Shown: positions 1 through 64,000 of the stretch, piece by piece | Layout: each line of letters begins with the position of its first letter | Position numbering within the stretch: position 1 is the first letter of the stretch | Source: an uncultured Opitutia bacterium | GTDB taxonomy: Bacteria > Verrucomicrobiota > Verrucomicrobiia > Opitutales > UBA953 | Direction of reading: 5' to 3' | Length of the DNA: 64,000 nucleotides | Assembly: GCA_903855995.1 (NCBI GenBank) | Contig: CAIOAN010000013.1 | Span: 78,875-142,874, forward strand | Made by a program: the position numbers and the translations under genes | Notes under the pieces: generated by a model | What the model was told of the DNA's origin: nothing | What the model saw: only the letters and a program-made list of their open reading frames with translations | The model's database searches: none

Positions 1-10
1 CACCTATCGG

Positions 11-448
11 TTGCAACCAGCCTCGTTCGCTCCCAAAGCGGACACCTGGGAGGAAGTCGAGTTCCAGCACCCGAAGGGACAAGGCAAGTTCCTCGTCCAC
101 ATCCTGAATACCGGTGCAAAGATCCGCCTGACCATCCTAGACCCAGCCACAATGGCGACCCTCCTCGCCTGCTCCTATGAGAACGGCGAGCTGAAACGCA
201 GCGGCATCGACCGAGAGATTCCCGACGCTCTCCCCCTCGCCCTCCTGCAGATTGCTACCTGGCCAGCCGACGCGGTGCAGGCCGGGCTGACGGGCAGTCT
301 GCGCATCGTCGCGGAGCCACATCGGCGAGTCCTCGAGGATCAACGCACCCCCGTCGCGGTCATCGAAGGATCCCCCTCTGGCCAACGCACCATCCGATTG
401 CCAAGCTACGGTGCCACCATCACCGTGCGAACCGCCCCCCAGCCATGA
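11..448 (+). CDS. hypothetical protein, first visible gene of the pigment/lipid cluster; possibly 5'-truncated by the window edge
   Basis: 145-aa ORF starting at TTG 11. The frame stays open back to nt 2. Its stop overlaps the ATG of the next gene (ATGA at 445-448). No motif I can name. Confidence 0.4.
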   Translation: MQPASFAPKADTWEEVEFQHPKGQGKFLVHILNTGAKIRLTILDPATMATLLACSYENGELKRSGIDREIPDALPLALLQIATWPADAVQAGLTGSLRIVAEPHRRVLEDQRTPVAVIEGSPSGQRTIRLPSYGATITVRTAPQP

Positions 449-1620
449 ACGCGCGCATCTTCATTCAGGCCTTTTCCAGCGTTTCCGCGATGGGTGGTGC
501 GCTTAATGCTCATGCGGAGGTCCTTCGCTCAGGCCAGAGCCCTGGAATGGGGCTCGCGACCACGTGGCGGAAAAAATCCGCCCCTGCTTTCGTCGGTGCC
601 GTCGAGGGCCAGTTCCCTTCCATCCGGAATAAGGAGCATGATACCAGGAATAATCGCATCCTCCAGGCCTCCCTGACGGCGATCGAAACCAACATTCAGA
701 CGACCATTGCGACCATCGGTCACTCGCGCTTCGCAATCGTCGCCGGGACAAGCACCTCTGGAATCGCCGAGGCGGAAGACGCTTTACTCTGCCGACCGCC
801 CGGCGAAATCAGCGATGACTATGAATATGCCAGGCAGGAGTTTGGCTCGCCGGCCGCTTTTCTCGCCGACCTGCTCGGCACCACGGGACCCTCCTTCGCT
901 CTGAGCACGGCCTGCACCTCGAGCTCCAACGCCTTCATCTCTGCGCGCCGCCTCCTGCGGCAAGGTGTGGCCGACGCGGTGCTCGTCGTGGGTGCCGATT
1001 CCCTCTGCCGCACGACCGTCGAGGGTTTCATTGCGCTCGAAGCCGTCGCAACCGACCGCTGCCAGCCGATGAGCGCGAACCGCAAAGGCATCAATATCGG
1101 GGAAGGTGCCAGCGTCTTCCTGCTCTCTCGGGAATCCGGGCCGCTCGAACTGTTGGGCGTAGGAGAAAGCTGCGACGCCTACCACCTTTCCTCCCCGGAT
1201 CCACAGGGCCGAGGTGCGGAGGCTGCCATGCGTGCCGCCCTGCACGATGCAGGGCTCGTCGCCACCGACATCGACTATGTCAATCTCCACGCAACTGGGA
1301 CGATTAAGAATGACCAGATGGAAAGCCTCGCTATGGCCAGAGTCTTCCCAGCCGGCGTCACCTGCAGCGGAACGAAACCTCTTACGGGCCACGCGCTCGG
1401 GGCCGCCGGCGCCATCGAAGCAGCGCTCTGCTGCGTCGCGATCACCGACAACATCATTCCTCCCCACATCTGGGATGGCCAGCCGGACCCAGACCTGCCG
1501 CCGCTCCGTCTCGCCGGCCTAGGACAGTGTTTCCCGCCGGCCGCGCGACGTATCTGCATGACGAACAATTTCGCCTTCGGCGGCAGCAACGTCAGCCTGA
1601 TCTTCAGCGCCACGCGATGA
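445..1620 (+). CDS. beta-ketoacyl-ACP synthase (FabB/FabF-like KS)
   Basis: 391 aa. Active-site Cys context LSTACTSSSNAF, His motifs NLHATGT and TGHALGAAG, C-terminal NNFAFGGSN. Confidence 0.9.
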   Translation: MNARIFIQAFSSVSAMGGALNAHAEVLRSGQSPGMGLATTWRKKSAPAFVGAVEGQFPSIRNKEHDTRNNRILQASLTAIETNIQTTIATIGHSRFAIVAGTSTSGIAEAEDALLCRPPGEISDDYEYARQEFGSPAAFLADLLGTTGPSFALSTACTSSSNAFISARRLLRQGVADAVLVVGADSLCRTTVEGFIALEAVATDRCQPMSANRKGINIGEGASVFLLSRESGPLELLGVGESCDAYHLSSPDPQGRGAEAAMRAALHDAGLVATDIDYVNLHATGTIKNDQMESLAMARVFPAGVTCSGTKPLTGHALGAAGAIEAALCCVAITDNIIPPHIWDGQPDPDLPPLRLAGLGQCFPPAARRICMTNNFAFGGSNVSLIFSATR

Positions 1621-2081
1621 CTGAGTTCCCGGCCATCGAGCATCTGATTCCGCATCGCGCACCGATGGTCTTCCTCGATCGTGTCTCGGAATTCACGACG
1701 ACGCGACTTGTCGCCCATTATCTTCCTCCGCTCGAGCATTGGTGCGGCGAACGCGGACTACCCTCGTTCATGGGCATCGAGATCATCGCCCAAGCCATCG
1801 CCGCCCACAATAGCCTGCATTCCCGACAAACGAACGCCAACGCCGCACCGTCGTTGGGTGTGCTCTTGGGAACTCGACGCTACGAGGCGACCCAGCCCTT
1901 CTTCCCCCTCGCCGAAGAAATCACCGTCGTGATCGAAGAGAAAATGCAGGATGCCTCCGGCTTCGGGGCCTTCGAAGGCGTGCTGTTTTCTGCGAGGCAG
2001 GTAAAACTCGCTTCGGCGACCGTAAAAGTCTTTCGCCCCGCTGATTTCAGTGCCTACATGACGTCCCCCCGCACCCCATGA
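1617..2081 (+). CDS. hotdog-fold 3-hydroxyacyl-ACP dehydratase (ApeP/FabZ-like)
   Basis: ATG at 1617 overlaps the KS stop (ATGA). N-terminus MTEFPAIEHLIPHRAPMVFLDRV is typical of cluster-associated hotdog dehydratases. The upstream part of the tracked ORF 1527..2081 overlaps the KS gene and is unlikely to be translated. Confidence 0.7.
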   Translation: MTEFPAIEHLIPHRAPMVFLDRVSEFTTTRLVAHYLPPLEHWCGERGLPSFMGIEIIAQAIAAHNSLHSRQTNANAAPSLGVLLGTRRYEATQPFFPLAEEITVVIEEKMQDASGFGAFEGVLFSARQVKLASATVKVFRPADFSAYMTSPRTP

Positions 2082-2806
2082 AGAACCGTCGCGTCCTCAT
2101 CACCGGCTCCAGCCGAGGCATCGGGAAGGCGATTGCCCTCCGATTAGCCCAGGACGGCTTCCATGTGACCATCCACTGTCGCGCCCGGCTCGAGGAGGCC
2201 GCCCAGACGGTCAGGGAAATTGAAACCTGCGGCGGCAAGGCTGACGTGCTCAGCTTCGACGTGCGCGACCTCGCCAAGGCGAAAGCCGAACTGGAATCTG
2301 CCATCACCGCTCATGGCGCCTACTGGGGCGTCGTGCTGAACGCCGGAATCATCCGGGACAATACCTTCGCCGTCATCGAGCCGCTCGACTGGAGCGAGGT
2401 CATCGATACTTCCCTGTCTGGCTTCTACAACGTGCTCCACCCGCTGGTCATGCCGATGGTTCGCCTGCGTGACGGCGGTCGGGTTGTGCTGCTTTCTTCG
2501 GTCGCGGGTGTAGCTGGTAACCGTGGCCAGACCAACTATAGCGCGGCGAAGGCCGGATTGATCGGCGCCGGCAAGGCCCTCGCGGTCGAATTGGCTCCGC
2601 GCGGTATCACCGTGAACTCGGTCGCCCCAGGGCTCATCGACACGGAGATGACAAAAGACGTCGATCGCTCCCATGTGCTCCCGGCGATCCCGATGGGACG
2701 CTCCGGCACGGTCGAAGAAGTCTCTGGCGTGGTCGCCTTCCTCTTCTCTCCGTCGGCGTCCTACGTGACCCGTCAGGTCATCGGCGTGAACGGAGGCCTG
2801 ATATGA
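2078..2806 (+). CDS. 3-oxoacyl-ACP reductase, SDR family (FabG-like)
   Basis: 242 aa. Rossmann motif ITGSSRGIGKAIA, NAG, catalytic YSAAKAG. Start overlaps the upstream stop. Confidence 0.9.
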   Translation: MKNRRVLITGSSRGIGKAIALRLAQDGFHVTIHCRARLEEAAQTVREIETCGGKADVLSFDVRDLAKAKAELESAITAHGAYWGVVLNAGIIRDNTFAVIEPLDWSEVIDTSLSGFYNVLHPLVMPMVRLRDGGRVVLLSSVAGVAGNRGQTNYSAAKAGLIGAGKALAVELAPRGITVNSVAPGLIDTEMTKDVDRSHVLPAIPMGRSGTVEEVSGVVAFLFSPSASYVTRQVIGVNGGLI

Positions 2807-4032
2807 GCCACCGCGTCGTCGTCACAGGCATGGGCGGCGTCACCGCCCTCGGCAGCGATTGGCCGACGATTGCGGCCAATCTGCACGCCCGCCGTAACGC
2901 CATCGTCCGTATCCCGGAGTGGGACATGTTCGAGAACATGAACACCCGACTCGGCGCCCCGGTCCCGGATTTCGCCGTGCCAGCCCACTGGCCGCGCAAG
3001 AACACCCGCTCCATGGGACGGGTCGCCCAGCTGGCCGTCCGCGCCACGGAACTCGCCCTCGCTGAGGCCGGTCTCAACGCCGACGTCACTATCAGGGATG
3101 GCCGAATGGGCGTGGCTTATGGTTCGTCCTTTGGCAGCATGGATCCGATTCGCCTCTGCGGCCACGCTCTCTCAACGGGGTCGACCAAGGGCATCACCTC
3201 GACGAGTTACCTGCAGGCGATGAGCCATACGACGGCGGTCAACATCGCCCTACACTTCGAGCTCAAAGGTCGCATCATCCCGACCAGTAGCGCCTGTTCC
3301 TCGGCGAGCCACGCCATTGGCTACTCCTATGAGGCGATTCGCAGCGGCCGCCAGACGATGATGGTCGCCGGCGGCTCCGAGGAATTCACGCCCGCCCACG
3401 CGCTCATCTTTGATACCCTCTTCGCGACGAGTACCCAGAACGAGACGCCCACCCTTACCCCTCGCCCGTTCGATCGTTCCCGTGATGGCCTCGTGGTCGG
3501 CGAGGGCGCCTGCACACTCGTACTTGAGGATCGCGAACATGCCTTGGCCCGCGGCGCCATCATCCATGCCGAGATCATTGGCTTCGGGACCAATTCCGAC
3601 GGCGCCCACGCCACGCAACCGACTTCTGCGACGATGGCCCGTTGCATCGAGATGGCCCTAGCTGACGCTGGACTATCAGCCGACGCCATCGGCTACGTGA
3701 GCGCCCACGGGACGGCGACCGACCGCGGCGACATCGCGGAAAGCCACGCAACCTCCCAGGTGCTGGGTGCCGCGATACCCATCAGTTCGATGAAGAGCTA
3801 CCTCGGTCACACCTTAGGAGCCTGTGGCTCGATCGAAGCATGGTGGGGCATCGAGATGATGAAACGCGGCTCCTTCGCCCCGACGCTTAACCTCGTCGAA
3901 CCCGACCCGGCTTGCGGCCTGCTCGACTACATCAAAGACGAAGACCGCGCCATCGAGACGGAGCATATCCTCAGTAACAATTTCGCCTTCGGAGGCATCA
4001 ATACCTCCCTAGTCTTCCGGCGGGTGCGCTAA
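2803..4032 (+). CDS. beta-ketoacyl-ACP synthase II-like (second KS)
   Basis: 409 aa. Motifs TSSACSSASHAIGY, SAHGTATDRGD, GHTLGACGS, NNFAFGGIN. Confidence 0.9.
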   Translation: MSHRVVVTGMGGVTALGSDWPTIAANLHARRNAIVRIPEWDMFENMNTRLGAPVPDFAVPAHWPRKNTRSMGRVAQLAVRATELALAEAGLNADVTIRDGRMGVAYGSSFGSMDPIRLCGHALSTGSTKGITSTSYLQAMSHTTAVNIALHFELKGRIIPTSSACSSASHAIGYSYEAIRSGRQTMMVAGGSEEFTPAHALIFDTLFATSTQNETPTLTPRPFDRSRDGLVVGEGACTLVLEDREHALARGAIIHAEIIGFGTNSDGAHATQPTSATMARCIEMALADAGLSADAIGYVSAHGTATDRGDIAESHATSQVLGAAIPISSMKSYLGHTLGACGSIEAWWGIEMMKRGSFAPTLNLVEPDPACGLLDYIKDEDRAIETEHILSNNFAFGGINTSLVFRRVR

Positions 4033-4034
4033 GT

Positions 4035-5576
4035 TCAGCCAGCCACCGGCACCTGCTTCGCACGCAGTCGACGGACGCAGGCCTCGATGATCACGTCTAA
4101 TTCCCGATCGACAGTCTGACGTCCATGCGCCCGCTCGGTTGCTTCGACCGTCTGACGCAAGGCTCGACCGGGTGCGGAAGCTCCGGCAAGCCGACTCCGC
4201 AACAACACACCCTGGCTCGCAGCCAGCAACATGGCTGCGACGACCTGTTCAGTGAGTTCCAGGATGCGTAGGCAATCGCGGGCGGCGATCGTCCCCATAC
4301 TGACCTTGTCCTGGTTATGGCACTCGGTCGAACGGGAGAAGGCAGTGGCGGGCATGGTCAGCTTGAGCGCCTCGGCGGTCCAAGCGGAACACGAGATCTG
4401 CAGTGCCTTAAAGCCGTGCTGTAACGCTTTGGCCCGACCAGTCTCTCCGACGAGATTCGCGGGTAGACCGTGGTTGTAACGGGCATCCACGAGCAAGGCC
4501 ATCTGGCGGTCCAACAAGTCGGCGACGCTCGCGACGGCGAGCTTCAGCCCGTCCATGGCGAAACCGACGTGACCACCATAGAAATGACCACCATGCAGAA
4601 TCCGGCCGCTCACTGGGTCGACCAAAGGATTATCGTTGGCGCTGTTGACCTCATTCTCGAGATCACGACGTACCCACGTCAGGGCATCCTCCAGCACGCC
4701 GATGACATGCGGGGCACAGCGGACAGAGTATCGATCTTGGATGCGACTATGCGACGCCCCCCGCTTGACCCCGAGGTCCGACCTCAGGCGAGCGGCAACG
4801 GCTTGCTGGCCAACATGTGGTTTAGCCGAGAACAAAACCTCGTCAAAGTGTTCGGGATTACCGTCGATGGCATAGCTCACCATCGCGGTAATACGGCTGG
4901 CTGCCCGGGAAAGGTATGCCGCCCGATCGAAGGCGAGGCACGCCAGTCCGGTCATCACGGCCGTTCCATTCATGAGCGCGAGGCCTTCCTTCGGCGCCAA
5001 GGTGATTGGCTGAAGACGGGCCGCCTTCAGCGCCGCCATGGAGCTCATAATCTTGCCCCCATGGCTGGCCCGTCGCTTGCCGGTCATGGTGGCGGCGACG
5101 TACGAAAGGGGCGTAAGGTCACCACTGGCTCCGACCGAACCTTCGCAAGGAATGCGCGGGAGAACGTCACGGTTCAACATGCCAGCAAGAAGTTCCAAAA
5201 GCTCAGGACGGACCCCAGAAAATCCCAGCGACAAAGAGTTCAGGCGACAGACCAACACAGCGCGCGTAGCGATGGCATCTAAGGGCGCGCCCGTCCCAAC
5301 GCCATGGTAGCGAATCAAGTTATCCGGCAAACCGGCCACAAGGTCGGCAGGGATCTCGGTCGTGCAGTTGTCGCCATAACCCGTGTTGACGCCGTAGACG
5401 CAATCTTCGTCGGCCAAGGCCTGTCGGAGAAATTCCGCGCCACGGATGATGCGCCGGCGATACGCTGCGGACTTCGGTAGGCCAATCGGCCGGTCGGCCA
5501 CCGCGATCGCAACGACGTCTTCGATACTCAGGCGTGACTGGCCGACGGTGACGGGAGATTTATTTGCGCGGGCCAT
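4035..5576 (-). CDS. aromatic amino-acid ammonia-lyase (HAL/TAL/PAL family, MIO cofactor)
   Basis: MIO-forming triad in GSVGASGDLTPLSYVA, family-typical length. I place the start at the internal Met (MARANKSP..., nt 5576). The longer ORF to 5645 would overlap the upstream gene by 86 nt. Start is uncertain. Confidence 0.85.
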   Translation of the reverse strand: MARANKSPVTVGQSRLSIEDVVAIAVADRPIGLPKSAAYRRRIIRGAEFLRQALADEDCVYGVNTGYGDNCTTEIPADLVAGLPDNLIRYHGVGTGAPLDAIATRAVLVCRLNSLSLGFSGVRPELLELLAGMLNRDVLPRIPCEGSVGASGDLTPLSYVAATMTGKRRASHGGKIMSSMAALKAARLQPITLAPKEGLALMNGTAVMTGLACLAFDRAAYLSRAASRITAMVSYAIDGNPEHFDEVLFSAKPHVGQQAVAARLRSDLGVKRGASHSRIQDRYSVRCAPHVIGVLEDALTWVRRDLENEVNSANDNPLVDPVSGRILHGGHFYGGHVGFAMDGLKLAVASVADLLDRQMALLVDARYNHGLPANLVGETGRAKALQHGFKALQISCSAWTAEALKLTMPATAFSRSTECHNQDKVSMGTIAARDCLRILELTEQVVAAMLLAASQGVLLRSRLAGASAPGRALRQTVEATERAHGRQTVDRELDVIIEACVRRLRAKQVPVAG

Positions 5577-7251
5577 GGGAAACAGGGGTTGGGCGGGGTT
5601 GCCAGAAATCGAAGAAGTTGAACCATTGCAGGGGATGTGCGACACAAAGTTGCTCTAACTTTGCCGCATAACGACGGGCAAGCTGGGCCAAGACTTCCGC
5701 CCGCTGCGCGCGCGGCAAAGAGATCTGGTCGGCGAATTTCTCGACGACTACCTTGTAGCCGCCGTTATGCCCAAGGCAGAAGAATAGATAGACCGGACAT
5801 TCCAGTGCGGCCGCAAGGACGAACGGACCACGGGGAAACTCGGCGGGGGCGCCCAAGAAATCGGCGGACACGGTCTGGCCGTTCTCACTCTGAGGTGTGC
5901 GGTCGCCGACGATCACGACGCATTCGCCACGATCGATAATCTCCCGGAGGCGTATTGCGGTCTCGGGACCAAAGCTACAGACATGAATGATATCCTGAGC
6001 GGAGGCGGGTGCCGCATCCTTAATAGTGCCCGTGAACTTGGCCGCGTGGGCAAAATGCACGACCGCGTGGAAGCCAGTAAAACCATAGCGGGCCGCGACG
6101 GCGCGCATCATCTCCAGATTGCCGAGATGTGCGCCGATAATCAGCGCACCGCGTCCGTTGGCTCGCGCCTCGCGCATCATGTCGATGTCTGGAAAATCCA
6201 ATTCGGCGATGAGCCATGGGTCGAGCCAGGCGGTCAGTTTATCATGAGCGGAAAAGCCGAATTTTAGAAATAGTCGATAGGCGTTCCACCAGCCAGGCCG
6301 CGGGGATTGTCCTTCGGTGAACTGATGCAATCGGCGGAGATAATCCAACGTGGCCCGCCGGGCGGTCCCGCCGGTAAGGAAGAAATAGGTGACGATGAGC
6401 GGAATAAGCGGGAGGGCCAGCCAGCGGCCGAAGCAGCGGTGCACCCAAGAGGTGAAGGCCAGACCCCAACGGGATCCGCGTTCCTTCGCCCGCGCCCAAT
6501 GCGTGCCTCGACGAGGTACCCCGCCGAGGCCAAAGGCGCGGCAGGCGAGATTCCACGGCATGGCGCAGGCTAGCCGCGTGTGCGTCCAGCTGATGAGGAC
6601 ATTATCGAGTAGGGGCTTGAAGTGGGACTTTCCGTCGACGGGATAAGTGACACGTACAGGCCGCCAGGCCATCGGCACGCCGCGCCAATGGAGGCGAACC
6701 ACAATCTCGATATCGAAGCTCATCCGGCTGGGTAGCGTTTGTTCGTCCAACAAAGCGCAGGTGGCCTCGAGGGGATAAAGCCGGAAACCGCACATGGAGT
6801 CTTTGATCTCGAAGGACATGGTCTCAACCCACACCCAAAAATGCGTGAGGTAACGGCCGAGTTTACGACCCATCGGAATCGATGCGTCGTAAACGGGATA
6901 CCCGCAGACCATCGTCTCCGGCGATTCCCGCCCTGCCGCGAAGAAGTCCTTGAGTACGGAGAGGTCGTGCTGACCGTCGGCGTCGACCTGCATGCCATGG
7001 CTAAAACCGGCCGACCGCGCGGCACGTAAGCCCGCCATCACGGCCCCACCCTTCCCGAGATTGATCGGCAGTACGACGAGCTTGACCAAAGGATTCTCCG
7101 CCGCGACCTGCGCGAGGATGGCGGCGTTCGGCGCATCGCTGGCGTCATCGACTAAGATGAGCGGCAAACCATGGGCGGAAAGCCGTGCCATCGTGCCGAC
7201 GGCCGCCGCGCTGTGGTTATAAGACGGGACGATGAAGCAAGGTTTATACAT
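5560..7251 (-). CDS. fusion protein: family-2 glycosyltransferase (N) + LpxL/HtrB-like lipid acyltransferase (C)
   Basis: N-terminal CFIVPSYNHSAA and LILVDDASD (GT2 signature), then membrane helices and a ~290-aa C-terminal acyltransferase-like region. The Met at 7251 gives a 6-nt gap to the upstream stop (7244). Confidence 0.65.
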   Translation of the reverse strand: MYKPCFIVPSYNHSAAAVGTMARLSAHGLPLILVDDASDAPNAAILAQVAAENPLVKLVVLPINLGKGGAVMAGLRAARSAGFSHGMQVDADGQHDLSVLKDFFAAGRESPETMVCGYPVYDASIPMGRKLGRYLTHFWVWVETMSFEIKDSMCGFRLYPLEATCALLDEQTLPSRMSFDIEIVVRLHWRGVPMAWRPVRVTYPVDGKSHFKPLLDNVLISWTHTRLACAMPWNLACRAFGLGGVPRRGTHWARAKERGSRWGLAFTSWVHRCFGRWLALPLIPLIVTYFFLTGGTARRATLDYLRRLHQFTEGQSPRPGWWNAYRLFLKFGFSAHDKLTAWLDPWLIAELDFPDIDMMREARANGRGALIIGAHLGNLEMMRAVAARYGFTGFHAVVHFAHAAKFTGTIKDAAPASAQDIIHVCSFGPETAIRLREIIDRGECVVIVGDRTPQSENGQTVSADFLGAPAEFPRGPFVLAAALECPVYLFFCLGHNGGYKVVVEKFADQISLPRAQRAEVLAQLARRYAAKLEQLCVAHPLQWFNFFDFWQPRPTPVSHGPRK

Positions 7252-9457
7252 GGAGCACAGATTGGCGGAGCAGCGCACCGGAGGCCTTGAGCTTGGCATC
7301 GTGGTCGTAACGGAAACGTACACCATCGGGACAGCGGGTCAACGTGAGCTCGAGCGTCTCCGCTGGATAAATGGCGGCGTTGAACTTAAGGTTATCGATC
7401 ACAGTAAATTCAGCCGAAACGCCTAGATAGGTTTCAGCAATTAAAGCAGCCCAATCGATGATTGTTACGCCGGGCAAGATCGGCAGGCCGGGGAAATGGC
7501 CGGCGAATATGGGTAACTCCGGAGGCACCTTAAGCGTGAGGCGCACGCCGTCTTCCAAACTTTGGTGGGCCAGCAACTGCGGCCAGCCGGCTGCGGCCGG
7601 GAAACCTTCGCTAGGCGGATCAAAGATCGCGCGCAAGGTCGCCTGCGTCGCCTTCCCCCGGGCGTCCGCCGGGAGCCGCGGGAGGAATTTCCATCGTCGG
7701 GGCGCAACGACGGCGTCATGTCGAACCAACAAGGCCGCCCGTAGCTCGGCGGCTAAGGCAATGTAATCGACCGTCGGTAACTCGCCGCGCGGCACGACAA
7801 TCGCAGCGAGCCGCGCATGGCCTTCAGGTTGGAAAATCACCGCGCGACGCACCGCGGGATGCGACTCGATGATGGCTTCGAGTTCCGGCAAGGATACTCG
7901 CCTTCCTTCGACCTTCGCGATGCGGTCGACGCGGCCGAGCAATTCAAACCGGCCGTCGCCGCCGATTCGGACAGCATCGGCGGTCAGCTCACCTCCCGGC
8001 GCGACGAACGGCGAGACGACGCGAAGCCGGGCGTCGACCCCGGCAGAGACCACGACGCCGGGCAAACTCTCCCAGGCCTCCCCACCCTTCTGCTGCCGCC
8101 GCCACGCGACGCCACCGGTCTCGGTACTTCCATAGATTTCCACCGGCGAACCCCATCGCATGGCGACCTCCGAACGGAGGAGGCTGCCAGAAGAGAAAAT
8201 GGCCTTCAGGGGAGCGAGGTCGGGGATGTCCTCCGCCGGCACACGTTCCAAGAGCGACGGACTGCTGACCAAGACGAAGTCCCCGCCGCGACGGAGGCAT
8301 GCTAGGACGGCATAGCCGTCTCCCAGCGGATCACACCGGAAGACCCGTCCTGACCAGAGCGGCCAAATGATCCGAAAGATGGTGCCGTAAATGAAGTGGT
8401 GGGGAACGGTGCCAATCACCTGTGCTGCCCCAAGCTGCCCGCCAAAGGCCGCCTCCATCGTCTCCGCCTCGCCGACCAAGGTGACGAAGGCGCGGGTGAC
8501 GCACTTCGGCTCACCGGAACTACCTGAGGTATGGAAAGAAATCCGCCCACCGTCAGCAGGTTGCCAGAATGACGCGGCTCCCGAGTGAGCAGCAACTTCC
8601 CCGCAGAAGACAGCCTTAGGGTGACGCGTCCGCAGCGAAGCCAGGGTCGCCGGCTGATGATTCTGCGGCACGACCGCATGCCGACCGCTCAGGCAAACGG
8701 CCAAGAGATCGACGGCGAACGGATAGCCCTCGGCTGCATCCATGATCCACTCTTGGACTGAGCTGGCGGCCACCGCGCGGGCCTTCGCCAGGACATCTTC
8801 GCGGAACTGACCGAGCGCGACGACCCGATCCCCGATGACACAGACCGACGCCTCGTCCGTACGCGCCGCGCCCAAAAGACGGCTCGTGAGAGCGGCGGTC
8901 TCGGCAGACGAGCCGCCCAGCAACACCCGCGATAAGTAGGGTCGCCCGAGACGCTCCCCGAAAACGAGCAAACCAATCAGCAAATAGGAGACGCCGCCAT
9001 TATAGAGGGCCCAGAGTCGGGCATCACCCCACCACACGGTGAAGGCGGCGAACGAGCCGTTCAGAAAGAAGAAACCGCACCAGACCTTCGTCAGGATGCG
9101 CGTGTAGCGGACGCCTTCTGCCGGCAGCTCGGGCTGCTCCAGCCGCGCCAGGCGCTCGATCGCCGTCGGGCCGCCGCGCAAGCTGCCCCCGAAATACATC
9201 AGTAGCCCGAGATTGACGACGATAGGATAGGTCATCGCCGCTTGGCGACTGTCGGAGATGAACACAAATGCTGCCAAAGCCGCCATCAGCACCGGCGCGA
9301 GGAGATCGGACCACGACGAGGACTTGCGCGACACAAAGAGCCCGCCCGCCATGCCGAGAAGCGGTAACGCCAGCCAATACGGCGGCAGAAGGAACACCAT
9401 TACGACTACCGCAAGCGACAGCAGAAAGGTCACCGCTGCGCCCGCCCGGCCCTTCAT
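7244..9457 (-). CDS. three-part protein: N-terminal membrane domain + AMP-dependent synthetase/ligase + C-terminal hotdog dehydratase
   Basis: 737 aa. Hydrophobic first ~170 aa, adenylation motif FHTSGSSGEPK, C-terminal FAGHFPGLPILPGV (FabA/FabZ-like). Confidence 0.75.
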   Translation of the reverse strand: MKGRAGAAVTFLLSLAVVVMVFLLPPYWLALPLLGMAGGLFVSRKSSSWSDLLAPVLMAALAAFVFISDSRQAAMTYPIVVNLGLLMYFGGSLRGGPTAIERLARLEQPELPAEGVRYTRILTKVWCGFFFLNGSFAAFTVWWGDARLWALYNGGVSYLLIGLLVFGERLGRPYLSRVLLGGSSAETAALTSRLLGAARTDEASVCVIGDRVVALGQFREDVLAKARAVAASSVQEWIMDAAEGYPFAVDLLAVCLSGRHAVVPQNHQPATLASLRTRHPKAVFCGEVAAHSGAASFWQPADGGRISFHTSGSSGEPKCVTRAFVTLVGEAETMEAAFGGQLGAAQVIGTVPHHFIYGTIFRIIWPLWSGRVFRCDPLGDGYAVLACLRRGGDFVLVSSPSLLERVPAEDIPDLAPLKAIFSSGSLLRSEVAMRWGSPVEIYGSTETGGVAWRRQQKGGEAWESLPGVVVSAGVDARLRVVSPFVAPGGELTADAVRIGGDGRFELLGRVDRIAKVEGRRVSLPELEAIIESHPAVRRAVIFQPEGHARLAAIVVPRGELPTVDYIALAAELRAALLVRHDAVVAPRRWKFLPRLPADARGKATQATLRAIFDPPSEGFPAAAGWPQLLAHQSLEDGVRLTLKVPPELPIFAGHFPGLPILPGVTIIDWAALIAETYLGVSAEFTVIDNLKFNAAIYPAETLELTLTRCPDGVRFRYDHDAKLKASGALLRQSVLHV

Positions 9458-9714
9458 TGCCCGGGGTCGGTTCCCTCCTCGAGCGAAACGATGATCATGA
9501 TGACGTCCTGCACCGTCCGGACGCCCTTGAATACCTCGGGTTTGATTTTTTTACCGGTCAAATCCTGCAGTTCGAGCACAAGGTCGACGGCGTCCAGACT
9601 GTCCAGACTTAGCTCCTCGTAGAGTTTGCAGGTCGGCATGACGTCTTCCGGCTTGATGCTGAAATTCTTAGCGAAGATCTCACGGATCTTCAACAAGGCT
9701 TCTTCTTGATTCAT
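9454..9714 (-). CDS. acyl carrier protein
   Basis: 86 aa, phosphopantetheine site LSLDSLDAVDLV. Confidence 0.8.
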   Translation of the reverse strand: MNQEEALLKIREIFAKNFSIKPEDVMPTCKLYEELSLDSLDAVDLVLELQDLTGKKIKPEVFKGVRTVQDVIMIIVSLEEGTDPGQ

Positions 9715-9975
9715 TTAAAAGGTTCGGCGGTCCGCGACGAAGGCGGCCAAAGTGTTGACGGAGGCGAAGTGCCGGCGGGGGTCGTCGCTCTCGGCGTCGA
9801 TCGAGATACCATAACGCTTGCGGATGGCGACCCCTAGCTCGATGGCGTCGATGGAGTCCAGGCCGAGCCCCTCGCCGAACAAAGGGGTATCTTCGCCGAT
9901 CGACTCCGGTGTCACCCCCTCCAAAGCCAGGGTGCTCACGATGAGCGTCTTGATTTCCTGATGAAGGGGAGTCAT
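9715..9975 (-). CDS. acyl carrier protein
   Basis: 86 aa, phosphopantetheine site LGLDSIDAIELG. Abuts the other ACP gene with no gap. Confidence 0.8.
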   Translation of the reverse strand: MTPLHQEIKTLIVSTLALEGVTPESIGEDTPLFGEGLGLDSIDAIELGVAIRKRYGISIDAESDDPRRHFASVNTLAAFVADRRTF

Positions 9976-10760
9976 GGGGCGGACCTGAAAAGGGTCTCTT
10001 TAGACATAAAAAATAACTCCAATTGGCGAGTTAATTTTCGGACCGCCATCGGCCTGACTTCGCCGTTCACCGCGTCGGCCCAAATCTCGGGCGGCATCGG
10101 CTCGAGGACAATCAACTCTAGCTCGAAACGTCGATCAGGGACATGATACCATGATTGCCCCTTGAGGAGGGAGTCGGGACGGCAGCGGATGATGACGGGG
10201 AGGATGGGCTTACCCGAGGCGAGCAATAAGTGTGCGGGGCCACGCTGGAAAACCATCGGCTGCCCTGGCGTCGTCCGAGTGCCCTCCGGGAAGATGATGA
10301 GCGGCTGGCCGGCCTCCATGGTCCGCCGGCAATCCTCGACGAGTCGATCAGGCTCGCCATTCTCGATGTAGCCTGCCGAACGGAGCGTACGACCAAGGGC
10401 TAACTTCCGGAACAAGGCCGACTTGATCACGCAGTTTGCCTGTGGGATCAAGCCCATGAGCACGACGACATCGATGAGGGTGGGGTGGTTCGCCAAGACG
10501 AGCACGCCTCCGGCGTCGCGTAGCCTCTCGACGCCATCCACCTTGAGGCGCATGCAACCGGTATGCTCAATGAGCCAAGTCATGAACCGAAAGAACTTCT
10601 GTACAAAGAAGCGGGTGCGTCGACGCAGGACCTGCTGATCACGCGTCAGGAGACAAAGCAAGGGCAGGAAACCGCAAGAAAGGCACAACGAACCAGACGT
10701 GAACATCAGGAAGCAGAATCCCGTGGCGAGGATTCGCCAGATTCGTCCTGCATTAAGCAT
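9972..10760 (-). CDS. lysophospholipid (PlsC-type) acyltransferase
   Basis: HX4D-type motif LANHPTLIDVV and FPEGTRT. Start placed at the Met at 10760 (cat at 10758-10760), overlapping the upstream stop (tta 10753-10755). The ORF to 10820 is the alternative. Confidence 0.75.
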   Translation of the reverse strand: MLNAGRIWRILATGFCFLMFTSGSLCLSCGFLPLLCLLTRDQQVLRRRTRFFVQKFFRFMTWLIEHTGCMRLKVDGVERLRDAGGVLVLANHPTLIDVVVLMGLIPQANCVIKSALFRKLALGRTLRSAGYIENGEPDRLVEDCRRTMEAGQPLIIFPEGTRTTPGQPMVFQRGPAHLLLASGKPILPVIIRCRPDSLLKGQSWYHVPDRRFELELIVLEPMPPEIWADAVNGEVRPMAVRKLTRQLELFFMSKETLFRSAP

Positions 10761-11430
10761 GCGGCTCCAGCCTCCAGGCACGGTGCGCCCGCGTCCAGCT
10801 GCCTCCTTCGCGCAAGGCACTGGCGAGCGCGGCTAAGGCGTGGCTTGCCGTTGGCTCCTCAGCGCTGTCTTGACTCAGGGAGTATTCCTTGCCGCCGGCG
10901 CCGACCAAGACGGCCAAGGCACGAATCGGCGTCGGATCGGGCACGCCATGCCTCAATAGCGCTGGCACCGGGGCGTCGGCGCAGATAAATAAGACCGGCT
11001 TACCAAGGTCAAGATGCGTGAGCGCGGCTTCCAGCAAGCCACACCAGCAGGACTCTTCGCCGGCCGACAACGCGACGGAAGGCGAAACATCCTTTCGCGC
11101 GATCGAATAGATGCCTGGCGTAGAATTAAGTACCGATAGAGCGAAGGACGCCGGGGATGGTCCGTCGACACTCTCCAGCCGGAGGCTCTCCATCAGACCC
11201 AAAGTCCGCGTGAGCTCGCCATGCTGGCTGGCATAGACGACCCGGACCGGACCGATGTCACCCGCACAGATATCCGCTACGGCCAACGCCGCCCTGCCCT
11301 GCGGGCTTAGCCGACGCCGCAGCAGTGGATCGACCGAATTAAGTTCGGGCAAAGCGTTTGCCGCGCCTTCCCAGTAATGCCAACGGACTACGGGAAACCG
11401 TAGACTCTGCAGAGACACCACAGAGCTCAC
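10753..11430 (-). CDS. KS-like protein without recognisable active-site Cys (chain-length-factor-like)
   Basis: 225 aa. Position and size match the short KS-like partner found in aryl-polyene clusters. No catalytic CxS/HGT motifs seen. Confidence 0.5.
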   Translation of the reverse strand: MSSVVSLQSLRFPVVRWHYWEGAANALPELNSVDPLLRRRLSPQGRAALAVADICAGDIGPVRVVYASQHGELTRTLGLMESLRLESVDGPSPASFALSVLNSTPGIYSIARKDVSPSVALSAGEESCWCGLLEAALTHLDLGKPVLFICADAPVPALLRHGVPDPTPIRALAVLVGAGGKEYSLSQDSAEEPTASHALAALASALREGGSWTRAHRAWRLEPHA

Positions 11431-11879
11431 GGTTGGACGGGTGTCTGTGAGCGGAGCGGATAATGGAGGAGCAACTCGGCGAAAACCGGATCCAGCTTGG
11501 TTTCGACGTGCTGGAACTTGGTCAACGCCAACCCGCCCTTCGCCCGCAAATGATACTCAGCGTGGCCGACGAGGTCGCTGCGGTGATGCACCCAGAACTC
11601 GGCTGACGAGAGATAGGTCGTCACATCCCATGAGCGTAAGGCCGTGTAGGTGACCACATACGCGTCACCGGCAGTATCCGATTCCTTGATCACCCTCGTG
11701 GCGATGCCTCGAGACTCGAAACTCTTTATTACGTAAGGCAGGAAACCATCCATCGTGACCTTCGGATTTTCCCGGACCAAGACTTCCTTCACACCGGGAG
11801 CCAGCGGCTCCACTGTCACTGAAGTGCAACCGACGGAGGCGAAAGCGACGAGCAGGCTGAGATAAGAAATGAGACGCAT
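11427..11879 (-). CDS. lipoprotein, unknown function
   Basis: Internal Met gives MRLISYLSLLVAFASVGCTS (signal peptide plus lipobox Cys). The longer ORF to 11963 would overlap the next gene. Confidence 0.5.
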   Translation of the reverse strand: MRLISYLSLLVAFASVGCTSVTVEPLAPGVKEVLVRENPKVTMDGFLPYVIKSFESRGIATRVIKESDTAGDAYVVTYTALRSWDVTTYLSSAEFWVHHRSDLVGHAEYHLRAKGGLALTKFQHVETKLDPVFAELLLHYPLRSQTPVQP

Positions 11880-11931
11880 GGTTAGAGAAGATTTGCGGGC
11901 GACGGGAGACACATTGCCGTTGACTTTACTA

Positions 11932-12285
11932 TTACCGAGTCCGGGTCGGTGCCACGTTACCACCGACAGCGACTCCGGCGATATAAACGATGGTAACTTT
12001 AAACTTACCAGGCGTCGCGGTGGTAGTATCCTCCTTGGTCTCGACGCCGTTCACTAGCTTGGTCACTGATTTACGCGAAGTCTTCGCAGCGGGGATGTAA
12101 ACCACCGTCTCCTTATTGCCGTCGACTGAAGTACTGACGGGCGCGCCAAACTCACGCACGACATCCGCCTTCGAGGCCTTTCGCGCTACCAGATCATCAA
12201 TAGTCTGGGCATACTGACGGTCATGATGATGACAGCCGACAAAAAGGAACATTATGACTAGGATGGCGAAGGGGCGTAAGCTCAT
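11932..12285 (-). CDS. lipoprotein, unknown function
   Basis: MSLRPFAILVIMFLFVGCHH gives a signal peptide plus lipobox. Confidence 0.5.
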   Translation of the reverse strand: MSLRPFAILVIMFLFVGCHHHDRQYAQTIDDLVARKASKADVVREFGAPVSTSVDGNKETVVYIPAAKTSRKSVTKLVNGVETKEDTTTATPGKFKVTIVYIAGVAVGGNVAPTRTR

Positions 12286-12366
12286 GGGCCCATAAAAAAC
12301 CCCTCGTCATTCCTTGCAAACTTTTAGCATATTTGACATTTAATATATTACGACCTACGGTCCGAC

Positions 12367-12984
12367 ATGCGTCCGAGGCGTGCCATCGGCTGGTTCTTAT
12401 TGCTTTATTCCATCGTCCCGCACGCCTGGGCCTCGCCCCCCGTCATGCTGGATGAAACGGCGTGTCGCGAGGCGTTCGCCGCAATCGAACGGCCTCCCTT
12501 GCTCCGGGCCGAATTCACCCAGGAGAAGACCCTGCCGGACGTCGCCCGGCCGCTCCGCGCTAAAGGCGAGCTACTTGTCTCCGCCGAACTGGGCGTAATC
12601 CTTCGCACCCTGAGTCCGGAGTTCGCCCGCTCGACTAAGGTCATGCCGCTTTCTCGACCGAACACCGACCGACCAGGCATCGAAGCCCGGATCAGCCGGA
12701 TGATCCGGGCCGTGCTCATCGGAGAATACGGTCCACTCGCCGAGTTCTTCTCCGCCAAAGGTCGCCGCGATGGTGCGCAACTCCACCTCACTCTCACACC
12801 GAAATCGGCCGAAGTCCGTTCGGCCCTCCAATCAATCGAACTGCGATTCGGGACCTACCTCGAACAGGTCGACATCAACGAAGCCGCCGGCAGCAAGGTG
12901 CGCCTGATGTTCTCCGGCTTCCGCCCGACGCCCGACCTCTCCGCCGACGAGCGACGTAGCTTTGCGGAAGCCGACGAGCGATGA
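12367..12984 (+). CDS. LolA-like outer-membrane lipoprotein carrier family protein
   Basis: 205 aa with a signal peptide. Sits immediately upstream of, and overlapping, the MMPL exporter, as in aryl-polyene clusters. Assignment rests mainly on context. Confidence 0.5.
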   Translation: MRPRRAIGWFLLLYSIVPHAWASPPVMLDETACREAFAAIERPPLLRAEFTQEKTLPDVARPLRAKGELLVSAELGVILRTLSPEFARSTKVMPLSRPNTDRPGIEARISRMIRAVLIGEYGPLAEFFSAKGRRDGAQLHLTLTPKSAEVRSALQSIELRFGTYLEQVDINEAAGSKVRLMFSGFRPTPDLSADERRSFAEADER

Positions 12985-15308
12985 TCCGCCACCACTGGCT
13001 CACCCTCTGGCTCCTCCTGCTCGGGGCTGTCGCCGCTTGGACCGCCCAACGTCTTAGCCAGGGACAAGCGGTGCGCTCCGACCTGCTCGCCCTGCTGCCC
13101 CGGGCTTCCGAACAGACGCCGGTCCAAGCCGCACTGGAACACCTAGCCGCCTCTGGCGCCAACCGCGCCTTCCTCCTCGTCTCGTCGCCAAACCTACCGG
13201 CCGCGATCGTCGCCACCGACGAGGTCGCCGCCTCGCTGCGCGACTCCGGGGCCTTCGCCAAGGTGATCGCCAAGCTGCCGCCCCCACAAGGCAAGGCGGT
13301 GCTGGCCTTCTTCCAGCACGCGGCTCCGATACTCGCGCCGACCCAGGCTACGGCCGACCTCCCTCGACGTTTCTTCGAACGGAGTTACGGGACCTTCTCC
13401 ACCACGGGCACGCTCAGCCTCGCCGACGACCCCTTTGGCTTCGCCGACGACCACCTCCGTTCCCTCCCTTGGCCGCAAGTGGCCCTCACCTGGCAGGATG
13501 GCTATCTTACCGCGAAAACGCCTGAGCACGTCTCCGTCCTCGTCATCCTTGAACTCCGACCCAACATCGGCGAATACACGGCGCAGCTGGCCGTGGCCAA
13601 AGCCGTCGACCAGGCCGAGCGCGACCTGCGCAGACGGATTCCAGCCGCCTCCGTGAACCGCCTGGGCGGGGTCTTCTACGCCGAAGCCGCCCAAACGGGC
13701 GCCCGCCACGACACCGATCTCATCAGCATAGGCTCGGTGCTCGGCGTCGTGCTCCTGATGCTGCTGGTCTTCCGCTCGATCGCTATGCTCGCCACCGCCC
13801 TCGCCAGCATCGCCGCCGGCGTCGTCGGCGGCACCGCCGCGGTGCTCCTCGTCTTTGGCGAAATCCATCTGCTCACCTTGGTCTTTGGCGTCAGCCTGAT
13901 CGGCGAGTCCGCCGACTACTCGATCCAATTAGTCTCCGCCAAGCTCTCGGACGATGAAGAGCGCGTCACGGGCTGGCTTGGACGCGTCCTTCCCGGGCTG
14001 GGCATGGCGCTGGGCACCAGTCTACTTGGCTACGCCGCGATGACGCTCGTCCCCCTGCCCTCGATCCGGCAGATTGCGGTCTTCGCCCTCACTGGCCTCG
14101 CCACGGCGTTCGCGACCGTCGTGCTGCTCGGCCCCACCGCGACCGGCGTCCTCCGCGGAGGTAAGGTCTCCGCTGTCTTCGGCGACCTGGCGGAGATGGT
14201 CCGCTCCCTCGGTCGCCGCCTTGGATCGAAGTCTGTTGCCGCCGGTGTGCTCGCCGTTGTCGTCGGCCTCTGCCTCGGCTCAACCATCCGGACGGACGAT
14301 GACGTCCGCAGCCTGATCAATCGCCCACCCGAACTTCTGCGCCAAGAAGCCGTCGTCACCCAGACGCTCGGCGCCGGCATGTCACCGCAGTTCATCCTGC
14401 TCCACCCGGCGGCCGGCACTGATGAAGCGTGCTTGCAGAAAGCCGAAGCTCTGCACGCACGTCTCGTCCGCTGCCGCGAGGCCGGTCAGCTCGGCGGCTG
14501 GATCTCACTGGCCAACCTGACCCCTTCAATCAGCCGACAGGAAGAAGCGCTCACCGCCTATCGACGCGAGCTCTCACGGGAAAGGACGGAACTGGAAACA
14601 GCGTTCAACGAGATCGGCTTTACCCCGAAGCCCGGATTCTGGACAGCCGAAGCAACTCCATTGTCGTTGAGCGACTTCATGGCCTTGCCGGAATCCACGC
14701 CGTTCCGTCACCTGCGCTTCCGGCATGAAGGTAAGTGGTGCCACCTCGTGACGTTACGTGACGTCACCGACTCTGACCAGGTCCGCACCACCCTTGCGGA
14801 CGAAGCGGACATCACCTTCGTGGACAAGGCGACGAGCATCAGCCGACTCCTAGCAGAAGTTCGCCGACCAGGCCCCCTCTGGATCGCCTTGGCCTTCCTC
14901 TTGGCGCTCTCCGTGCTCGCCACCCGCTACGGCGTGCGGCGCGGGGCGCTCCTCCTCCTCCCAACCGCGATCGGCGTGGCCTGGGCCCCCGTACTGGCCG
15001 CTTGGGTCGGCGTGCCTGCCTCAGTTTTCGGCCTCATGGCGCTCCTGCTCGTCCTCGGCGTCGGCGTGAATTACTCAATCTTCCTCTGGGAAGGCGGCGC
15101 CCGCTCGCGCTCAGCCCTCGCCGGGGTCATCGCCTCCTGCCTCACCACCCTCCTCTCCTTCGGGCTCCTCGCCTTCTGCTCCATGCCGGCCCTGAGCTGG
15201 CTGGGCACCACGCTCAGCTTTGGCATCCTGGTTTCCTTCCTGCTGACGCCCTTGGCCCTCAGTGCGCCGGCGCCGCACGCCGCCGACGCCGCCCCAGGCC
15301 CCCGTTGA
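12981..15308 (+). CDS. MMPL/RND-superfamily membrane exporter
   Basis: 775 aa with two blocks of ~5-6 hydrophobic helices separated by soluble loops. Typical exporter of this cluster type. Confidence 0.8.
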   Translation: MIRHHWLTLWLLLLGAVAAWTAQRLSQGQAVRSDLLALLPRASEQTPVQAALEHLAASGANRAFLLVSSPNLPAAIVATDEVAASLRDSGAFAKVIAKLPPPQGKAVLAFFQHAAPILAPTQATADLPRRFFERSYGTFSTTGTLSLADDPFGFADDHLRSLPWPQVALTWQDGYLTAKTPEHVSVLVILELRPNIGEYTAQLAVAKAVDQAERDLRRRIPAASVNRLGGVFYAEAAQTGARHDTDLISIGSVLGVVLLMLLVFRSIAMLATALASIAAGVVGGTAAVLLVFGEIHLLTLVFGVSLIGESADYSIQLVSAKLSDDEERVTGWLGRVLPGLGMALGTSLLGYAAMTLVPLPSIRQIAVFALTGLATAFATVVLLGPTATGVLRGGKVSAVFGDLAEMVRSLGRRLGSKSVAAGVLAVVVGLCLGSTIRTDDDVRSLINRPPELLRQEAVVTQTLGAGMSPQFILLHPAAGTDEACLQKAEALHARLVRCREAGQLGGWISLANLTPSISRQEEALTAYRRELSRERTELETAFNEIGFTPKPGFWTAEATPLSLSDFMALPESTPFRHLRFRHEGKWCHLVTLRDVTDSDQVRTTLADEADITFVDKATSISRLLAEVRRPGPLWIALAFLLALSVLATRYGVRRGALLLLPTAIGVAWAPVLAAWVGVPASVFGLMALLLVLGVGVNYSIFLWEGGARSRSALAGVIASCLTTLLSFGLLAFCSMPALSWLGTTLSFGILVSFLLTPLALSAPAPHAADAAPGPR

Positions 15309-15351
15309 AAACATTGGATAGGCGTGGTCTTTAATAAAAACATTACTAGTC

Positions 15352-15669
15352 ATGCGCCACCCCTTCGCCTTGTTTGGTGCCCTGCTCTCTATGTGCTTCG
15401 TCGGTTGCTCCGGCGGCCCGAGCCATATCGAAGGCATCTCCGAAGGCATGAACAAGGCAGACGTCGTCGCGGTGCTGGGCGAACCGCGCACGGCTTCGAC
15501 TGTCACGGGCTCCGAGTACCTGACCTTTAAGGTGTGGCGCAGCTTCTGGCGTCGGCAGCCCGGTAATTATCGCGACATTCACTACGTAAAGTTTACGGGC
15601 GGACGCGTGGTGGAGTACGGCGACATTCGGACCCTTCCCGAGAATATCCGTAGTCAGCTGAAGGAATGA
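15352..15669 (+). CDS. small lipoprotein (SmpA/OmlA/BamE-like)
   Basis: MRHPFALFGALLSMCFVGCSG lipobox, followed by GMNKADVVAVLGEP, which is typical of SmpA_OmlA-like domains. Confidence 0.55.
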   Translation: MRHPFALFGALLSMCFVGCSGGPSHIEGISEGMNKADVVAVLGEPRTASTVTGSEYLTFKVWRSFWRRQPGNYRDIHYVKFTGGRVVEYGDIRTLPENIRSQLKE

Positions 15670-16360
15670 ACGATCGGATCCTGTTGCAGCTGTCTAGTCA
15701 TCATCATCGTCCTGGGCCTCGCCTTCTTTGCCTTCGTCCCCCGCTGAGCCAGGTAGGGATGCGATGACATCGCATCCGCTGTATCCGGTAGGGTCGGGGC
15801 CGCGTCACGACATAGTTGTAGCTCACGGCTGTTCTTAGTTCTTGGTTCGTAGTTTTTGGTTATTTCAGGCCGCTGTATCGTGGTAGGGGTAGCACCGCGT
15901 GCTGCCCTAGCTGTATCAAGGTAGGGACGCGTCGGCGCACGCGTCCGCCTTGATCCACGGTCGCGACACCGTCGCGCCCCTACCACTCCCGCCACCTACC
16001 AACCGAAACGATACATTCACTCAAAGGGAAACCGGAAACCGGGATTAATGCTTCGGGCATGATTCATTCCAGGTGACGGGTGACGGCCACAGTGGTCAGC
16101 CTTTCGGGTGTCAGCCGTTCAGCCTTCAGCCGCCGGGTGCCGGGTGCCAGCTCCCGATGGCCGAACGGCCGATTCCTGAACTCCCGATGCCCGTGCCCGT
16201 CACGCGTCACCTGAATCGCTGCAGCTTTCTGATCAACCGAGCCTCTAAGCCGCGGGCCTCTCGTTTGAATCCCTTGCCAACGTGTCAACTTGCCAGCGTG
16301 CCCCTCGCGCAAGCGCGTGTCCCCTTGCGCTTATAGCGCAGGCCCCCATTCATAAGCGCC
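15670..16360. repeat. mosaic intergenic repeat block (left island border)
   Basis: GTAG-headed hairpins at 15752-15777, 15882-15910, 15920-15946 and 15959-15984. Stuttered words ggtgacgggtgacgg (16072-16086) and gggtgccgggtgcc (16135-16148). Inverted copy of the gaggcc..ggctcggttgatcag module at 16229-16260. Confidence 0.85.
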
Positions 16361-18250
16361 ATGTCCGCCCCTGCCCTCTCCAAATCTCTCTTCAAACTGG
16401 GGCTGTCGTGTCCGATCAAGCTGAAGCATGCGCTGGTCCGTCCGGCCCTGCCCCGTAAGTCCGATGAGGATGAGTACATGCAGATGCTCGCCCGCGGTGG
16501 CTACATGTTCGAGAAGCTGGTCCGCATCTACCACCCCGGCGAAGATATGTATGTGCCCAAGGAAAGCCATGCGGCCGCCTCGGCGCGGACGCTGGCCAAA
16601 ATCAAAGCGGGCGACTGCACCCTGCACGAGACGACCTTCACCCACGGCGACCTGATGGCCCGGACGGATATGATCCGCGTCCACGGCTCGTTCATGGACC
16701 TGATCGAAATCAAATCCGCCTCCGCCGAAGCCGATGCCCAGCTCGAGACAGAGGCGACCACCCTCAACACGAAAGCCTGGCAGCCGTACGTCATCGACCT
16801 CGCTTTCCAAGTCCATGTCGCCGGACTCGCCCTCAAGGCCGCCGGCATCGATAAGACGATTCGCGCCTGGTTCTACCTGCCGAACAAGAACGGCATCGCC
16901 AACGCCGAAGAATGCCGCGGGCTCTTCTCCATCACCGAACAAAGTTCCGGTGGCCGCCCCGAGGTCGTGTACAAAGGCAACGCCAAGGCCGGCGATGCCT
17001 CCTCCCTGATTGCGATCATCGACGCCACGGAAGCCGTCGCGAGCGCCCACCCGCAGGAACACTCGATCGCCGAGGCTACCGCTACCCTCAGTGGCTTTGC
17101 CGAAGGCCACCGCTGGCCAAGCCCAGAGCTCGGGCTGAAATGCAAGTCGTGCGAATTCAACGTCCCTGGCCAGACCTCTGGCTACGACCTCTGCTGGGGC
17201 ACCCAAGCCCGCGCCGAGCACCACCTCTTCACGCTCGGCTTCCTCGGTAATCTAGAGCGCGGCAATCCCGGCACAATCCAGCGCATCATTGCGCAGGCCG
17301 CTCCGCGCGCACCGCAGATTACCGACCTGCAAGACGATGACATCGTCGGCGACGGCAAATTGCAGCGCACCTGGAAACGTCAGATCATGGCCGTGCGCAC
17401 GGGACGTCCGTTCCTCTCGCCCGAACTTGCCAAGAACCCCGCCGGCCTAATGCGCTGCCTGCCCGAGCACTACCCGCTATTCTTCCTCGATTACGAAGGC
17501 ACGCGCTGGGCCCTGCCCTCCGCCCCAGGTTGCCGCCCCTACGGGCAAGTCGCCTTCCAATGGAGCTGCCACGTCATCGATAACCCGGGTGCCTCACCTC
17601 GGCACGTCGAGTGGCTCGACACTGAATCCGAGAACCCCAACGTCGGCTTCCTCGAATCCCTCCGCCGCGTCCTCGGCGAACAAGGCACCATCTACCACTG
17701 GTCCAGTTACGAGATCACAATCACCCAGGAACTCGCCGACGAAATTCGGGGCGACGCCTCCAAGGCCGACCTCGTCTCGTGGGTGGATCGCAATTGGGGA
17801 ACGCCCGGCAGCAAGAAGACCGCGGTGAAGAGTGAGCGCACCCTTGATCTCCTCGAGATCTCGCGCGGCCATTTCTATGACCCAGCCATGAAGGGCAGCC
17901 ACTCCATCAAAGCCGTCCTGCCTGTGATCTGGAAGAATCCCGCCATCCAGAAACTCTTCCCCAAGTACGCCGTCGACCAGCACGGTAAGGCCGTCAAGAA
18001 CCCGTACGAGGCCCTGCCCGCTCTCACCTTAGAGGATTCCGCCAAAGGCAGCCCCATCGACCTCACCCAGTTCGAGGCCATGGACATCGTCAAGAACGGT
18101 ACCGGCGCCATGCGTGCCTATGAGCATGTCCGCTATGGCCTCGCCGCTGGTCAGCCCGCCGAACGTAAAGCCATCCGCCGACAACTCATGCGCTACTGCG
18201 AACTCGACACCGCCGCCATGGTCATGATTTGGAAACATTGGTTGGGGTAA
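16361..18250 (+). CDS. DUF2779-family protein (Cas4-like PD-(D/E)XK nuclease N-half + DEDD-exonuclease-like C-half)
   Basis: 629 aa. Motifs LSKSLFKLGLSCPIKL, DLIEIKS, Cys cluster CKSCEF...LCW, then FFLDYEG and VAFQWSCH as in DUF2779 proteins. Confidence 0.7.
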   Translation: MSAPALSKSLFKLGLSCPIKLKHALVRPALPRKSDEDEYMQMLARGGYMFEKLVRIYHPGEDMYVPKESHAAASARTLAKIKAGDCTLHETTFTHGDLMARTDMIRVHGSFMDLIEIKSASAEADAQLETEATTLNTKAWQPYVIDLAFQVHVAGLALKAAGIDKTIRAWFYLPNKNGIANAEECRGLFSITEQSSGGRPEVVYKGNAKAGDASSLIAIIDATEAVASAHPQEHSIAEATATLSGFAEGHRWPSPELGLKCKSCEFNVPGQTSGYDLCWGTQARAEHHLFTLGFLGNLERGNPGTIQRIIAQAAPRAPQITDLQDDDIVGDGKLQRTWKRQIMAVRTGRPFLSPELAKNPAGLMRCLPEHYPLFFLDYEGTRWALPSAPGCRPYGQVAFQWSCHVIDNPGASPRHVEWLDTESENPNVGFLESLRRVLGEQGTIYHWSSYEITITQELADEIRGDASKADLVSWVDRNWGTPGSKKTAVKSERTLDLLEISRGHFYDPAMKGSHSIKAVLPVIWKNPAIQKLFPKYAVDQHGKAVKNPYEALPALTLEDSAKGSPIDLTQFEAMDIVKNGTGAMRAYEHVRYGLAAGQPAERKAIRRQLMRYCELDTAAMVMIWKHWLG

Positions 18251-18561
18251 ACCCCAACCGGGGACATGCTGGCATGGTGACACGGGGACAAGCGCTTACG
18301 CGAGGGGACATGCTGGCAAGTTGACACGTTGACAAGGGATACAGCGATACAAGCAAGAGGCCCAGAGGCTCGGTTGAACAGAAGAACATCTTCGGGTCAC
18401 AGGTCTCGGCAATCGGGTATCAAGTGCGGGTCTTCAGGTTCGGGTACGGGTGCGGGCCCTGAACCTGTACCTGCACCCGAACACCTGAACCCGGGACCTG
18501 ACGGCCGAGACCCGAGACCCGAAAATGAAGGCCTTACCGCTGATGCGACGTCATCGCCTCC
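18251..18561. repeat. mosaic intergenic repeat block
   Basis: Words gggacatgctggca (x2), ttgacacgttgaca, gaggcccagaggctcggttgaacag (18358-18381), and ggttcgggtacgggtgcggg followed by its near-inverse. Confidence 0.8.
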
Positions 18562-18885
18562 CTACCTTAGATCCAGTTTGAGCTTCAATCCGACGATGCG
18601 AGCGTAGGCCTGAATATCGCCAAGGCTGAGGTCGGCATCTTGGCTATCCTCGATCTTGGAAATCCGGCTCTGGCTGCAACGAAGCTTGGCGGCCATCTGC
18701 GCCTGGGTGAGTCCAGCGGCCACGCGGGCTAAGATCAATTGGTCGATCAGCTTGGTCTTAGCCGAAAGCTGCCGCACAGCGTCCGCAACCCGGCGATAGC
18801 CATGTCCGCGAAGCATCTCGTCGACGCTACGATAGGTACGCGCAGATGCGGCTGGACGGCGGGAGATGGTCTTAAGTGAGGCCAT
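18562..18885 (-). CDS. XRE-family HTH antitoxin (HigA-like)
   Basis: 107 aa. HTH LTQAQMAAKLRCSQSRISKIE. Lies 2 nt downstream of the putative toxin gene. Confidence 0.75.
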   Translation of the reverse strand: MASLKTISRRPAASARTYRSVDEMLRGHGYRRVADAVRQLSAKTKLIDQLILARVAAGLTQAQMAAKLRCSQSRISKIEDSQDADLSLGDIQAYARIVGLKLKLDLR

Positions 18886-18887
18886 GG

Positions 18888-19253
18888 TCAGGAATTAAGG
18901 GTACGGGCGATGGGCGAAAGGTGGGCGAGGTCTGCTTTCTGGGAGGATTTATCGCCAATGCCGAGCAGATGTAAGGTCCGGGTATCGGCTTGGGCATAAC
19001 AGTAGAGGCGGGTCTCCTGCAGGCGCCCTGCCCCGCCGCGCTGATCGATCGCGACCATGCCGTGCGGCTCCGGGTGGAGGAAGCCGGCCTGGATTGTCCG
19101 AGCGTGGGGACTGTTTGCGAGAAGGGTCATGGTGCGTTCAAGGTTACGAAGGACGGCCGAAAGTTCCGCTGGCCGCTTCTTCGCATACCAACGCAGGTCG
19201 CGCAGGTAGGCCGAGTGTGGCAAGAGAACCCAGCTTTGTTCATCAGGAGACAT
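18888..19253 (-). CDS. RelE/HigB/Gp49-like toxin
   Basis: ~121 aa from ATG 19253 (GTG at 19289 is the alternative). Small basic protein directly upstream of an XRE antitoxin, i.e. the HigBA gene order. Sequence similarity judged by eye only. Confidence 0.55.
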   Translation of the reverse strand: MSPDEQSWVLLPHSAYLRDLRWYAKKRPAELSAVLRNLERTMTLLANSPHARTIQAGFLHPEPHGMVAIDQRGGAGRLQETRLYCYAQADTRTLHLLGIGDKSSQKADLAHLSPIARTLNS

Positions 19254-19320
19254 AGTTATTCGTTTTTGGAATAAAGTCAAGGGAGCCACGTGCCTTCAAT
19301 GGACACGCAAGCCTTCGCCT

Positions 19321-19359
19321 TTCTAAACGAAAGGGGGCGGCTTCTTCCGAAGCCGCCCC
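19321..19359 (-). terminator. intrinsic-terminator-like hairpin
   Basis: 11-bp perfect stem ggggcggcttc/gaagccgcccc (19334-19344 / 19349-19359) with a ttcc loop. On the minus strand it is followed by ctttcgttt. Confidence 0.4.
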
Positions 19360-19755
19360 ACGACCAGCCGCCGAATCGGCATGGAGGGATGTAAGGAAAG
19401 ATTGAGACATCAGTGGTGGGGAATCAAGCGCGATGAAATCGACAATGCGCCGAAGACTTCGCCAGGAGAATCTCGATCCAAAGGGGTCTTCGTCCTACAT
19501 AATAGCTGAGGCATTACCTCCCCTGTCTCTCTGCATTCCCAACCGCTAACCGCCAACACCTGATACAGGTAGGGCTGGCCATCCTTGGCCGGCCGCGGTC
19601 GAGCAAGGATGCTCGCCCCTACCCAATGACCTAGGGACTTTTCCGGCTTGAGTGTACGCAGACATTCGACACATTGAATTACGCAATGGGGTCTGGCATG
19701 AAAGGTAGCCTCACCATGGGCGGCTTTCCGCAAGGATAGTCCAGACCTCGCCCCT
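19360..19755. repeat. mosaic intergenic repeat block
   Basis: cccaaccgctaaccgccaacacc (19538-19560), a long GGTAGGG...CCCTACC hairpin at 19568-19624, and a 43-nt element at 19630-19672 shared with 58528-58570. Confidence 0.8.
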
Positions 19756-20325
19756 TTACCTGCACCACCTAAGATTCGCTTCTAGGTGGTGCAGCCCTTT
19801 GGGGACATTACGCCAGCCTACCCGCCATGCATATGCATGGAAACCGACAACCATGTCAGCCACCTGTAACTGAGGACAGGCGTGCGATCTTTCCATACGG
19901 ACCTCCCGGACGCCCAAAGCGATTCTTATCTCCGAAGCGCGCAGCCGATCACGCTCGCCGTCGATGACAATCCTATCGGCTGCTTCGATGCGGTCGAAGG
20001 AGCCTAGACAAGAACGCATGACTTCCACCTCCGGTCGATAATTAGACCTTAGCACCACTCTCTGCTTATCCCAAATCGCCACTCGGTACGAACGGAGCAT
20101 CGGAGCCATGCTAGTCATGTAATCCATCCTGACGCCGATTGGCATCTTGGACCATTTGAACTCACCCCGCCAACCGAGACCTGCCCTCAGCCGTTCCTGC
20201 GCTGCGGCCAGACGCGCGGCTTCCGCTCCATCACGGCAACAAAGGATTCCCACGGCGAAATAGGACGAGCTGCCGGGCTCCATCGGCAGACCCGGATCGC
20301 CACTTTCATCACAGAATAACAGCAT
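19756..20325 (-). CDS. DUF3800-family protein
   Basis: 189 aa. N-terminal LLFCDESGD and C-terminal QLQVADMV, the hallmark ends of DUF3800. Confidence 0.65.
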   Translation of the reverse strand: MLLFCDESGDPGLPMEPGSSSYFAVGILCCRDGAEAARLAAAQERLRAGLGWRGEFKWSKMPIGVRMDYMTSMAPMLRSYRVAIWDKQRVVLRSNYRPEVEVMRSCLGSFDRIEAADRIVIDGERDRLRASEIRIALGVREVRMERSHACPQLQVADMVVGFHAYAWRVGWRNVPKGLHHLEANLRWCR

Positions 20326-20800
20326 ACACTATTGCCTAGATTGGAATCAGCCTGGGCAATCCGAGCGTACTGGTGTCTTCGCATCAGTACCTCCTAAGCA
20401 ATTCCCGCCACCTGCCACCCGGGGCTGCCACCCGCCACCCGAAGCGTTGCATCCCCCTGCCATTGCTTCGCAGCAGTTCACCATGCCAGCATGCCCGCGC
20501 GCTTGCGTGCTGCCTCCCTTGTCAACGCGTCAACGTGCCAGCCTGCCAGCTGATCTGCCTCTCTCTGTTCCACCGAGCCTCTGAGCCTCCGGGCCTCTTA
20601 TGTGTGCCCCATGTCCCCTTGCCCACATGTCCCCTCGCGGCTTCGCCGCGCTCTTGTCAACGTGTCAACTTGCCAGCCTGTCCCCTCGCGCAAGCGCGTA
20701 TGCCCCATGTCCCCTCGCGCAAGCGCTGTCCCCTCGCAACCTTTGGTCGCGTCGAGGTTCAGCGAGCCAATGGTACGGCCTGACCCCGTGTTCGGCCTCC
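20326..20800. repeat. mosaic intergenic repeat block
   Basis: GGTGGC-word array (inverse) at 20404-20446, inverse gaggcc module at 20571-20597, gtcaacgcgtcaacgtgcc and tgtcaacgtgtcaacttgccagc words, and 72-nt repeat copy 1 at 20727-20798. Confidence 0.85.
20727..20798 (+). repeat. direct repeat copy 1 (cassette border)
   Basis: tgtcccctcgcaacctttggtcgcgtcgagg..ttcagcga..ggtacggcctgaccccgtgttcggcc. Repeated at 22923-23003, and its 3' part also at 24457-24484. Confidence 0.8.
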
Positions 20801-20936
20801 GCTTTAAATATTAGTAATAGAGCAAATCATAAGGTCACTTTTCGTGATATACCAGCACCAGCGAATGCCTTATAAAGTAATGCAGAACGAATACTAATTT
20901 CATCGATTTACTTATTTTTTATACATAAAAACACCA

Positions 20937-22790
20937 ATGAGCGGTAACAAAAAACACTCGGGCAAGCGAACGCCTGACGAAATCCTGCGAGATGCCCGCA
21001 AGGAGGTTTCAAGAATCCTGTCGAAGGCCAGAAAAGCCTCGGCCGGTCCACCCCAGGCAAGCAGACCGAACCAGGAGCCTCGCTTCTTCCCTGGATGCAT
21101 ATTCGTGGTAATGTTATTTTGCGGGATTTTCTTGGGAGCCATGACATCGCCGAGGCTCCGGGACAAGCTAGCGAACTTCGCCAAAGATTTGGCGGGCCAA
21201 ACGGACGTTGGGACTAATCACGAGGTAGAAAAAATAGCCACACAGGGGGCTGCACCCGCCTTGGAAGCGGCCAACCAGCGTTCACCCAACGCGAGCTCGG
21301 TCGAGGCATACTTTCGCATGGGTAATGAATTATTCGCCTCCAGAATCATCACCAATGCCTCCACTCCGAAGAAGGCCCACACGCCTACGCCAGGCGAAGC
21401 TCCACACTACGGCCGTGGCAGTCTGATCGGCGTTATCCTTCGAAACGTTCGCAAGGGTGAACGCTACGATATTACAATCAGCGGCGACCGGTTCATCAAA
21501 GAATCCTCGGAAAGTATCTTGATTGAAAATGACGCACTGGTGGTCAATGCGCAACCCGCCCTTATTTACGATTATGAGGCAATCCGTAAGATCAATCAGA
21601 CCACAAGTTGCAACCTGACCTTTAAAGTGCGCCGAAGTGGCGAATTAGAATTTAAAAGCATCACAGCTACCTTGCAGCTCCATCAGATTAACGACTGCCC
21701 TCTTACCATGGGTGTGCGCAACCTACAGGCCGATGGCACGTTCAGCCACGTCCGTTCGAAAGATTTCCAGACGATAACAGGCTACGTAAATGAAAATCAC
21801 CCTTGGATTGATGCTCTCCTGCTGGAAGCGAGAGAAACCAATATTTGCGGTGAATTCGTAGGATACCAAAGCGGTACCGAGCAAGTATGGCCGCAGATAG
21901 ACGCAATCTGGAAAGCGTTAGAAAATCGCGGACTAGGTTATTCGAGCATAACGACTACCACCACCTCAACGCACCACGAATTCCAACATGTAAGATTCCT
22001 CGAGGATTCGTTGACCAACAAACAATCCAACTGCCTCGACGGTTCGGTACTCCTCGCATCAATACTGAGGAAAATCAGCCTAAACGTCAGCATCATGCTC
22101 GTCCCTGAACACGCCTATCTTATTGTCCACGACATGGATAATAAAAAGTTTCTTTACGCGATTGAGACAACGATGATTGGAAAAGCCGACCTGTATGCCG
22201 CCGTCAAGATGGCGACTGTCGATGAACCCTTCGCACTTTCAAAACTAGTGAATGACTCAAAAGATAAATACACGGGAGATGACTTCAGAATTATCAACAT
22301 TGCAAAGATGCGCGACGCAGGCACACAACCCATCTCCTTTGAAGGTTCGGCACAACCTCCCTCCATCCCAGTCTTCGCCACCCGCGATCAAATCGGAACT
22401 CCAGCTCAAATCGTCCGGCAACAGCGAATTATTTTAGCCCAAAAGATTCAGCAAAAAGTTAAAAGCCTTGTCGACCGCCTTGATTCGACCCGCGGTGGCA
22501 ATCCTTTCAACCTCAATGACCCCGGCTTCCAGATTGAGTCTTACGCATTGTTCTCGGAGATACGTCATCACCAAGGGGCATTCAATAAACTGCGCACCAC
22601 CCCTAGCCTAACACCCATCGGCATCGCACTTTCTGATCAACTATTATCAGAGCGCTACTCGAAGCACATTGCGACCCTACGCAACGTAACGCTCGATACG
22701 AATGACCAAATAAAGAAATCTGATATTTTACGCGCCGCCGACCTTGCCGATGCACTCTTCGGAATCGCATGCCTGCCGCTCGAGTATTGA
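20937..22790 (+). CDS. membrane-anchored transglutaminase-like (papain-fold) protein
   Basis: 617 aa with one N-terminal TM helix (FFPGCIFVVMLFCGIFLGA). Cys/His pair in SNCLDGSVLLASILRK ... VPEHAYLIV. Markedly AT-richer than its surroundings (one hand-counted 60-nt line gave 45% GC). Confidence 0.5.
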   Translation: MSGNKKHSGKRTPDEILRDARKEVSRILSKARKASAGPPQASRPNQEPRFFPGCIFVVMLFCGIFLGAMTSPRLRDKLANFAKDLAGQTDVGTNHEVEKIATQGAAPALEAANQRSPNASSVEAYFRMGNELFASRIITNASTPKKAHTPTPGEAPHYGRGSLIGVILRNVRKGERYDITISGDRFIKESSESILIENDALVVNAQPALIYDYEAIRKINQTTSCNLTFKVRRSGELEFKSITATLQLHQINDCPLTMGVRNLQADGTFSHVRSKDFQTITGYVNENHPWIDALLLEARETNICGEFVGYQSGTEQVWPQIDAIWKALENRGLGYSSITTTTTSTHHEFQHVRFLEDSLTNKQSNCLDGSVLLASILRKISLNVSIMLVPEHAYLIVHDMDNKKFLYAIETTMIGKADLYAAVKMATVDEPFALSKLVNDSKDKYTGDDFRIINIAKMRDAGTQPISFEGSAQPPSIPVFATRDQIGTPAQIVRQQRIILAQKIQQKVKSLVDRLDSTRGGNPFNLNDPGFQIESYALFSEIRHHQGAFNKLRTTPSLTPIGIALSDQLLSERYSKHIATLRNVTLDTNDQIKKSDILRAADLADALFGIACLPLEY

Positions 22791-22922
22791 TAGATTTTTT
22801 AGGCAGGCATGCCCGACAATGGGGTCTGACCCCATTATGAGTGGTGGCCAGAGTTTTTCTGGAGCTCGCTCGTGGTGTCAGTTCCTCCGGTCCTCGATTA
22901 CGCCCCGCGTCCCCGTGCCCAC

Positions 22923-23003
22923 GTGTCCCCTCGCGACCTTTGGTCGCGTTCAGGCAATTTTCGGTTCAGCGATCTAAAGGTACGGCCTGATCTCGTGTTC
23001 GGC
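22923..23003 (+). repeat. direct repeat copy 2 (cassette border)
   Basis: Same unit as 20727-20798 with a ~10-nt insertion. Contains the perfect hairpin cgcgacc-ttt-ggtcgcg. Confidence 0.8.
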
Positions 23004-23011
23004 CCCGCAGG

Positions 23012-23281
23012 TTAGAAATCCGTCCCGATCAGCAGATCGTAGGTAGCCTTGTTCTTCCTAATCTCGACTATGAGTGAGTCGGCTCGGCGACGAGCCAGCT
23101 CCTTTTGATCCGGCTTCAAGCGTCGAACCGCGTTAGAGACCATTTCTCCGAGGTACGAGTCTTCGCCGGCACCGAATTCCAAAGCGACGTAAGCCCAGAC
23201 TGCGGACTCAAATTCATTAGTGTCGCCTGTGGTGCCGTAAATCGCCGAAACGGCACGCATCGAGTAGTGGTCGCCCAGCAT
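23012..23281 (-). CDS. hypothetical small protein
   Basis: 89-aa ORF, no recognisable motif. Confidence 0.3.
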   Translation of the reverse strand: MLGDHYSMRAVSAIYGTTGDTNEFESAVWAYVALEFGAGEDSYLGEMVSNAVRRLKPDQKELARRRADSLIVEIRKNKATYDLLIGTDF

Positions 23282-23319
23282 CGCCGCGCGTACAAATACA
23301 AAGCAGGACGTAGATGTAT

Positions 23320-24471
23320 GGGGTCAGGCCGTTACCGACTCTGATTGATACTAAATCTGCCTGAAAGGCCTGAGTTTGGTATCAGTCATCAGGAGTAACG
23401 GCCTGACCCCTTGGATTAGGGCATAGCCCCTGAAGGGTAACCTGTTTGGATTTACCGACGTATTCATGGCAACAGGAGTCATGCCCCGATCAAAGCGAAC
23501 GCTCTCCAACCAAGGCCTCTATCATGTCTATAACCGAGCGGAGCTCGGCCAGCCCATCTTCGAGTCAGACGGCGCCAAGGCCGTCTTCCTTGAGACCATC
23601 CTCCAGGTGAGCGAGACGCTGGCTTGGGAACTCCATGCCTATGCGATCATGACCAACCATTTCCATTTGGCGTTAACGACGCCCCAGGCGGATATCGAAA
23701 TAGGCATGCATGCCCTCCTTTCGGCCTTCGCGAACAAGCACCGTACCTTCCGAGGGTCGATCGGACACGTCTTCCAATCCCGTTACAGAGCAGACCACTA
23801 CCCTCTCGGCCAGCTTGCCGGAGACAAAGTCGACTATGTCCACTACAACCCAGTCGCGGCAGGAATCGTATCCCTGGATGAACTTCGGCATTACCCATGG
23901 AACAGTTACCGACTGGTCTGGCAGCCCGCACTTCGCGGCCGACTGACGATCGGGCCGATGCTGGGAGCATTGTACGGACTCAAAGACGATCCTGACGGCT
24001 GGCACGCATACGAAGAAAGACTGCGCCTGCGAATGGCATCGGCCGAACGTAGCCTCACCGATGACGAGCTTTTCGGTTTGGCGCGTAAGACCAAAGCCGG
24101 GGCACTGCCCGAAGCGGTCGGTCTACCCGTACGTGCCGGGATGACATCCGACGGCCACCGACAGGAACGTGCCGCCGAACAAGAGCGTATCCTAGGCGAA
24201 GCGCTCGCCGCCGCCGGTATCCTGCCGGAGGATCTACCTGGCCTCGGCAAGAGTGCCGGCGTTAAGGTCGCGGTAGCGCAGGCCATCCAGGCGCGTACCT
24301 TGGCGAGTTCGGCATGGTTGGCCAAGGCACTGCACCTCGGCAGCGCCGCCAACGTGCGCAAACTTCTACGCCAAGCCAAGGGGTCAGGCCGTTACTGAAT
24401 CTGCCTGATACCAAATCCGCACTATATCTATGCGTTTAGTATCAGTACCTGACGAGTAACGGCCTGACCCC
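23320..24471 (+). mobile_element. RAYT/IS200-like unit: Y1 transposase gene bracketed by two copies of a ~91-nt hairpin element
   Basis: Hairpin copies at 23320-23410 and 24380-24471, in the same orientation. Each has perfect 16-nt arms ggggtcaggccgttac / gtaacggcctgacccc. The second copy overlaps the last codons of the gene. Confidence 0.7.
23466..24398 (+). CDS. REP-associated tyrosine transposase (RAYT) / IS200-like Y1 transposase with C-terminal HTH-like tail
   Basis: 310 aa. Motifs LYHVYNRA, HUH motif in AYAIMTNHFHLAL, catalytic Tyr context VFQSRY. Confidence 0.8.
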   Translation: MATGVMPRSKRTLSNQGLYHVYNRAELGQPIFESDGAKAVFLETILQVSETLAWELHAYAIMTNHFHLALTTPQADIEIGMHALLSAFANKHRTFRGSIGHVFQSRYRADHYPLGQLAGDKVDYVHYNPVAAGIVSLDELRHYPWNSYRLVWQPALRGRLTIGPMLGALYGLKDDPDGWHAYEERLRLRMASAERSLTDDELFGLARKTKAGALPEAVGLPVRAGMTSDGHRQERAAEQERILGEALAAAGILPEDLPGLGKSAGVKVAVAQAIQARTLASSAWLAKALHLGSAANVRKLLRQAKGSGRY

Positions 24472-24517
24472 GTGTTCGGCCTCCTTGATGTAAAAGCCTG
24501 GTCCAACCTAGATCTGG

Positions 24518-25273
24518 CTATTCAAAAAGCATGTCACCAAGGCCACCTGCAGGCGATTCGGTAGTTTCATCATAACCGGGAATGCTAAAGCCACTCTCGT
24601 CATCCCCGTCTTCGGTCCAGCGAAGGTTACGTTCTAAGTCCTTATCAACCTCGGGAACATCAGGAAGATCTTTGAGTCGATCATAGGGCTCTGCGTCGTC
24701 GTCGGCATTATCCTGAGCATCATCCTGCGAGCCGTCTTCCCGACACGCGGCACTCGCTTCAAGCCATTCACCCGTATGATCTATCACATCATGCGCTTCA
24801 TCGGGCTCAAAGGGACCAACAAGTTCGTCATCACGACCGTCAGTGTAGACCTTGCGGGTAAACTTTAATTCAAGGAAATCGTCATAGACATCATGCGTGC
24901 GAATATAGACCGTATCCAGAGTGACAAACGTCGCGCCAACCGAATCAAGTAACGCGAGTTCGTATGATTCCGGGAAAAGCTGAAGAGTTCGAGGCAGGTT
25001 GTCGAAAAGGCTGTTCGAGAAATAGAGATACTGGTTAGCATCCATTCCAAGGTCGGTATCGCTATCATCGAGTTCCCGGCTGCCGAAAAAAGTCCTTAAT
25101 CTTTGAATATCGACGAACCGCCGGGTCTTCCGCTGGGACACGTCGCTCGCATCAAAGAATTCCTGCCAAACCTCCTCATCAGCCCAGTCCCACACTTCTT
25201 CTTCGCACACGGCCTCTACCAGAGCCTTTTTCTGCTCTGGGTAACTGAGAGACATCCAACGCTCAGGGGTCAT
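24518..25273 (-). CDS. strongly acidic hypothetical protein
   Basis: 251 aa, very D/E-rich throughout (e.g. DGSQDDAQDNADDDAEPYD). Divergent from the DUF262 gene with a 60-nt spacer. Confidence 0.55.
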   Translation of the reverse strand: MTPERWMSLSYPEQKKALVEAVCEEEVWDWADEEVWQEFFDASDVSQRKTRRFVDIQRLRTFFGSRELDDSDTDLGMDANQYLYFSNSLFDNLPRTLQLFPESYELALLDSVGATFVTLDTVYIRTHDVYDDFLELKFTRKVYTDGRDDELVGPFEPDEAHDVIDHTGEWLEASAACREDGSQDDAQDNADDDAEPYDRLKDLPDVPEVDKDLERNLRWTEDGDDESGFSIPGYDETTESPAGGLGDMLFE

Positions 25274-25333
25274 CCAAAACGCACAGTGCGGTTAATCAAT
25301 TGACCCTACAAGAATCGTTTTTAATAAAACAAC

Positions 25334-27139
25334 ATGCCCCTCGACGCCAAAGTCATCAGCCTCGAACAACTCCTGCTCAAGTACCCTTGCCTGGACGTGC
25401 CGAACTACCAACGCACCTTCAAATGGACGGAGGAAAAGATCACGACCACCTTTCAGGACATCCTTAACGGCCTGGACTTCACCGGCAGCGGGGACAATCG
25501 AGGACACTTCCTCGGCTCCGTGGTCATCTGCAAAGACCCTACCAACAATAAAATCGACCTCGTGGATGGCCAGCAGCGCCTGACCACGCTCACCATCATG
25601 CTGTGGAGCCTGGCAAAACTTGCCGATAAACAAACTCTTGAGAAAGCCAGTCGGACCATCCTACAAGCCGACCGACTGAATCCACGCATCCTGCACAAAG
25701 CGGGCAATAAAGAGCTCTGCAGCGATCGGGACGCTTATCGCGAAGTGGCCACGAAACTCGAAGTGAACCATAGTCCCGAAGCCGGCGACGCTGATGACGA
25801 GGGCGTCATCCAACGAAACGCCAGCTGGCATGCTGCGTTAGTAGACACTCCGATCTATAAGGCTGGCGCCTGCCTGGATGATCTAGCCGCGAGAGCCTGC
25901 GACGCCTATCTGCGCGACACGAATACCACCTCTCGCAGTAAAGCTGCGTCCGAAATCTACGCGCGACTCTCCGAGGGCGTCAAACTCATCATCATCGAGA
26001 CAGACCAGAGAAAGGAAGGCATGCGCGTCTTTGCGTCCATTAATGCAGGAGGAACTCCGCTACAAACGTGGGAACTCATCATGAGCGCATTTTACACTCA
26101 CGGACCGGACCCTAAGCAACAATCGCTCGTTGAACTGACCTTCGAGAGCGACCGCCATTCGATATCCAAGATCTTAGGCAACGACAACGAAGACTCTACG
26201 GTGAACAACGGATTGCGCACGTTCTGGCTGTCCACCCGTCGATTCGCCCGAATGGACGATCTTTTTAACGAATTCAACGAGACCTTAGCCAAGAGCACGG
26301 ATCCAAAGAAGACCCACTCTGACCTACTCAAACAAATCCTATTCAGCGTGCCGCTCCTCAAGGCATTTGATACCGCACCAAACACAGTCGAGAATGCAGT
26401 CGCTGAGAAGACTTACTCTTTCGCGAGTCTTTACCCGTTAACCGTCGCGATGAAGGATAAACTCGCCCGGCCGATCCTATTGAGCGTATTGCTTCGATTG
26501 AACAAGGACCCGAAGGCCGCCGACGACGCGCTCCGTCGCGTAAGTTTCGCCCTCGAACGAGCCCGTATGAAGCTCATCATCTGCAAATACGGCGCGAATT
26601 TCATCGAGAAGCCTTACTCACAGCTCGCAGTTGAGATCTACAAAGGGAAACACTCCGAAGACCCCGAGGTAATCGAGGAGAAGGTCTACCAATTCCTGCG
26701 GGACATCAAGGGATTCCCCGCCCAGGATGAGTTTGAGGCCGCATTCCAACGCTACGCACCTTCCGGCAGGGACCAAAAACTACCCAAACTGATCGCTATC
26801 CGCCTCCAGGACGCGCTGCGAAACCCCGATAAGATCCCCTTCCTCTATCTGAGCACCCCGAAGAAATCCGAAGACTCTTTCAAACTCGTGAAAGGTCTGA
26901 GTTTTGACGCCGACGCTAGTGACTATGAGGCCAAAAAGCTTGGCTTTAAAAGCTCCGCCAACCTTCAGGCGATCGGCGGCTCACTAGGCAACCTCTTCAT
27001 GGCCGACCCTGAAACCATGGAAATCGATCATCGCATCGAATTCAATGGAAAGACCGAAGTCGCCGACCTAGGAGAAGATGCGATGACGGAAAGACGCGAT
27101 ATGCTGGCAGATCTCGCCGCTCGCATCTGGCACTTTTGA
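25334..27139 (+). CDS. DUF262 (ParB-like nuclease/NTPase) domain protein, GmrSD/SspE-related N-terminus
   Basis: 601 aa. Motifs VPNYQRTFKW and LVDGQQRLTTL. The C-terminus keeps only GSLGNLFMAD. I cannot find the EH..P part of a DUF1524 HNH-like motif. Confidence 0.8.
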   Translation: MPLDAKVISLEQLLLKYPCLDVPNYQRTFKWTEEKITTTFQDILNGLDFTGSGDNRGHFLGSVVICKDPTNNKIDLVDGQQRLTTLTIMLWSLAKLADKQTLEKASRTILQADRLNPRILHKAGNKELCSDRDAYREVATKLEVNHSPEAGDADDEGVIQRNASWHAALVDTPIYKAGACLDDLAARACDAYLRDTNTTSRSKAASEIYARLSEGVKLIIIETDQRKEGMRVFASINAGGTPLQTWELIMSAFYTHGPDPKQQSLVELTFESDRHSISKILGNDNEDSTVNNGLRTFWLSTRRFARMDDLFNEFNETLAKSTDPKKTHSDLLKQILFSVPLLKAFDTAPNTVENAVAEKTYSFASLYPLTVAMKDKLARPILLSVLLRLNKDPKAADDALRRVSFALERARMKLIICKYGANFIEKPYSQLAVEIYKGKHSEDPEVIEEKVYQFLRDIKGFPAQDEFEAAFQRYAPSGRDQKLPKLIAIRLQDALRNPDKIPFLYLSTPKKSEDSFKLVKGLSFDADASDYEAKKLGFKSSANLQAIGGSLGNLFMADPETMEIDHRIEFNGKTEVADLGEDAMTERRDMLADLAARIWHF

Positions 27140-27144
27140 GGAAG

Positions 27145-28845
27145 TCAGCCAATCATCATCTTGGAGATCGATTCCATCGCGGCCTGGTCGGCCATGATTG
27201 TAAGACTCACCTTAGGTCGAGTCGCTGCGACATAGAACAGAGGGTCGTCCTTCTCGATCCGGCCTTTGACGTTGTAGATGATGACTGCAGCCGCCTCCAT
27301 ACCTTTGAATTTCCTGACTGTGGTATAGCGAATGACGTTCTTCCTGCCAGAGGTTGTCCAACCAAAGGCCGCCAAGCCTGCAATCTTCTTTGCCCCGGCA
27401 AGCGTTTCGTTGGCTCCTGAGTAATCCAGAATCACTATGTCTTCTGCCTTAAAACCCTTTTTGATCAAACCGCTGACAGCCGCCTCAAGTTCGGCGAAGC
27501 GACCGATGTCGTCGGAAGACTTATAAAGATGCGACTTAACCACATGCCCAGGGATATCAGAAGGTATCGCGGGATTACTGGTAGCGTTATTGGCAAACTC
27601 AGCGATGTGCGAGCTATTGCGCACGTTACGCTTCAAGCGGTAAGCAACTTGGCTCGGGGGTTCAAAGGCACCCTCAGCATATTTGACGAGCGATTGACCG
27701 CGATCTTCGAACCACACCCACTCTCCGGCAGCCCATCCGCCTTTGAGTAAACACCCTAGCGCGGCACATAAGACGGGTTGAGCACGAAGGTCCTGCCCCT
27801 CGTCGATGATCAGCGAGTCGAATGCTCCTTCAGGATTGGCCACCAACCAGGATTGGAGATCACGGAGACAGCCGGCATGGTCCCCTGGGTTGGCCTTAAG
27901 TACAGGGGAATACTCCCGCAGCAGCGAATGCACCGTACCGATGAAAGATCGACCTGGCTTCATCTTTAACATGTTCATCGCCGACAAATGATCAGCCAAA
28001 TGGACATTAAAACAGACAAGCGCCACACGGTGGTTCTCGTCTTGTGACAACAGGGAATGAAGACGCGTTTCGGCGATCAAGGTCTTCCCAGTCCCCGCAG
28101 GGCCGTGAACCAAGAGCCGGGGAATCCCCTCCATACCCCAGAGCGCATCACCTTGTTCGGTCGTCAGACGGACCAACTCGCCGTCGGTAGCCTGGATTGC
28201 CGATGTCATCGAGGGAATCGAGTTAAAGTTAGGCCGGAAGCAATCAACCAGAGCCGCATATTCAGACTGACTTAGGCCAACCGGGGCTGACCGACCCTTA
28301 CCTACGGCCAATTCCTCATCCTTTCTCAGAATAAAATCTGCCATTTCTAGCAGTGCGACTTTAGTACCAGTTTCGTCGATTCTTGCTCGGTCGCAAATCA
28401 TCTCCATAGGCCATGAGTTAGGCGAAACTTGACCATGCGGAATAATGCAATCTGGGAAAAAACATCCCCAGCCGTGAGCTACCTTATTCAGCAGCTCTTC
28501 AGCCCCAGGTCGAGTTAGCGCCAACTTTTTCAGGGCATGCCACGCGCTTTCGGCCTGCTGGTAAGGAGATTCCTTCTTACGATTAATTTCACCGTGGCGG
28601 TTCTTGAAGCACCACTCCCCTGCCTCGGCATAGACTTCGCCTCCTTTGACCTCGATCACCATGATGACTCTGGGAGATATGAGCAAGAAGTCCGCCTCAC
28701 CAGAACGCTTGTAAGCATGCTGATGAACATAGACGGAGTGCAGCACAGCCCATTCATCTGAGAGCCCTTTAAGGACTCGATAAAGGGTACACTCTGCTTC
28801 GCTCTTCTTGAAGTCAGGGGGGATATCCGGGAAGAATTTTGCCAT
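27145..28845 (-). CDS. NERD-domain + SF1 (UvrD/AAA_30-like) helicase
   Basis: 566 aa. NERD core SGEADFLLISPRVIMVIEVKGG, Walker A VHGPAGTGKT, Walker B LIIDEGQDL, C-terminal FKGMEAAAVIIYNV ... YVAATRPK. Confidence 0.8.
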   Translation of the reverse strand: MAKFFPDIPPDFKKSEAECTLYRVLKGLSDEWAVLHSVYVHQHAYKRSGEADFLLISPRVIMVIEVKGGEVYAEAGEWCFKNRHGEINRKKESPYQQAESAWHALKKLALTRPGAEELLNKVAHGWGCFFPDCIIPHGQVSPNSWPMEMICDRARIDETGTKVALLEMADFILRKDEELAVGKGRSAPVGLSQSEYAALVDCFRPNFNSIPSMTSAIQATDGELVRLTTEQGDALWGMEGIPRLLVHGPAGTGKTLIAETRLHSLLSQDENHRVALVCFNVHLADHLSAMNMLKMKPGRSFIGTVHSLLREYSPVLKANPGDHAGCLRDLQSWLVANPEGAFDSLIIDEGQDLRAQPVLCAALGCLLKGGWAAGEWVWFEDRGQSLVKYAEGAFEPPSQVAYRLKRNVRNSSHIAEFANNATSNPAIPSDIPGHVVKSHLYKSSDDIGRFAELEAAVSGLIKKGFKAEDIVILDYSGANETLAGAKKIAGLAAFGWTTSGRKNVIRYTTVRKFKGMEAAAVIIYNVKGRIEKDDPLFYVAATRPKVSLTIMADQAAMESISKMMIG

Positions 28846-28854
28846 AAAATGAAA

Positions 28855-30603
28855 TCAGGAGATAAAGCCTTCGATACCCGCGCCTCCGGTAAGGAGGGTG
28901 CGATCTAGTAAGGCGTTGAATAGTTCGCAGGATGTTTCGGGCAGCAGGCCGCAACAATGACAGGCGGCTAGATTCATACCCTCGGTACCCTGCCCTTGCT
29001 CAGGCGAAGTCTCCGAGCATAGCGGGTCGTTGGAACACCACTTGGCGGCCTCCAGAGCCTTGTCGAGCAGGCCTGCCAGGCGTTCGGGGCTGCCCTGACG
29101 GACTAAGCCACCGAGACTGCCTTCGGAGTCTGAGGATGAGGTGTAAATCAAGATGCCTAAGCGCTGCTGACCCTCCTCAGCACCCTTCAGGCAGTATAGG
29201 CGCTCACGAATGGATGAAGCAGAATAGCCGGACTCCATCGCGAGCTCGTTGATCAGCATATGAGACAAGGTATGAAGCACGATCACCTGCGGCGAAGCCG
29301 GCAACTCTGTTCGCTGAATGATCCGGCTATCCTTGGCCTTGTGCAGGACATGCTTAAGACGGGTTTCCAACGCTGCCTTATTCTTGGCAACCCAATCGTT
29401 CATATGCTGTGACTTGAACTCCAGGAAGATTCCTTCGCCGCGAACCTCATTGGCAGGTAGCCATTTTTTCCCATCCGCCTCAAGCTTCAGTTCGCGGATA
29501 AGATTATCATCAAGAGGATATTCGATTCGACTGAAACCTACCTGGGCTGTGACCATGCGAAGTCGCTTAACCAAAGTAACCGACTTAAGCCAATGGGCAT
29601 GCTGTTCAGGGACGACGTCAATCTTCTCAGCCATGAATTGGTCACGGAACGTGCCACTCTGAGGCGGGCGAGAAAGCGCCGCAAATTCGTCGATCTTGAT
29701 GTCAATGTCTGCCTCCTGGCCGGAAACCTCGGCACGCTTCTTTTGAAGTGCTTCGGTTAGTTCAGCGGGAGTAAGATTATGCTTAGGAGCAAGGTGAGTT
29801 ACATTAAGGCGAAAAAGGTCATCGGCGGGATCCAGATCCTTAAACATCCCCCAAAGGGCGTTCGCCACCATGTGAACATGCCCAGAATACGGCGGGATGG
29901 AGACGGCGCTCTCCCGGATCGGGAAGTAAACATTCGTAGCACCACGCTGGAGCACCTTAACAGTCTGACCACATTCCTCCTTCTCTCCCGCCACCCTCCA
30001 TGGAGTACCCCCCTGGCAGCCGTTCATGTCGACGCTCTTTAGAGCTGCTGGCATGAGGACATCGCCCAGATCCCGGGAAGACCCACATTGACAGACTACG
30101 CGCATATCCGCGAAGGACGTGGAATTATTCGTCGAAACCAAGGTAAGTTTACCATTCCCCTCCGGGGTGCTACACGGCCGATCTGTGTGCGCCCAACGGA
30201 ACCACGGAAAATCATCGATGTGTCCCGCCGGACAGGCGACTACAATACGCGAGGGGAGTAACTGCTGGCCGGCACAATTCCGTCCAGGGCATTTCTTAAC
30301 GCTCTGAATGGGGCCAAAGTCAGCAAGCTTAGCCAGGGCGTTGCATGATGGGCAGTAAGCCCAAGATGGGAAGCGGCGGGCCGGTACCGAGGCGGAGGTG
30401 ACAAACTTGTCATCAGCAGGGACTGGAGTCAGCAGCCGGTCCACCTTGAGGCGACGCACTAGTCGCGGCTCTTCAACCTCCATGAGCTTAGAGGAATCCC
30501 AACTGCTTTCGGAAATCATCAGCGACATCCCCGGCGCGTCAAAAATCGCACCGATACCGAAGGTCTCGGTCAGTTGCGGACGGCGAATCTTAATGGTGCT
30601 CAT
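28855..30603 (-). CDS. DUF1998-domain protein (DrmB-like)
   Basis: Start at the Met at 30603 (MSTIKIRRPQLTETFG). Zinc-ribbon Cys pairs CPSCN...CPGRNC, HIDDFPW, and the C-terminal DUF1998 signature ACHCCGLLPETSCELFNALLDRTLL. Confidence 0.75.
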   Translation of the reverse strand: MSTIKIRRPQLTETFGIGAIFDAPGMSLMISESSWDSSKLMEVEEPRLVRRLKVDRLLTPVPADDKFVTSASVPARRFPSWAYCPSCNALAKLADFGPIQSVKKCPGRNCAGQQLLPSRIVVACPAGHIDDFPWFRWAHTDRPCSTPEGNGKLTLVSTNNSTSFADMRVVCQCGSSRDLGDVLMPAALKSVDMNGCQGGTPWRVAGEKEECGQTVKVLQRGATNVYFPIRESAVSIPPYSGHVHMVANALWGMFKDLDPADDLFRLNVTHLAPKHNLTPAELTEALQKKRAEVSGQEADIDIKIDEFAALSRPPQSGTFRDQFMAEKIDVVPEQHAHWLKSVTLVKRLRMVTAQVGFSRIEYPLDDNLIRELKLEADGKKWLPANEVRGEGIFLEFKSQHMNDWVAKNKAALETRLKHVLHKAKDSRIIQRTELPASPQVIVLHTLSHMLINELAMESGYSASSIRERLYCLKGAEEGQQRLGILIYTSSSDSEGSLGGLVRQGSPERLAGLLDKALEAAKWCSNDPLCSETSPEQGQGTEGMNLAACHCCGLLPETSCELFNALLDRTLLTGGAGIEGFIS

Positions 30604-30611
30604 CTGGGTAA

Positions 30612-33600
30612 TTATCTGGAAAGGACTGAGATACCACACATCGCATCGACGTTGCGCATCTGGTTCATCGTGGGGAATTCGTTAGTGGGCTCGGTAAGTA
30701 ATGCGGTCTGCGCCTCAAAAGACACCAAAAGGTTACCGGCCGCGTCAGCGTTTCCAGAATACCAAAGACCTGCGGTGTACTCGGCCACCTTACCCGCCCA
30801 ACGATCAATGATCGAATCCAGATGCCGCTCGATGTCCTCGGCTTCCGAGGGGTCCTGGCGCGTGAAGCGGTCAAGCAGGTAAGCCCTGATGGCTTGAACC
30901 TCAGGCATACTAGGATCGAAGGCCCCCGCCCCCTTAGGTCCGGCAAGGGCTCTAACAGTATGGCGGGCGATAATGACGAAGGCTGCATGGAGTGCACGCT
31001 CACGAGCACGAGAGGCAAAAGGAGTTACACTGGTGGCCTCGACCTCGGCGTAGAAGCTTCCGTGATAGCGCTGAAAATGCTCGTAGAATGATCGATCTCG
31101 GGAGCGGTTCGGACTGTAGAGCATGAAAACGAGGCCGGGATACTTACGGCCTACTCGGCTGGAAGCTTGAATATACTCGGCCGTGGTCTTGGGCTGTCCG
31201 AGCATGAACATCAGGCTGAGTCGTGGGATATCTAGGCCAACCGAGATCATGTTCGAGCACAGCACCGAGTCGACGGCCGTGCCAGCATCGAGACTGTTGC
31301 CCAATTGGGAGCGCGTGGAGACGAGACCCTGTTCATCGACTCGGCTGGTAAGTTCAAGAGGGCTAGCGGGATTGCGGGCGCCCTTTGAACTGGGAAGGCT
31401 GCCCAAGGCCTGAATCAAGGAGCGCACATCGTCCTGCACCCTCACGATAGCACCGCCAAGGTCACGCAAGCTACAGAAGTAGCCGACCGTGGTCCAATAG
31501 GGATCCTTTACCGCAGGAGCAGCGTCAAGTTCCTTGGCGCCCTGTAACATCACGCCTGCCGACTTGATCATGATACCCTGGGTCGTCTTGTTAGCACCGA
31601 ACATACCCACGTAACGTCGCGATTTTGTCACACCTGCAGCTCCGCTCAGTTCACGAGCGAAGAAGGAGTCGCGCGAGTCGATATAGGGAGGAGGAAACTG
31701 GATGACTTCACGGTCAAACAGATTGATGACTTGGCGGCCCGCATTTCGGATGGTCGCGGTTGACGCGATCACCTTCGGCCGGACTCCGTCAGCGGACTCG
31801 CATAGCTTATCGATGGCGGCCTCATAGAGGCCTGAGATTGTGCCCAGAGGTCCGCTCACCAGATGCAACTCATCTTGGATCACCAGATCAGGCTTCATGT
31901 TCGCACCGTCGGTAGCGAACAAGTTTCCCGCTTCCTGCCTGAACGCGAGTTGAGCAAACTTATCAAGCGTACCGATGATCAATGATGGCCGAGCCGCGAA
32001 CACCTCGTCATCCGCGACATGGACTGGAATATCGTTTTTGAAATCGCACGCCTGATTCGGACAGGGCAAGGCGATACGCTTTAAACGCATCTCAACACGG
32101 TAATTGGCTGGCGTGATCGTCGTGTTACACCAAGGACAAGACACCAGCTTACAAGGACTGCCCTTGCCGTCCATGGGCATCCCGCGCTGGACGTTATTCA
32201 AAGCCTTCCTGGCTTCGTCGAAATTATTTGGGGTCGAACCACCGCCCACATACATACCGATGCTGATCTTGGGGGTTCCTCGAAGTCGTGCGTGAGTATT
32301 TCGCACATGTTCAGCAGCACAGATCATGCGTGAAGCACGGACAAACTGATCTACCGTAAGAAGGCGAAGCGTGTAACGCATCATCACGGCGACACCGCCG
32401 GCAGAAGCCGCCCCGCCAAGCGGCTTAAGGCGACGATAGAATAGTGTGAATGCGGTCAGAAGAAGGTAGGCCTCCGTCTTGCCGCCGCCCGTCGGGAACC
32501 ACAGCAAGTCACACAGTTTACGATCCGAACCTTGGCGGTTCGTAATACTCGTCAGACATTGCAGGACAAACGCGAGCTGGAACGGACGCCAATTGCATTC
32601 GGCAACCGGCTTAGCCTGGGTCTCGTCGTAGGGCACGCCTGCAGCCTTGTCTCGCTCCCATTCCGAGCGTCGCATGACCTCAAGCATCACCTTATTCGCC
32701 AAGGTGAAGGCGAGAAGTGCGTCCGCATCGCCGCGTAGGGCTTCAATTCCAGCCGAGATCCGAGCAACTGAAGACGTGCAGCGGGCATACTGCGCATCCG
32801 CGACATCGCGGAACTCTTCCGGGACCCCACCGCTCCGAGTAGCACGCGTCTCCTCGATCCATGCGGCATACTTAGCGGGAATCTCGGAAAGCAAAGCGAG
32901 CGCAGCAACCGTGTCATCGGCGGCCAACACACCCATGTTAAGATTGGCCGTGCGATCCGTAGGCGCCACGAGCGGCAAGACGTCCGCATACGGCAGGAAC
33001 TCTGCCCTAATCTTGCTTGGGGCGAGCTCGCCGGGCAGCCAGGATGCCGCGCAGCCATGGCCGATGGCGTATTCCTTGCTGTGTAGGTGAAGCAGCAGGG
33101 CTTCCTTACGGTCGGCATCCATGCCGGTAATCCCGCGAGAGGGACGTTCCACGAAGACCCCAGCTGAAAGGGAAACCTCCATGTTCACCTGGAAGAAGGA
33201 CAGCCTCGTCACATTGACGTGATTACCAGAGTCGCTGAAAAGGCTATTCACCAATGAAACCGTGACAGTGCGTGTGCCGTCTACCGGCTCTCGGACTAAT
33301 ACGCGCAGGACGGCATCGGAGGGCATTCCATCCTTTTGCAGGTATGACTCGCTTCCAGCCGACCCACAGGGCACGTCGAAGGAAAATGCCATAGGCTCTC
33401 GCGTCCAGGAGCAGTCACGACCATCGGCAGAGGATTCCCCTTGCCGATAACGGCCGAAGCCACCCGCGACCTTGATCATCAGGATATCGGCAGGCACCGT
33501 GAACGTGATACCACAGCTAGATTGCTTGCGGATCTTATTGGAGGCCTCACGAGCGGCCCCATCACCGGACCCTTCGTCGGGGCCATCATACTTCTCACCA

Positions 33601-33806
33601 TGCCCGGTCTCGGTCACCTCGCTCGCATCGGGCGGCAGGTCGTCCGGAAGTTGCGGGTAGAGCGTACCCGTGAGGTATTCATTGCTCGGCTTGAAACGAC
33701 GGGTGAGCGAGATGATCTCGGCTTCGCCTTCGGCTGGACCCACCAGGTGCTTACGGAAATAGGCAAGAAGTTCGTCCCGACATTCGGAGGCGTTCTGTAG
33801 AGGCAT
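30612..33806 (-). CDS. large SF2 DEAD/DEAH-type helicase with ~430-aa unknown N-terminal region (DrmA-like)
   Basis: 1064 aa. Motif I LWFPTGGGKTEAYL, motif II VIQDELHLVSGPLG, motif VI QASSRVGR. Immediately upstream of the DUF1998 gene. Confidence 0.75.
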   Translation of the reverse strand: MPLQNASECRDELLAYFRKHLVGPAEGEAEIISLTRRFKPSNEYLTGTLYPQLPDDLPPDASEVTETGHGEKYDGPDEGSGDGAAREASNKIRKQSSCGITFTVPADILMIKVAGGFGRYRQGESSADGRDCSWTREPMAFSFDVPCGSAGSESYLQKDGMPSDAVLRVLVREPVDGTRTVTVSLVNSLFSDSGNHVNVTRLSFFQVNMEVSLSAGVFVERPSRGITGMDADRKEALLLHLHSKEYAIGHGCAASWLPGELAPSKIRAEFLPYADVLPLVAPTDRTANLNMGVLAADDTVAALALLSEIPAKYAAWIEETRATRSGGVPEEFRDVADAQYARCTSSVARISAGIEALRGDADALLAFTLANKVMLEVMRRSEWERDKAAGVPYDETQAKPVAECNWRPFQLAFVLQCLTSITNRQGSDRKLCDLLWFPTGGGKTEAYLLLTAFTLFYRRLKPLGGAASAGGVAVMMRYTLRLLTVDQFVRASRMICAAEHVRNTHARLRGTPKISIGMYVGGGSTPNNFDEARKALNNVQRGMPMDGKGSPCKLVSCPWCNTTITPANYRVEMRLKRIALPCPNQACDFKNDIPVHVADDEVFAARPSLIIGTLDKFAQLAFRQEAGNLFATDGANMKPDLVIQDELHLVSGPLGTISGLYEAAIDKLCESADGVRPKVIASTATIRNAGRQVINLFDREVIQFPPPYIDSRDSFFARELSGAAGVTKSRRYVGMFGANKTTQGIMIKSAGVMLQGAKELDAAPAVKDPYWTTVGYFCSLRDLGGAIVRVQDDVRSLIQALGSLPSSKGARNPASPLELTSRVDEQGLVSTRSQLGNSLDAGTAVDSVLCSNMISVGLDIPRLSLMFMLGQPKTTAEYIQASSRVGRKYPGLVFMLYSPNRSRDRSFYEHFQRYHGSFYAEVEATSVTPFASRARERALHAAFVIIARHTVRALAGPKGAGAFDPSMPEVQAIRAYLLDRFTRQDPSEAEDIERHLDSIIDRWAGKVAEYTAGLWYSGNADAAGNLLVSFEAQTALLTEPTNEFPTMNQMRNVDAMCGISVLSR

Positions 33807-33837
33807 TTATAAAATAAATAGAAAACGTACTACCAAC

Positions 33838-35670
33838 TCAAGGCCAGACCGCCTTGGCTAAGCCTTCGATCTCGACGTAACACCAGAGCAGACTGGCAGC
33901 CACTTCGGGCGGAAGGCCTTCCATCGATTCACAGTCACCAGGAGTGGTCGTATAGATACCCCGCACCCAGCAGCCCTCCAGTCGGACCGGGAGAGGGAAA
34001 TCCTTGCCCCACCCCTGGATTGATTGACGGGTCGCCTGGAGATCCCGGGAAAACCACGACGACATCTCCCCCACCTTTAGCCCCGATGAGCGATGAATCA
34101 TCGAATAGATAGCGGCCGCGCCCTCTTCCCTAGACGGTCCGAGCACTAGATCGACGATTTCCCCACGATTGCAGAGTTCCGTCAACTTTGACTGTGCTGA
34201 AGCAGCGGCTTCCAGGGAGGGGAACCTCACGAATGACACCGGATCGACATCACCCTGAACCCCGACCTCGAAGGCCTTGATCCCCATACCGCTGCCCATA
34301 TACATGCACTCTGCCCATCGATCGCTCTTCTTGGATTTACGAAGCAAAGGGGCTACCCCGCCATCTATTCTGAAATTTCTGACCTTAGCCCGTGACATAC
34401 CTACGAACCGCATACGCTGATAATACCCAGGGGTAGGCTCTTCCTGGCCCTTCCATGGCACGTAATCGACGTACGCGACCTCATCGAACTCACGGCCCTT
34501 CGAACGATGGATAGTAGAAAAAACGATCGGGTTGTAAGACCTGTCGGGGGCGGGAAGCGGCACAAACTGTTGGGCACGATTCAGGGCAATCACGATATCC
34601 CGGACCTTCGGATTATTCTTCCCACTAAAACAAGCGCGCCTCAAAGCAAGATGGGCGTCAGCAGCGGAAACGCCGGAAGGAAGCCGTAAGCTCAGCTCCC
34701 CTTCCAGGAGTTCCAGGTTGATTTCTGTAGCCTGAGGTTTCCCGAATAACAGCCGCCCCACCCAGGCAGGATGGGCCCAGTCACGCTCCCCTCGGGCGAT
34801 GACGACGGCTTCGCCGGCCAGGATAGATCGGCTAGCGGAAAGTAAGATCTGACCATTATTCGGACAGACCACGGCGCGGGATTGGCCGCGATCAGGGGTC
34901 GGCCAGGAAAGAGCCGCCAACGAGCCGCCAGCCTGGGATTGCGCCAGGGCGGAGTCCAAACCCGCCTTGGCTGCTTCGTGCTCCCCATCGACCAAAGAAG
35001 CCCAAGGGAGCGTGCAGAGCTCGACTAAGCTCGGGTCGCTTGAGCGGTAGTAGTTGTTAAGTCTATGAATCTGGACTGCCGAAGGTAGCTCGCGACACTC
35101 GAAAACGTTCAGCATTTCAAGCGAAGTGGTCAGGGCATCGTTGTCTAGCAGGCTGAAGTCATAGATCGCCTGAGCTGAATCTGCGAAAACCGTGAATCCA
35201 GCCTGAGGCATCTGGCCGAACAGTGTCGTCATCATGTCCGCCCGAGGGCCGATGATGTCCTGTGCTTCGTCGACTAATACGTGCTTATACTGAGTCACAC
35301 CGCAAGCATCGGGATCGTCTTCAAGGTCACGAATAGCGCGGATGACACGCTCATCATAGGTGCCTGTGTTTTCACCACTTGCCTGCTGAAGCACCAAGCT
35401 CGCAAAAGAATCGAGGGTGCGGATCGTGACCGCCGCGGCATTCGACTGTTCGTCCAGTAGCCCGATACGGCGCTTCAGTTCGTCCCGGGCGGCCCGGGAG
35501 AACGAAAGCACCAGCAACTCGCCTGGCAAGCACTGCCCCGAGTCGACGAGTTGGGCAATACGTGAGACCAGGACGTGGGTCTTCCCCCGGCCAGGACCTG
35601 CCTGCACGACGATATTGGCGTCAATCGGGGCATCGACGACCGCTTGCTGCTCGGAGTCTAGGGGCATCAT
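33838..35670 (-). CDS. UvrD/Rep-type SF1 helicase with ~170-aa unknown C-terminal domain
   Basis: 610 aa. Motifs VQAGPGRGKTHVL, HVLVDEAQD, TIHRSKGREFD, FVGMSRAK. Confidence 0.8.
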   Translation of the reverse strand: MMPLDSEQQAVVDAPIDANIVVQAGPGRGKTHVLVSRIAQLVDSGQCLPGELLVLSFSRAARDELKRRIGLLDEQSNAAAVTIRTLDSFASLVLQQASGENTGTYDERVIRAIRDLEDDPDACGVTQYKHVLVDEAQDIIGPRADMMTTLFGQMPQAGFTVFADSAQAIYDFSLLDNDALTTSLEMLNVFECRELPSAVQIHRLNNYYRSSDPSLVELCTLPWASLVDGEHEAAKAGLDSALAQSQAGGSLAALSWPTPDRGQSRAVVCPNNGQILLSASRSILAGEAVVIARGERDWAHPAWVGRLLFGKPQATEINLELLEGELSLRLPSGVSAADAHLALRRACFSGKNNPKVRDIVIALNRAQQFVPLPAPDRSYNPIVFSTIHRSKGREFDEVAYVDYVPWKGQEEPTPGYYQRMRFVGMSRAKVRNFRIDGGVAPLLRKSKKSDRWAECMYMGSGMGIKAFEVGVQGDVDPVSFVRFPSLEAAASAQSKLTELCNRGEIVDLVLGPSREEGAAAIYSMIHRSSGLKVGEMSSWFSRDLQATRQSIQGWGKDFPLPVRLEGCWVRGIYTTTPGDCESMEGLPPEVAASLLWCYVEIEGLAKAVWP

Positions 35671-35780
35671 CCCACTTCATACTTTTCTTAAGAACGCACA
35701 AGGGGGAAGTAACTGGCCAGTGGAACTCGCAGGAATAAGGCAATCCATGAGCTTGACGGCAGCTATCCAGGTGGCAGCTT

Positions 35781-37181
35781 ATGGGCATGCCCAAAACCTT
35801 CATCGACCTCTTCGCCGGCATCGGCGGGTTCCATTGGGCGTTGAAGGGCCTCGGCTACGACTGCCTGCTAGCCGTCGAGAAAGACGAGGCTGCCCAAGAG
35901 ATTTACGGGAGGAACTTCAAAGAAAAAATCCGAAAAGGTAAGTCGACCCTCAATAAACTCATCGGAGACATTCGTTCACTTACAAGGAGCAACCCAGAGG
36001 ACGAAGACACAGAAATCATGCCCCACAAAATCGCCGCTAGATTTAAAGATGAGTTTAAAATCGAAGTAGGAGATGTCGGAGTAATCTGCGGAGGCTTCCC
36101 CTGCCAGCCCTTCTCTAAATCTGGGGCCCAAAAGGGCGACAAGGATGCAACCCGAGGAACGCTTTTCCATGACATCTTACTACTTACGGAAGCCCTTAAG
36201 CCTGAATACCTAATCCTGGAGAATGTGCGCAACTTTGCCGGAGACAATCACAAGCACACACTAGAAATCATCGTCAGCAGAATCGAGACCTTAGGTTATG
36301 ACATAGAGAAGAAACCAATCACACTATCACCCCACCAGCTTCCTGAAAACAAGGGAAGCCCGCAAGTCCGAGACCGGGTCTTCATCCTAGCTCGCAAGAA
36401 AGAACTGAAGTCAGGTGCTGCGCCAATCGAAGTCGCTAAACACATCGATTTCATAAAAAAAGAGGATAAGCCAAACTGGGACGCCAGTTCAATCTTAGGA
36501 GCACGCGCAAGCGATAAGTATAAACTGAGCAAAGCAGAGAAATCCTGGCTGAGAATCTGGGAGGAGTTCCTCAAACTGACCCACGACATCGAGCTGCCAG
36601 GACACCCTATATGGTCCGATGTTTTTGGCAATCCTCCCGTGATCACTGATGAGATGCCAGAGTGGGAAAGAAATTTCCTCAAAGGTAATCACAAGTTATA
36701 CCTGAAACTCACCAAGGACCCTAAACGCCGCAAAGCAATCGGGGGCTGGCTAGCCAAACTCCACAAAGAAAGGAAGAATTCCGAAGGAGAATTTGTCAGA
36801 ATCATTCCGACCTCACGCAGAAAATTCGAGTGGCAGGCAAACCGCGCCTTCAAAGACGGCGAAAAAAGGACCTTGAAGAGACTTCTGATCCAGTTCCGGC
36901 CAAGCGGAATTCGCGTTAAGCCTGCGACCCACTACCCTGCCCTGGTCGCTATGACTCAAACCACTATTGTTGGCCCATTGGCGGGATCAAAAAAACCCAG
37001 GCCAGACTATAGATACATAACGCCCAAGGAGGCGGCCAAGCTCCAAGGCATGTACCATATTAAATTTGGACGACAGGCTGATACCTTGAGTTACAAACAG
37101 TTAGGAAACGCGGTGAATGTCAAAGTCATCAAATACCTGGCGGAGAGGCTTACGGGCGCAGTTCCCTGCGAAACTCCATAG
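35781..37181 (+). CDS. DNA (cytosine-5)-methyltransferase
   Basis: 466 aa. Motif I FIDLFAGIGGF, motif IV GGFPCQPFS, motif VI LILENVRNF, motif X QLGNAV. Confidence 0.9.
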   Translation: MGMPKTFIDLFAGIGGFHWALKGLGYDCLLAVEKDEAAQEIYGRNFKEKIRKGKSTLNKLIGDIRSLTRSNPEDEDTEIMPHKIAARFKDEFKIEVGDVGVICGGFPCQPFSKSGAQKGDKDATRGTLFHDILLLTEALKPEYLILENVRNFAGDNHKHTLEIIVSRIETLGYDIEKKPITLSPHQLPENKGSPQVRDRVFILARKKELKSGAAPIEVAKHIDFIKKEDKPNWDASSILGARASDKYKLSKAEKSWLRIWEEFLKLTHDIELPGHPIWSDVFGNPPVITDEMPEWERNFLKGNHKLYLKLTKDPKRRKAIGGWLAKLHKERKNSEGEFVRIIPTSRRKFEWQANRAFKDGEKRTLKRLLIQFRPSGIRVKPATHYPALVAMTQTTIVGPLAGSKKPRPDYRYITPKEAAKLQGMYHIKFGRQADTLSYKQLGNAVNVKVIKYLAERLTGAVPCETP

Positions 37182-37791
37182 CCTGGATGCCACGGAGGTG
37201 CAGGATTTTGTGGCAAGAAGGGCACACGGCGACGAACTCCTTGGCCGACGGCAAACGGCTAACAGACTTAAGGTAGGCCATGGTACAATGTGCCTCGAGT
37301 ACGGGGTGGCCTAACCGCACCCCAGGGCTATCGCCGCAGCAGTAGCAGGCGGCATCAATCCCAAGATCAGGCCCCGCGGGAGGCTCGCGCTCGGTCCTCA
37401 GATGTCCGGCCAAGCCAGCACGGCCTAGCTGAGAGTTGGGCAAGTCCGCCCCTTCCTGGACCACCACTGCCCGAAAAGAGTCAAACCTAGCCAAGATTGC
37501 ATCAAACCAGCGATTCGTGACACGGGCCCCACGGGCAGTCATGGTGCGTTCGTCAAAAGGAATGGCCGTATAATTACAGATCAGCTGGCATAAGCCAACC
37601 TTGTCCCGGATGCCGGCCAGCTCCCCGGGGACTCCGACGGCCTGGGCCACTTCCCGGAAGAACTCCTTGGTCACCTGTCCACCCCGGGAGACATGGCCCG
37701 CTTTGACGGTGATGCCGAGCAAGTCAGCCAGGACAACCAGTCGGGTGCGGGGGCGTTCTTTCCTCATTCTCGTAGAACCACCCTGCCCCAT
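37150..37791 (-). CDS. HNH-type endonuclease-like protein (C-terminal Cys4/HNH module), N-terminal domain unknown
   Basis: 213 aa. Motifs CYCCG ... LEAHC ... CPSCHKILH. GC visibly higher than either neighbour (hand-counted line 67% against 42% in the methylase). Its 3' end overlaps the methylase 3' end by 32 nt, convergent. Confidence 0.5.
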   Translation of the reverse strand: MGQGGSTRMRKERPRTRLVVLADLLGITVKAGHVSRGGQVTKEFFREVAQAVGVPGELAGIRDKVGLCQLICNYTAIPFDERTMTARGARVTNRWFDAILARFDSFRAVVVQEGADLPNSQLGRAGLAGHLRTEREPPAGPDLGIDAACYCCGDSPGVRLGHPVLEAHCTMAYLKSVSRLPSAKEFVAVCPSCHKILHLRGIQAMEFRRELRP

Positions 37792-37857
37792 ATCTTATAT
37801 TAGACAATATCTTTACAGCCCCCTTAGGCGGGATAGACAGGAACACCCCATACACCC

Positions 37858-39480
37858 ATGAGCGAACCGCTTGAATCTGGCAGCATCGATGCTCGCCCAG
37901 ACGCCGGCATTTTTAATGTCATCCGGCACCTCAATTATAAGGCGCAGTACGCGTTCGCCGAATATATTGATAATTCCATTAGTAGTTTCGAGGAGAACAA
38001 GGAAGCGCTCCTCGAACTCGACTCTAGTTATAAGCTGCGAATCGATATCGAGGTAGGCCCTGAGGAGATCAGGATCAAGGACAACGCAGGCGGCATTCCC
38101 CGCGAACAATACGCCCGCGCCTTCAAGACCGCCGAACGTCCGCCTGACCCCAAGAAAGGTCTCAATGAGTTCGGTATGGGCATGAAGACCGCCTCCATCT
38201 GGCTTTCCAGCCATTGGACCGTCATCTCGAACGCTTTGGATGAAAATGAAACTGGAACCGTCATTTTCGACGTCCAGCAGATGATCGATACGAAGACCAC
38301 CATCATCAAGCCGTCCTGGAAAACCAAGCCGAACGCCAAACACCACGGCACGACGATCATCCTGAAGGAGCTAAATCGGCGGATCGCCTCCCTGCCCTCC
38401 ATCAAAGAGCATCTGGGTGAAATCTACCGCGGCTACCTTCGCAGCAAACTTGTAGACATCCGTATCTATCGGACTGGTGACAGCGAGAACGACCCCGAGA
38501 GCATCGTTGCCTTCGAGGAAATGAACCCCCTCGTAGCTAAAGCCGCCTACCCGAACGGCCCCAAGGGCGAAGTCACCTGGAAAAAGGACGTCAAGTTCAC
38601 GCTGCCCGGCGGACAGACGGTCTCTGGCAATGCGATGGTCCTAGAAAAAGGCAGCACCGGCAAGGCAGGCCTCTACCTATTCCGACGCAAACGCCTGATC
38701 ATTGGAGCCAGCGACTCTTACCGCCCTTTCGAAATCTTCGGCCGTTCGACCACCTTCCCCTACCAGCGTATCTACGGAGAACTTCACCTGGACGGCTTCG
38801 AAGTCACCCACACCAAGGACGACATCATTTGGGGATCCAATGGGGACGACGAAGAAACCTTCATCAAGGAGGTGAAGAAAGCCCTGCAGGAGGGTGGACT
38901 CGACCTGCTCATGCAGGCCATGAATCACCGCGCAAAGAATATCGAGGAAAAGGATAAACTCCGCCTTAAGGTCGAAAAAGAAAACGAGGAGATTGAAAAT
39001 GAGATCGTCAAAAAGAAGGAAGGCCTGACTGACTTCACTGACGACGACCTCCTTCCAAGCGAGGAAGAAACAAAAACCGGAAAGGATAACCCTCAAGAAC
39101 TGGCTCCGACCTTTGAAGTCGAAAAAATCGGCGCGAGGGAATTTAGTTTCCCCATCGAAGGCACTCATTGGCATTTCCTTATTTCCGTTGAAAAGAACAG
39201 TGCCGACACCGCGCTGTTCAAGACCTCTGCCAAGCGCGAGACGGATCGTGAAGGAAACAGCAAGGTTAACTGCAAGATCACCATCAACGCCAACAACCGT
39301 TTCGCCCTCAACTACCTCAATCGAAACGAAGAGTTCTACGAAGTTATCCTACGCTTCGCCGTATCGAGCTCATTCGCCAAGGCACGTTGCGATCAGGCCG
39401 GCCTTGAGTATACCAATGCCTTCCTCCGCTACATGAACGAAAGCCTCACCCTGCTCGACGGTAGCAACAAGAATTCCTAA
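37858..39480 (+). CDS. GHKL-superfamily ATPase (HATPase_c_3 / MORC-like)
   Basis: 540 aa. N-box AEYIDNSISS, G1 IKDNAGGI, G2 NEFGMGMKTAS. Confidence 0.8.
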   Translation: MSEPLESGSIDARPDAGIFNVIRHLNYKAQYAFAEYIDNSISSFEENKEALLELDSSYKLRIDIEVGPEEIRIKDNAGGIPREQYARAFKTAERPPDPKKGLNEFGMGMKTASIWLSSHWTVISNALDENETGTVIFDVQQMIDTKTTIIKPSWKTKPNAKHHGTTIILKELNRRIASLPSIKEHLGEIYRGYLRSKLVDIRIYRTGDSENDPESIVAFEEMNPLVAKAAYPNGPKGEVTWKKDVKFTLPGGQTVSGNAMVLEKGSTGKAGLYLFRRKRLIIGASDSYRPFEIFGRSTTFPYQRIYGELHLDGFEVTHTKDDIIWGSNGDDEETFIKEVKKALQEGGLDLLMQAMNHRAKNIEEKDKLRLKVEKENEEIENEIVKKKEGLTDFTDDDLLPSEEETKTGKDNPQELAPTFEVEKIGAREFSFPIEGTHWHFLISVEKNSADTALFKTSAKRETDREGNSKVNCKITINANNRFALNYLNRNEEFYEVILRFAVSSSFAKARCDQAGLEYTNAFLRYMNESLTLLDGSNKNS

Positions 39481-39481
39481 C

Positions 39482-41620
39482 ATGACCTACGACCCGAAAC
39501 CTGGCGAGCTGACGGCGATTTTCCGCAAGGGGATTGATATCCCGGAAAATCAGAAGGACATCCTCGTCGAAGAATCCCTGAAAGTAATCAAGGCGGCGGG
39601 CCCTTCGTCACCCGGGCGCCAAAACGTCGGCCTTGTCGTCGGCTACGTCCAGAGCGGCAAGACCATGAGCCTGACCTGCGTGTCCTCACTGGCACGCGAC
39701 AACGGCTACGGCCACATCATTATCCTCTGCGGGGTTACCAACGAACTTTTCGCCCAGAACATGAAGCGGGTCGAGGATGACCTCATCCTCCCAAGCAAGA
39801 AGAACTTCTTGGCCAAAGATAACCCAAAGAAAACAGAGGCTGACTTTTATCGCGGAAAATTCCGTCTCTGGAAATCATCGAAGGGAAAGAATGCTACCGT
39901 TGTAACGTTCCTGCTGAAGCACTCCAACCACATCAACAATCTGGCTACACTACTTCACAACGTGGGCAAAGACGCTGAAGGGATACCCACCTTGGTGATC
40001 GACGACGAGGCACATATGGCCGGCCTCAACACCTCCTTTAGCAAAGAAGAGGAAAGCAACGTCTACAAGGCGCTCAAGAACCTGCGCTCCAAGCTCCCCG
40101 ACTACGCCTACCTCCAATATACAGCCACTCCGCAGGCCCCGCTGCTCGTTCACGTAGCCGACTGCGTAAGCCCTGAGTTCGCCGTCGTGTTGACACCTGG
40201 TGATGGCTATGTCGGCGGACGTCAATTCTTCCCGGAGAAGTCCAACAAGGAACTCATCATCGACATCCCTGAAAAGGAGTTACCTGAATCGAAGAACCCC
40301 GATCTGCCCAATTCTCCGCCTGCCAGCTTTAAGGAAGCCCTCCAACTGTTCCTCGTCGGCGTGGCCGATAACCTGGCAAAAGATCAGCGCGACACCGAGC
40401 GTTCGATGCTCATCCACCCCCACAAGGAGACGAAATGGCATTGGCGCTACAGTGAACTCACCAAAGACTACCTCAACTTCGCTTACGAAACGCTTACTTA
40501 TGATGACGAAGACGACAAAGCGGCGCTCATCAAGGAATTCAGCAAAGCTTACAAGGAACTGAAGAAAACTTGCAAGAACCTGAGCGGCTACGACGATATC
40601 GTCGCGTCGTTGCCTGAGGCCATCGAGCACGCGAAGTCCGGGATCATCGTCGTCAATTCGACCAACAAGGAAAAGATCCAGTGGACGATCGCCAACATCC
40701 TGATCGGTGGCGAGATTCTCGGCGTAGGCTTCACCGTCAAAGGACTGACGATCAGTTACATGCTACGGACCTCGCCCAAAGGCCAGATTGACTCCATGCA
40801 ACAGCGAGCCCGCTTCTTCGGCTATCGCGGCAAAGATCTGAGTTTGACACGCGTCTACCTCTCCGAAGAGACCCATGCGGCTTTCCGTGACTACGTTAAG
40901 CACGAAGAAGGCACCCGCGAAGAATTGAAGAAGATGCAGAAAGCCGGAAAATCACTCAAGGAGTGGCGTCGCCATTTCTTGATCCGGGCCGGCATGCAAT
41001 TAACTCGTAAGAACATACAATCGCTGCTGACCCAAACCTCCGACCTTGCCAAGATTACTTACCCGATGCATCCCTTTGTAAAGTTCGAGGAGCATAACCC
41101 CGCGCACCTGAATCTGCTCGAAGAAGTAGAAAAAAAATGGGGGCTAAAACTGGATAATGCTACGAAAAAGAACTGGACGGAAGCTCAGCAGCATCTCTCC
41201 GGTTACATTGATGCTAACGTTGTCCTCGATGATATAATTGCTAAGTTCAACTGGAGTCATGAAAACGACGGTGCAAGATGGGATGCTAGTTTTTATCTCC
41301 TAAAACTAATGATCGAAGAAGGAATAAAAGACGGGAAGAAAATGGAGTTCAAAGTCATGGTCATGCGACCCTCTGAACGAGGACAGGGTGAACGTGGAGT
41401 AACTAATGGAACATGGGGCCTCCTACAGGGCCGCAGCCCTTCCAATGGCTATCCCGGTGACAACTCCATGGCCGATCCTGAAGTCACTACAATCCAGCTC
41501 CACTGCTACACCTTCAGGCACGGACGTAGCGATGACGTGATTGGAAGAAACATTGTTGTGCCCATCATCATTCCGGCCAAGCGGGATTCGAAGACCATGC
41601 AATTAATCATGCAGGCTTAA
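39482..41620 (+). CDS. Z1-domain P-loop protein
   Basis: 712 aa. Motifs GYVQSGKTMS and LVIDDEAH. Starts 1 nt after the GHKL stop. Confidence 0.75.
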   Translation: MTYDPKPGELTAIFRKGIDIPENQKDILVEESLKVIKAAGPSSPGRQNVGLVVGYVQSGKTMSLTCVSSLARDNGYGHIIILCGVTNELFAQNMKRVEDDLILPSKKNFLAKDNPKKTEADFYRGKFRLWKSSKGKNATVVTFLLKHSNHINNLATLLHNVGKDAEGIPTLVIDDEAHMAGLNTSFSKEEESNVYKALKNLRSKLPDYAYLQYTATPQAPLLVHVADCVSPEFAVVLTPGDGYVGGRQFFPEKSNKELIIDIPEKELPESKNPDLPNSPPASFKEALQLFLVGVADNLAKDQRDTERSMLIHPHKETKWHWRYSELTKDYLNFAYETLTYDDEDDKAALIKEFSKAYKELKKTCKNLSGYDDIVASLPEAIEHAKSGIIVVNSTNKEKIQWTIANILIGGEILGVGFTVKGLTISYMLRTSPKGQIDSMQQRARFFGYRGKDLSLTRVYLSEETHAAFRDYVKHEEGTREELKKMQKAGKSLKEWRRHFLIRAGMQLTRKNIQSLLTQTSDLAKITYPMHPFVKFEEHNPAHLNLLEEVEKKWGLKLDNATKKNWTEAQQHLSGYIDANVVLDDIIAKFNWSHENDGARWDASFYLLKLMIEEGIKDGKKMEFKVMVMRPSERGQGERGVTNGTWGLLQGRSPSNGYPGDNSMADPEVTTIQLHCYTFRHGRSDDVIGRNIVVPIIIPAKRDSKTMQLIMQA

Positions 41621-41667
41621 ATGCAACCCAAGCTCCTCAACCTTTAACACAAAGCCTATTATAAGAC

Positions 41668-42597
41668 ATGAGATTTGAAGACCGCATCAAGTCCTTGCCC
41701 GACATTCGACAGCAAGAAGGTCTTCTATGGTTCCATGAAAGGAGCGGCAAAGAAGTTGAAGTAAGTTTCCCAATGAAAACTAGCGGAGGGGTTTTCCTAG
41801 CCACCCAAGCAGCTGGCATCCATAAACCAGATTTCAGTGAGTACGTGCTCAGCATTCGCTCATCTTCAGGCAAAGGAGCAACCGAACTATACTCAGACAA
41901 GGCGCCAGTTTTCGAGGAGGATGGCTCATGGACATACCTATATAGACACGAGATACGAGGTGATGCCGACCCAGCAACTATATGGCGTAACAAAGCACTA
42001 CTTAAAAACATGCAAGACGCCGTGCCCGTCGCAGTCATCCTACAGCGCAGTGTTGGGGTTTATCAGATCCTAGGACTCGCCTATGTCGCAGACTACAATC
42101 AGAAAACTGGCTATTTTTTCCTGATAGGCAGACCGGCAGAAAGTAGCGTTAAATCGAACTATCCAGACAGCACCGGGGAAACCGTGGACTTCGAGGCAGA
42201 CACCCGGAAATTCCAAGAGATTCGCCAAGCAGTTCGTCAAGGCCAAGCCAAGTTCCGCATTGATCTACTAGACGCCTACGGTGCCCGTTGCTCGGCCACC
42301 GACTACGACGTCCGGGAAGGCCTAGAAGCAGCACACATAAGACCTTACCGCGGAGCCCATACGAATGAAACACGAAATGGCATCCTACTCCGGGCCGATA
42401 TCCATAACCTGTTTGATTATGGGATTGTCGGGATTGACCCCGACGCCTTGAAAGTTGTGCTGAACCAGCATGCCAGAGGGTCCAAGTATGAACAACTTCA
42501 TGGACAGCAGTTGCGGCTTCCAGATGACACTACATGCCATCCTGATCGTGAACTACTGGAACGGCACCTGAAGTTGCATGGGATAAGCTTGAACTGA
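41668..42597 (+). CDS. SRA/YDG-like (modified-base reader-like) N-domain fused to an HNH_2-type nuclease
   Basis: 309 aa. N-half has AAGIHKP ... LSIRSS ... LYSD ... WTYLY ... NKALLKNMQDAVPVAVI, resembling degenerate SRA blocks. C-half has GLEAAHIRPY ... NGILLRADIHNLFD. Confidence 0.65.
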   Translation: MRFEDRIKSLPDIRQQEGLLWFHERSGKEVEVSFPMKTSGGVFLATQAAGIHKPDFSEYVLSIRSSSGKGATELYSDKAPVFEEDGSWTYLYRHEIRGDADPATIWRNKALLKNMQDAVPVAVILQRSVGVYQILGLAYVADYNQKTGYFFLIGRPAESSVKSNYPDSTGETVDFEADTRKFQEIRQAVRQGQAKFRIDLLDAYGARCSATDYDVREGLEAAHIRPYRGAHTNETRNGILLRADIHNLFDYGIVGIDPDALKVVLNQHARGSKYEQLHGQQLRLPDDTTCHPDRELLERHLKLHGISLN

Positions 42598-42635
42598 TCC
42601 ATAGACGCAAAACTTAGTCGGCCCCCAGACATTAA

Positions 42636-42650
42636 CCATCATCTAGATGG
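42636..42650. promoter_or_regulatory. operator-like palindrome upstream of the second methylase
   Basis: ccatc-atcta-gatgg, including the perfect 10-bp palindrome catctagatg (42640-42649), ~70 nt upstream of ATG 42719. Same half-sites as 43976-44001. Confidence 0.35.
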
Positions 42651-42718
42651 TAAAGTGATTAATTGTGTTCGACAAACGGCATCGAGAAACATAGTGTTCA
42701 GGCGTTCACCATACTTTC

Positions 42719-43966
42719 ATGGACAGCGTACCTTCTTACCTTACTCCCACCCTGCCCTGGGATCAGTTCGCCCTGGATGATCTGGCAACGCTAACCCACA
42801 AAGCCCACCAACCCAAGTTCTTCAAGGAGGAGTTCGTGACGGAAGCCGGCGAAAGCGAGACCCCTGCTCCATTCGCCAAACTGAAGCCAGCCTTCAAAGA
42901 GAAGCCGACGACGACATTCACGTTCATCGACCTCTTCGCAGGCATCGGAGGTTTCCGTGTGGCCGGGCAACACGTCATGGGCTCATGCGTCTTCACTAGC
43001 GAATGGGACAAGTATGCACGCCGGGCATACTTCATGAACTTTGGCCAAGTACCGTTCGGTGATATCACCCAGTTCACCAAGTCGGCCGAAGCCTTAAATC
43101 GCATCCCACCTCATGACGTTCTGTGTGGAGGCTTCCCCTGCCAGGCCTTCAGCATCTCCGGGAAGCAAGAGGGCTTCAAGGACCCACGCGGCACGCTGTT
43201 CTTCGAGATCTACAAGATCGCGAAGCATCACAGACCCAAGGTGCTCTTCCTTGAGAACGTTAAAAACTTCGCCCGTCACGACAACGGCAACACGTTCAGG
43301 ACGATTAGGCACCACCTCGAGAAGAAAATGGCCGAAGAAACGAACGGCGAAGTCAGCTATCGCGTCTCGCACGCCGTGCTTAATGCGAGCGACTTCGGAG
43401 CCTCGACCAAGCGTGAGCGAATCTACCTGGTAGCCGTACGTAGCGACCTGGCAGACGATGAATTCAAGTGGTCCGAGTGGCTGGATCTCTTCGGTAAGTT
43501 AAATAAGCGTAAGAACATCAAACCGCGCTATCTCCATGAAGACATCCAGCCCAACGCTGAGATCGACAAGGGACTCTTGAACAAGCTGACGCTCAAGCGT
43601 GACGACTTCGAGTACGGCAAGCGCAACCTGCCCGAAGCCACGAAGCCACTTCGGATCGGCATCATGGGCAAGGGCGGCCAGGGGGAACGCATCTACTCGA
43701 CGAATGGACACGCCATCACCTTCTCGGCATACGGCGGCGGCGCGGCCTCAAAGACCGGCGCCTACTACGTCGATGGTCGGGTCCGTAAGCTGACTCCCAC
43801 AGAATGCGCCAGGGCTATGGGCTTCCATGGCATGAACGTGAACACCGGAGACGTCCCCCTGCTCCAGCGCTATAAGCAGTTCGGTAACAGCGTGGTGGTC
43901 AACGTCGTTGAAGCTATCTTCGCCGAGATCAAGCGCCACTGGCTACCCGATCCGAAGAGGCGTTGA
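42719..43966 (+). CDS. DNA (cytosine-5)-methyltransferase (second copy, different lineage)
   Basis: 415 aa. Motifs FIDLFAGIGGF, GGFPCQAFSISGK, LFLENVKNF, QFGNSV. Has a ~60-aa N-terminal extension. Confidence 0.9.
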   Translation: MDSVPSYLTPTLPWDQFALDDLATLTHKAHQPKFFKEEFVTEAGESETPAPFAKLKPAFKEKPTTTFTFIDLFAGIGGFRVAGQHVMGSCVFTSEWDKYARRAYFMNFGQVPFGDITQFTKSAEALNRIPPHDVLCGGFPCQAFSISGKQEGFKDPRGTLFFEIYKIAKHHRPKVLFLENVKNFARHDNGNTFRTIRHHLEKKMAEETNGEVSYRVSHAVLNASDFGASTKRERIYLVAVRSDLADDEFKWSEWLDLFGKLNKRKNIKPRYLHEDIQPNAEIDKGLLNKLTLKRDDFEYGKRNLPEATKPLRIGIMGKGGQGERIYSTNGHAITFSAYGGGAASKTGAYYVDGRVRKLTPTECARAMGFHGMNVNTGDVPLLQRYKQFGNSVVVNVVEAIFAEIKRHWLPDPKRR

Positions 43967-43975
43967 CTGAGCAAT

Positions 43976-44001
43976 CCATCTAGGAAGAATCAACTAGATG
44001 G
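43976..44001. promoter_or_regulatory. inverted repeat overlapping the start codon of the 540-aa gene
   Basis: ccatctag-N10-ctagatgg. The ATG at 43998 lies inside the right arm. Confidence 0.35.
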
Positions 44002-45620
44002 AGGATAAAGAAAGTAACGCCAAGAAAGGTTCTGATGCCGTCGATGAGCTCATACAGCTCCTTAAAGCGGGTGACCCTGCCCTGCTGCTGGCATGCTACA
44101 GCATCATTAAAGTCCTTGATCCAGAAATGCCAAAAAACTGGGGCCCTGCCGTTGAGCGAATCAGCAAGGTCACAGGAAAACTTAAAAGTGACATACAAGT
44201 GTCGTTCACGGGTACTAAAGTTACGCTCGCCATCGCAGTAATCAGCGCAGGAACAGGCGGAGGTAATCAAGTAGAACGAAAGCCTGTAGACGACTATCGG
44301 ACGGACCAAGGACTGCCCGACGACCTCATACGGATACTGAAATTGTTCACCGGCGCCACGAAGCCTAACGAAGTGGCTCAGACTGAATTCGTAAAGAACG
44401 CCGACCTAACCAAAGGCCATGCCTACTTCAGGGACCTCAGCCGTGAGAATAAGGTGAAGCTGATTCGCTATCTCCGAACCCACCGGAACACCCTGGTTGA
44501 ACGCGCCCTCCTCGGCAGGGGCGACGCGATCATCGTGGATGGCAAGAAGGTGGGCGTAGACCACGTCAACCTCTTCGCCTTTTACGACAAGCAAAAGCCG
44601 GCTGACAAGGCATGGAGTTACGTCGCAGCAAGCGATGTTATCCAGTCCGTGTTCACTACCGACGTCCAGCCCTCCAGCCGCGGTGAACGTCAGATTCAGA
44701 TCGGACACGGAATCACCCTGAAGCGGTATGGGGGCAGCCTATTCACCGGAGATACCTCGATCAAAGATCACCTTCAGATTCAGATTAGCCCAAGGAAAGT
44801 ATTGGCGGAGTCTACGGACTGGCACCGGTTCAGGGCATTGACCGAGCACCTTTCCTTCGAGATCGATGACAAGCTCTCCAACGCTCAATCTGAAGCGGCA
44901 CACAGAGGATTAGAGGCCGAACAGGCCCTTATCGAAAAGATCAACCGACATGATCCAGACTGCCTGTGGATCGTGGAGGAATGCTGCGAAACTGAGGGGT
45001 ACGGTAATTTCAAAGCGAAGAAACCCGGAAACAGGGAGAAACCTGACGTACTTATTTACGATGACCCATCTAACATCCTAGCGATGAAGGGCATCTCGAT
45101 GAAAACTTACAAGCCGGAGGTTTCATTCAGCCAGGCAAACCGGGGGTCCCTCGAGACATACGTAGAGGAACTAGGCATGTCCTATGGGGTCGCGGAAACC
45201 CTCAGGGCCTTCGTCGTGAAGAACCATAAAGGTGAGCGAACCATGCTCAACGAGGCTCCCGTATCGGCACAAGATGAGCTGCTTAGATTCTTCCAGCTTT
45301 ACCAACGACAGATCATCTCTCACGTACTGCGGGGCAAAGCTAAAGGGGTGCTAAAAGCAGACTGGCTACTGCTGCATGAGACGATAAATGAAGATTGGAT
45401 AAGCAAGGTTGGCAACCGGGACTACTGGCATCTCTACCCCATGGCCACCGTCATTGATTGCTGCTGCACCGAAGCCCCATCGATAACGAAAGCAGGCAAC
45501 ATGATCCTAGGACTTGGCCTAACCCTGCAACGCAAGGGCGGCGACGGCGGGGCGAAGTCTGCTAACGACCTACAATTTAAGCTGAATCCAAAGTTGATTC
45601 ATGAGGCTTTGAGAAATTAA
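43998..45620 (+). CDS. hypothetical protein with internal duplication; candidate restriction partner of the adjacent methylase
   Basis: 540 aa. The two halves end in similar blocks (GHGITLKRYGG...DHLQIQISPRKV and GLGLTLQRKGG...NDLQFKLNPKLI). There is a weak PD..(D/E)xK-like stretch EKPDVLIYDD...GISMKTYK. No family recognised. Confidence 0.55.
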   Translation: MEDKESNAKKGSDAVDELIQLLKAGDPALLLACYSIIKVLDPEMPKNWGPAVERISKVTGKLKSDIQVSFTGTKVTLAIAVISAGTGGGNQVERKPVDDYRTDQGLPDDLIRILKLFTGATKPNEVAQTEFVKNADLTKGHAYFRDLSRENKVKLIRYLRTHRNTLVERALLGRGDAIIVDGKKVGVDHVNLFAFYDKQKPADKAWSYVAASDVIQSVFTTDVQPSSRGERQIQIGHGITLKRYGGSLFTGDTSIKDHLQIQISPRKVLAESTDWHRFRALTEHLSFEIDDKLSNAQSEAAHRGLEAEQALIEKINRHDPDCLWIVEECCETEGYGNFKAKKPGNREKPDVLIYDDPSNILAMKGISMKTYKPEVSFSQANRGSLETYVEELGMSYGVAETLRAFVVKNHKGERTMLNEAPVSAQDELLRFFQLYQRQIISHVLRGKAKGVLKADWLLLHETINEDWISKVGNRDYWHLYPMATVIDCCCTEAPSITKAGNMILGLGLTLQRKGGDGGAKSANDLQFKLNPKLIHEALRN

Positions 45621-45654
45621 TGGACATTATAGACATGAGTGATTGATTTAAAAA

Positions 45655-47187
45655 ATGCCCCAGCCTGATACCAAAACCAGGAATGTATGGATCCTAAAGA
45701 ACAACGGATCAACACCTGAGCAAATTAAGGCCATGGTAGACAAAGGCCGATACGAATTGGACATAGGGCCTTACTACGGTGCCTCAAATCCATTGGATTT
45801 TGAGAATAAACGTGAAGAGTTCATCTCTGCTTGCAATAAAATCGCCCAAGAAGATCGAAACAAATCTAATTCGAAAACATACTTTGGACGTCAACAGTGG
45901 GACCTCTGCTGGGCAGTTAAGCCAGGCGACCGCGTTGTCCTCGTCGACCGAGCCGGCAAAAAGTGGAAAGGTTCATACATAGTCTCAAAGGGTACAGTTG
46001 TCGGGAACTATAGGTGCGAGCAGTCAGACGTCGGCTTTCGACATACGATCGATGTCCAATGGGACGGCAACTTCACCGAGATCGCAAAAGAATCAGACGG
46101 CTTCGAGATGAACATGCTCATGGTAATTGATGCTACCAATGATGCTGAACTCCTTAAACGCATCGGCGAAGCCGAACCAATCTCAAACAAAAAATATACT
46201 CCAATGTCTAAGCCCTTAAAACCACGTCCTGCAGCCAGATTCAAAGGCCCACTTAATATTATACTTTGCGGGCCTCCGGGAACGGGGAAGACATATAACA
46301 CGATCAATAAGTCAGTGGCACTATGTCACAGCAAAGATGACCCGGAGTGGGCCATGCCCTCAGACGACAAGCGTGATGAGTTGGAACGTGAGTTTCAAAA
46401 TCTTATAAATGAAGGACGTATAGAGTTCGTTACGTTTCACCAATCCTACGACTACGCCGACTTCATACAAGGCATCCGCCCGAGCCTAGACAGTGGAACC
46501 GTGACCTTTAATCACGTACCGGGTCCGCTTAAGCGTATCGCTGACAGAGCAGCCGAAAGCTACGATTCTACAACAGGACCAAAGCCTTACGTCCTTATCA
46601 TCGATGAAATAAACCGAGGGAATATTTCTAAGGTGTTCGGCGAACTCATCACTTTGGTCGAAGAAGATAAACGTGGCGTTAACGGCTATGAAGGCGGTCT
46701 GTCGATCTCGTTACTAAATCCAAACACACCTGGAGAGCGCTTCCATCTGCCACCCAACCTCTACATCATCGGAACACTCAATACCGCAGACAGGTCAATC
46801 CAAAGGCTGGATTCCGCCATGCGTAGACGCTTCGACTTTGAGGAAGTGATGCCAAATCCCGACAAACTTAGCGCGAACCCCTTGCTCGTCGACTTCCTCA
46901 AGACCCTCAACAACCGACTCAGGAAAGCACGACCAGATTCGGGGTGCCTAGTCGGTCACGCTTGGCTCATGGATAAGAATGGGAATGGCCTAACAATCGA
47001 CCAAGACATCTGTCGTGCGCTTAATAACAAAGTCATCCCGCTGCTTCGCGAATGGTTCTGGGACCAGTCGGATGAACTGAGAGAGGATATTCTCAACAAC
47101 GCCAGCCAATGCTACAACGGCGATGACCTTAAAAAGCTCACCGAAAGCGACCTCAAGGGGTTCCTTGAAACCTTCAAGAATACCTGA
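45655..47187 (+). CDS. mcrB: McrB-like AAA+ GTPase subunit of a type IV (modification-dependent) restriction system
   Basis: 510 aa. Motifs LCGPPGTGKTY, LIIDEINRGNISKVFGEL, IIGTLNTADRS. Has a ~200-aa N-terminal DNA-reader-like domain. Confidence 0.85.
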   Translation: MPQPDTKTRNVWILKNNGSTPEQIKAMVDKGRYELDIGPYYGASNPLDFENKREEFISACNKIAQEDRNKSNSKTYFGRQQWDLCWAVKPGDRVVLVDRAGKKWKGSYIVSKGTVVGNYRCEQSDVGFRHTIDVQWDGNFTEIAKESDGFEMNMLMVIDATNDAELLKRIGEAEPISNKKYTPMSKPLKPRPAARFKGPLNIILCGPPGTGKTYNTINKSVALCHSKDDPEWAMPSDDKRDELEREFQNLINEGRIEFVTFHQSYDYADFIQGIRPSLDSGTVTFNHVPGPLKRIADRAAESYDSTTGPKPYVLIIDEINRGNISKVFGELITLVEEDKRGVNGYEGGLSISLLNPNTPGERFHLPPNLYIIGTLNTADRSIQRLDSAMRRRFDFEEVMPNPDKLSANPLLVDFLKTLNNRLRKARPDSGCLVGHAWLMDKNGNGLTIDQDICRALNNKVIPLLREWFWDQSDELREDILNNASQCYNGDDLKKLTESDLKGFLETFKNT

Positions 47188-48698
47188 TGAGGGATAGAAC
47201 CCCCATCCGCGCGTACGAGAACGAGTCGCTAGACATCGTCACCAGAGATCCCGACAGGGAAAAAAAACAGATAACCCAAGACGAAGCAGAAGCGATTGAA
47301 GCTCTCGTTGAAGTCGAGGAACTTGACATCAACGAGAGTAAGTGGGCACGCCGTACGAGAGGTAATAAGCTAAAACTTGGCCAATACGTAGGCCTAATCA
47401 CCGTTGGTGACCTGTCCGTCGAGATACGAGCCAAAGTAGAAAAAGAGTCGGAGAACGGCCCCAAGACCGACCTGAATAGCCTCATCAGCTTGTTCCTTGC
47501 AGACTCAGACAAAACCGTGTTCAGCGCAAAATCCTATGAACACAAAGGCGACCAGGAGCCGGAAATATTTAAGTATCTTGTCAGGAATTTTTTCGAAAGA
47601 GTAAACGTTAGCTTAAATTTCGGACTACGAAGCGAATACCACACCCAAGAAGAAGTCCGGAACAACTTCAAAGGACGAATCAATTTTCCTAAATATGCAC
47701 TAACAGTCGGAAGAGAGCCCACCCAACTGCCATGCATTTTTGACGAATTCTCACAAGACACGCTACACAACCAAATCATCAAACAAGCAGTACTTACCCT
47801 AAGCAGGCAAAAGATCATCATGCGGTCTAATCGCAAACTATGGACTTCTGCCGCAGGAATACTCGACCAGCTAGATCATGTCTCCGACACTAACTTCAGT
47901 TACGCTGACATTTCAGGGGAAGAAGCGGATAGCCTAGGACAAAATCACTCAGTTATCCTGGATTTCGCCAAAAGGGTTATAGCGGGAAACTCCCCGTTCA
48001 TCCGCAGTAAAGATATAGGAAGAAAGATGGGGTTCACCATGGTATGGGAGATGTCTGCAATCTACGAAAAGGCCATTGGCACTAAGCTGAGGGAATACGT
48101 GAAAACAAAAATTCATCCGGACTGCGAGGTAGTCCTTCAGGGAAAACTGGGAAAAGACAAAGAACGACTAGCTCCTGGGCACACTAGCTGGAACTCATAC
48201 CTAACACACTCCACGCAGGAACAAAACTTCGCGAAGGAAGACACACCGCAACCCGGCGTATTCCGTCTAAAGCCGGACATCATGATCCTTTCTCCCAAGA
48301 ATGAAGTATTGGCAGTTCTTGATACGAAATGGAAAAACTATTCAGGGTCTGAAACCATAAGGGCTCGTAGACGCCTAAAGCGACGCAAGGCTGATCATGA
48401 AGAAATTACTTACAAGAATGTCTCAAAAGAAGACGCCTATCAGATGCTATCCTACGCATGCGCTAAGAAATCTGGAAAAGGTAGCCCAGAGCCCTTGGTC
48501 GGGCTACTGTTCCCTTCGCTCAGCTCAACAACGCCTGAAGAGTTGTATTTCACTAATCTCAATTCCAGGCTACAACTATGCTGGGTACCGGTGACAAGAG
48601 ACGGATTAGCCAATTTCGATCTTGAAAGTATCCTAGGTGCTAAAGCCATAAAAGAGCTTCGTTCCAGAGCTGGGATAAAGGCACAGCAAGCACCCTAA
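47187..48698 (+). CDS. mcrC: McrC-like PD-(D/E)XK nuclease subunit
   Basis: 503 aa. ATGA overlap with mcrB. Nuclease motif KPDIMIL...AVLDTKWK. Confidence 0.75.
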   Translation: MRDRTPIRAYENESLDIVTRDPDREKKQITQDEAEAIEALVEVEELDINESKWARRTRGNKLKLGQYVGLITVGDLSVEIRAKVEKESENGPKTDLNSLISLFLADSDKTVFSAKSYEHKGDQEPEIFKYLVRNFFERVNVSLNFGLRSEYHTQEEVRNNFKGRINFPKYALTVGREPTQLPCIFDEFSQDTLHNQIIKQAVLTLSRQKIIMRSNRKLWTSAAGILDQLDHVSDTNFSYADISGEEADSLGQNHSVILDFAKRVIAGNSPFIRSKDIGRKMGFTMVWEMSAIYEKAIGTKLREYVKTKIHPDCEVVLQGKLGKDKERLAPGHTSWNSYLTHSTQEQNFAKEDTPQPGVFRLKPDIMILSPKNEVLAVLDTKWKNYSGSETIRARRRLKRRKADHEEITYKNVSKEDAYQMLSYACAKKSGKGSPEPLVGLLFPSLSSTTPEELYFTNLNSRLQLCWVPVTRDGLANFDLESILGAKAIKELRSRAGIKAQQAP

Positions 48699-48832
48699 CC
48701 AAACATCAGGGGCATGGCTAGTTGGGCTTGAATCTATCAAATAGACCCAGTATGGATAATATTTGAGTCATTTAGGATGGTGGGGATTGCAGACGGTTAC
48801 TTGTCCGGTAGACCAGAGGCACCCCATTCACA

Positions 48833-51787
48833 ATGTCCGCCAAGCCTCCCTTCCCTTCACGAGTCTTTTGCGGCTGGAGCGGTCCTATCGCTGACGAGGC
48901 GTCGGCCAAGCTGGTCGAGTTGCTGGCCTCCCAAGGGCAATGGCGCAAGGGCCAGGTGATCGACCTCGAGAAGCACCTGCTTCTCGTACCCACGAAACTG
49001 GCGGCTCGTCTCCTGGGTGAGTCACTGGCCAAGCTGGCGATGGCCCAGGCTGAGAGCGGCCTAATGCTTCCGCGCATCGAGACGCCCGAGCAGTTCCTGA
49101 ACTGGGGCGACTCCCAGCTGGAGGTAGCCGGCGGCTCGGACGAGCTGTTGGCCTGGATCAAGGTGCTGACCGGAACCAGCCGTCGCACCCTGAAGGCGCT
49201 TTTCCCGGCAGCCTCCGACGACATGCCCATGGACGGCAACTTCACCTTCGAAGAAGCCAAGAAGTTCGGAGAACAGCTTAACGAGCTCCGCAACCAATTG
49301 GGGGCAGCGGGCCATTCATTCGGAACGGTCAAGAGCGACCGCGAACCGGCTCGCTGGACGCAACTCGCAGCACTTGAGCAGCAATACATCAACAACCTGG
49401 AAGCGCTTGGGCTTACCGACCACAACCAACTGCGCGCCAATCTGGCTAAGGGTGAAGAAGGAGGCCCAGAATGCATCGAACATATCTGGGTCATCGGCAT
49501 CCCTGACCCTGACCTCCTATTGGTTCAGGCCCTCGACAATCTGAAGGAGACCATCGGAGTCACCTACATGATCGGGGCGGATGAATCCGTCTCCGATGGC
49601 TTCGACGACCAAGGGCGGCCGATTCCGGCCTTCTGGAAGAACCGTGAGGTCGATTGGCCTGAGTTCCAGTCCTGCGTACACCTGGCCTCCGACCCTAATG
49701 ACAGCTTCCTCAAGCTCCGACGGCTGATCGGCGGTAAGGTTCCGCAGTCGGGCGTTCTCGCGATCTGCGCCTGCGATCGGCAAAAGGACTCCCCCAAGGT
49801 GGAGAATCTGGTCAAAGATATGGGGGGGAGCGCGATCAACCCTCTAGGGCGAGCCCATGGTGAACACCCCCTTCATCACGCTCTACGTGCCTGGGCGGAT
49901 TGCCTCAAAGGCGGCGACCTAGACTTCCAGGCCCTTCGCCATGCGACCACGATCCCGATGGTCCACAACTTCATCACCGGCGGCGACAAGCCAGAGCACT
50001 TTACCGAAAGTAACAGACTCCTCGACATGCTGGACCAGGATATCCTACGCTTGCCCGCCAGCGAGTTGATCAGGTGGCTCCCTACTCGACCGGAAACAGG
50101 TGATGACCGCGCTAATAAACATATCAAGAAGAGCAACCAGGTCGTACCGTACCTGAAGAAGGCCCTAGAAAAGCGTCAGGCCCATCTCGCCCTCGGATGG
50201 CGAGAGGCCCTAGGAACTACCCTCGAAGACCTCATCGGCAAGGAAGGCATCGACTGGAAGGACGAGGCATCCGCCTTCATGGGAGATGTCGCTGAGCACC
50301 TCGAGAACACCGCACAAGAACTCGAAGCGGCCCTCTCTGGCCAAGGCCTGGAACTCGGGTCGGCAGAAGCCATTAAACTTACCCTTGAGACGGCGGGCGA
50401 GAAGCGCCACCGCCCCAAGCGTGACACTAAGTCGGTCAATATCCCTGGCTGGATCGAATCGACTTGGGAACCCGTACCTCACCTAATCCTGCTCGGACTC
50501 AACGATCACCTCATCCCGAAGACACCTCACGCTCACCCATTCCTCCCAGGTAAGCTCAGGGAGGCACTGGGATTACCCAGCAGCGACACCATCTTCGCGA
50601 CAGCCTGCTATAACCTCGAGCAGCTTTGGCGCCGACGAGTCGGCAAAGGTCGGCTCGACATCATCGTCCTGCAGAAGGACCAGAACTCTGAGCCGCTACG
50701 GCCTTCTCGCATCCTGTTCACGGGTAGCAGCCAGTCCCTCACCGCTAAGGTGACCAAGCTATTTGACGACGCCCCTGAGTCGGAAGCCAAGCCGTACTGG
50801 GAGATCCCCAATGAGCATAAGCTCATCCCCAAGGCCGACCCGGCGACCGTCGAACGAATCAAGTCGAAGATGAATGCCACGTCTTTCTCAGCCTACCTGG
50901 AAGACCCAGCGAATTTCTGGCTCTCCAAGGTCGTCGGTCTCTCCGAGGAGGAACACGACGGCGGCGAAATGAGTTCCGCTGGTTTCGGCAACATGATTCA
51001 CGCGGTCATGGAAGCCTTTGCACGACCACATCTTGGCAAAGAACGCAAAGGAGAACCCGTTGACGCTCTCACCGAAGAACTTCTTGGTGATTTCGCGCGA
51101 CTCATCGATGGACACGTCACCGAGAAGTTCGGTGGCCATCCAGAAGAATCAGTCCTTTTACAAAAAGCCACCGCACTAGCGCGCCTGGGGGCGTTCGCCC
51201 CGATACAGGCTGGACTCTGGGCCGAAGGCTGGGTGATCAACTCCGTGGAAGCTAGTCTGCTCGATACGAAAGTAGGCGAAATGAACATCGGCGGGCGGTA
51301 CGATCGCCTAGACTACCGCATAGTAGGCGAAAAGAAAGAATGGCGCGTCTATGATTACAAAACCTCCCGCGAGGCGAAGACCATCACGAATGCCCACTAC
51401 GGGAAGCCACCCGACGGTGCGCAGGATTTTCTCTTCAAACCGCCAGGCAGCGAATCCGAGCTCCAAGCACGCTGGCGGAATATGCAGATGCCCGTCTATT
51501 ACGAGTGCCTGAAGCGTGAGCTAAATCTAGACGAGAATTCCAGCCTTACTCCCTGCTACATTTCGCTACCTGAAGATCTTACCAAGACCCAGATTAGCGA
51601 TTGGAATGACTACCCTGCCTTCCATCCGGAAGCCTTGAAAGTGCTAAAGGAAATCATCCACCGAATCCGTGAGGCCAAGGCCACTGACATGGCGCCATCA
51701 AGAGACGGTGCTAAATATTCGGCCATTCCCTCCATGGCAAAACGCTCCATGGATACCTATCTCCACACCGACCTCCTCGGAAACTAA
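48833..51787 (+). CDS. AddB/RexB-like PD-(D/E)XK nuclease subunit (no Walker A seen)
   Basis: 984 aa. C-terminal nuclease motif GRYDRLDY ... WRVYDYKTS. Directly precedes the AddA-like gene, matching the addB-addA order. Confidence 0.65.
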   Translation: MSAKPPFPSRVFCGWSGPIADEASAKLVELLASQGQWRKGQVIDLEKHLLLVPTKLAARLLGESLAKLAMAQAESGLMLPRIETPEQFLNWGDSQLEVAGGSDELLAWIKVLTGTSRRTLKALFPAASDDMPMDGNFTFEEAKKFGEQLNELRNQLGAAGHSFGTVKSDREPARWTQLAALEQQYINNLEALGLTDHNQLRANLAKGEEGGPECIEHIWVIGIPDPDLLLVQALDNLKETIGVTYMIGADESVSDGFDDQGRPIPAFWKNREVDWPEFQSCVHLASDPNDSFLKLRRLIGGKVPQSGVLAICACDRQKDSPKVENLVKDMGGSAINPLGRAHGEHPLHHALRAWADCLKGGDLDFQALRHATTIPMVHNFITGGDKPEHFTESNRLLDMLDQDILRLPASELIRWLPTRPETGDDRANKHIKKSNQVVPYLKKALEKRQAHLALGWREALGTTLEDLIGKEGIDWKDEASAFMGDVAEHLENTAQELEAALSGQGLELGSAEAIKLTLETAGEKRHRPKRDTKSVNIPGWIESTWEPVPHLILLGLNDHLIPKTPHAHPFLPGKLREALGLPSSDTIFATACYNLEQLWRRRVGKGRLDIIVLQKDQNSEPLRPSRILFTGSSQSLTAKVTKLFDDAPESEAKPYWEIPNEHKLIPKADPATVERIKSKMNATSFSAYLEDPANFWLSKVVGLSEEEHDGGEMSSAGFGNMIHAVMEAFARPHLGKERKGEPVDALTEELLGDFARLIDGHVTEKFGGHPEESVLLQKATALARLGAFAPIQAGLWAEGWVINSVEASLLDTKVGEMNIGGRYDRLDYRIVGEKKEWRVYDYKTSREAKTITNAHYGKPPDGAQDFLFKPPGSESELQARWRNMQMPVYYECLKRELNLDENSSLTPCYISLPEDLTKTQISDWNDYPAFHPEALKVLKEIIHRIREAKATDMAPSRDGAKYSAIPSMAKRSMDTYLHTDLLGN

Positions 51788-51791
51788 GCCC

Positions 51792-54700
51792 ATGAGCACT
51801 CCCCTCTCCCATCGATTCGGCTCCGAGGTCGTCCGTGCGTGCGCCGGTGCGGGCAAGACCACACGGCTTTCCAAACGGATCATCAAACTCCTAGTCAACG
51901 ACGTCCCTCCTGAGGAGATCATCGCCCTGACCTTCACCCGGGCAGCCGCCGGTGAATTCGTAGCCCGCCTACTCAAGATGCTAGCAGGTGGGGCAAGCAG
52001 CCCCGAAGGAGCCGCCAAGCTCGCCAAGGAACTAGAACTCCCCCCCAAGCGGGCGAACGGCGAACCATGGGGTCAGACATTCTTTCAGGAAAAACTAAAA
52101 CTGACCCTGATGTCCGTCAACCGGATGACCCTAGGCACACTGGACAGTTTCTTTGCAAAAATCGTGAACAACAACCCAACCGAACTCGGTCTGGATGTAG
52201 GACAGGTCAAGACCTCTAGCGAACTAGACGGACCGGCCATCCGCGCCCAAATCACTAAGTTCGCGATGGAACAAGTATATCAGCGCGACCGTCAGGCGAT
52301 CAAAGACCGACTCTCTGAACTCAAACTTGGCAAGGAATCCGCAACCCCGCTGGAGAACTTCAAGGCATTAGTCGAAGAGCTCCACGAGACCTTCCTACTG
52401 GCCAATTCCCCAGAAATCTGGGGCATGCGCCAAAGCATCTGGCCACAGGGTTCGCTCCTTTTCGATAAACCGACGGAAGAGAAAAGCCGAGAAGCCTTCG
52501 CACACATGAAAGCCTGGATAGCGGCATTGAAGCACGAAAGAAAGTTCTCCATCACTCTTTTTAGAAATCACATCAAAGGACTCGAAGAAGCCGGGGAGCG
52601 GGGAGTAGTTAGCAAGACGATAGCCGATAACTACTTTAAATACTATACCGGGCTTGCGAACGCCAAATCAGGTGCCGGCTCAAGTTACACCCACACCCAT
52701 CACGAATCTGGCGACCACACCCAGGAAGTAGACGGCGATACGTGTGCGGCCTACAAGGTATGCATTCGGCATGCTTTATCAGTGTATTTTGAAGGAAAGT
52801 CTAACCAGACACAGTCCGCCTATTCGCTACTCCACACTTATGACCTCTTTTACCGCGATGAACTGCGCAAGTCGGGGCAGCTCGGCTTTAGCGATTACAT
52901 CAACCTACTGCTTAGCCTGCCACCTGACCGTAAACTCGATCTCGAGTACCGCCTTGACTGCAAGTTCCGGCATTGGCTCTTCGACGAGTTCCAGGACACC
53001 AGTAGCCGACAGTGGAAAGTCCTGAATAACTATCTCACCGAAGGCACAAAGCATAAGGATGAATGGTCCACGACTTACTTCGTAGGCGACCCTAAGCAAA
53101 GTATCTTCAGTTGGCGCGGAGGAAACCCAAAACTTCTCGGTCAACGTGAGGCGAAAACACGGGATGAATATGGTGACGATGCCATCATTCCTCTTAAAAA
53201 GACCTTTCGATGTGCCGTGCCGATTGTCGACATGGTCAACGAGCTCTTAGGCCAACCGACCCAGCTCGACAGCATCTTACCTGCGACATCCAAGATCACT
53301 TGGATGAGCAACTTCGAACCACATGAAAGCGCCGTCCAGACGGAGAAAGAGAAAGGTGAAGCCTTTTGGGTCCGCTTAGCGGAGTCGGAGGACAGCTCCT
53401 TGACGCTGGAAGCGCAGTCAAAGTGGATCGTCGAAAACCTCAAAAGCTCCGGCCTCACCGAAGGGCGTTACCTGCGTCCTGGATTTACCTGTGCCATCCT
53501 TGTTTCCCAAAACGGGCAGGCCGCGAAAATCGCTGACATCATCCGTGCAAACGGCCTGGAAGCCGCTGACGAGGCTGACACGCCTATCGCCATGGACAAC
53601 CCCTTCACCGCTGGCTTCGTGGGCATCCTGCGTAACTGTGCCCACCCCGACGACAGTCTATCCAAAGGCTTGGCGAATATGTCTCCCACCGCTAATGCAT
53701 ATGTGGAGAAGGCTGGGGGCTGGGAGGCATGTCGAACCAAGGTCGCCGAACTGTTTTATGCCAAAGGGGCGGCTGAAACACTTCGAGAGCTGACCAAGGA
53801 CGTCTCCCTAAGCGAAGGAGATAAAGCGCCCGAATCGGCAGCTAACTCATGGAAATTCCTGCGCATGAGGCTGCGACAACTCCTGACCCTCGGCGCCCAA
53901 TACGATGAACAAGGCGAACGAGATCTCAGGGGGGCCGCAGACTACATCGCGAATAGCTCCTTGCGCGATAGTGCGGACCCAACCGCGATCCAGGTGCTGA
54001 CAACCCATCGATCTAAAGGCCTGCAATACACGGCTGTCTACCTTCCCTGCCTAAACAGCGGGTATCACTACTTCGGACGGGAAGAGAATCAAGCCCCGCT
54101 GATTCTCGATGACCCCGAGACCTTTGAGCCTAAGTGGATCCTACACCGCCCAGCTAAGCATATACGTCAACTTGACGACGAGTTCCTCAAGGCACAGCGC
54201 ATCGAACAGTCGGACGAAGCCTACGAAGCACTCTGCAAGCTATACGTCGGGATGACCCGCGCGGAGCGACGCCTAGTGCTGATTACGGAAACTCCCGGTG
54301 AAAATAACAGCCCAACGAAAGAGGATCAGTACGACTATGCCAAAATGATCGAGAAGATACTCGGCTCCAAGACAACTCAGCCTATCCCTGAAAACACTAT
54401 CGTCAGGCATTATGGAGATTCATCTTGGATCTCACTCCTCGAAACATCGGTGCGCACAACTAGCGCAGCTGAAGAGAACGACGGCCCGAAGGTTGAATTC
54501 ACTCCAGTCGAATCGCCCTTGAAGTTCCTACCTTCTGACAAGGAACCCACCACTTCTGATAAGGAACCCACCAAGCGGTACCCCTTCCGATCCCGAACCA
54601 AGGTAGACCTTACGAAACCTAAGGGGAAGGACATCGGAAACGTCATCCACGCCCTCATGGAGCCCCTGGAATGGGACGTCCAAGGCTTCCTCCTAGACCT

Positions 54701-55091
54701 CCAGGCAAAGGCGCCTGGGAAGGCAACTGAGGCCCTGCATCAACAAGCCAAGGCCATCATCGAGGGCTGCCTGAAGTCCAAGTCGGTCGCCGCAGCCCTT
54801 TCAGCCAAGCCGGAAGGCGGCACCCTGCTCAAAGAGCGTAAGTTCTCCCTGATGATCGAGTCAGGACAGGTCCTGACCGGTAACGCTGACCGCATCCACC
54901 TCGTTCCTGGCAAGTCCGCCGTCATCTTCGATTACAAGTCGGACACTTGCGGCCTCGAGGAGCTCAAGGCCAAACATGCCCGCCAGATGAGCATGTACCG
55001 TACCGCCACCTCTCGCATCTGGGGAATACCCGAAGACAAGATTCAGTGCTTCCTGATTCACGTGCGCAAGGGGGAGCTGGTGGAGTGCTGA
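51792..55091 (+). CDS. AddA/RecB-like UvrD-family helicase with C-terminal PD-(D/E)XK nuclease
   Basis: Start at ATG 51792 (MSTPLSHRFG), 4 nt after the AddB-like stop. Motifs ACAGAGKTTRL, LFDEFQDTS, TTHRSKGLQY, YVGMTRAERRL, nuclease NADRIHL...AVIFDYKSD. Confidence 0.8.
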   Translation: MSTPLSHRFGSEVVRACAGAGKTTRLSKRIIKLLVNDVPPEEIIALTFTRAAAGEFVARLLKMLAGGASSPEGAAKLAKELELPPKRANGEPWGQTFFQEKLKLTLMSVNRMTLGTLDSFFAKIVNNNPTELGLDVGQVKTSSELDGPAIRAQITKFAMEQVYQRDRQAIKDRLSELKLGKESATPLENFKALVEELHETFLLANSPEIWGMRQSIWPQGSLLFDKPTEEKSREAFAHMKAWIAALKHERKFSITLFRNHIKGLEEAGERGVVSKTIADNYFKYYTGLANAKSGAGSSYTHTHHESGDHTQEVDGDTCAAYKVCIRHALSVYFEGKSNQTQSAYSLLHTYDLFYRDELRKSGQLGFSDYINLLLSLPPDRKLDLEYRLDCKFRHWLFDEFQDTSSRQWKVLNNYLTEGTKHKDEWSTTYFVGDPKQSIFSWRGGNPKLLGQREAKTRDEYGDDAIIPLKKTFRCAVPIVDMVNELLGQPTQLDSILPATSKITWMSNFEPHESAVQTEKEKGEAFWVRLAESEDSSLTLEAQSKWIVENLKSSGLTEGRYLRPGFTCAILVSQNGQAAKIADIIRANGLEAADEADTPIAMDNPFTAGFVGILRNCAHPDDSLSKGLANMSPTANAYVEKAGGWEACRTKVAELFYAKGAAETLRELTKDVSLSEGDKAPESAANSWKFLRMRLRQLLTLGAQYDEQGERDLRGAADYIANSSLRDSADPTAIQVLTTHRSKGLQYTAVYLPCLNSGYHYFGREENQAPLILDDPETFEPKWILHRPAKHIRQLDDEFLKAQRIEQSDEAYEALCKLYVGMTRAERRLVLITETPGENNSPTKEDQYDYAKMIEKILGSKTTQPIPENTIVRHYGDSSWISLLETSVRTTSAAEENDGPKVEFTPVESPLKFLPSDKEPTTSDKEPTKRYPFRSRTKVDLTKPKGKDIGNVIHALMEPLEWDVQGFLLDLQAKAPGKATEALHQQAKAIIEGCLKSKSVAAALSAKPEGGTLLKERKFSLMIESGQVLTGNADRIHLVPGKSAVIFDYKSDTCGLEELKAKHARQMSMYRTATSRIWGIPEDKIQCFLIHVRKGELVEC

Positions 55092-55095
55092 TGTC

Positions 55096-56814
55096 ATGGC
55101 TAAAATTTACCCAGAGAAGTACGTCGGAAAAGATGGATCGGAAAAGCGGTTCTTCGAAAAGCTGCGCGGGCTTAACTCCACCCAATGGACTTTCTTTCAC
55201 TCGGTTGATATTGCCAGACATTCGGAGAAAAGGTCCGGTGAGATTGATTTCATCGCCGTATCAAGAACCGCCCTGTTCACCCTTGAGGTAAAGGGAGGAC
55301 GAATCAGCAGGACTGCTGGCGCATGGTACGCAAACGGCCAGGAGATGGAGGAGAGCCCGGTCAAGCAAGCCATCCAGAACTACCATGCATTTGATAAGTA
55401 CCTCAAGAGGTCGAAACTGCCCCGGCTACCCGGAGGCCACTGCTGCGTCTGGCCGGATGTCGCTTTTGAAACGACCACAGGAGAGTGGGAGAAAACGTGC
55501 ATCATCGATAAAGGAGGTAGCGAAATGCTCTTCGATTCCCTGCAAAAGGCAGAGAATCACTTTCGGGATGAGGCAACACGGCTTAGAAGATCAACTCCTA
55601 CCCTTTCCGAGGAAGAATATAGCCGGCTTTGTGGCGCAATCCTACCCGACATCGTACAGCATGTATCAACGAGCCAGGCCCTAGCACGAGATAAGGTGGA
55701 GCTCTTACACCTTAGCCAATCCCAGCTTGGTGTGCTCGATAGAATTGAAGGCAATCCGCGAATGGTCATCTCTGGCCCCGCGGGATCTGGAAAAACCATC
55801 CTTGCGTACGAAGCCTGTAAAAGGATTTTGCGTGAGAATCCTCAATGGAAAGGAGCTTTCGTCTGCCAATCCAACTTCCTGGCGAAAGACATCGATCGAC
55901 GTTACCAGGAGGACAAACTACATGAGCGCCTACTGATTCTTACCCTAGAGTCATTAGCACCATTTTATATTATAAACGGACTCGGCATAGACATGCATGC
56001 TGCCGGAGAAAGCAAGCAACCGATTGAAGTGCGTTTCGTAGGGCACGGACACGCACCAAACCAAACAGCTGGCATCAATTCAAAAAATCTCTTGGATTTC
56101 GTAGTGATTGACGAAGGACAAGACATCAGGAAATGCCCTATATTCCTTACGATGCTCAATTCATGCATCAAAAAGGGCCTGAGCGATTGCAGGCTTATGT
56201 GGTTCCAAGATCTCGACCAAAGTATCGCCGAAAAGTTGGCTCCCAGCTCTCATAAAAAAATGTATCGCGACATCATCGACCCCGACCCGTTAGCCAATTG
56301 CTTTCATTACAAACTTGATCCAATTAATTACAGAAACCCAACCGAGATAGCCAATGTATCCGCCAAGCTGATCGGCCTAAAAACAAAGTCATCATTCAAC
56401 GGAAACATCACGACCTGCATCAAGTTAGTCAAAAGTCAGGAGCCACTCAGCGAACTCAGTAATTTAGTTAAAGAGCTAACCGGAAAAGATGTACCCGATT
56501 CAGATATTGTCGTCGTATCTGTGACCGGCGAATCGTCCAAACGAATCGAGCAAGGCCTAAGGGTATGGGGTAAACTTCTTGCGTACGATACAGAAGAATA
56601 TGACCGATTGGCTCCAAGGATACACCCCAAAGACACCATCCTGTGGTCCAGACTCATCGACATAAAAGGTCGTGAATTCCCAGTCGTAATCCTTATCGAC
56701 TTGCCCGAATTCAAAGACGCTTTTGATAAATATCTGATGTATGTGGCGATGACCCGCGCCAATAGTTTGCTAATTGCGGTTGGATCGGAATCCCAACTTA
56801 GACCACTTACTTAA
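55096..56814 (+). CDS. NERD-domain + SF1 helicase (paralog of 27145..28845)
   Basis: 572 aa. Motifs SGEIDFIAVSRTALFTLEVKGG, ISGPAGSGKT, VVIDEGQDI, IKGREFPVVILID ... YVAMTRA. Starts 4 nt after the AddA-like stop. Confidence 0.8.
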   Translation: MAKIYPEKYVGKDGSEKRFFEKLRGLNSTQWTFFHSVDIARHSEKRSGEIDFIAVSRTALFTLEVKGGRISRTAGAWYANGQEMEESPVKQAIQNYHAFDKYLKRSKLPRLPGGHCCVWPDVAFETTTGEWEKTCIIDKGGSEMLFDSLQKAENHFRDEATRLRRSTPTLSEEEYSRLCGAILPDIVQHVSTSQALARDKVELLHLSQSQLGVLDRIEGNPRMVISGPAGSGKTILAYEACKRILRENPQWKGAFVCQSNFLAKDIDRRYQEDKLHERLLILTLESLAPFYIINGLGIDMHAAGESKQPIEVRFVGHGHAPNQTAGINSKNLLDFVVIDEGQDIRKCPIFLTMLNSCIKKGLSDCRLMWFQDLDQSIAEKLAPSSHKKMYRDIIDPDPLANCFHYKLDPINYRNPTEIANVSAKLIGLKTKSSFNGNITTCIKLVKSQEPLSELSNLVKELTGKDVPDSDIVVVSVTGESSKRIEQGLRVWGKLLAYDTEEYDRLAPRIHPKDTILWSRLIDIKGREFPVVILIDLPEFKDAFDKYLMYVAMTRANSLLIAVGSESQLRPLT

Positions 56815-57497
56815 AAGTAAACGATAGCGCCCGGCGGATGCGATGTCATCGCATCCCTACCTATTGAAATTTCTGCCACCTGCCACCCGAGGCTGCCACC
56901 AGCCACCTGGAATGAATGCAATCAGTGCATGACGTAGTCCTGTCCCTGCCCTGCGTCCACCGTGCGGCGGCCTGGTTTCGCAGCGGTTCACCATGCCAGC
57001 AGATCCCCGCACGACCTAAGGTCGTGGCAGTGTCTGTTGATTTCTATTACGATTTTGCTCGACAGAATGAGAAGCTTCTGATGTACTGTCTTCCTCTGAG
57101 ATAACCAATGCCGAGCACTTGCCGTCGGGGCACCTAATCGAACCGACGGCCGCTTAAGCGACTCAGAAAGCGTGGTAAAACCACGCGGGGCCACTCTGTT
57201 CCGCCGATCCAAACCGGCATCACAGCTCCCCGGGGGCAGTCATGCCCGCATGGCTCAAGTTGACCAGTTGATCAGAGGCCCGGAGGCCCAGAACGCGAAA
57301 AACGACCTAAAACAACGAACTAAGAACTAAGAACAGCCAGAGCAACTAGGGCAGCACGCGGTGCTGCCCCTACCCTGCACGGCTAAGCCGCGAGCGGTTA
57401 GCGGTAAGCGGTTAGCGGTTGGGAACGTCGCGAGACAAAGACCCAACGAACCAAGAACTAAGAACATTTTAACAAAGAACACCTTTTCTTAACCTTT
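56815..57497. repeat. mosaic intergenic repeat block with a ~190-nt unique core (57040-57230)
   Basis: Hairpin plus CCCTACC at 56836-56861, GGTGGC-word array (inverse) at 56873-56910, a module at 56928-57003 shared with 63329-63405, 57270-57294, 57346-57375, and gcggttagcggtaagcggttagcggtt at 57394-57420. Confidence 0.85.
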
Positions 57498-58223
57498 ATG
57501 CACAACAACCCCACACTGCCACCCACCAAACTCGTCCTGCGCACCTACACGACCGACCTCCCGGCCGACGCGGTGAAGCGCAAACTCCAGGAGCTGGTCG
57601 AGAAATCCGCGCTCTTCAACACGTCGTTCCTCAACGGGGAATGGGACGAGGACACCCGCATCGGCGGCCTGGACCTGCACGGCGACATCATCATCCGCCA
57701 TCGAACGGAACGTGCCCAGCGCGAGCTGACGATCGAACACCGGGCCGGCGATGACCCTCTAGTAGTCGAGATCGTGTCCACATTGGGCAAAGCGCTGACG
57801 CGCCGCGCCACCCTCCCCGTCCCGGGCCTGAACCGCCCCAAGGGCATGGCCTACTTCTTCGAGATGATTCAGGGCAACCCCCTAAAGTCCAAGGTCCTCG
57901 TCACGGACGCCGTGGTCGAATCCGCCCATGACTTGCGCTTCGAGGATTACCGCGCAGCCCGCCGAGCGCTGGATTTTCTCGCTAAACTCCGGACGATCAA
58001 GCGCACCTACGATGATCAAGACAGGCACACCCAGACGCAGTATCACCTGGCGAACATCAAGCACCCTGACCCAAAGGTCTGCCTGTTCGAGGGCAAGAAG
58101 CTCTTCCTGCGGAATCAGATCGTGGTGAAGCCGGATCTCGACGGCCCGCACCTGACGATGCACTTCACGCGGCTGGCTAAGGGGAAGATATTGGTGGGGT
58201 GGGCCGAGGAGACGCCGTTCTGA
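57498..58223 (+). CDS. unknown-family protein, paralog A
   Basis: 241 aa. Shares conserved blocks with 59627..60355: PPTKL, RIGGL, GDIIIRHRT, EHRAGD, GMAYFFEMI, DAVxExAHDLxFxDYRxAR, PKVCL, HFxxL, VGWxEE. Confidence 0.65.
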   Translation: MHNNPTLPPTKLVLRTYTTDLPADAVKRKLQELVEKSALFNTSFLNGEWDEDTRIGGLDLHGDIIIRHRTERAQRELTIEHRAGDDPLVVEIVSTLGKALTRRATLPVPGLNRPKGMAYFFEMIQGNPLKSKVLVTDAVVESAHDLRFEDYRAARRALDFLAKLRTIKRTYDDQDRHTQTQYHLANIKHPDPKVCLFEGKKLFLRNQIVVKPDLDGPHLTMHFTRLAKGKILVGWAEETPF

Positions 58224-58661
58224 GGCGCTAGAAGCGCCGAAGAACCACTAGTTGACCGGTTGATCAGTTGGCCGGTTGGCCAGAGCAAGACGAACTAGAG
58301 GCACAGAGGCTCAGAGGCTCGGTTGACCAGACCATGCGAGAGTATCGAGTATGGAGTATTGAGTGTAGGGGGAGGCAGCGCTAGGCGTGTTCTTTGTTTT
58401 TTGTTCTTGGTTCATGGTTCGTTGTTTATTGCAGCGGTCTCTAGGTAGGGACGGCGGAGCCGCGAGGTGGAAGCGGTTGGCGGGAGAGACATAGCTGTAT
58501 CGAGGTAGGGACAGTACCACGTGCTGTCCTAGGGACTTTTCCGGCTTGAGTGTAAGCGGATATCGGACACTCTTTAGTCATCGGTCGAGAGGCCGATGAG
58601 AAAGGTCCCTCCTCGGTGACAAGAGCTCTCGGGAGCTCTTCCGTCAGGATAGCTGAGGAGG
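58224..58661. repeat. mosaic intergenic repeat block
   Basis: gttgaccggttgatcagttggccggttggcc, 58298-58330 (gaggc..ggctcggttgaccag), gagtatcgagtatggagtattgagt, gttcttggttcatggttcg, GTAG hairpins at 58444-58467 and 58504-58534, and the 43-nt element at 58528-58570. Confidence 0.85.
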
Positions 58662-59261
58662 TCAACCTTCACCGATCACCGCAAGGTGCACGATGGGATT
58701 ACCCAAGGCCTCAATGGGCCTGGTGTCTTGGCTAACAATCTGACGCCAGACCGCCCACGTGCAGTAATCGGCAATCTGCAGTTCGAGACTGGAAGCAGAC
58801 GAATGGAAGTGAACCGTGCGATGTCCTGCGCCCTGACGGACGGCCTTCATGATGGCCTTGCGAGAACGCTGCAAAGGCACGCGATCGGCATATACGGGAC
58901 AATCGCCGGAGGCCGGCTGCGATAACGACAAGACCAACTTGAAGAGGTCGACGTAAACCTGAGACAAATCCTCAGGCGGCTTAGTGCAGGTCGACTTATC
59001 CAAGACGATTGCGAAGACCTGGGAACCAGCACCCGAAGCCGCCAAACGACGCATGAAAGCCCCTCGGACGAATGGGGTATTGGCGCTCGCATGGAATGAC
59101 TCGATATCATGCCCCTGCGCATTTAGCTCATAGCGCAGACAAGACAGTTCACCGGAGCGGATGGCGCTGATATCCAGCAAGATTGCGCAGACCATCAGGA
59201 ACGGGGTCCCTTTTCCGGTGAAATCGAAGTTTCCTGCTTCATCTAGGAATAGACATTTCAT
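58662..59261 (-). CDS. DUF3800-family protein (second copy)
   Basis: 199 aa. N-terminal CLFLDEAGN and C-terminal LELQIADYC. Confidence 0.6.
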   Translation of the reverse strand: MKCLFLDEAGNFDFTGKGTPFLMVCAILLDISAIRSGELSCLRYELNAQGHDIESFHASANTPFVRGAFMRRLAASGAGSQVFAIVLDKSTCTKPPEDLSQVYVDLFKLVLSLSQPASGDCPVYADRVPLQRSRKAIMKAVRQGAGHRTVHFHSSASSLELQIADYCTWAVWRQIVSQDTRPIEALGNPIVHLAVIGEG

Positions 59262-59626
59262 GACGGGTATTCGAAGAGGCTTCGCCTCGACCTCAAATCG
59301 CCAAAGGCCTCAGAACGGGCATAGAGGGTGACCACTAAGAAAGGTAGGGGCGCGACGGTGTCGCGACCGGGGGTAAGGCTCTTTGAGGTCGCAATATGCG
59401 ACCACAAAAGGGATCCGGACGGACGCGTCGCCGACGTGTCCCTACCCAATGCAGCTAGGGCAGCACGCGGTGCTGCCCCTACCTCGATGCAGCGGATGCA
59501 ATGTCATCGCATCCCTACCCGATGCAATCCCTGCCACCTGCCACCCGAGGCCGCCACCTGCCACCTGAAACGGGTAACTGGCCTACTTGACAGTTGGTCA
59601 AGTGCGGGCAAATCGGCGCCCGAACC
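59262..59626. repeat. mosaic intergenic repeat block: cluster of four GTAG-headed hairpins plus a GGTGGC-word array
   Basis: Hairpins at 59343-59368 (GGTAGGG first), 59421-59447, 59455-59483 and 59494-59520 (each ending CCCTACC). Word array at 59529-59572. Confidence 0.85.
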
Positions 59627-60355
59627 ATGCAACCGCCTACCTCGATTCCCCCGACGAAGCTCCAGATTCGCGCCTATGATTGTAAATTGACCGCCCGGAA
59701 GGTGAAACTGGGGCTGGAAAAGCTGGTGGAGTCCTCCCCGGCCTTCAATGAGTCCTGGCTGCTGGGGGAATATGACATCGGCTCCCGCATCGGCGGCCTG
59801 GGGCAATACGGGGATATCATCATCCGCCACCGCACGGTGATGCGCGGCAAGCATGAGCTGACGGTCGAGCACCGCGCGGGCGACGAAGCCATGGCCCTCG
59901 AGATCGAGGCGGCCTTCGCCAAGGAGCTGACCCCGAAGGAGCCGCGTATGGCCCCGGGCAAGAAGCGCCCGGAAGGGATGGCCTATTTCTTCGAGATGAT
60001 CCGTACCTCGACGCTGAAGAACAAGGTGCTCATCGCGGACGCGGTCCTCGAGGAAGCCCATGACCTGTGCTTCGACGATTATCGCGAGGCCCGGGCCAAG
60101 CTCGAGTTCCTGAGCATGGTCCCGCGTCTCGGCGTCCTCCACACCAGCCTGGATGAGCGCATCCAGAAGGCCTACCGGGAAGCCAATCAGGTCCACGCCT
60201 GCCCGAAGGTCTGCCTCTACCAAGGCAAGAAGATCGCCCTGCCCCACCGGATGGTGGCGATCTCGGTGAAGCATGACTACATCCTGACCCTACATTTCGC
60301 CAAGCTGCCCGGATGCAAGATCGTGGTGGGATGGGTGGAGGAGAGGCAGTTCTGA
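59627..60355 (+). CDS. unknown-family protein, paralog B
   Basis: 242 aa from ATG 59627 (MQPPTSIPPTKL, aligned to the paralog A start). The tracked ORF starts at 59594. Confidence 0.65.
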   Translation: MQPPTSIPPTKLQIRAYDCKLTARKVKLGLEKLVESSPAFNESWLLGEYDIGSRIGGLGQYGDIIIRHRTVMRGKHELTVEHRAGDEAMALEIEAAFAKELTPKEPRMAPGKKRPEGMAYFFEMIRTSTLKNKVLIADAVLEEAHDLCFDDYREARAKLEFLSMVPRLGVLHTSLDERIQKAYREANQVHACPKVCLYQGKKIALPHRMVAISVKHDYILTLHFAKLPGCKIVVGWVEERQF

Positions 60356-60755
60356 CGCGCCGAAGGCGCCGAAGAACCATTAGTTGACCCGTTGACCAGT
60401 TGGCCGGTTGGCCGGAACGGACAACTAGCTGGCCGGTTGACAAGTTGACAGGTGGACAAGGGAGGCAGCGCGGCGGAGCCGCGACAAGATGAGAGGCCCG
60501 GAGGCTCAGAGGCTCGGTTGATCAGAGGAGAGACACCGTTTCGGGTGGCGGGTGGCAGCCCCAGGGCTCGGGTGGCGGGTGGCAGCCTTATCCGTTCCGC
60601 CCTCGATTCAGCCCTCAACGCTGTCATCGACTCAGTGATCCACCTGGTATCAGCCCAACCGCCAACCGCTAACCGCCAACACCACCTTACTATTTATTAG
60701 TGTCATTATACTGAATGAGGTTTGCCACGTTTTCGGGTTTGGGCAGAATGGGGTC
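60356..60755. repeat. mosaic intergenic repeat block
   Basis: gttgacccgttgaccagttggccggttggcc, ggccggttgacaagttgacaggtggacaaggg, 60491-60525 (gagaggcccggaggctcagaggctcggttgatcag), GGTGGC-word array at 60537-60587, cccaaccgccaaccgctaaccgccaacacc at 60655-60684. Confidence 0.85.
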
Positions 60756-61217
60756 ATGAGCAAAACCAAGACCCTGAAAGGTGAGAAAATGTACAAGCGG
60801 GCTTACGCCTTAGCCCAGAAGGCCCACGCCGGCCAGACCCGCAAAGACAAGAAGACGCCCTACTTCGAGCACGTGAAGGAAGTCGCTTCGCGTGTCAGCG
60901 GCTGGGACCTGAAGACGGTCGCCATCCTGCACGACACGATCGAAGACACCAAAGTTACCGCCCAGTCCCTCCTCGACGAAGGCTTCCCGGAGCAGATCGT
61001 CGCCGCGGTCGTGGCGCTGACCAAGCCGAAGGACTGCAAGGACTACATCGGAGAAGTCCGCCGTAAAGTCCTCCCCAACAAGCTGGCACGGGTCGTCAAG
61101 ATCTCGGACAACTACGCAAACATGCGTGACCGCGTGAGCGAATGGCCCAAGAGCGCCAAGGCCCGCAAGAAGCTCCACGAGTACGCCAGCTCAATCGCCT
61201 TGCTGACGAAGAAGTGA
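60756..61217 (+). CDS. small HD-domain protein, RelA/SpoT-hydrolase-like (small alarmone hydrolase type)
   Basis: 153 aa. Motifs AHAGQTRKDKKTPYFEH and AILHDTIEDT. Confidence 0.75.
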   Translation: MSKTKTLKGEKMYKRAYALAQKAHAGQTRKDKKTPYFEHVKEVASRVSGWDLKTVAILHDTIEDTKVTAQSLLDEGFPEQIVAAVVALTKPKDCKDYIGEVRRKVLPNKLARVVKISDNYANMRDRVSEWPKSAKARKKLHEYASSIALLTKK

Positions 61218-61289
61218 GGAAGGGGCGCGACGATCTCGCTACCGGGGTGAGGGTTGAGGGACACGGGCGGATGCGATGTCATCGCATCC

Positions 61290-61655
61290 CTACCTGGCGG
61301 CGGATCGGAGGAGGCGGAGGAGTTCGGGGAAGCGTCCGTGGAAGGAAAATCCTTGGACGCGGAGGCGACGACGGCCGGCGATGATGTCGGCGGACCAGAA
61401 CGGGCCGTCGACCATCACGGCCTGATCTTCCAGCTGCGGCTCACGCGCCCAATCCCAGAGGCGCGCCTCGGTGGCGAGCTGCTGGAAGCGCCGCCAGTGC
61501 GACTGGCCAAACGGTCGCGAACCGGCGCAGCCATAGAGGGGATGCCGGCAGGCGAGATCGCCGTGGAGAACGCCCGCAGCAGCATCCAAGTGTATCTGCG
61601 GCCCAGAGGGCCTGCCCTCTCCCTCCCAGAACGTGATTTCGATTTTGTTTTTCAT
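61290..61655 (-). CDS. hypothetical protein
   Basis: 121-aa high-GC ORF starting 11 nt from the tRNA-like gene. No motif recognised. Confidence 0.35.
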   Translation of the reverse strand: MKNKIEITFWEGEGRPSGPQIHLDAAAGVLHGDLACRHPLYGCAGSRPFGQSHWRRFQQLATEARLWDWAREPQLEDQAVMVDGPFWSADIIAGRRRLRVQGFSFHGRFPELLRLLRSAAR

Positions 61656-61666
61656 TCTAAAAGGGG

Positions 61667-61737
61667 TTGGCCCTGCGGGATTCGAACCCGCGACTTGCGG
61701 ATTATGAGCCCGCTCTTACCGGCTGAGCTAAGGGCCT
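61667..61737 (-). tRNA. tRNA-Met(CAU)-like gene, possibly atypical or degenerate
   Basis: The reverse complement reads AGGCCCT TA GCTC AGCCGGTAA GAGC GGG CTCATAA TCC GCAAGTC GCGGG TTCGAAT CCCGC AGGGCCA A. D-arm, T-arm (GGTTCGAATCC) and anticodon loop CTCATAA are perfect. Only 3 nt lie between the D-stem and the anticodon loop, which is ~3 nt short of canonical, and positions 1:72 would be A.A. No encoded CCA. Confidence 0.65.
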
Positions 61738-61928
61738 GGAAATTGGAGGGCTCGAGGGCCAGAGGGCTGGAGGGAGGTAAATGAGAGGCCCGGAGGCTCA
61801 GAGGCTCGGTTGATCAGAAGAAAGACAGCGTTTCGGGTGGCAGGTGGCGGCCTCAGGTGGCGGGTGGCGGGAAACTTCGAGCTAGAGGCCCGGTGGCTCC
61901 GTTGATCCGCGGGCAGGAAACCAGAGAA
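61738..61928. repeat. mosaic intergenic repeat block
   Basis: ggagggctcgagggccagagggctggaggg words, 61783-61817 (gaggcc module), GGTGGC-word array at 61829-61871. Confidence 0.8.
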
Positions 61929-61963
61929 GTAAAAAATTAAGAAGGGGTGAGATTAGCCCCTTC
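61929..61963 (-). terminator. rho-independent terminator (minus strand)
   Basis: Stem gaagggg/ccccttc (61941-61947 / 61957-61963) with a 9-nt loop. On the minus strand it is followed by ttaatttttt. Confidence 0.6.
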
Positions 61964-62806
61964 AACGCTGACCTTTCACCGGATTAGGTCTTCCAAAGAC
62001 GGCAGTGGAAGACTTCCCGATTTATCCACGTCCGCGGTTTGCACCTGCGGCGTAGCCAGCACGACTGCCTTTTTAAAGATGTGGCGATTCATCTATGCAC
62101 GACCCGCTACTCAAACCTGGATTCCCCGTCTGCCTTGCGAGCAGCTAGACGCGCTAGCGTCTCCGTGTTCACCGTGTTTAACGGTCCTCGTCTTGCGGAC
62201 GAGAACGCGGCTGAGTTCACCGAAGTGCCCAGCATTAAGTCGCTTTCGCGGATCGTTGGTAACGACGTTGCGTTTTGATATCCACTAAAGGACAAGGCGC
62301 TACCCCTGCCGACTTGAATAGCAAACCAATGGAGATGCGCGTTACCTGCGGTTCGAATTCCTTTTGAGAACCCGAATGCCACACACCTCCTGTAGGGACC
62401 CGACGGCCCCCCACGGAATCGCAAGTTCGCGTGACCCGGTTACCCGGACCCCGTCCACTCTCGATCTGGCCTGACGCCCTCGGCTTCCGCCTCGAACGTC
62501 CGACCTTGGCTTCGATCTCAATCCTAGAAGTCTAGTTGCGCGCAGTGGTCGTCACTAACGTTACCGCACTTGCTACGAAGTCATCCTCGCAAGGCTTTGC
62601 GCACCTTCTTCAAACCTAGTTCCGCCGCAGCGAAACTCTCAGATCGGCCAGTGCTTAGTCGTCCGGCCATCACAGCCTGGCGCAGTCCTATTGGAGGATA
62701 CTGCTTTCACCACCTCACGGTGGCATATCTTATGGACCCTAAGCGGCCCGTTGTTTGTCGCCCGGCGTTTGAGATGATCGCGTGCAGGGCTATGTTAAAT
62801 GAACAG
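61929..62806 (-). ncRNA. candidate ~0.9-kb structured non-coding RNA (class unknown)
   Basis: No convincing ORF on either strand. The minus strand has a promoter-like TTGACA-17-CATATT at one end and the terminator at the other. Many short perfect stems are capped by GNRA or UUCG loops when read on the minus strand (ccacc-GTGA-ggtgg, cgc-GAAA-gcg, cac-TTCG-gtg). Confidence 0.35.
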
Positions 62807-62812
62807 GACCTG

Positions 62813-62841
62813 AATATGGTGTTAACAGTTATTTATGTCAA
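62813..62841 (-). promoter_or_regulatory. sigma70-like promoter candidate for the ncRNA
   Basis: On the minus strand, TTGACA (62841-62836), a 17-nt spacer, then CATATT (62818-62813). It sits inside the only AT-rich patch of this region. Confidence 0.3.
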
Positions 62842-62884
62842 ATTATAGTTATGTTAGCAGTCGTAAAGTGTTGGTGTGTAATGA

Positions 62885-63477
62885 AATAAATTTTAATAGA
62901 TAGTTGGCGGGGGACCAGACCGAGGTAGTGCAAAAGTGGGAGGCAACGTTTCGGGTGGCGGGTGGCAGCCTCGGGAAGCGGGTGGCGGGAGAGACAGCGC
63001 TAGGCGTGTTCTTCGTTCTTGGTTCATTGTTTTTTGCAGCGGTCTAGAGGTAGGGCGTGGCTCTCCGAGCCCGCCGTTGAGCGCTGAGAGAAAGTGCGAG
63101 AGTATCGAGTGTGGAGTATCGAGTATAGGCGGCGAGCTACGCAGCGTTGGTCCGCGAACGGACGGCTGGGGACAGCCGTCCCTACCGGCGAAGGCGGAGC
63201 CTTCGAGGGGACACGTGGGCATGGTGACATGGGGGCAAGGTGCGTAAGCGAGGGCCGCACGCCCCTACCCGTAACAGGTGGAAGCGGTTGGCAGTTAGCA
63301 GTTGGGAATACAAACGAGGCAGCTAGGGCATGACGTAGTCCTGCCCCTACCCTACAGCCACCATGCGGCGGCCGCGGCTTCGCAGCAGATCACCATGCCA
63401 GCAGTTCCCCCACGCGACATGGGGTCAGACACGTTCAGGATTCCGAACGAAGTCAGACCCCGTCGCGCGGCGTGGCG
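62885..63477. repeat. mosaic intergenic repeat block
   Basis: GGTGGC-word array at 62947-62989, gttcttcgttcttggttcattg, GTAG hairpins at 63049-63075, 63160-63186 and 63323-63352, gagtatcgagtgtggagtatcgagtat, and a module at 63329-63405 shared with 56928-57003. Confidence 0.85.
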
Positions 63478-63834
63478 TCAGGCTTTCTTCACGTAACACG
63501 CCTTGAGGCCGATCTGGGCGCCGTCGATTTTGCAATCGATCTCGTGATCGCCGTCGACGAGGCGAATGTTCTTGGCCTTGGTGCCGCCCTTGAGCGTGCC
63601 GGCGCTGCCGCGCAGTTTGAGATCTTTGATGAGGACGACGGTATCGCCGTCGGCTAGGACGGACCCGTTGGCATCCTTGACGACGCGAGGGCCGTCTGCA
63701 GCCGGAGCGCCCTCCCCTAGCTCCGCCGCGGTCTTTTCCCATTCATGCCCGCAGGTCGCGCATTCCCAGATGGTGGCGTGCGAGATGATTTCGGTCATCG
63801 TGCATTCGGGGCAAGGGGAAGGCATTGGGGACAT
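63478..63834 (-). CDS. phnA: PhnA/YjdM zinc-ribbon protein
   Basis: Start at an internal Met (MSPMPSPCPEC). Motifs CPEC...WECATCGHEW, VVKDANGSVLADGDTV, IRLVDGDHEIDCKIDG, closely like E. coli PhnA. The longer tracked ORF runs into repeats. Confidence 0.85.
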   Translation of the reverse strand: MSPMPSPCPECTMTEIISHATIWECATCGHEWEKTAAELGEGAPAADGPRVVKDANGSVLADGDTVVLIKDLKLRGSAGTLKGGTKAKNIRLVDGDHEIDCKIDGAQIGLKACYVKKA

Positions 63835-64000
63835 GCTGGCATGGTGAACGGCTGCGAAGCAGAGGCAAGGGGCGTAAGTGGGCAAAGTGCAAAGGTGAAC
63901 TCGCGTGGAACGCGAGAGGGGGCAAGTGGGCACGGTGACACGGGGACAAGGGAGGCAAAGCGGCGGAGTCGCGACAAGATGAGAGGCCCGGAGGCTCAGA
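63835..64000. repeat. mosaic intergenic repeat block (cut by window end)
   Basis: ggggacatgctggcatggtga (as at 18262), ggcaagtgggca words, and acaagggaggcaaagcggcggagtcgcgacaagatgagaggcccggaggctcaga (as at 60460-60510). Confidence 0.8.

Follow-up and report, generated by a model that had tools for sequence, protein, structure and literature searches.

A variant of the C5 methylase-GHKL-Z1 systems beside a predicted TagI-like SRA-HNH endonuclease gene in an uncultured Opitutia bacterium

Restriction-modification operons that combine a GHKL ATPase of the MORC or paraMORC type with an SF2 helicase were described by Iyer, Abhiman, and Aravind in 2008 (PMC2292703). Methylase-GHKL-Z1 operons, which are prokaryotic relatives of the eukaryotic MORC ATPases, are widespread (at least 589 loci among species-representative genomes), and no experimental test of such a system was found in the literature searched. 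The only Z1 proteins with biochemistry are those of the CglI type. The ATP-dependent Type II systems CglI, NgoAVII, and BceSIV consist of M, R (PLD-B3), and H/N (DEAD-Z1) subunits, and in the CglI type an R2H2 complex is formed and cleavage needs ATP-driven translocation (PMC4267653, PMC5861437). A GHKL ATPase is also paired with a Z1 ATPase in the Mza systems, which comprise MutL-like, Z1, and AIPR proteins (MzaA to MzaE in PADLOC). The SRA-HNH Type IV enzymes TagI, ScoA3IV, and TbiR51I join an SRA domain to a beta-beta-alpha-Me HNH domain (PMC6212794, PMC4333417, PMC6765204). A methylase lies within 3 kb of fewer than 6% of PUA-HNH enzymes (PMC6765204), and C5 methylases are absent from the host of TagI (PMC6212794).

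The window analyzed here is a stretch of 64,000 nucleotides from an uncultured Opitutia bacterium. An initial annotation, made from the letters alone, had grouped three of its genes into one module, and the open reading frames are as it described them: all are on the + strand, and they encode a GHKL ATPase (MORC/MutL-like, 540 amino acids; 37858..39480), a DEAD-Z1 SF2 ATPase (712 amino acids; 39482..41620), and an SRA-HNH protein (309 amino acids; 41668..42597), with gaps of 1 nt (39481) and 47 nt (41621-41667). The motifs that it had listed were all found in the translations (EYIDNS, DNAGGI, and GMGMK in the GHKL protein; GYVQSGKT and DDEAH in the Z1 protein), and its domain assignments were upheld in Pfam by matches to HATPase_c_3 (1e-13, 52 bits against a cut-off of 25), Z1 (3.5e-38, 132 bits), and HNH_2 (1.1e-11, 45 bits against a cut-off of 21). 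The Bergerat motifs of the GHKL protein (E35/N39, D75xGxG79, and G106xG108) showed no variation in an alignment of 23 homologs, nor did the Walker A (GxxQSGKT) and DDE motifs of the Z1 protein in 25. In PADLOC, the Z1 protein matched "Helicase_II" at 4e-61 over residues 47-483, which makes it a homolog of the H/N subunit of CglI and NgoAVII, and matched MzaC at 9e-22 over residues 370-493 only. A search of PDB sequences with both proteins and their family profiles returned nothing significant, the GHKL profile giving a weak match to MutL (E=0.027); because the Z1 protein had no PDB sequence match even by profile, its likeness to CglI is remote.

The conserved unit is not, however, the one that had been proposed. 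In 80 distant genomes the operon runs from a C5 methylase through GHKL and Z1 to a DUF4420 nuclease, often with Vsr next. A methylase of the kind found upstream in the window lies directly upstream of, and co-linear with, GHKL and Z1 at 56 of the 67 distant loci with upstream room, in agreement with the initial annotation's statement that such pairs accompany C5 methylases; a DUF4420-like open reading frame follows Z1 at 63 of 75 distant loci, and Vsr follows DUF4420 at 23 of the 80 canonical loci. This order points to the upstream C5 cytosine DNA methylase, MT1 (35781..37181, + strand; Pfam DNA_methylase, 1.4e-53; PADLOC DruM2, 5e-100), as the methylase predicted to belong with the GHKL-Z1 pair. 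MT1 has intact motifs I, IV, VI, and X, and the FxGxG, PCQ, and ENV motifs are intact both in MT1 and in the second flanking methylase, MT2 (42719..43966, + strand; Pfam DNA_methylase, 7.8e-75), so that the two C5 methylases said to enclose the module are both real.

Compared with the operons of Iyer and coworkers and with the form seen in the 80 genomes, the window has homologous methylase, GHKL, and Z1 genes in the same order, tightly packed and with the ATPase motifs intact. It differs from the canonical arrangement in having neither the DUF4420 PD-(D/E)XK nuclease nor Vsr, in carrying a small opposite-strand HNH-like gene (sHNH) without a general-base histidine between the methylase and GHKL genes, and in the linkage of the whole block to a DrmAB/UvrD/NERD unit. 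An HMM built from the 63 DUF4420-like open reading frames found nothing in six frames at an E value of 10 or below in the window or in L001, L004, L005, and L008, and a DUF4420 remnant in the window was rejected on that basis. With the CglI group the window shares a C5 methylase and a DEAD-Z1 ATPase, but it has an additional GHKL ATPase and no PLD-B3 R subunit, since no open reading frame scanned between 16 and 57 kb of the window matched PLD or B3. The pairing of GHKL and Z1 ATPases recalls Mza, from which the window differs in being methylase linked, in its weak MzaB match (3.8e-4), and in its partial MzaC match; PADLOC gave no match in the window to MzaA, MzaD, or MzaE (AIPR), and AIPR was likewise without a match among the open reading frames scanned from 16 to 57 kb. 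The locus is a compact variant of the C5 methylase-GHKL-Z1 systems.

We consider it fairly probable that the stretch comprises two adjoining defense units, the first (Unit A) methylation based and restriction-like and the second (Unit B) a mobile triad with an autonomous SRA-HNH enzyme. Unit A (35781-41620) would belong to an ATP-dependent class made up of a C5 methylase, a MORC/MutL-like GHKL ATPase, a DEAD-Z1 motor, and a nuclease. MT1 would mark self DNA; the Z1 protein, by homology to the H subunit of CglI (PMC4267653, PMC5861437), would be a dsDNA-translocating SF2 motor; and the GHKL protein, by analogy with MutL and MORC, may act as an ATP-driven dimerizing clamp or matchmaker. The nuclease would be DUF4420 in most lineages. 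In the clade of the window, DUF4420 may have been displaced by the opposite-strand sHNH gene.

This clade-specific partner, which the initial annotation overlooked, lies on the - strand between MT1 and the GHKL gene (37150..37791, with 37767 suggested by homologs as the true start) and was recognized from homologs, alignment, and an AF2 model. A helical domain makes up its N terminus and is accompanied by an HNH-like domain of the zinc-ribbon type (CxxC...CxxCH). Homologs are placed likewise in L004 and L005 (1e-131 and 1e-95) and in L093 (1e-23), and sHNH is kept beside GHKL across 41-97% Z1 identity. The family is very small: 10 representatives were found among 1.84 billion. Canonical members carry EAHH/DH in the alignment and the window clade carries EAH[C/A/V]; the window protein itself has a Cys in place of the catalytic (general-base) histidine and no Pfam HNH match, and the L093 protein matches Pfam HNH at 8e-7. 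Foldseek searches with the AF2 model (pLDDT 80.5) gave no significant match and no assignment for the helical domain; the weak matches were all to HNH nucleases, the best at E values of 0.18 to 1.7. The dN/dS values of 0.08-0.11 show that sHNH is under purifying selection, and having lost its general base, it has probably become a DNA-binding or adaptor subunit in the window's sub-clade. With DUF4420 gone as well, none of the proteins of Unit A is a predicted active nuclease, which would leave room for recruitment of the intact HNH of the adjacent SRA-HNH protein.

Nuclease or motor functions might also be supplied to Unit A by the divergent NERD-helicase/DrmB/DrmA/UvrD-like unit (27145..35670, - strand; genes at 27145-28845, 28855-30639, 30612-33806, and 33838-35670), which has PADLOC matches to DrmB (3e-77), DrmA (5e-216), and a GajB-like UvrD and a Pfam match to NERD. 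It resembles DISARM in its DrmA and DrmB core, placed divergently next to a C5 methylase, but a UvrD-like helicase and a NERD-helicase take the place of the other components (DrmC [PLD], DrmD, and DrmE had no match among the window genes scanned) and the methylase is of the GHKL-Z1 operon family. Taken further, MT1, sHNH, GHKL, and Z1 together with this unit could form an eight-gene composite with a single shared methylase and with NERD or another component as the nuclease, a proposal that bears on Unit A alone and would leave SRA-HNH free to be autonomous. Each of the window-clade loci examined (L004, L005, L008, the P0151 locus, and L176/177) has the two blocks side by side, across Z1 identities of 57-97% and UvrD-like identities as low as 47%. 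The clade whose sHNH is without the histidine is the one linked to DrmAB, and the L093 and L095 proteins, from loci without DrmAB, keep HH or DH; the DrmAB-linked L008 has lost sHNH entirely. At the distant locus L024, DrmA and DrmB are joined to GHKL, Z1, DUF4420, and a methylase, all co-directional. However, L178 has the UvrD-like/DrmA/DrmB/NERD unit without GHKL or Z1, DrmAB is absent from 79 of the 80 distant Z1 loci, and adjacency in defense islands is common without functional coupling, so that we regard the composite as rather unlikely.

Unit B (41668-45620) would be a mobile triad of SRA-HNH, the C5 methylase MT2, and a tandem HinP1I-like restriction endonuclease to which MT2 is the predicted cognate methylase. 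The endonuclease gene (43998..45620, + strand; Pfam R-HINP1I, 3.9e-23) is a tandem duplication whose product matches R-HINP1I separately in its N half (59-267) and its C half (372-532). The SRA-HNH protein is a predicted Type IV modification-dependent endonuclease. It had no Pfam SAD_SRA match at an E value of 0.01 or below, so that "degenerate," the word used for its N-terminal domain in the initial annotation, is fair. A structural comparison, which had been suggested there, found the similarity that the profile did not: for the AlphaFold2 model (pLDDT 82), the first Foldseek match was the SRA-HNH enzyme TagI (E=1e-7), followed by VcaM4I, the SRA domains of SUVH5/6 (3e-4 to 4e-3), and ScoMcrA, and the N-terminal domain is therefore SRA-like. 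The family profile also reaches the TagI sequence (E=0.003) across the PVRVIR/YDGLY region, and the HNH half aligns to VcaM4I. H223, N237, and H246 show no variation in 32 sequences; Y75 is likewise invariant, the conservation of D77 exceeds 90%, and W88 and Y92 are also conserved. Y75, D77, W88, and Y92 may be likened to Tyr55, Asp58, and Tyr67 of TagI, and D77, in the conserved Y-x-D motif, would correspond to the carboxylate by which SRA domains choose cytosine over thymine (PMC6212794).

In architecture and size (309 versus 311 amino acids) the protein is thus close to TagI, its best structural match, but its sequence is very remote and LGLAY replaces the YDG motif. We propose that it is an autonomous TagI-like enzyme, in which the SRA domain would flip out a modified cytosine and the intact beta-beta-alpha-Me HNH domain would cut nearby, so that DNA with foreign 5mC or 5hmC patterns would be attacked; it would have to spare the patterns written by MT1 and MT2. 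Unlike the known SRA-HNH enzymes, the family adjoins active-looking C5 methylases in most of its contexts: a C5 methylase lies within a few kilobases in 9 of 15, while among other HNH_2 proteins the figure is 1 of 24. Given that methylases seldom accompany PUA-HNH enzymes and that the TagI host has no C5 methylases, it is unusual for a modification-dependent enzyme to be flanked by two C5 methylases that are both apparently active, and this counts against the proposal. This small family runs counter to the published rarity of modification-dependent PUA-HNH enzymes near DNA methylases, and how self-cleavage is avoided in a genome with both SRA-HNH and methylases is now a directly testable question.

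The gene contexts of relatives separate SRA-HNH from GHKL and Z1. MT2 always follows SRA-HNH and precedes the R-HINP1I gene (L001-3, L005-7, and the P0042 locus), and in L001-3 and the P0042 locus, at 82% and 52% identity, the triad stands without GHKL or Z1; homologs with 41% and 36% identity occur by themselves, away from any methylase. Conversely, GHKL and Z1 are intact without SRA-HNH in L004, L008, L176, and the P0151 locus, and their dN/dS between the window and L004 is 0.055-0.077. The genes downstream of Z1 differ among these close relatives, being McrBC-like pairs in L004 and the P0151 locus, a HaeIII restriction-modification system in L008, and another restriction-modification system in L176. 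SRA-HNH lies downstream of Z1 in the window and L005, upstream in L093 and L097, after DUF4420 in L059 and L100, and convergently in L054; in L093 it is 80% identical to the window protein, while Z1 is only 43% identical. In L054, L059, L097, and L100 it lies beside an intact DUF4420 and hence is no substitute for it there.

The family nevertheless recurs as a neighbor of Z1 systems in a number of unrelated lineages, and its position and orientation there vary. It was near Z1 in 7 of 15 contexts versus 1 of 24 controls (Fisher p=0.003), a comparison biased by ascertainment because several Z1-linked contexts came from Z1 queries; among the SRA-HNH-queried contexts alone, about 3 of 11 were near Z1 by a hand tally. 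A stronger argument for association than these counts is that two full-length members lay within 2.5 kb of 80 Z1-queried loci when the family numbers about 60 known clusters. So rare a family beside Z1 far above chance suggests that some functional coupling may exist. A scan of 35.5-44.2 kb predicted no + strand terminator in the 47-nt gap between Z1 and SRA-HNH, which makes co-transcription possible, and was otherwise uninformative because promoter and terminator counts fell below the shuffled expectation.

These observations bear on the proposal of the initial annotation that SRA-HNH replaces the usual nuclease, which stood insofar as DUF4420 is absent and was not supported insofar as the contexts of relatives point to SRA-HNH being something other than its replacement. 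An obligate three-gene module is rejected by those contexts. A looser three-part machine, in which the two ATPases deliver or activate the methylation-reading HNH in place of the usual nuclease, would accord with the loss of DUF4420, with the loss of the sHNH catalytic histidine in exactly the window clade, with the intact HNH that begins 47 nt past Z1 with no terminator predicted between them, and with the recurrence of the family beside Z1. It is distinctly improbable, however, because relatives keep GHKL and Z1 under purifying selection without SRA-HNH, the triad persists without GHKL or Z1, SRA-HNH coexists with intact DUF4420, and its order and orientation vary. The best reading of the sequence comparisons is that SRA-HNH is a recurrent, facultative, and probably dispensable neighbor of C5-methylase/Z1 systems.

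There is a slim chance that the recurrence of methylase, GHKL, and SRA reader reflects a functional partnership, in which SRA-HNH would be an optional further effector, responsive to methylation state, that GHKL-Z1 uses or regulates. Plant MORC6 is a binding partner of the SRA proteins SUVH2 and SUVH9 (PMC3898904, PMC4865133); if a partnership existed here, it would correspond in bacteria to the eukaryotic DNMT-SRA-MORC axis, of which it might even be a forerunner, and SRA-HNH could make up for the lost catalysis of the cognate HNH in the window clade. That SRA-HNH is instead a Vsr analog, flipping the T of a T:G mismatch left by 5mC deamination and nicking, would explain its attachment to C5 methylases in 9 of 15 contexts, its occupation in L059 and L100 of the place after DUF4420 that Vsr takes at canonical loci, and the lack of Vsr in a window with two C5 methylases, but it is very hard to credit, since L054 and L059 have both Vsr and SRA-HNH, which weakens simple displacement, the nearly invariant D77 would be the counterpart of the carboxylate that favors cytosine over thymine, and the homologs at 36-41% identity have no methylase near them.

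With the usual nuclease gone, an HNH-like protein that has lost its catalytic base but is under selection, and an SRA-type reader with an intact nuclease next door, the locus is a good test bed for how GHKL and Z1 ATPases couple methylation sensing to cleavage. Downstream of the triad, a McrB-like AAA_5 GTPase and McrC (45655..48698, + strand; Pfam AAA_5, 1e-17; McrBC, 3.8e-40) form what is predicted to be a separate Type IV system. No near relative of the window Z1 protein was present among GTDB representatives, where the best identity was 38%. Its nearest relatives are metagenomic, and one of them carries the label "freshwater metagenome."

Translation of the window confirmed the three co-directional open reading frames (ORFs) of the initial annotation, the gaps of 1 nt and 47 nt between them, and all of the quoted motifs. 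These plus-strand genes encode a 540-amino-acid (aa) GHKL ATPase (37858-39480; Pfam HATPase_c_3, 1e-13), a 712-aa Z1 protein (39482-41620; Pfam Z1, 3.5e-38), and a 309-aa protein (41668-42597; Pfam HNH_2, 1.1e-11), with all three Pfam matches exceeding the curated cutoffs. The Z1 protein also matched the PADLOC "Type II helicase domain protein" model (4e-61) and, partially, MzaC, and the GHKL protein matched MzaB weakly. The flanking C5 methylases, MT1 (35781-37181) and MT2 (42719-43966), both have intact catalytic motifs.

A Z1 alignment scanned against species-representative genomes recovered at least 589 relatives, and a sample of 80 loci from many phyla (30 to 38% identity) was examined by searching their ORFs with the window proteins. 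In 56 of the 67 loci having upstream room, an MT1-like C5 methylase was followed by GHKL and then Z1 in a co-linear, tightly packed array; in 63 of the 75 having downstream room, a protein of ~330 aa started only a few bases from the Z1 stop. All nine of these proteins that were tested belonged to Pfam DUF4420, a predicted PD-(D/E)XK nuclease, and a Vsr gene came next after DUF4420 in 23 of the 80 loci. This MT-GHKL-Z1-DUF4420(-Vsr) operon is the arrangement inferred by Iyer, Abhiman, and Aravind in 2008, in which MORC/paraMORC ATPases are joined by SF2 helicases, cytosine methylases, and nucleases of the RE-fold or Vsr type (PMC2292703). Because the methylase-GHKL-Z1 order is regular in distant loci, MT1 is, judged by gene order, the cognate partner of the window GHKL-Z1 pair. 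The proposed link to C5 methylases thus stands, but of the two flanking methylases, only the upstream one is retained as a partner. By gene content, the MT1-sHNH-GHKL-Z1 unit (35781-41620; sHNH is described below) falls within the Iyer-type MORC/paraMORC-Z1 restriction-modification (RM) class; it is not CglI-type, because the PLD-B3 subunit is missing, and not Mza, because AIPR, MzaA, and MzaD are missing. Experimental work on any methylase-GHKL-Z1-DUF4420 system was absent from the literature searched, where such systems receive comparative mentions only (PMC2292703, PMC5379612). A GHKL subtype with a ~450-aa N-terminal extension carrying Pfam MTaX1 (methylase-associated X1) was seen in loci L024 (7040-9937), L047, L067, and L071, where the methylase gene comes after DUF4420; L024 also has DrmA-DrmB, upstream and co-directional.

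As the initial annotation had proposed, the usual PD-(D/E)XK partner is missing: an HMM built from 63 DUF4420-like proteins gave zero matches in six-frame translations of the window and close relatives, even at E values of ≤10. Between MT1 and GHKL lies a minus-strand ORF (37150-37791; probable start, 37767) encoding a small HNH-like protein, sHNH. Homologs hold the same position in L004 (1e-131), L005 (1e-95), and, despite only 43% Z1 identity, L093/L094 (1e-23), which identifies the ORF as a real gene; in L095 (Z1 identity, 41%) a split homolog lies just after Z1. With DUF4420 gone and sHNH in place, the window clade therefore exchanged one nuclease family for an HNH protein. The sHNH family is very small, accounting for 10 of 1.84 billion cluster representatives. 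The L093, L095, and L008 proteins score above the Pfam HNH threshold, whereas window sHNH has no Pfam match even at E values of ≤1 because its HNH residues are altered. Canonical members align as CxxC...EAHH (or DH)...CPNCH..H; in the window subclade the zinc cysteines and the first His are retained, but the second His is replaced by Cys, Ala, or Val and the Asn by Ser. The equivalents in colicin E9 (His103) and Cas9 (His840) suggest that this second His position is that of the general base. The gene is under purifying selection (dN/dS, 0.08 to 0.11) like its neighbors, and its AF2 model (pLDDT, 80.5) gave weak Foldseek matches, exclusively to HNH nucleases, with a predicted helical N-domain lacking a fold assignment. 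In the window subclade, sHNH is probably a conventional nuclease no more, and an HNH protein under constraint yet without its catalytic base was unexpected. The 3' ends of MT1 and sHNH overlap convergently by 32 nt (37150-37181), and sHNH and GHKL diverge from a 66- to 90-nt intergenic region (37768/37792-37857). MT1 shares 56 to 67% aa identity with its L004/L005 relatives and is far more diverged than the adjacent DrmA, GHKL, and Z1 (79 to 92%), which suggests that its target-recognition region was exchanged, changing specificity inside a conserved block.

Four minus-strand genes upstream encode a NERD-helicase (27145-28845), DrmB (3e-77), DrmA (5e-216), and a UvrD-like helicase. In all readable window-clade loci (L004, L005/6, L008, the P0151 locus, and L176/177), the block lies next to MT1-sHNH-GHKL-Z1; identity among them falls to 57% for Z1 and 47% for the UvrD-like protein. 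The two could form one composite system, and the loss of the HNH catalytic residue (in L008, of the whole gene) does coincide with DrmAB linkage. However, in L178 a 29%-identical UvrD-like protein heads a UvrD-like/DrmA/DrmB/NERD unit with neither GHKL nor Z1, and DrmAB is missing from 79 of the 80 distant Z1 loci. We regard such a composite as unlikely and, for these reasons, treat the block as a separate unit that became linked.

The initial annotation also joined the 309-aa protein to GHKL and Z1 as a single module, and this reading is disfavored by the contexts of relatives. GHKL and Z1 are intact and constrained in all close relatives compared, but what follows Z1 varies: SRA-HNH (the 309-aa protein), a methylase, an R.HinP1I-like endonuclease, and McrBC in the window and L005-7; a ScoMcrA_N/AAA_5 protein plus DUF2357-PDDEXK_7 in L004, and a similar pair in the P0151 locus; a HaeIII RM system, then HNH_2 with an unrelated N-domain and an HNH, in L008; and another RM system in L176. 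Conversely, the triad of SRA-HNH, 415-aa methylase, and R.HinP1I-like endonuclease adjoins GmrSD genes without GHKL or Z1 in L001-3 (82% identity to the window) and the P0042 locus (52%), and SRA-HNH homologs at 41% and 36% identity are solitary. In the window, the Z1 3' end takes the place of DNA that is homologous upstream of SRA-HNH genes elsewhere. Together these observations argue against an obligate three-gene machine. The P0042 locus has a different, 634-aa HATPase_c_3 gene (12115-14019, minus strand) convergent to the triad in a Z1-free context, another GHKL-SRA-HNH juxtaposition. The 540-aa R.HinP1I-like endonuclease (43998-45620, plus strand) contains an internal tandem duplication, with Pfam R-HINP1I matches at both residues 59-267 and 372-532, which would be consistent with a single-chain pseudodimer; its length is kept (543 to 547 aa) in L001, L005, and the P0042 locus.

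The description of the 309-aa protein as a degenerate SRA-like reader fused to HNH was borne out by fold, profile, and conserved residues. Its C-terminal half aligns with the HNH domain of the EVE-HNH enzyme VcaM4I (profile E value, 1.8e-12). With the predicted structure (mean pLDDT, 82), Foldseek against the PDB placed the SRA-HNH enzyme TagI on top (1e-7), followed by VcaM4I, the SRA domains of SUVH5/SUVH6/KRYPTONITE, ScoMcrA, and AbaSI. The family profile matches TagI by sequence (0.003), pairing VPVGV.RQ...Y.VLGLAYV with PVRVIR...YRYDGLYKV of TagI. In a 32-sequence family alignment, H223, N237, and H246 of the HNH and Y75 and W88 of the N-domain are invariant and D77 is >90% conserved; Y75/D77/W88 resemble the Tyr/Asp/Tyr pocket of TagI (PMC6212794). 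SRA-HNH would work like TagI, but their sequence relationship is remote and its genomic habit is atypical.

The family recurs beside Z1 systems in differing arrangements: upstream of sHNH-GHKL-Z1 in L093/94 (80% identical to the window protein, with Z1 only 43%), abutting DUF4420 in Sphingomonas hylomeconis L059 (38% identity, full length), convergent with the Z1 system in L054, after DUF4420 in L100/101, and just 5' of a longer Z1 type with DUF4420 in L097, with an HNH_2 fragment similarly placed in L113. Z1 lay within 10 kb in 7 of 15 independent SRA-HNH contexts versus 1 of 24 contexts of other HNH_2 proteins (Fisher P = 0.003), although several of the 15 came via Z1 queries, so that the unbiased fraction is lower, ~3/11 by simple tally. 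When the 80 Z1-queried loci are taken as the starting point, two full-length members of a family of ~60 known clusters lie within 2.5 kb of them, which is far above chance. C5 methylases were counted in 9 of 15 versus 1 of 24 contexts (P = 0.0002). This association with methylases was unexpected and is atypical, since published surveys place a DNA methylase within 3 kb for <6% of PUA-superfamily-HNH enzymes (PMC6765204) and the TagI host has no C5 methylases (PMC6212794). That GHKL and SRA form a real functional partnership, echoing plant MORC6-SUVH2/9 (PMC3898904, PMC4865133), seems quite improbable. That SRA-HNH is a Vsr analog is highly improbable: Vsr often follows DUF4420 and SRA-HNH can fill that slot, and mutual exclusion was therefore tested, but L054 and L059 carry both, and the conserved acid in the putative pocket favors cytosine over thymine (PMC6212794).

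Gene content, conservation, fold assignments, and neighborhood pattern are direct observations; the mechanism that we infer as most likely is the following. MT1 would methylate self sites. The DEAD-Z1 protein may resemble the CglI H subunit in being a translocase with DNA-dependent ATPase activity; ATP hydrolysis by that subunit is needed for cleavage by its partner (PMC4267653, PMC5861437). GHKL may be an ATP-gated clamp of the MutL/MORC kind that ties recognition to the activity of a nuclease or motor (PMC2292703). sHNH might contribute DNA binding or an adaptor role; cleavage in the window subclade could come from sHNH itself through residual activity, from the NERD/DrmAB unit, or from a neighbor. 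SRA-HNH would act autonomously as a TagI-like dimer, the SRA domain flipping 5mC/5hmC and the HNH nicking or cutting nearby, and would restrict DNA bearing foreign cytosine modifications, complementing the surrounding methylation-sensitive systems; it would have to disregard the methylation patterns of MT1 and MT2.

These genes lie in a low-GC island (~20000-57000; GC, 0.48 to 0.58 versus 0.60 to 0.64 in the left flank and 0.58 to 0.61 in the right) dense in defense genes. Besides the NERD-helicase/DrmB/DrmA/UvrD-like block, MT1-sHNH-GHKL-Z1, and the triad, it holds an IS200-like Y1 transposase (23466-24398), GmrSD (25334-27139), McrBC (45655-48698), AddB/AddA-like genes (48833-55091), a second NERD-helicase (55096-56814), and DUF3800. 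In L001, L004, and L005 as well, AddB/AddA-like genes (a PDDEXK_1 protein and then a UvrD-type helicase; partly cut in L005) delimit the variable region, so that it looks like an insertion hotspot. In five window-clade loci with characterized downstream genes, Type IV-like modules against modified DNA occur soon after Z1: SRA-HNH, ScoMcrA_N/AAA_5 plus DUF2357-PDDEXK_7, McrBC, or HNH_2 plus HNH (L004, 12158-15804; the P0151 locus; the window, 45655-48698; L008, 14687-16753). Methylation-sensitive and methylation-dependent restriction are consistently paired in those five; L176, with a C5 methylase and uncharacterized ORFs after Z1, is an exception. The N terminus of the window McrB-like protein (45655-46250) is a ~190-aa domain with weak SH3_12/PDC-S02 similarity, presumably a DNA-modification reader.

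What the first reader, a model, noticed from the sequence alone, without database searches (positions are those of the whole stretch)
48833..56814. AddB/AddA-like helicase-nuclease pair forming one operon with a NERD-helicase inside the island
Three plus-strand genes are separated by only 4 nt each (stops at 51787 and 55091, starts at 51792 and 55096):
- an AddB-like PD-(D/E)XK protein
- an AddA/RecB-like UvrD helicase-nuclease
- a NERD + SF1 helicase

AddAB is normally a housekeeping double-strand-break processing enzyme. Here the pair sits between McrBC and repeat-flanked accessory genes. Its GC is intermediate (hand-counted lines 50-60% against ~77% for one line of the left-arm cluster). 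It is also translationally linked to a third, nuclease-related helicase. This may be a dedicated DNA-end-degrading defence module rather than the cell's repair enzyme.
Basis: partly seen in the sequence, partly recalled or inferred. Interest (0 to 1): 0.65.

Follow-up and report, generated by a model that had tools for sequence, protein, structure and literature searches.

The report
Swappable AddAB-like DNA-end-processing gene cassette
The three genes are real and form one operon, but they are best read as one interchangeable version of the cell's RecBCD/AddAB-type DNA-end-processing enzyme: related freshwater Verrucomicrobiota carry very different AddAB pairs or a RecBCD operon between the same flanking genes, and the NERD-helicase is an optional extra of this version.

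Summary
There are three + strand genes of 984, 1099 and 572 aa with 4-nt gaps, inside a roughly 45-kb defence island. They encode an AddB-like PD-(D/E)xK protein, an AddA-like UvrD helicase-nuclease and a NERD + SF1 helicase.

The pair is not a canonical AddAB. It belongs to a small, long-branched clade: about 13 of more than 1100 50%-identity clusters. Only this clade has NERD-helicases nearby; none of 77 canonical PVC/Dehalococcoidia loci does.

The main result came from the conserved downstream gene p241. In related genomes the same slot holds at least five AddBA types that are only 31-51% identical to each other, or a RecC-RecB-RecD operon. One relative (L120) keeps both flanks (McrC 76%, p241 85% aa), yet its AddB/AddA are only 31-32% identical to the window's. 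Third-codon-position G+C (GC3) also marks the trio as foreign (0.69/0.64/0.52 against 0.84 for the flanks).

The NERD-helicase is missing from most versions, where a small 137-147-aa protein usually follows instead. It also evolves faster than AddB.

Verdict: a horizontally exchanged cassette of a RecBCD-class enzyme, probably the resident one and doubling as anti-phage nuclease. Whether a second AddAB/RecBCD exists in this genome could not be tested.

The parts
48833..51787 (+). AddB-like subunit (984 aa). The C-terminal PD-(D/E)xK nuclease is intact. There is no Walker A motif and no four-cysteine Fe-S cluster.
   Evidence: Pfam PDDEXK_1. addB_alphas scores 41 bits, far below the cut-off of 486. 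Motifs. Clade placement.
51792..55091 (+). AddA-like SF1A (UvrD-type) helicase with a C-terminal RecB-family nuclease (1099 aa).
   Evidence: Pfam UvrD-helicase/UvrD_C. addA_alphas 184 bits and recB 141 bits, both below cut-off. Sequence matches in the PDB to AdnB, AddA, PcrA and RecB. Motifs.
55096..56814 (+). NERD nuclease domain (residues 1-110) fused to a compact SF1 helicase (572 aa). It is specific to this version of the cassette.
   Evidence: Pfam NERD. PADLOC RTasNERD-Hel 82 bits, Nhi 17 bits. AlphaFold2 pLDDT 86; best Foldseek matches are SLFN11, IGHMBP2, nsp13, RecD2, Dna2, Upf1 and RecD. It diverges faster than AddB: 56% against 83% identity to L004. GC3 is 0.52.
48663..48832 (.). 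Left junction of the cassette: the end of McrC plus the intergenic stretch.
   Evidence: DNA homology with L120 ends at window 48662. The McrC stop is at 48698 and AddB starts at 48833.
56815..57030 (.). Right junction of the cassette. It contains a hairpin-type intergenic repeat at 56833-56862, present in 4 copies in the window.
   Evidence: Homology with L106 starts at 56842 and with L120 at 57030. Repeat families D6, D8 and D11.
45655..48698 (+). McrB-McrC, the upstream flank. It is conserved in L120 (McrC 76% aa) and replaced by other Type IV-like pairs in L004, L090 and L091.
   Evidence: Pfam AAA_5 and McrBC; contexts.
57498..58223 (+). p241, the conserved downstream flank gene of unknown fold, with native composition (GC3 0.84). 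It is the anchor that revealed the alternative enzymes.
   Evidence: 120 homologue clusters. Contexts. AlphaFold2 pLDDT 80 with no structural match. GC3.
59627..60355 (+). p242, a paralogue of p241 (48% identity), part of the conserved right flank.

Best explanation
Window 48.7-57.0 kb is one version (allele) of a hypervariable chromosomal slot in freshwater Verrucomicrobiota. The slot always seems to hold a RecBCD-class helicase-nuclease.

Shown:
- The AddB-AddA pair belongs to a small, deeply diversified clade of the PVC-type AddAB family.
- Related genomes with the same flanks carry other members of this clade (31-51% identical) or a RecC-RecB-RecD operon at the same place.
- The flanks have native codon composition and the trio does not.
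- The third gene, a NERD nuclease + SF1 helicase, is present only in this version. A 137-147-aa protein takes its position in many others.

Inferred:
- AddB/AddA form the usual heterodimer that loads on double-stranded DNA ends. AddA translocates 3'->5' and the two PD-(D/E)xK domains cut the two strands.
- This is the cell's resident end-processing enzyme. Like RecBCD, it also destroys linear phage DNA, for example DNA cut by the neighbouring McrBC and restriction systems.
- Turnover of versions is driven by phage inhibitors of such enzymes.
- The NERD-helicase was added later, as its composition is more foreign. It either rides the opposite strand as a RecD-like second motor with a third nuclease, or acts alongside as an Nhi-like effector.
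For: Cassette swap. L120 keeps McrC (76% aa) and p241 (85% aa), but its AddB/AddA are 31-32% identical to the window's. DNA homology stops at 48662 and resumes at 57030. L098 and L114 share HA-domain (69-71%) and p241 flank genes, yet carry RecCBD and L097-type AddBA respectively.

Survey anchored on p241 (80 loci). At least 22 have AddBA of at least 5 types, 7 have RecBCD, and none has a NERD-helicase.

Clade. All slot AddBA, the window and L010-L012 form one clade (13 of 91 AddB, 16 of 82 AddA) that excludes 77 canonical loci. The clade has about 13 clusters at 50% identity among 1141 clusters with E<1e-30.

Composition. GC3 is 0.84/0.85/0.84 for p241/p242/HD_4 and 0.69/0.64/0.52 for AddB/AddA/NERD-helicase.

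Background. RecBCD and AddAB are known functional alternatives with complementary distribution (PMC1193525).

Other points. All catalytic motifs are intact. The Foldseek hits for the NERD-helicase lean towards SF1B / Upf1-like helicases. The flanks are not phage-borne and no integrase was seen.
Against: - No whole genome could be searched, so a canonical AddAB elsewhere is not excluded. Nearly all sampled Verrucomicrobiota have the canonical type.
- The relatedness of the compared genomes rests on flank genes in metagenomic contigs. Both flanks are visible in only one case (L120).
- p241 could be a travelling partner of these enzymes rather than a fixed chromosomal marker. A distant p241 homologue (22-26%) sits beside the NERD-helicase and AddBA in the Opitutales MAG L011.
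- The trees are neighbour-joining without support values.
- No sequence similarity links the NERD-helicase to RecD.
- Physical association of the three proteins was not tested.
Confidence: 0.55

Rival explanations
1. This is the first reader's view: a dedicated accessory defence module. The genome keeps a canonical AddAB elsewhere for repair. The island-borne AddBA + NERD-helicase, and the alternative AddBA or RecBCD versions in relatives, are extra end-degrading anti-phage systems.
For: - The clade is separate, rare (about 1% of family clusters) and long-branched.
- Its composition is foreign.
- It lies in a defence island and is exchanged like a cassette.
- NERD-helicases, a domain class used in Mokosh and Nhi-like defence (PMC10952713), are linked only to this clade.
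- In L011 the AddBA has lower G+C (0.36-0.43) than its surroundings (0.47-0.49).
- Canonical AddBA is otherwise general in Verrucomicrobiota.
Against: - The slot holds RecBCD in some relatives and is never visibly empty. Accessory systems usually show presence/absence variation.
- RecBCD and AddAB rarely coexist.
- No PADLOC model matches AddB, and AddA gives only generic UvrD hits.
- In L011 the cluster lies among carbohydrate and housekeeping genes, not in an island.
Confidence: 0.3
2. The NERD-helicase is an independent, single-gene Nhi-like defence gene that inserted downstream of addA and borrows its transcription. It neither binds AddBA nor depends on it.
For: - It is absent from most versions of the slot and from L009 and L164.
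- Its GC3 (0.52) differs from that of AddBA (0.64-0.69).
- It diverges about 2.5 times faster than AddB.
- A second, only 27% identical NERD-helicase ends the DISARM-like operon in the same window, so such genes attach to different operons.
- NERD + helicase proteins are known stand-alone defence candidates.
Against: - The 4-nt coupling is kept across orthologues that are 56-94% identical, and their divergence follows the same order as AddB.
- NERD-helicases lie next to this AddBA clade in three different arrangements: co-directional in the window, divergent and adjacent in L011, and divergent 9 kb away in L094. They lie next to none of 77 canonical loci.
Confidence: 0.3
3. The enzyme and its 'flanks' (p241, p242, HD_4, tRNA, GOLLD RNA) all belong to a mobile element such as a prophage remnant or an integrative element. 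The enzyme would then be cargo of that element, not an occupant of a chromosomal slot.
For: GOLLD RNAs and tRNA clusters are typical of phage-derived regions (my own knowledge). The tRNA-GOLLD pair is conserved next to the locus in L090, L100 and L114.
Against: - No relative of p241 or AddB was found in 2.9 million viral contigs.
- No integrase or transposase domain was found in the right flank.
- p241, p242 and HD_4 have the same high GC3 as the biosynthetic genes of the left arm.
Confidence: 0.08

Closest known systems
AddAB helicase-nuclease (Bacillus subtilis AddAB, PDB 3U4Q; PVC/alphaproteobacterial-type AddBA)
   Same: The gene order is addB-addA. AddA is a UvrD-type motor with a C-terminal RecB-family nuclease. 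AddB has a C-terminal PD-(D/E)xK nuclease. HMMER places the AddB-like protein in one family with more than 1100 clusters of PVC/Dehalococcoidia AddB.
   Different: Scores are far below the equivalog cut-offs. No PDB AddB is matched by sequence. There is no Walker A motif and no four-cysteine Fe-S cluster in AddB. It forms a separate long-branched clade, is exchanged between strains, and has a coupled third gene.
RecBCD (exonuclease V)
   Same: There are three co-directional, tightly spaced genes in the order scaffold/nuclease-like subunit, SF1A helicase-nuclease, second SF1 helicase. RecC-RecB-RecD occupies the same slot in relatives. The structural hits of the third protein include RecD and RecD2.
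   Different: There is no RecC domain. BLAST finds no similarity between the NERD-helicase and RecD (E 0.38). The third protein carries its own NERD nuclease. The third gene is dispensable in sister versions.
Nhi / Nhi-like NERD-helicase defence proteins; NERD-helicases associated with defence reverse transcriptases (PADLOC RTasNERD-Hel)
   Same: The architecture is an N-terminal NERD nuclease plus an SF1 helicase of about 520-570 aa. The protein aligns end to end with RTasNERD-Hel (82 bits).
   Different: The Nhi model scores only 17 bits. There is no reverse transcriptase nearby. The gene is translationally coupled to addA rather than standing alone.
AdnAB (mycobacteria, PDB 6PPU)
   Same: It gives the best sequence match in the PDB for the AddA-like protein (AdnB, 56 bits). 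It is also a heterodimeric helicase-nuclease without an Fe-S cluster (the Fe-S point is my own knowledge).
   Different: The match covers only the N-terminal ATP-binding motif. In AdnAB both subunits are ATPases, whereas the AddB-like protein here lacks a Walker A motif.

Membership tests
AddAB | Adjacent addB-addA genes expressed as one unit | tested here: met
   There is a 4-nt gap, no internal terminator-like site, and the spacing is conserved in relatives.
AddAB | AddA: SF1A UvrD-like helicase motifs plus a C-terminal RecB-family nuclease | tested here: met
   Pfam UvrD-helicase/UvrD_C. AGAGKT at residue 19, DEFQD at 398 and DYKS at 1047.
AddAB | AddB: C-terminal PD-(D/E)xK nuclease | tested here: met
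   PDDEXK_1 at residues 680-946. GRYDRLD...DYKT at 841, invariant in the family alignment.
AddAB | AddB iron-sulfur cluster (four cysteines bracketing the nuclease domain, as in B. subtilis AddB) | tested here: not met
   Only C892 and C908 lie in the C-terminal 390 residues, and only C908 is invariant.
AddAB | Score above the NCBIfam equivalog cut-offs (addA/addB of alphaproteobacteria or Gram-positives) | tested here: not met
   41 bits against 486 for AddB; 184 against 860 and 118 against 708 for AddA.
AddAB | Chi recognition and RecA-dependent repair function | not testable with these tools
   This needs genetics or biochemistry, or whole genomes for oligomer statistics.
RecBCD | RecC subunit (RecC_N and related domains) | tested here: not met
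   Protein 1 has no RecC domain. Genuine RecC occurs in the relatives L098 and L142.
RecBCD | RecD: SF1B 5'->3' helicase as third subunit | tested here: inconclusive
   There is no sequence similarity to RecD. The Foldseek top hits are mostly SF1B / Upf1-like (RecD2, Dna2, Upf1, IGHMBP2, RecD), but UvrD also matches and TM-scores are 0.33-0.45.
Nhi-like NERD-helicase defence | NERD nuclease + SF1 helicase in one polypeptide | tested here: met
Nhi-like NERD-helicase defence | Match to the Nhi profile; stand-alone gene | tested here: not met
   The PADLOC Nhi model scores 17 bits over 37 residues. The gene is coupled to addA.
Defence reverse-transcriptase (DRT) systems with a NERD-helicase | Adjacent reverse transcriptase | tested here: not met
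   No reverse-transcriptase domain was found in the neighbours.
Gabija | GajA (OLD-family ATPase-TOPRIM nuclease) next to a GajB UvrD helicase | tested here: not met
   The GajB hits on AddA are generic UvrD similarity, and no GajA is among the neighbours.

The most novel reading that the evidence does not exclude
RecBCD-class enzymes are exchanged like immune cassettes at a dedicated chromosomal slot in freshwater Verrucomicrobiota: RecBCD and a dozen AddAB types that are only 31-51% identical replace one another between native flanks, driven by phage inhibitors. In this version the NERD-SF1B helicase is a true third subunit. That would make it an AddAB/RecBCD hybrid with two motors of opposite polarity and three nucleases.
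Probability: 0.25. Interest if true: 0.85.

Novelty: new variant of a known kind. Interest (0 to 1): 0.62.

Why it matters
RecBCD and AddAB are usually treated as stable housekeeping enzymes whose type is fixed at the level of large taxa. Here, genomes that share flanking genes at 67-88% protein identity carry either RecBCD or any of several AddAB pairs that are only 31-51% identical. All sit at the edge of a defence island.

If this is confirmed in complete genomes, end-processing enzymes evolve like defence genes, by cassette replacement. That would be direct genomic evidence for an arms race with phage anti-RecBCD proteins. It would also raise the question of how Chi recognition keeps pace with enzyme replacement.

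The NERD-helicase version offers a natural test of whether a second motor and nuclease can be bolted onto AddAB, which bears on how RecBCD's three-subunit design arose.

Tried and rejected
- Known defence system. PADLOC gives no hit for AddB and only generic GajB/UvrD hits for AddA. No GajA or reverse transcriptase is nearby. Three full-text searches found no described AddAB + NERD system.
- The small p137/p147 protein that replaces the NERD-helicase in other versions as a stand-alone NERD domain. hhalign gives a probability of 0.2%, so this was rejected.
- The NERD-helicase as a RecD homologue by sequence. BLAST gives E 0.38, so this was rejected at sequence level.
- Function of p241. There are no Pfam, PADLOC or PDB sequence hits. 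The AlphaFold2 model is good (pLDDT 80) but has no Foldseek match with E<=0.001.
- Phage origin. Neither p241 nor AddB has relatives in viral contigs.
- Naming the organism from cluster names. Only one named member was found ('Verrucomicrobiota bacterium'). The first cluster look-up gave no names.
- The window's own species in the GTDB scan. It was not among the loci returned; the best match was 39%.
- A second AddAB/RecBCD in the same genome.
- First tree attempt. It timed out and was redone with fast MAFFT and my own distance calculation.
Full report
**1. The observation**

The window has three + strand ORFs at 48833-51787, 51792-55091 and 55096-56814. I read both junctions. TAA ends at 51787 and ATG starts at 51792; TGA ends at 55091 and ATG starts at 55096. 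Each gap is 4 nt.

- Protein 1 (984 aa) has a C-terminal PD-(D/E)xK domain.
- Protein 2 (1099 aa) has UvrD helicase domains.
- Protein 3 (572 aa) has a NERD domain followed by SF1 helicase motifs.

All catalytic motifs are intact. No + strand promoter- or terminator-like site lies inside the trio. Gene calls on identical public contigs agree.

**2. The surroundings**

The window is a large defence island of about 16-61 kb. It lies between an aryl-polyene-type biosynthetic cluster (1-15 kb, G+C 0.61-0.67) and tRNA-Met at 61667-61737. The island holds:

- a DUF2779 protein and a GmrSD;
- a DISARM-like minus-strand operon (UvrD-like helicase, DrmA, DrmB and a second NERD-helicase), with a divergent Dcm;
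- Dcm + HATPase_c_3 + Z1 + HNH;
- Dcm + an R.HinP1I-like enzyme;
- McrBC, then the trio.

A member of the >=90% cluster of one left-arm protein is labelled 'Verrucomicrobiota bacterium'. That is the only taxonomic handle I obtained.

**3. What kind of AddAB this is**

The pair scores far below the NCBIfam equivalog cut-offs: AddB 41 bits against 486, AddA 184 against 860. AddB matches no PDB chain by sequence. AddA matches AdnB, AddA, PcrA and RecB only over helicase motifs. AddB lacks both a Walker A motif and the four-cysteine Fe-S cluster of Bacillus AddB.

A word-indexed search found only 13 clusters: ten full-length at 71-84% identity plus one partial protein (76% over 69% of the query), the window's own cluster, and then a gap to 24-26%. 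An exhaustive HMMER search of 1.84 billion representatives found 3070 relatives, 1141 of them with E<1e-30. There is a clear score gap after the first 13, at 362-1770 bits and 32-76% identity. Those 13 match only the special clade described next. From the 14th onward they match canonical AddB of Puniceicoccales, Dehalococcoidia and Verrucomicrobiaceae.

**4. A distinct clade linked to NERD-helicases**

A scan of GTDB species genomes returned 80 AddB-AddA loci, out of at least 565 relatives. Most are from Opitutae, Verrucomicrobiales, Kiritimatiellae, Lentisphaerae, Dehalococcoidia and Planctomycetota, at 24-30% identity. The best, two Opitutae MAGs (L010, L011), reach 39% for AddB and 37% for AddA.

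In neighbour-joining trees of both proteins, the window lineage plus L010-L012 form one long-stemmed clade apart from all others. Profile searches of all loci found a NERD-helicase only next to this clade. None of the 77 canonical loci has one within 10 kb. Three arrangements exist:

- co-directional and coupled (window, L004, L090, L091);
- divergent and adjacent in L011, where a distant p241 homologue follows the NERD-helicase and the neighbours are carbohydrate and housekeeping genes;
- divergent with 9 kb of island genes in between (L094).

The NERD-helicase of L094 is sister to the window's in a tree. That of L011 is no closer than generic NERD-helicases.

**5. The third gene is variable**

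Between the window and L004, the identities are Z1 87%, p241 88%, AddB 83%, AddA 74% and NERD-helicase 56%. In L009 (AddB 71%, AddA 66%) the third gene is a 147-aa protein instead. In L164 a window-type AddA C-terminus is also followed by such a small gene.

**6. The key result: a slot with alternative enzymes**

The downstream gene p241 (57498-58223) has a paralogue, p242 (59627-60355), and 120 homologue clusters. Contexts of its homologues showed:

- L097 (p241 72%): AddB-AddA-p241 with no NERD-helicase. Its AddB and AddA are only 37% and 34% identical to the window's.
- L098 (p241 67%): RecC-RecB-RecD, then p137, an HA-domain protein, p241 and DUF3800.
- L099 (p242 75%): RecB-RecD upstream.

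A metagenome scan anchored on p241/p242 gave 80 more loci. At least 22 show an AddA or AddB upstream, of several deeply different types. Seven show RecBCD, in two orientations and two sequence types. None has a NERD-helicase. A conserved small protein (p137/p144/p147) usually follows the enzyme, whether that enzyme is RecBCD or AddBA. For example, L098 p137 and L009 p147 are about 80% identical by eye. All slot AddBA fall in the special clade. Versions are 31-51% identical to one another.

**7. Breakpoints**

L120 shares DNA homology with window 48311-48662 (the 3' end of McrC, 74%) and again from 57030 (81%). In between, its AddB/AddA are 31-32% identical at protein level. Homology of L106 with the window starts at 56842, 28 nt after the NERD-helicase stop codon. 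So the NERD-helicase belongs to the exchanged block.

L098 and L114 share HA-domain and p241 flank genes but carry RecBCD and AddBA respectively. L114 is 96.6% identical in DNA to window 61934-62958.

GC3 tells the same story:

| Group | Genes | GC3 |
|---|---|---|
| Right flank (native-like) | p241 / p242 / HD_4 | 0.84 / 0.85 / 0.84 |
| Left arm (native) | three biosynthetic-cluster genes | 0.69-0.81 |
| Trio | AddB / AddA / NERD-helicase | 0.69 / 0.64 / 0.52 |
| Upstream flank | McrB / McrC | 0.54 / 0.50 |

The flanks are native and the trio is imported. The NERD-helicase probably came from a different source or at a different time than AddBA.

**8. Interpretation**

RecBCD and AddAB are functional alternatives with complementary distribution (PMC1193525). 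Finding them as alternatives in one slot that is never visibly empty points to replacement of the resident end-processing enzyme. It does not look like an additional module.

On the other hand, several features are hallmarks of genes under phage pressure: rarity, the long branch, foreign composition, island position and cassette-like turnover. RecBCD-class enzymes are known anti-phage nucleases and targets of phage inhibitors (my own knowledge).

I therefore rate 'exchangeable version of the resident RecBCD-class enzyme with a defence role' at 0.55, and 'extra dedicated defence module' at 0.30. The difference hinges on a whole-genome search that I could not run.

**9. The NERD-helicase**

The AlphaFold2 model is confident (pLDDT 86). 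Its best structural matches are nuclease-helicase or SF1B / Upf1-like proteins: SLFN11, IGHMBP2, nsp13, RecD2, Dna2, Upf1 and RecD. UvrD also matches, and TM-scores are modest. It has no sequence similarity to RecD.

Its position mirrors recD in recC-recB-recD, and a 5'->3' motor would complement AddA. This is an inference only. The rival view is an independent Nhi-like gene that attached to the operon. Support for that view:

- its distinct composition;
- its faster divergence;
- its absence from most versions;
- a second NERD-helicase at the end of the DISARM-like operon.

The NERD domain is already listed for Mokosh and Nhi-like systems (PMC10952713).

**10. Limits**

- All comparisons use metagenomic contigs.
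- Relatedness is inferred from flank genes.
- The trees are neighbour-joining without support values.
- The organism name rests on one cluster member.
- No experiment or co-folding was possible.

**11. Novelty**

I found no description of an AddAB + NERD-helicase operon, or of strain-level RecBCD/AddAB replacement, in three full-text searches. I classify the finding as a new variant of a known kind. The most novel reading is an immune-style hypervariable slot for end-processing enzymes combined with a hybrid three-subunit machine, which I put at about 0.25.

Noticed in passing
window 61944-62391 (-), next to tRNA-Met 61667-61737 (-): There is a GOLLD RNA (Rfam RF02032, 179.8 bits, full model) directly beside the tRNA. 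The same tRNA(s)-GOLLD pair lies downstream of the slot in L090, L114 and L100. Window 61934-62958 is 96.6% identical in DNA to L114, so the RNA probably extends to about 62.95 kb. This is a chromosomal GOLLD in a Verrucomicrobiota genome at the edge of a defence island.
   Followed up: partly
window 27145-37181: A DISARM-like system lies on the minus strand: a UvrD-like helicase (33838-35670), DrmA (30612-33806, 717 bits), DrmB (28855-30639, 259 bits) and a second NERD-helicase (27145-28845). That NERD-helicase is only 27% identical to the first and sits where a DrmC nuclease would be expected. A divergent Dcm methylase is at 35781-37181.
   Followed up: partly
window 57498-58223 and 59627-60355; L011 6596-7342 (-): p241 and p242 form a paralogous family of about 240 aa with 120 clusters in freshwater metagenomes. 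It has no Pfam, PADLOC or PDB match and no structural neighbour despite a good AlphaFold2 model. The genes lie downstream of RecBCD or AddBA in relatives, and beside the NERD-helicase in a distant Opitutales MAG. The function is unknown; they may be partners of these enzymes.
   Followed up: partly
L098 7821-8234; L099 4828-5262; L009 8456-8899 (not in the window): A small basic protein family (137-147 aa, starting MSKHETPMTRWYWRTV...) is encoded right after RecD or AddA in 13 loci. It is highly conserved even when the enzyme upstream is of a different class. It has no Pfam hit and is not a NERD domain by hhalign.
   Followed up: partly
window 15.8-16.3, 18.3-18.5, 20.4-20.7, 56.83-57.01, 59.3-59.6, 60.4-60.6, 61.2-61.3, 61.76-61.87, 62.9-63.4 and 63.9-64.0 kb: There are families of G+C-rich intergenic repeats (REP-like). 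They include a hairpin element GGCGGATGCGATGTCATCGCATCC in 4 copies, one of them 19 nt after the NERD-helicase stop codon. They also occur in related contigs and sit at the cassette junctions, so they may be substrates for cassette exchange.
   Followed up: partly
window 35781-45620 and 25334-27139: Further defence genes: Dcm + HATPase_c_3 + Z1 (PADLOC Helicase_II/MzaC-like) + HNH_2; Dcm + a 540-aa protein with an R.HinP1I-like C-terminus; and a GmrSD. In L004 the Z1 pair is kept (87%), but the restriction cassettes are replaced by BglII + Dcm and a ScoMcrA_N / DUF2357 pair.
   Followed up: partly
window 58662-59261 (-) and 19756-20325 (-); L100 2796-2859; L094 2500-2563: There are two DUF3800 genes in the island. 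In relatives the Rfam motif 'DUF3800-IX RNA' lies beside DUF3800 genes at the same locus.
   Followed up: no
L107 161-4640 (-); L009 9884-15179: Three tandem HSP70-like genes, and in L009 a protein kinase plus an HSP70-like gene, are inserted between the enzyme slot and p241 in some relatives. This may be another island cassette.
   Followed up: no
L098 8422-9927; L114 8400-9902: A 501-aa protein made of seven HA (helicase-associated) domain repeats lies between the enzyme and p241. It is present both with RecBCD and with AddBA.
   Followed up: no
window 445-15308: The left arm is an aryl-polyene-type biosynthetic cluster: ketosynthases, a ketoreductase, an aromatic amino-acid lyase, an ApeI-like dehydratase, acyltransferases, a LolA-like protein and a 775-aa exporter.
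   Followed up: no

Follow-up and report, generated by a model that had tools for sequence, protein, structure and literature searches.

GTAG-headed hairpins in the window

The stretch analysed here, referred to as the window, comprises 64,000 nucleotides of contig C13 (C13:78875-142874) in the genome of an uncultured Opitutae bacterium, which was searched as a whole (2.66 Mb in 13 contigs, 62% GC; the assembly is 97% complete). The window carries short hairpins headed by the tetranucleotide GTAG, which occur singly, in doublets and in clusters, together with a DUF3800 gene and a gene for a Y1/HUH transposase homologue that has hairpins of its own (Table 1). The heptamer GGTAGGG occurs 23 times in the window, compared to 5.47 ± 2.5 times in 100 dinucleotide-preserving shuffles, none of which reached 23. 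A strict scan, in which GTAG is followed directly and without a gap by a 20-23-nt hairpin with at most 1.5 defects, found 16 units in the window, and 16 of the 23 GGTAGGG sites are strict units with a 21-22-nt hairpin containing no more than one mismatch. Five or so of the other sites (15787, 18566, 58444, 63049 and 63269) are degenerate or bulged copies, and those at 25543 and 38764 look like chance occurrences.

All hairpins listed in the first-pass annotation of this DNA were recovered by the strict scan at the same positions and in the same orientations. The same annotation had compared the interval 59343-59520 to a BIME, and four GTAG-headed hairpins were indeed found there, one on the plus strand and three on the minus strand. 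When folded as single-stranded DNA, all four adopt the predicted structure with the GTAG head unpaired (z-scores in Table 1). A reversed copy of this cluster lies at 15753-15983; the class order is the same and the linkers are conserved, and the clusters are therefore BIME-like composites. By our own reading of its translation, a 113-aa ORF overlapping the cluster at 15753-15983 looks REP-derived and spurious. A search of 58300-59800 with the Rfam 15 covariance models returned a single hit, DicF, at chance level (E = 0.86) and outside the hairpins; a known Rfam RNA family was rejected for want of a match.

Table 1 Hairpin units of the window, the Y1/HUH gene and the small RAYT genes of the genome (window coordinates unless a contig is given; REP hairpins are preceded by GTAG)
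Feature	Position	Strand	Hairpin	Class and remarks
Four-class REP cluster	15753..15983	.		reversed, ordered copy of the 59344-59518 cluster
REP, unit of this cluster	15753..15777	+
Degenerate REP copy	15787			within the 15753..15983 cluster
REP, unit of this cluster	15883..15907	+
REP, unit of this cluster	15921..15946	+
REP, unit of this cluster	15959..15983	-
REP doublet	19569..19622	.		heads outward, 2-nt spacer
REP, doublet unit	19569..19594	+	GGCTGGCCATCCTTGGCCGGCC
REP, doublet unit	19597..19622	-	GGGCGAGCATCCTTGCTCGACC
Y1/HUH gene with its own hairpins	23320..24472	+		gene 23466-24398; outside the GTAG-REP system; TIRYT-like
REP	56836..56860	-	GGATGCGATGACATCGCATCC	class C; perfect stem
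REP	57349..57373	-	GGGCAGCACCGCGTGCTGCCC	class G; perfect stem
REP	58505..58529	+	GGACAGTACCACGTGCTGTCC	class H variant; adjoins the conserved 3' element of the DUF3800 gene
REP	59344..59368	+	GTAG + GGGCGCGACGGTGTCGCGACC	GGGCGCGAC-class variant; DNA fold -9.4 kcal/mol, z -3.1; first unit of the flagged cluster
REP	59421..59445	-	GTAG + GGACACGTCGGCGACGCGTCC	GGACGCGTC class; one internal mismatch; z -0.4
REP	59458..59482	-	GTAG + GGGCAGCACCGCGTGCTGCCC	class G; perfect 9-bp stem; z -4.0
REP	59494..59518	-	GTAG + GGATGCGATGACATTGCATCC	class C; one G-T pair; z -2.8
REP	61269..61293	-		class C; perfect stem
REP	63050..63075	+	GGCGTGGCTCTCCGAGCCCGCC	class D2 variant; bulged 22-nt hairpin
REP	63160..63185	-	GGACGGCTGTCCCCAGCCGTCC	class D variant; 22-nt hairpin
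REP	63326..63350	-	GGGCAGGACTACGTCATGCCC	CTAC-loop class
RAYT-A	C13:144391-144888			class A; 166 aa; window coordinate 65517-66014, 1.5 kb past the window end
RAYT-B	C10:43045-43482			class B
RAYT-C	C7:324508-324924			class C

A unit of fixed frame repeated across the genome

The copies are not confined to the window, as GGTAGGG occurs 581 times in the 2.66-Mb genome, and 285-318 copies (about 300) of the unit G-GTAG plus a 21-22-nt GG...CC hairpin were found genome-wide. Nor does base composition account for the adjacency of head and palindrome. Of 11,186 GTAG sites, 318 (2.8%) are followed directly by a 20-23-nt hairpin, compared to a background of 0.30%, which is an approximately 9-fold enrichment and places GTAG at the top of all 256 tetramers. 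This ungapped model and the energy-based tests replaced an initial, looser scan that allowed the hairpin at an offset of 0-3 from GTAG and gave only a 2.7-fold enrichment. By folding energy, 28% of 973 GTAGGG sites have a hairpin below -12 kcal/mol next to them, versus 2.6-4.6% for seven of eight control hexamers; the value for the eighth, TAGGGG (12.8%), includes sites that overlap real copies.

The frame of the unit is narrow. G precedes GTAG in 291 of the 318 copies, the hairpin starts with GG in 285, and its length is 21 nt in 219 copies and 22 nt in 86. A typical unit of approximately 26 nt thus reads (A/G)G-GTAG, followed by a variable stem of 7 bp with a loop of 3-4 nt, closed off by a GG clamp on the 5' side and a CC clamp on the 3' side. 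Sequence conservation ends at the GTAG head on one side and no more than 1-4 nt past the hairpin on the other, and no terminal inverted repeats were found in the flanks of the copies beyond head and hairpin. A T-run (at least 5 T within the 8 nt after the hairpin) is present in just 9 of 285 copies, and the hairpins are therefore not intrinsic (Rho-independent) terminators, a candidate function that was rejected.

Covarying stems fall into discrete classes

The pattern GGTAGGG-N17-CC selects sites by the head and the two outer pairs alone and is independent of the inner pairing. Among its 214 matches, 179 (84%) form 6-7 of the 7 possible inner Watson-Crick pairs. With six control heads placed before N17-CC, 160 matches were obtained, and the only one with at least 5 inner pairs is a frame-shifted real copy. 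In the 103 distinct GGTAGGG-N17-CC sequences, 87.6% of cells are paired, versus 63.7% after shuffling, with none of 500 shuffles reaching the observed value. Cells that differ on both sides from the commonest pair number 240, compared to 87 in shuffles; partner columns that were slid out of register pair at 35-41%, and compensatory changes were seen at all seven variable stem pairs. The covariation of the stems is real.

The 285 units contain 74 distinct 5' arms, which group into five superfamilies joined by single steps. Three classes have a RAYT in this genome: A (stems GGGCGTGCG/GGATGACCG), B (GGTTGAGCG/GGCTGACCA) and C (GGATGCGATG). For six others the RAYT was found only in sister genomes, namely D (GGCGGGCTC / GGACGCCTC), E (GGGCGGGGC / GGGCACGAC), F (GGGCGCGAC / GGGCGCCAC), G (GGGCAGCAC), H (GGACAGCAC) and I (GGTCAGCAC / GGTCGGCAC); RAYT loci of relatives add the further classes B2 and J. 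Neighbouring classes differ by compensatory base-pair swaps. In G, H and I, for example, stem pair 3 is G:C, A:T and T:A, and the loop is CGC, CAC and TGC, respectively.

Placement relative to genes and to each other

Genes were taken as greedy ORFs, called by reading frame and not by a gene finder. With a minimum of 150 aa, such ORFs cover 86.5% of the genome and leave 87% of the REPs outside; with a minimum of 250 aa, 92% lie outside. These two thresholds were adopted when a minimum of 80 aa had put both the 15.7-kb and the 19.6-kb cluster 'inside genes', as the short ORFs over both clusters look REP-derived and spurious. The share of intergenic spaces occupied by REPs is 11.5% for convergent, 6.9% for co-directional and 3.1% for divergent ones, and REPs favour the 3' ends of genes; a bias to unidirectional and convergent spaces is already known for REPs (PMC3733652).

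Neighbouring units are separated by 150 nt or less in 143 of 274 cases, and about half of the units lie in doublets or BIME-like clusters, the largest of which contain 6 units. The heads mostly point outward, as in 81 of the 143 close neighbour pairs. There are 23 doublets with a 2-nt spacer, usually joining two different stems, e.g. GGTTGAGCG with GGCTGACCA. Three contig ends lie within REPs (C1 5', C8 3' and C10 5').

Stem classes pair with RAYT clades

RAYTs (TnpA-REP) belong to the IS200/IS605 superfamily and are HUH enzymes of the Y1 type. Exactly three small RAYT genes of the genome emerged from the Pfam search, the protein search and tblastn with 18 RAYTs of the genus combined (Table 1), and each of these genes has GTAG hairpins of its own class on either side. 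The whole-genome PF01797 search had missed the RAYT on C7, which was recovered by the protein search and tblastn. All three encode an HUH motif, PDH(L/I)H, and a Tyr motif, Y..NP. Against NF047646 (cut-off 80 bits), the C7 protein scores 86.5 bits, and those of C10 and C13 lie just under the cut-off at 73.7 and 75.1 bits. The C13 RAYT, which served as the query, aligns to E. coli TnpA-REP (PDB 4ER8) over 123 residues with the HUH and Tyr motifs in register, at low sequence identity (E = 3e-4). Within the flagged cluster, the class C unit at 59494-59518 has its cognate RAYT on C7 (locus L020), and the class G stem of the unit at 59458-59482 flanks the class G RAYT in sister genomes (loci L016 and L038).

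Altogether, 30 RAYT loci were gathered, 3 from this genome, 4 from public MAGs and 23 from whole-genome searches. Of the non-own loci with a recognisable RAYT ORF, which come from 10 genomes of the same genus, 3 public Verrucomicrobiota MAGs and 1 genome of the same order, 20 of 23 are bracketed by one stem type or one pair of types. No GTAG hairpin was found within 260 nt of the RAYT at L015 and L042, and these loci were given no class. An ORF with both motifs was not found at L019, L040 and L041, which were left out of the tree, and L007, L015 and L042 were included in the tree and excluded from the label test.

The RAYT cores were placed in a maximum-likelihood tree, in which six classes (A, C, E, G, H and I) each form a clade of their own with a support of 88-100, and G, H and I together form one superclade. 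The 11 stem labels require 10 changes on the tree, which is the minimum, and 1000 label shuffles required 14-20. Because related RAYTs also share labels by kinship, the test shows a stable association between RAYT and stem, rather than proving co-evolution as such; in Stenotrophomonas and Pseudomonas, RAYTs have been described as co-evolving with their REPs (PMC2817692; PMC3686654). The first-pass annotation had seen one family of hairpins under structural selection and had asked whether its stem variants form discrete families. They do so, and in place of a single family we distinguish at least 11 REP classes in the genus, each flanking its own RAYT clade.

The Y1/HUH gene within the window belongs to another system

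The gene at 23466-24398 had been named as a RAYT-type gene in the first-pass annotation, with the implication that it acts on the hairpins. It encodes a 310-aa Y1/HUH transposase homologue with an HFH motif and YVHYNP, and its scores against PF01797 (21.4 bits, cut-off 23) and NF047646 (50.4 bits, cut-off 80) are both sub-threshold. No GTAG hairpin lies within 1 kb of it. Instead, the gene is bracketed at 23320-23412 and 24380-24472 by hairpins of approximately 92 nt with GGGGTCAGGCCGTTAC arms that start with GGGGTCAG; they fold at -57.5 and -47.9 kcal/mol (RNA parameters), and the 3' one overlaps the gene end and supplies its stop codon. The gene is single-copy in the genome. Its product has no sequence match in the PDB, 4ER8 included, and is so distant from the small RAYTs that tblastn fails in both directions. 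Homologues of approximately 299 aa are found in Verrucomicrobia metagenomes, where they bear the JGI label 'REP element-mobilizing transposase RayT'. On the basis of its own flanking hairpins and the tblastn distance, the gene was rejected as the cognate enzyme of the GTAG hairpins.

The TIRYT/TIRtron class comprises tyrosine transposases flanked by long TIRs, often with a GGGGWSAS motif (PMC3733652). The Y1 gene at 23466-24398 likewise lies between long hairpins that are inverted repeats and unrelated to GTAG REPs, and by flank architecture and the GGGGWSAS motif it fits this class.

REPs and RAYTs across the genus

Counts of GGTAGGG-N17-CC in 41 genomes of the genus separate REP-rich genomes with 76-233 matches (16-38 for the reversed-pattern controls) from REP-poor genomes with 12-35, with one borderline genome (G032, 50 matches versus 40 for the control). 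Matches to the REP portion of the flagged cluster were found at hundreds of places in 35 of the 41 genomes. Among genomes G001-G018, all nine RAYT-positive genomes are REP-rich and all six REP-poor genomes are RAYT-negative; three incomplete MAGs are REP-rich yet RAYT-negative. In the sister genome G005, the DUF3800 locus (88% DNA identity) carries a different doublet, of class A, at the site of the REP at 58505-58529, and homology ends approximately 15 nt before the cluster at 59344 starts. Orthologous sites in G005 hold a different REP or none, a difference that is consistent with independent insertions but no proof of mobility.

Nature and origin of the hairpins

REPs and RAYTs are a classic example of a transposase, domesticated or selfish, and its non-autonomous partners. 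We consider it very probable that the hairpins described here are GTAG-tagged REPs, non-autonomous elements belonging to RAYTs. They are short palindromes of the 20-40-nt kind (a 9-bp stem with a 3-4-nt loop) with an unpaired 5' GTAG, are present in more than 100 copies per genome, lie mostly outside genes, form doublets and clusters, and accompany RAYT genes flanked by REPs of the same class. The core reading of the first-pass annotation, REP elements with a 5' GTAG tag, was right, and abundance, placement, clustering and RAYT flanking all agree with it. In E. coli, TnpA-REP requires GTAG both to bind and to cleave, and contacts it in a base-specific manner (PMC3479197). By analogy to this enzyme, a RAYT would bind single-stranded DNA, recognising the individual bases of the splayed GTAG, and the hairpin foot by its shape and a few bases, and would then cleave at a nearby dinucleotide, thereby moving or copying REPs or REP doublets. 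Stem mutations would be tolerated only where both pairing and recognition by the cognate enzyme survive, which would give rise to the covariation.

An alternative is that the hairpins are primarily selected by the host, as stabilisers of mRNA 3' ends, transcription attenuators or protein-binding sites, with the RAYTs as incidental neighbours; covariation would then reflect selection on the RNA or DNA hairpin itself. The bias to convergent and co-directional spaces, i.e. to gene 3' ends, would fit this, as would the RAYT-less classes, which are as homogeneous as the RAYT-bearing ones, and many REPs were proposed as RNA elements by Di Nocera 2013 (PMC3733652). Host selection as the primary cause is nevertheless improbable, as it leaves unexplained why, in many genomes, each stem class brackets the RAYTs of its own clade, why RAYTs are missing from the REP-poor genomes of the genus and why the unpaired GTAG head is invariant; the scarcity of T-runs and the lack of an Rfam match also speak against it. 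A host function is in itself compatible with RAYT mobilisation and competes with it only as the primary cause. It is very improbable that the 310-aa protein encoded in the window mobilises the GTAG hairpins. It does have HUH and Tyr motifs, a weak NF047646 match (50 bits) and homologues named RayT by JGI, and might in principle serve the classes that have no RAYT here, but GTAG hairpins are absent within 1 kb of its gene, where unrelated hairpins of approximately 92 nt are found instead, and it is remote from the small RAYTs and from any PDB entry, including 4ER8. Chance in a GC-rich genome, where short palindromes are many (the background is 0.3% per position), is refuted, as no shuffle reached the window count, GTAG exceeds all other tetramers in hairpin adjacency and control heads gave essentially no paired N17. 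The same negligible weight falls on an ordinary MITE with the terminal inverted repeats of a DDE transposon, since conservation stops at the head and 1-4 nt past the hairpin, with no terminal inverted repeats beyond, and the genes that accompany the copies are of the Y1 and not the DDE kind.

REP classes lacking a RAYT here

Classes D to I, K and L are orphans in this genome and make up approximately 60% of the strict copies, as estimated from the class counts. In the 97%-complete assembly, tblastn with 18 RAYTs of the genus hit only the three known loci and found neither a RAYT of these classes nor remnants of one. The orphan classes hold as many exact master copies as the RAYT-bearing classes; class H, an orphan, has 15 exact and 13 one-mismatch copies, and class C, with a RAYT, has 19 and 8. 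This homogeneity is not predicted by a simple rule in which a class depends on its cognate RAYT. Classes D to I may be relics of RAYTs that were lost, or their RAYTs may be hidden in assembly gaps. As three contigs break off within REPs, some RAYT loci may be located in gaps, and loss of a RAYT with persistence of its REPs has been documented elsewhere (PMC3686654). A further, rather unlikely explanation is that the orphan classes are cross-mobilised by the resident RAYTs or, alternatively, that their hairpins are actively maintained by the host. For cross-mobilisation, a RAYT would have to read only the shared frame, that is, G-GTAG, the GG/CC clamp and the fixed 21-22-nt hairpin.

Comparison with known systems and implications

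Among the closest described systems is that of Opitutus terrae, which is rich in several GTAG families and in dimers spaced by 1-2 bp (PMC3733652). Its families GTAG-17 to GTAG-20 likewise consist of an unpaired 5' GTAG followed by a 6-9-bp stem-loop (PMC3733652), and it shares with the genome studied here the presence of several families per genome, dimers with 1-2-bp spacers, the unidirectional and convergent bias and RAYT genes flanked by their own REP family (REPtrons), in a class, Opitutae, that was reported to be highly enriched in such elements. The host here is an uncultured member of another genus of Opitutae with genomes of 2-2.7 Mb, and the families were compared by description; many REPs of O. 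terrae are intragenic, whereas here no more than 14 copies lie in long ORFs, mostly near the ORF ends.

The SMAG/REP elements of Stenotrophomonas maltophilia and the REPs of the Pseudomonas fluorescens complex similarly form many classes (13 and 22), each defined by proximity to a RAYT (PMC2817692; PMC3686654), and in these systems, too, RAYTs and REPs co-evolve, REP abundance depends on the presence of a RAYT and orphans are attributed to RAYT loss. Different from them, the present system belongs to another phylum, has tens instead of hundreds of copies per class, keeps to a stricter frame with an invariant GG/CC clamp and a fixed length of 21-22 nt, and has sister classes that differ by single compensatory pairs. 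The REP/BIME system of E. coli resembles it in the GTAG head, the imperfect palindrome and the BIME-like alternation of two REP types (Ton-Hoang 2012; Messing 2012, PMC3479197), but E. coli has a single RAYT, and its Y/Z REP types carry a bulge that is needed for function, whereas the stems here are mostly perfect.

Published work already covers GTAG REPs, multi-class REP/RAYT systems, BIMEs, orphan REPs and TIRYTs, to which the present map of at least 11 cognate pairs across the genus adds modestly. The locus adds a well-resolved example to the Verrucomicrobiota, from which only Opitutus terrae had been described. For annotation and assembly, REP clusters are a source of error, as they create spurious ORFs of approximately 110 aa and break assemblies, as at the three contig ends above. 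If cross-mobilisation or host maintenance of the orphan classes were true, it would loosen the rule of one RAYT for one REP class. The genus would then provide a natural matrix of specificity, with at least 11 pairs of enzyme and hairpin differing by single base pairs. The data set, with its at least 11 RAYT clades and hairpins of rigid frame, offers a matrix in which to ask which RAYT residues read which stem positions.

A single-copy Y1/HUH gene between long hairpins

The 310-aa Y1/HUH gene, present in one copy in the genome, is enclosed by two hairpins of approximately 92 nt, both in the same orientation and with arms of GGGGTCAGGCCGTTAC, an arrangement that is TIRYT-like (that is, a tyrosine transposase gene between long TIRs). 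The final codons and the stop of the gene are supplied by its 3' hairpin. Three further exact copies of the GGGGTCAGGCCGTTAC arm were found, all on contig C3 (at 97124, 97198 and 99763), and the number of arms of this type was 24 when up to two mismatches were allowed.

Features in the window and at the orthologous DUF3800 locus
Feature	Window position	Position in L022 (G005:C122)	Remark
Y1/HUH gene with flanking hairpins	23320-24472		TIRYT-like
REP-overlapping ORF	15654-15995		113 aa
REP-overlapping ORF	19410-19733		107 aa
NERD nuclease domain and UvrD-like helicase domains	55096-56814		572-aa protein
Conserved element 3' of DUF3800 gene, with REP junction	58505-58570	1370-1440

REP surroundings, stem classes and a possible insertion point

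Translated REP clusters make up the bulk of the 113-aa and 107-aa ORFs, which are likely spurious gene calls produced by REP arrays in GC-rich genomes. The NERD/UvrD-like gene lies immediately upstream of REP 56836; the region has a GC content of 56.9%, compared to 62% for the genome, and resembles an island of defence or accessory genes.

Additional stem classes, which the focal genome lacks or has only rarely, are abundant across many contigs of the same-genus genome G012. Examples are GGTTGGCAC-TGC-GTGCCAACC and GGACCGCAC-CAC-GTGCGGTCC; a single compensatory step separates each from class I or class H. Three contig ends of the focal assembly (C1 5', C8 3' and C10 5') break off within REP sequence, and therefore its gaps may conceal REP clusters or additional RAYT loci. 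Contigs C4 and C5, each of 2904 nt, are identical to one another over 70 bases at both the start and the end and differ little in GC content; they are probably one duplicated or near-identical contig.

Downstream of the DUF3800 gene, the REP end coincides with the exact start of the conserved element. In the sister genome G005, a different REP doublet occupies the same junction, suggesting that it is a favoured REP insertion point adjoining ...CCTAGGG.
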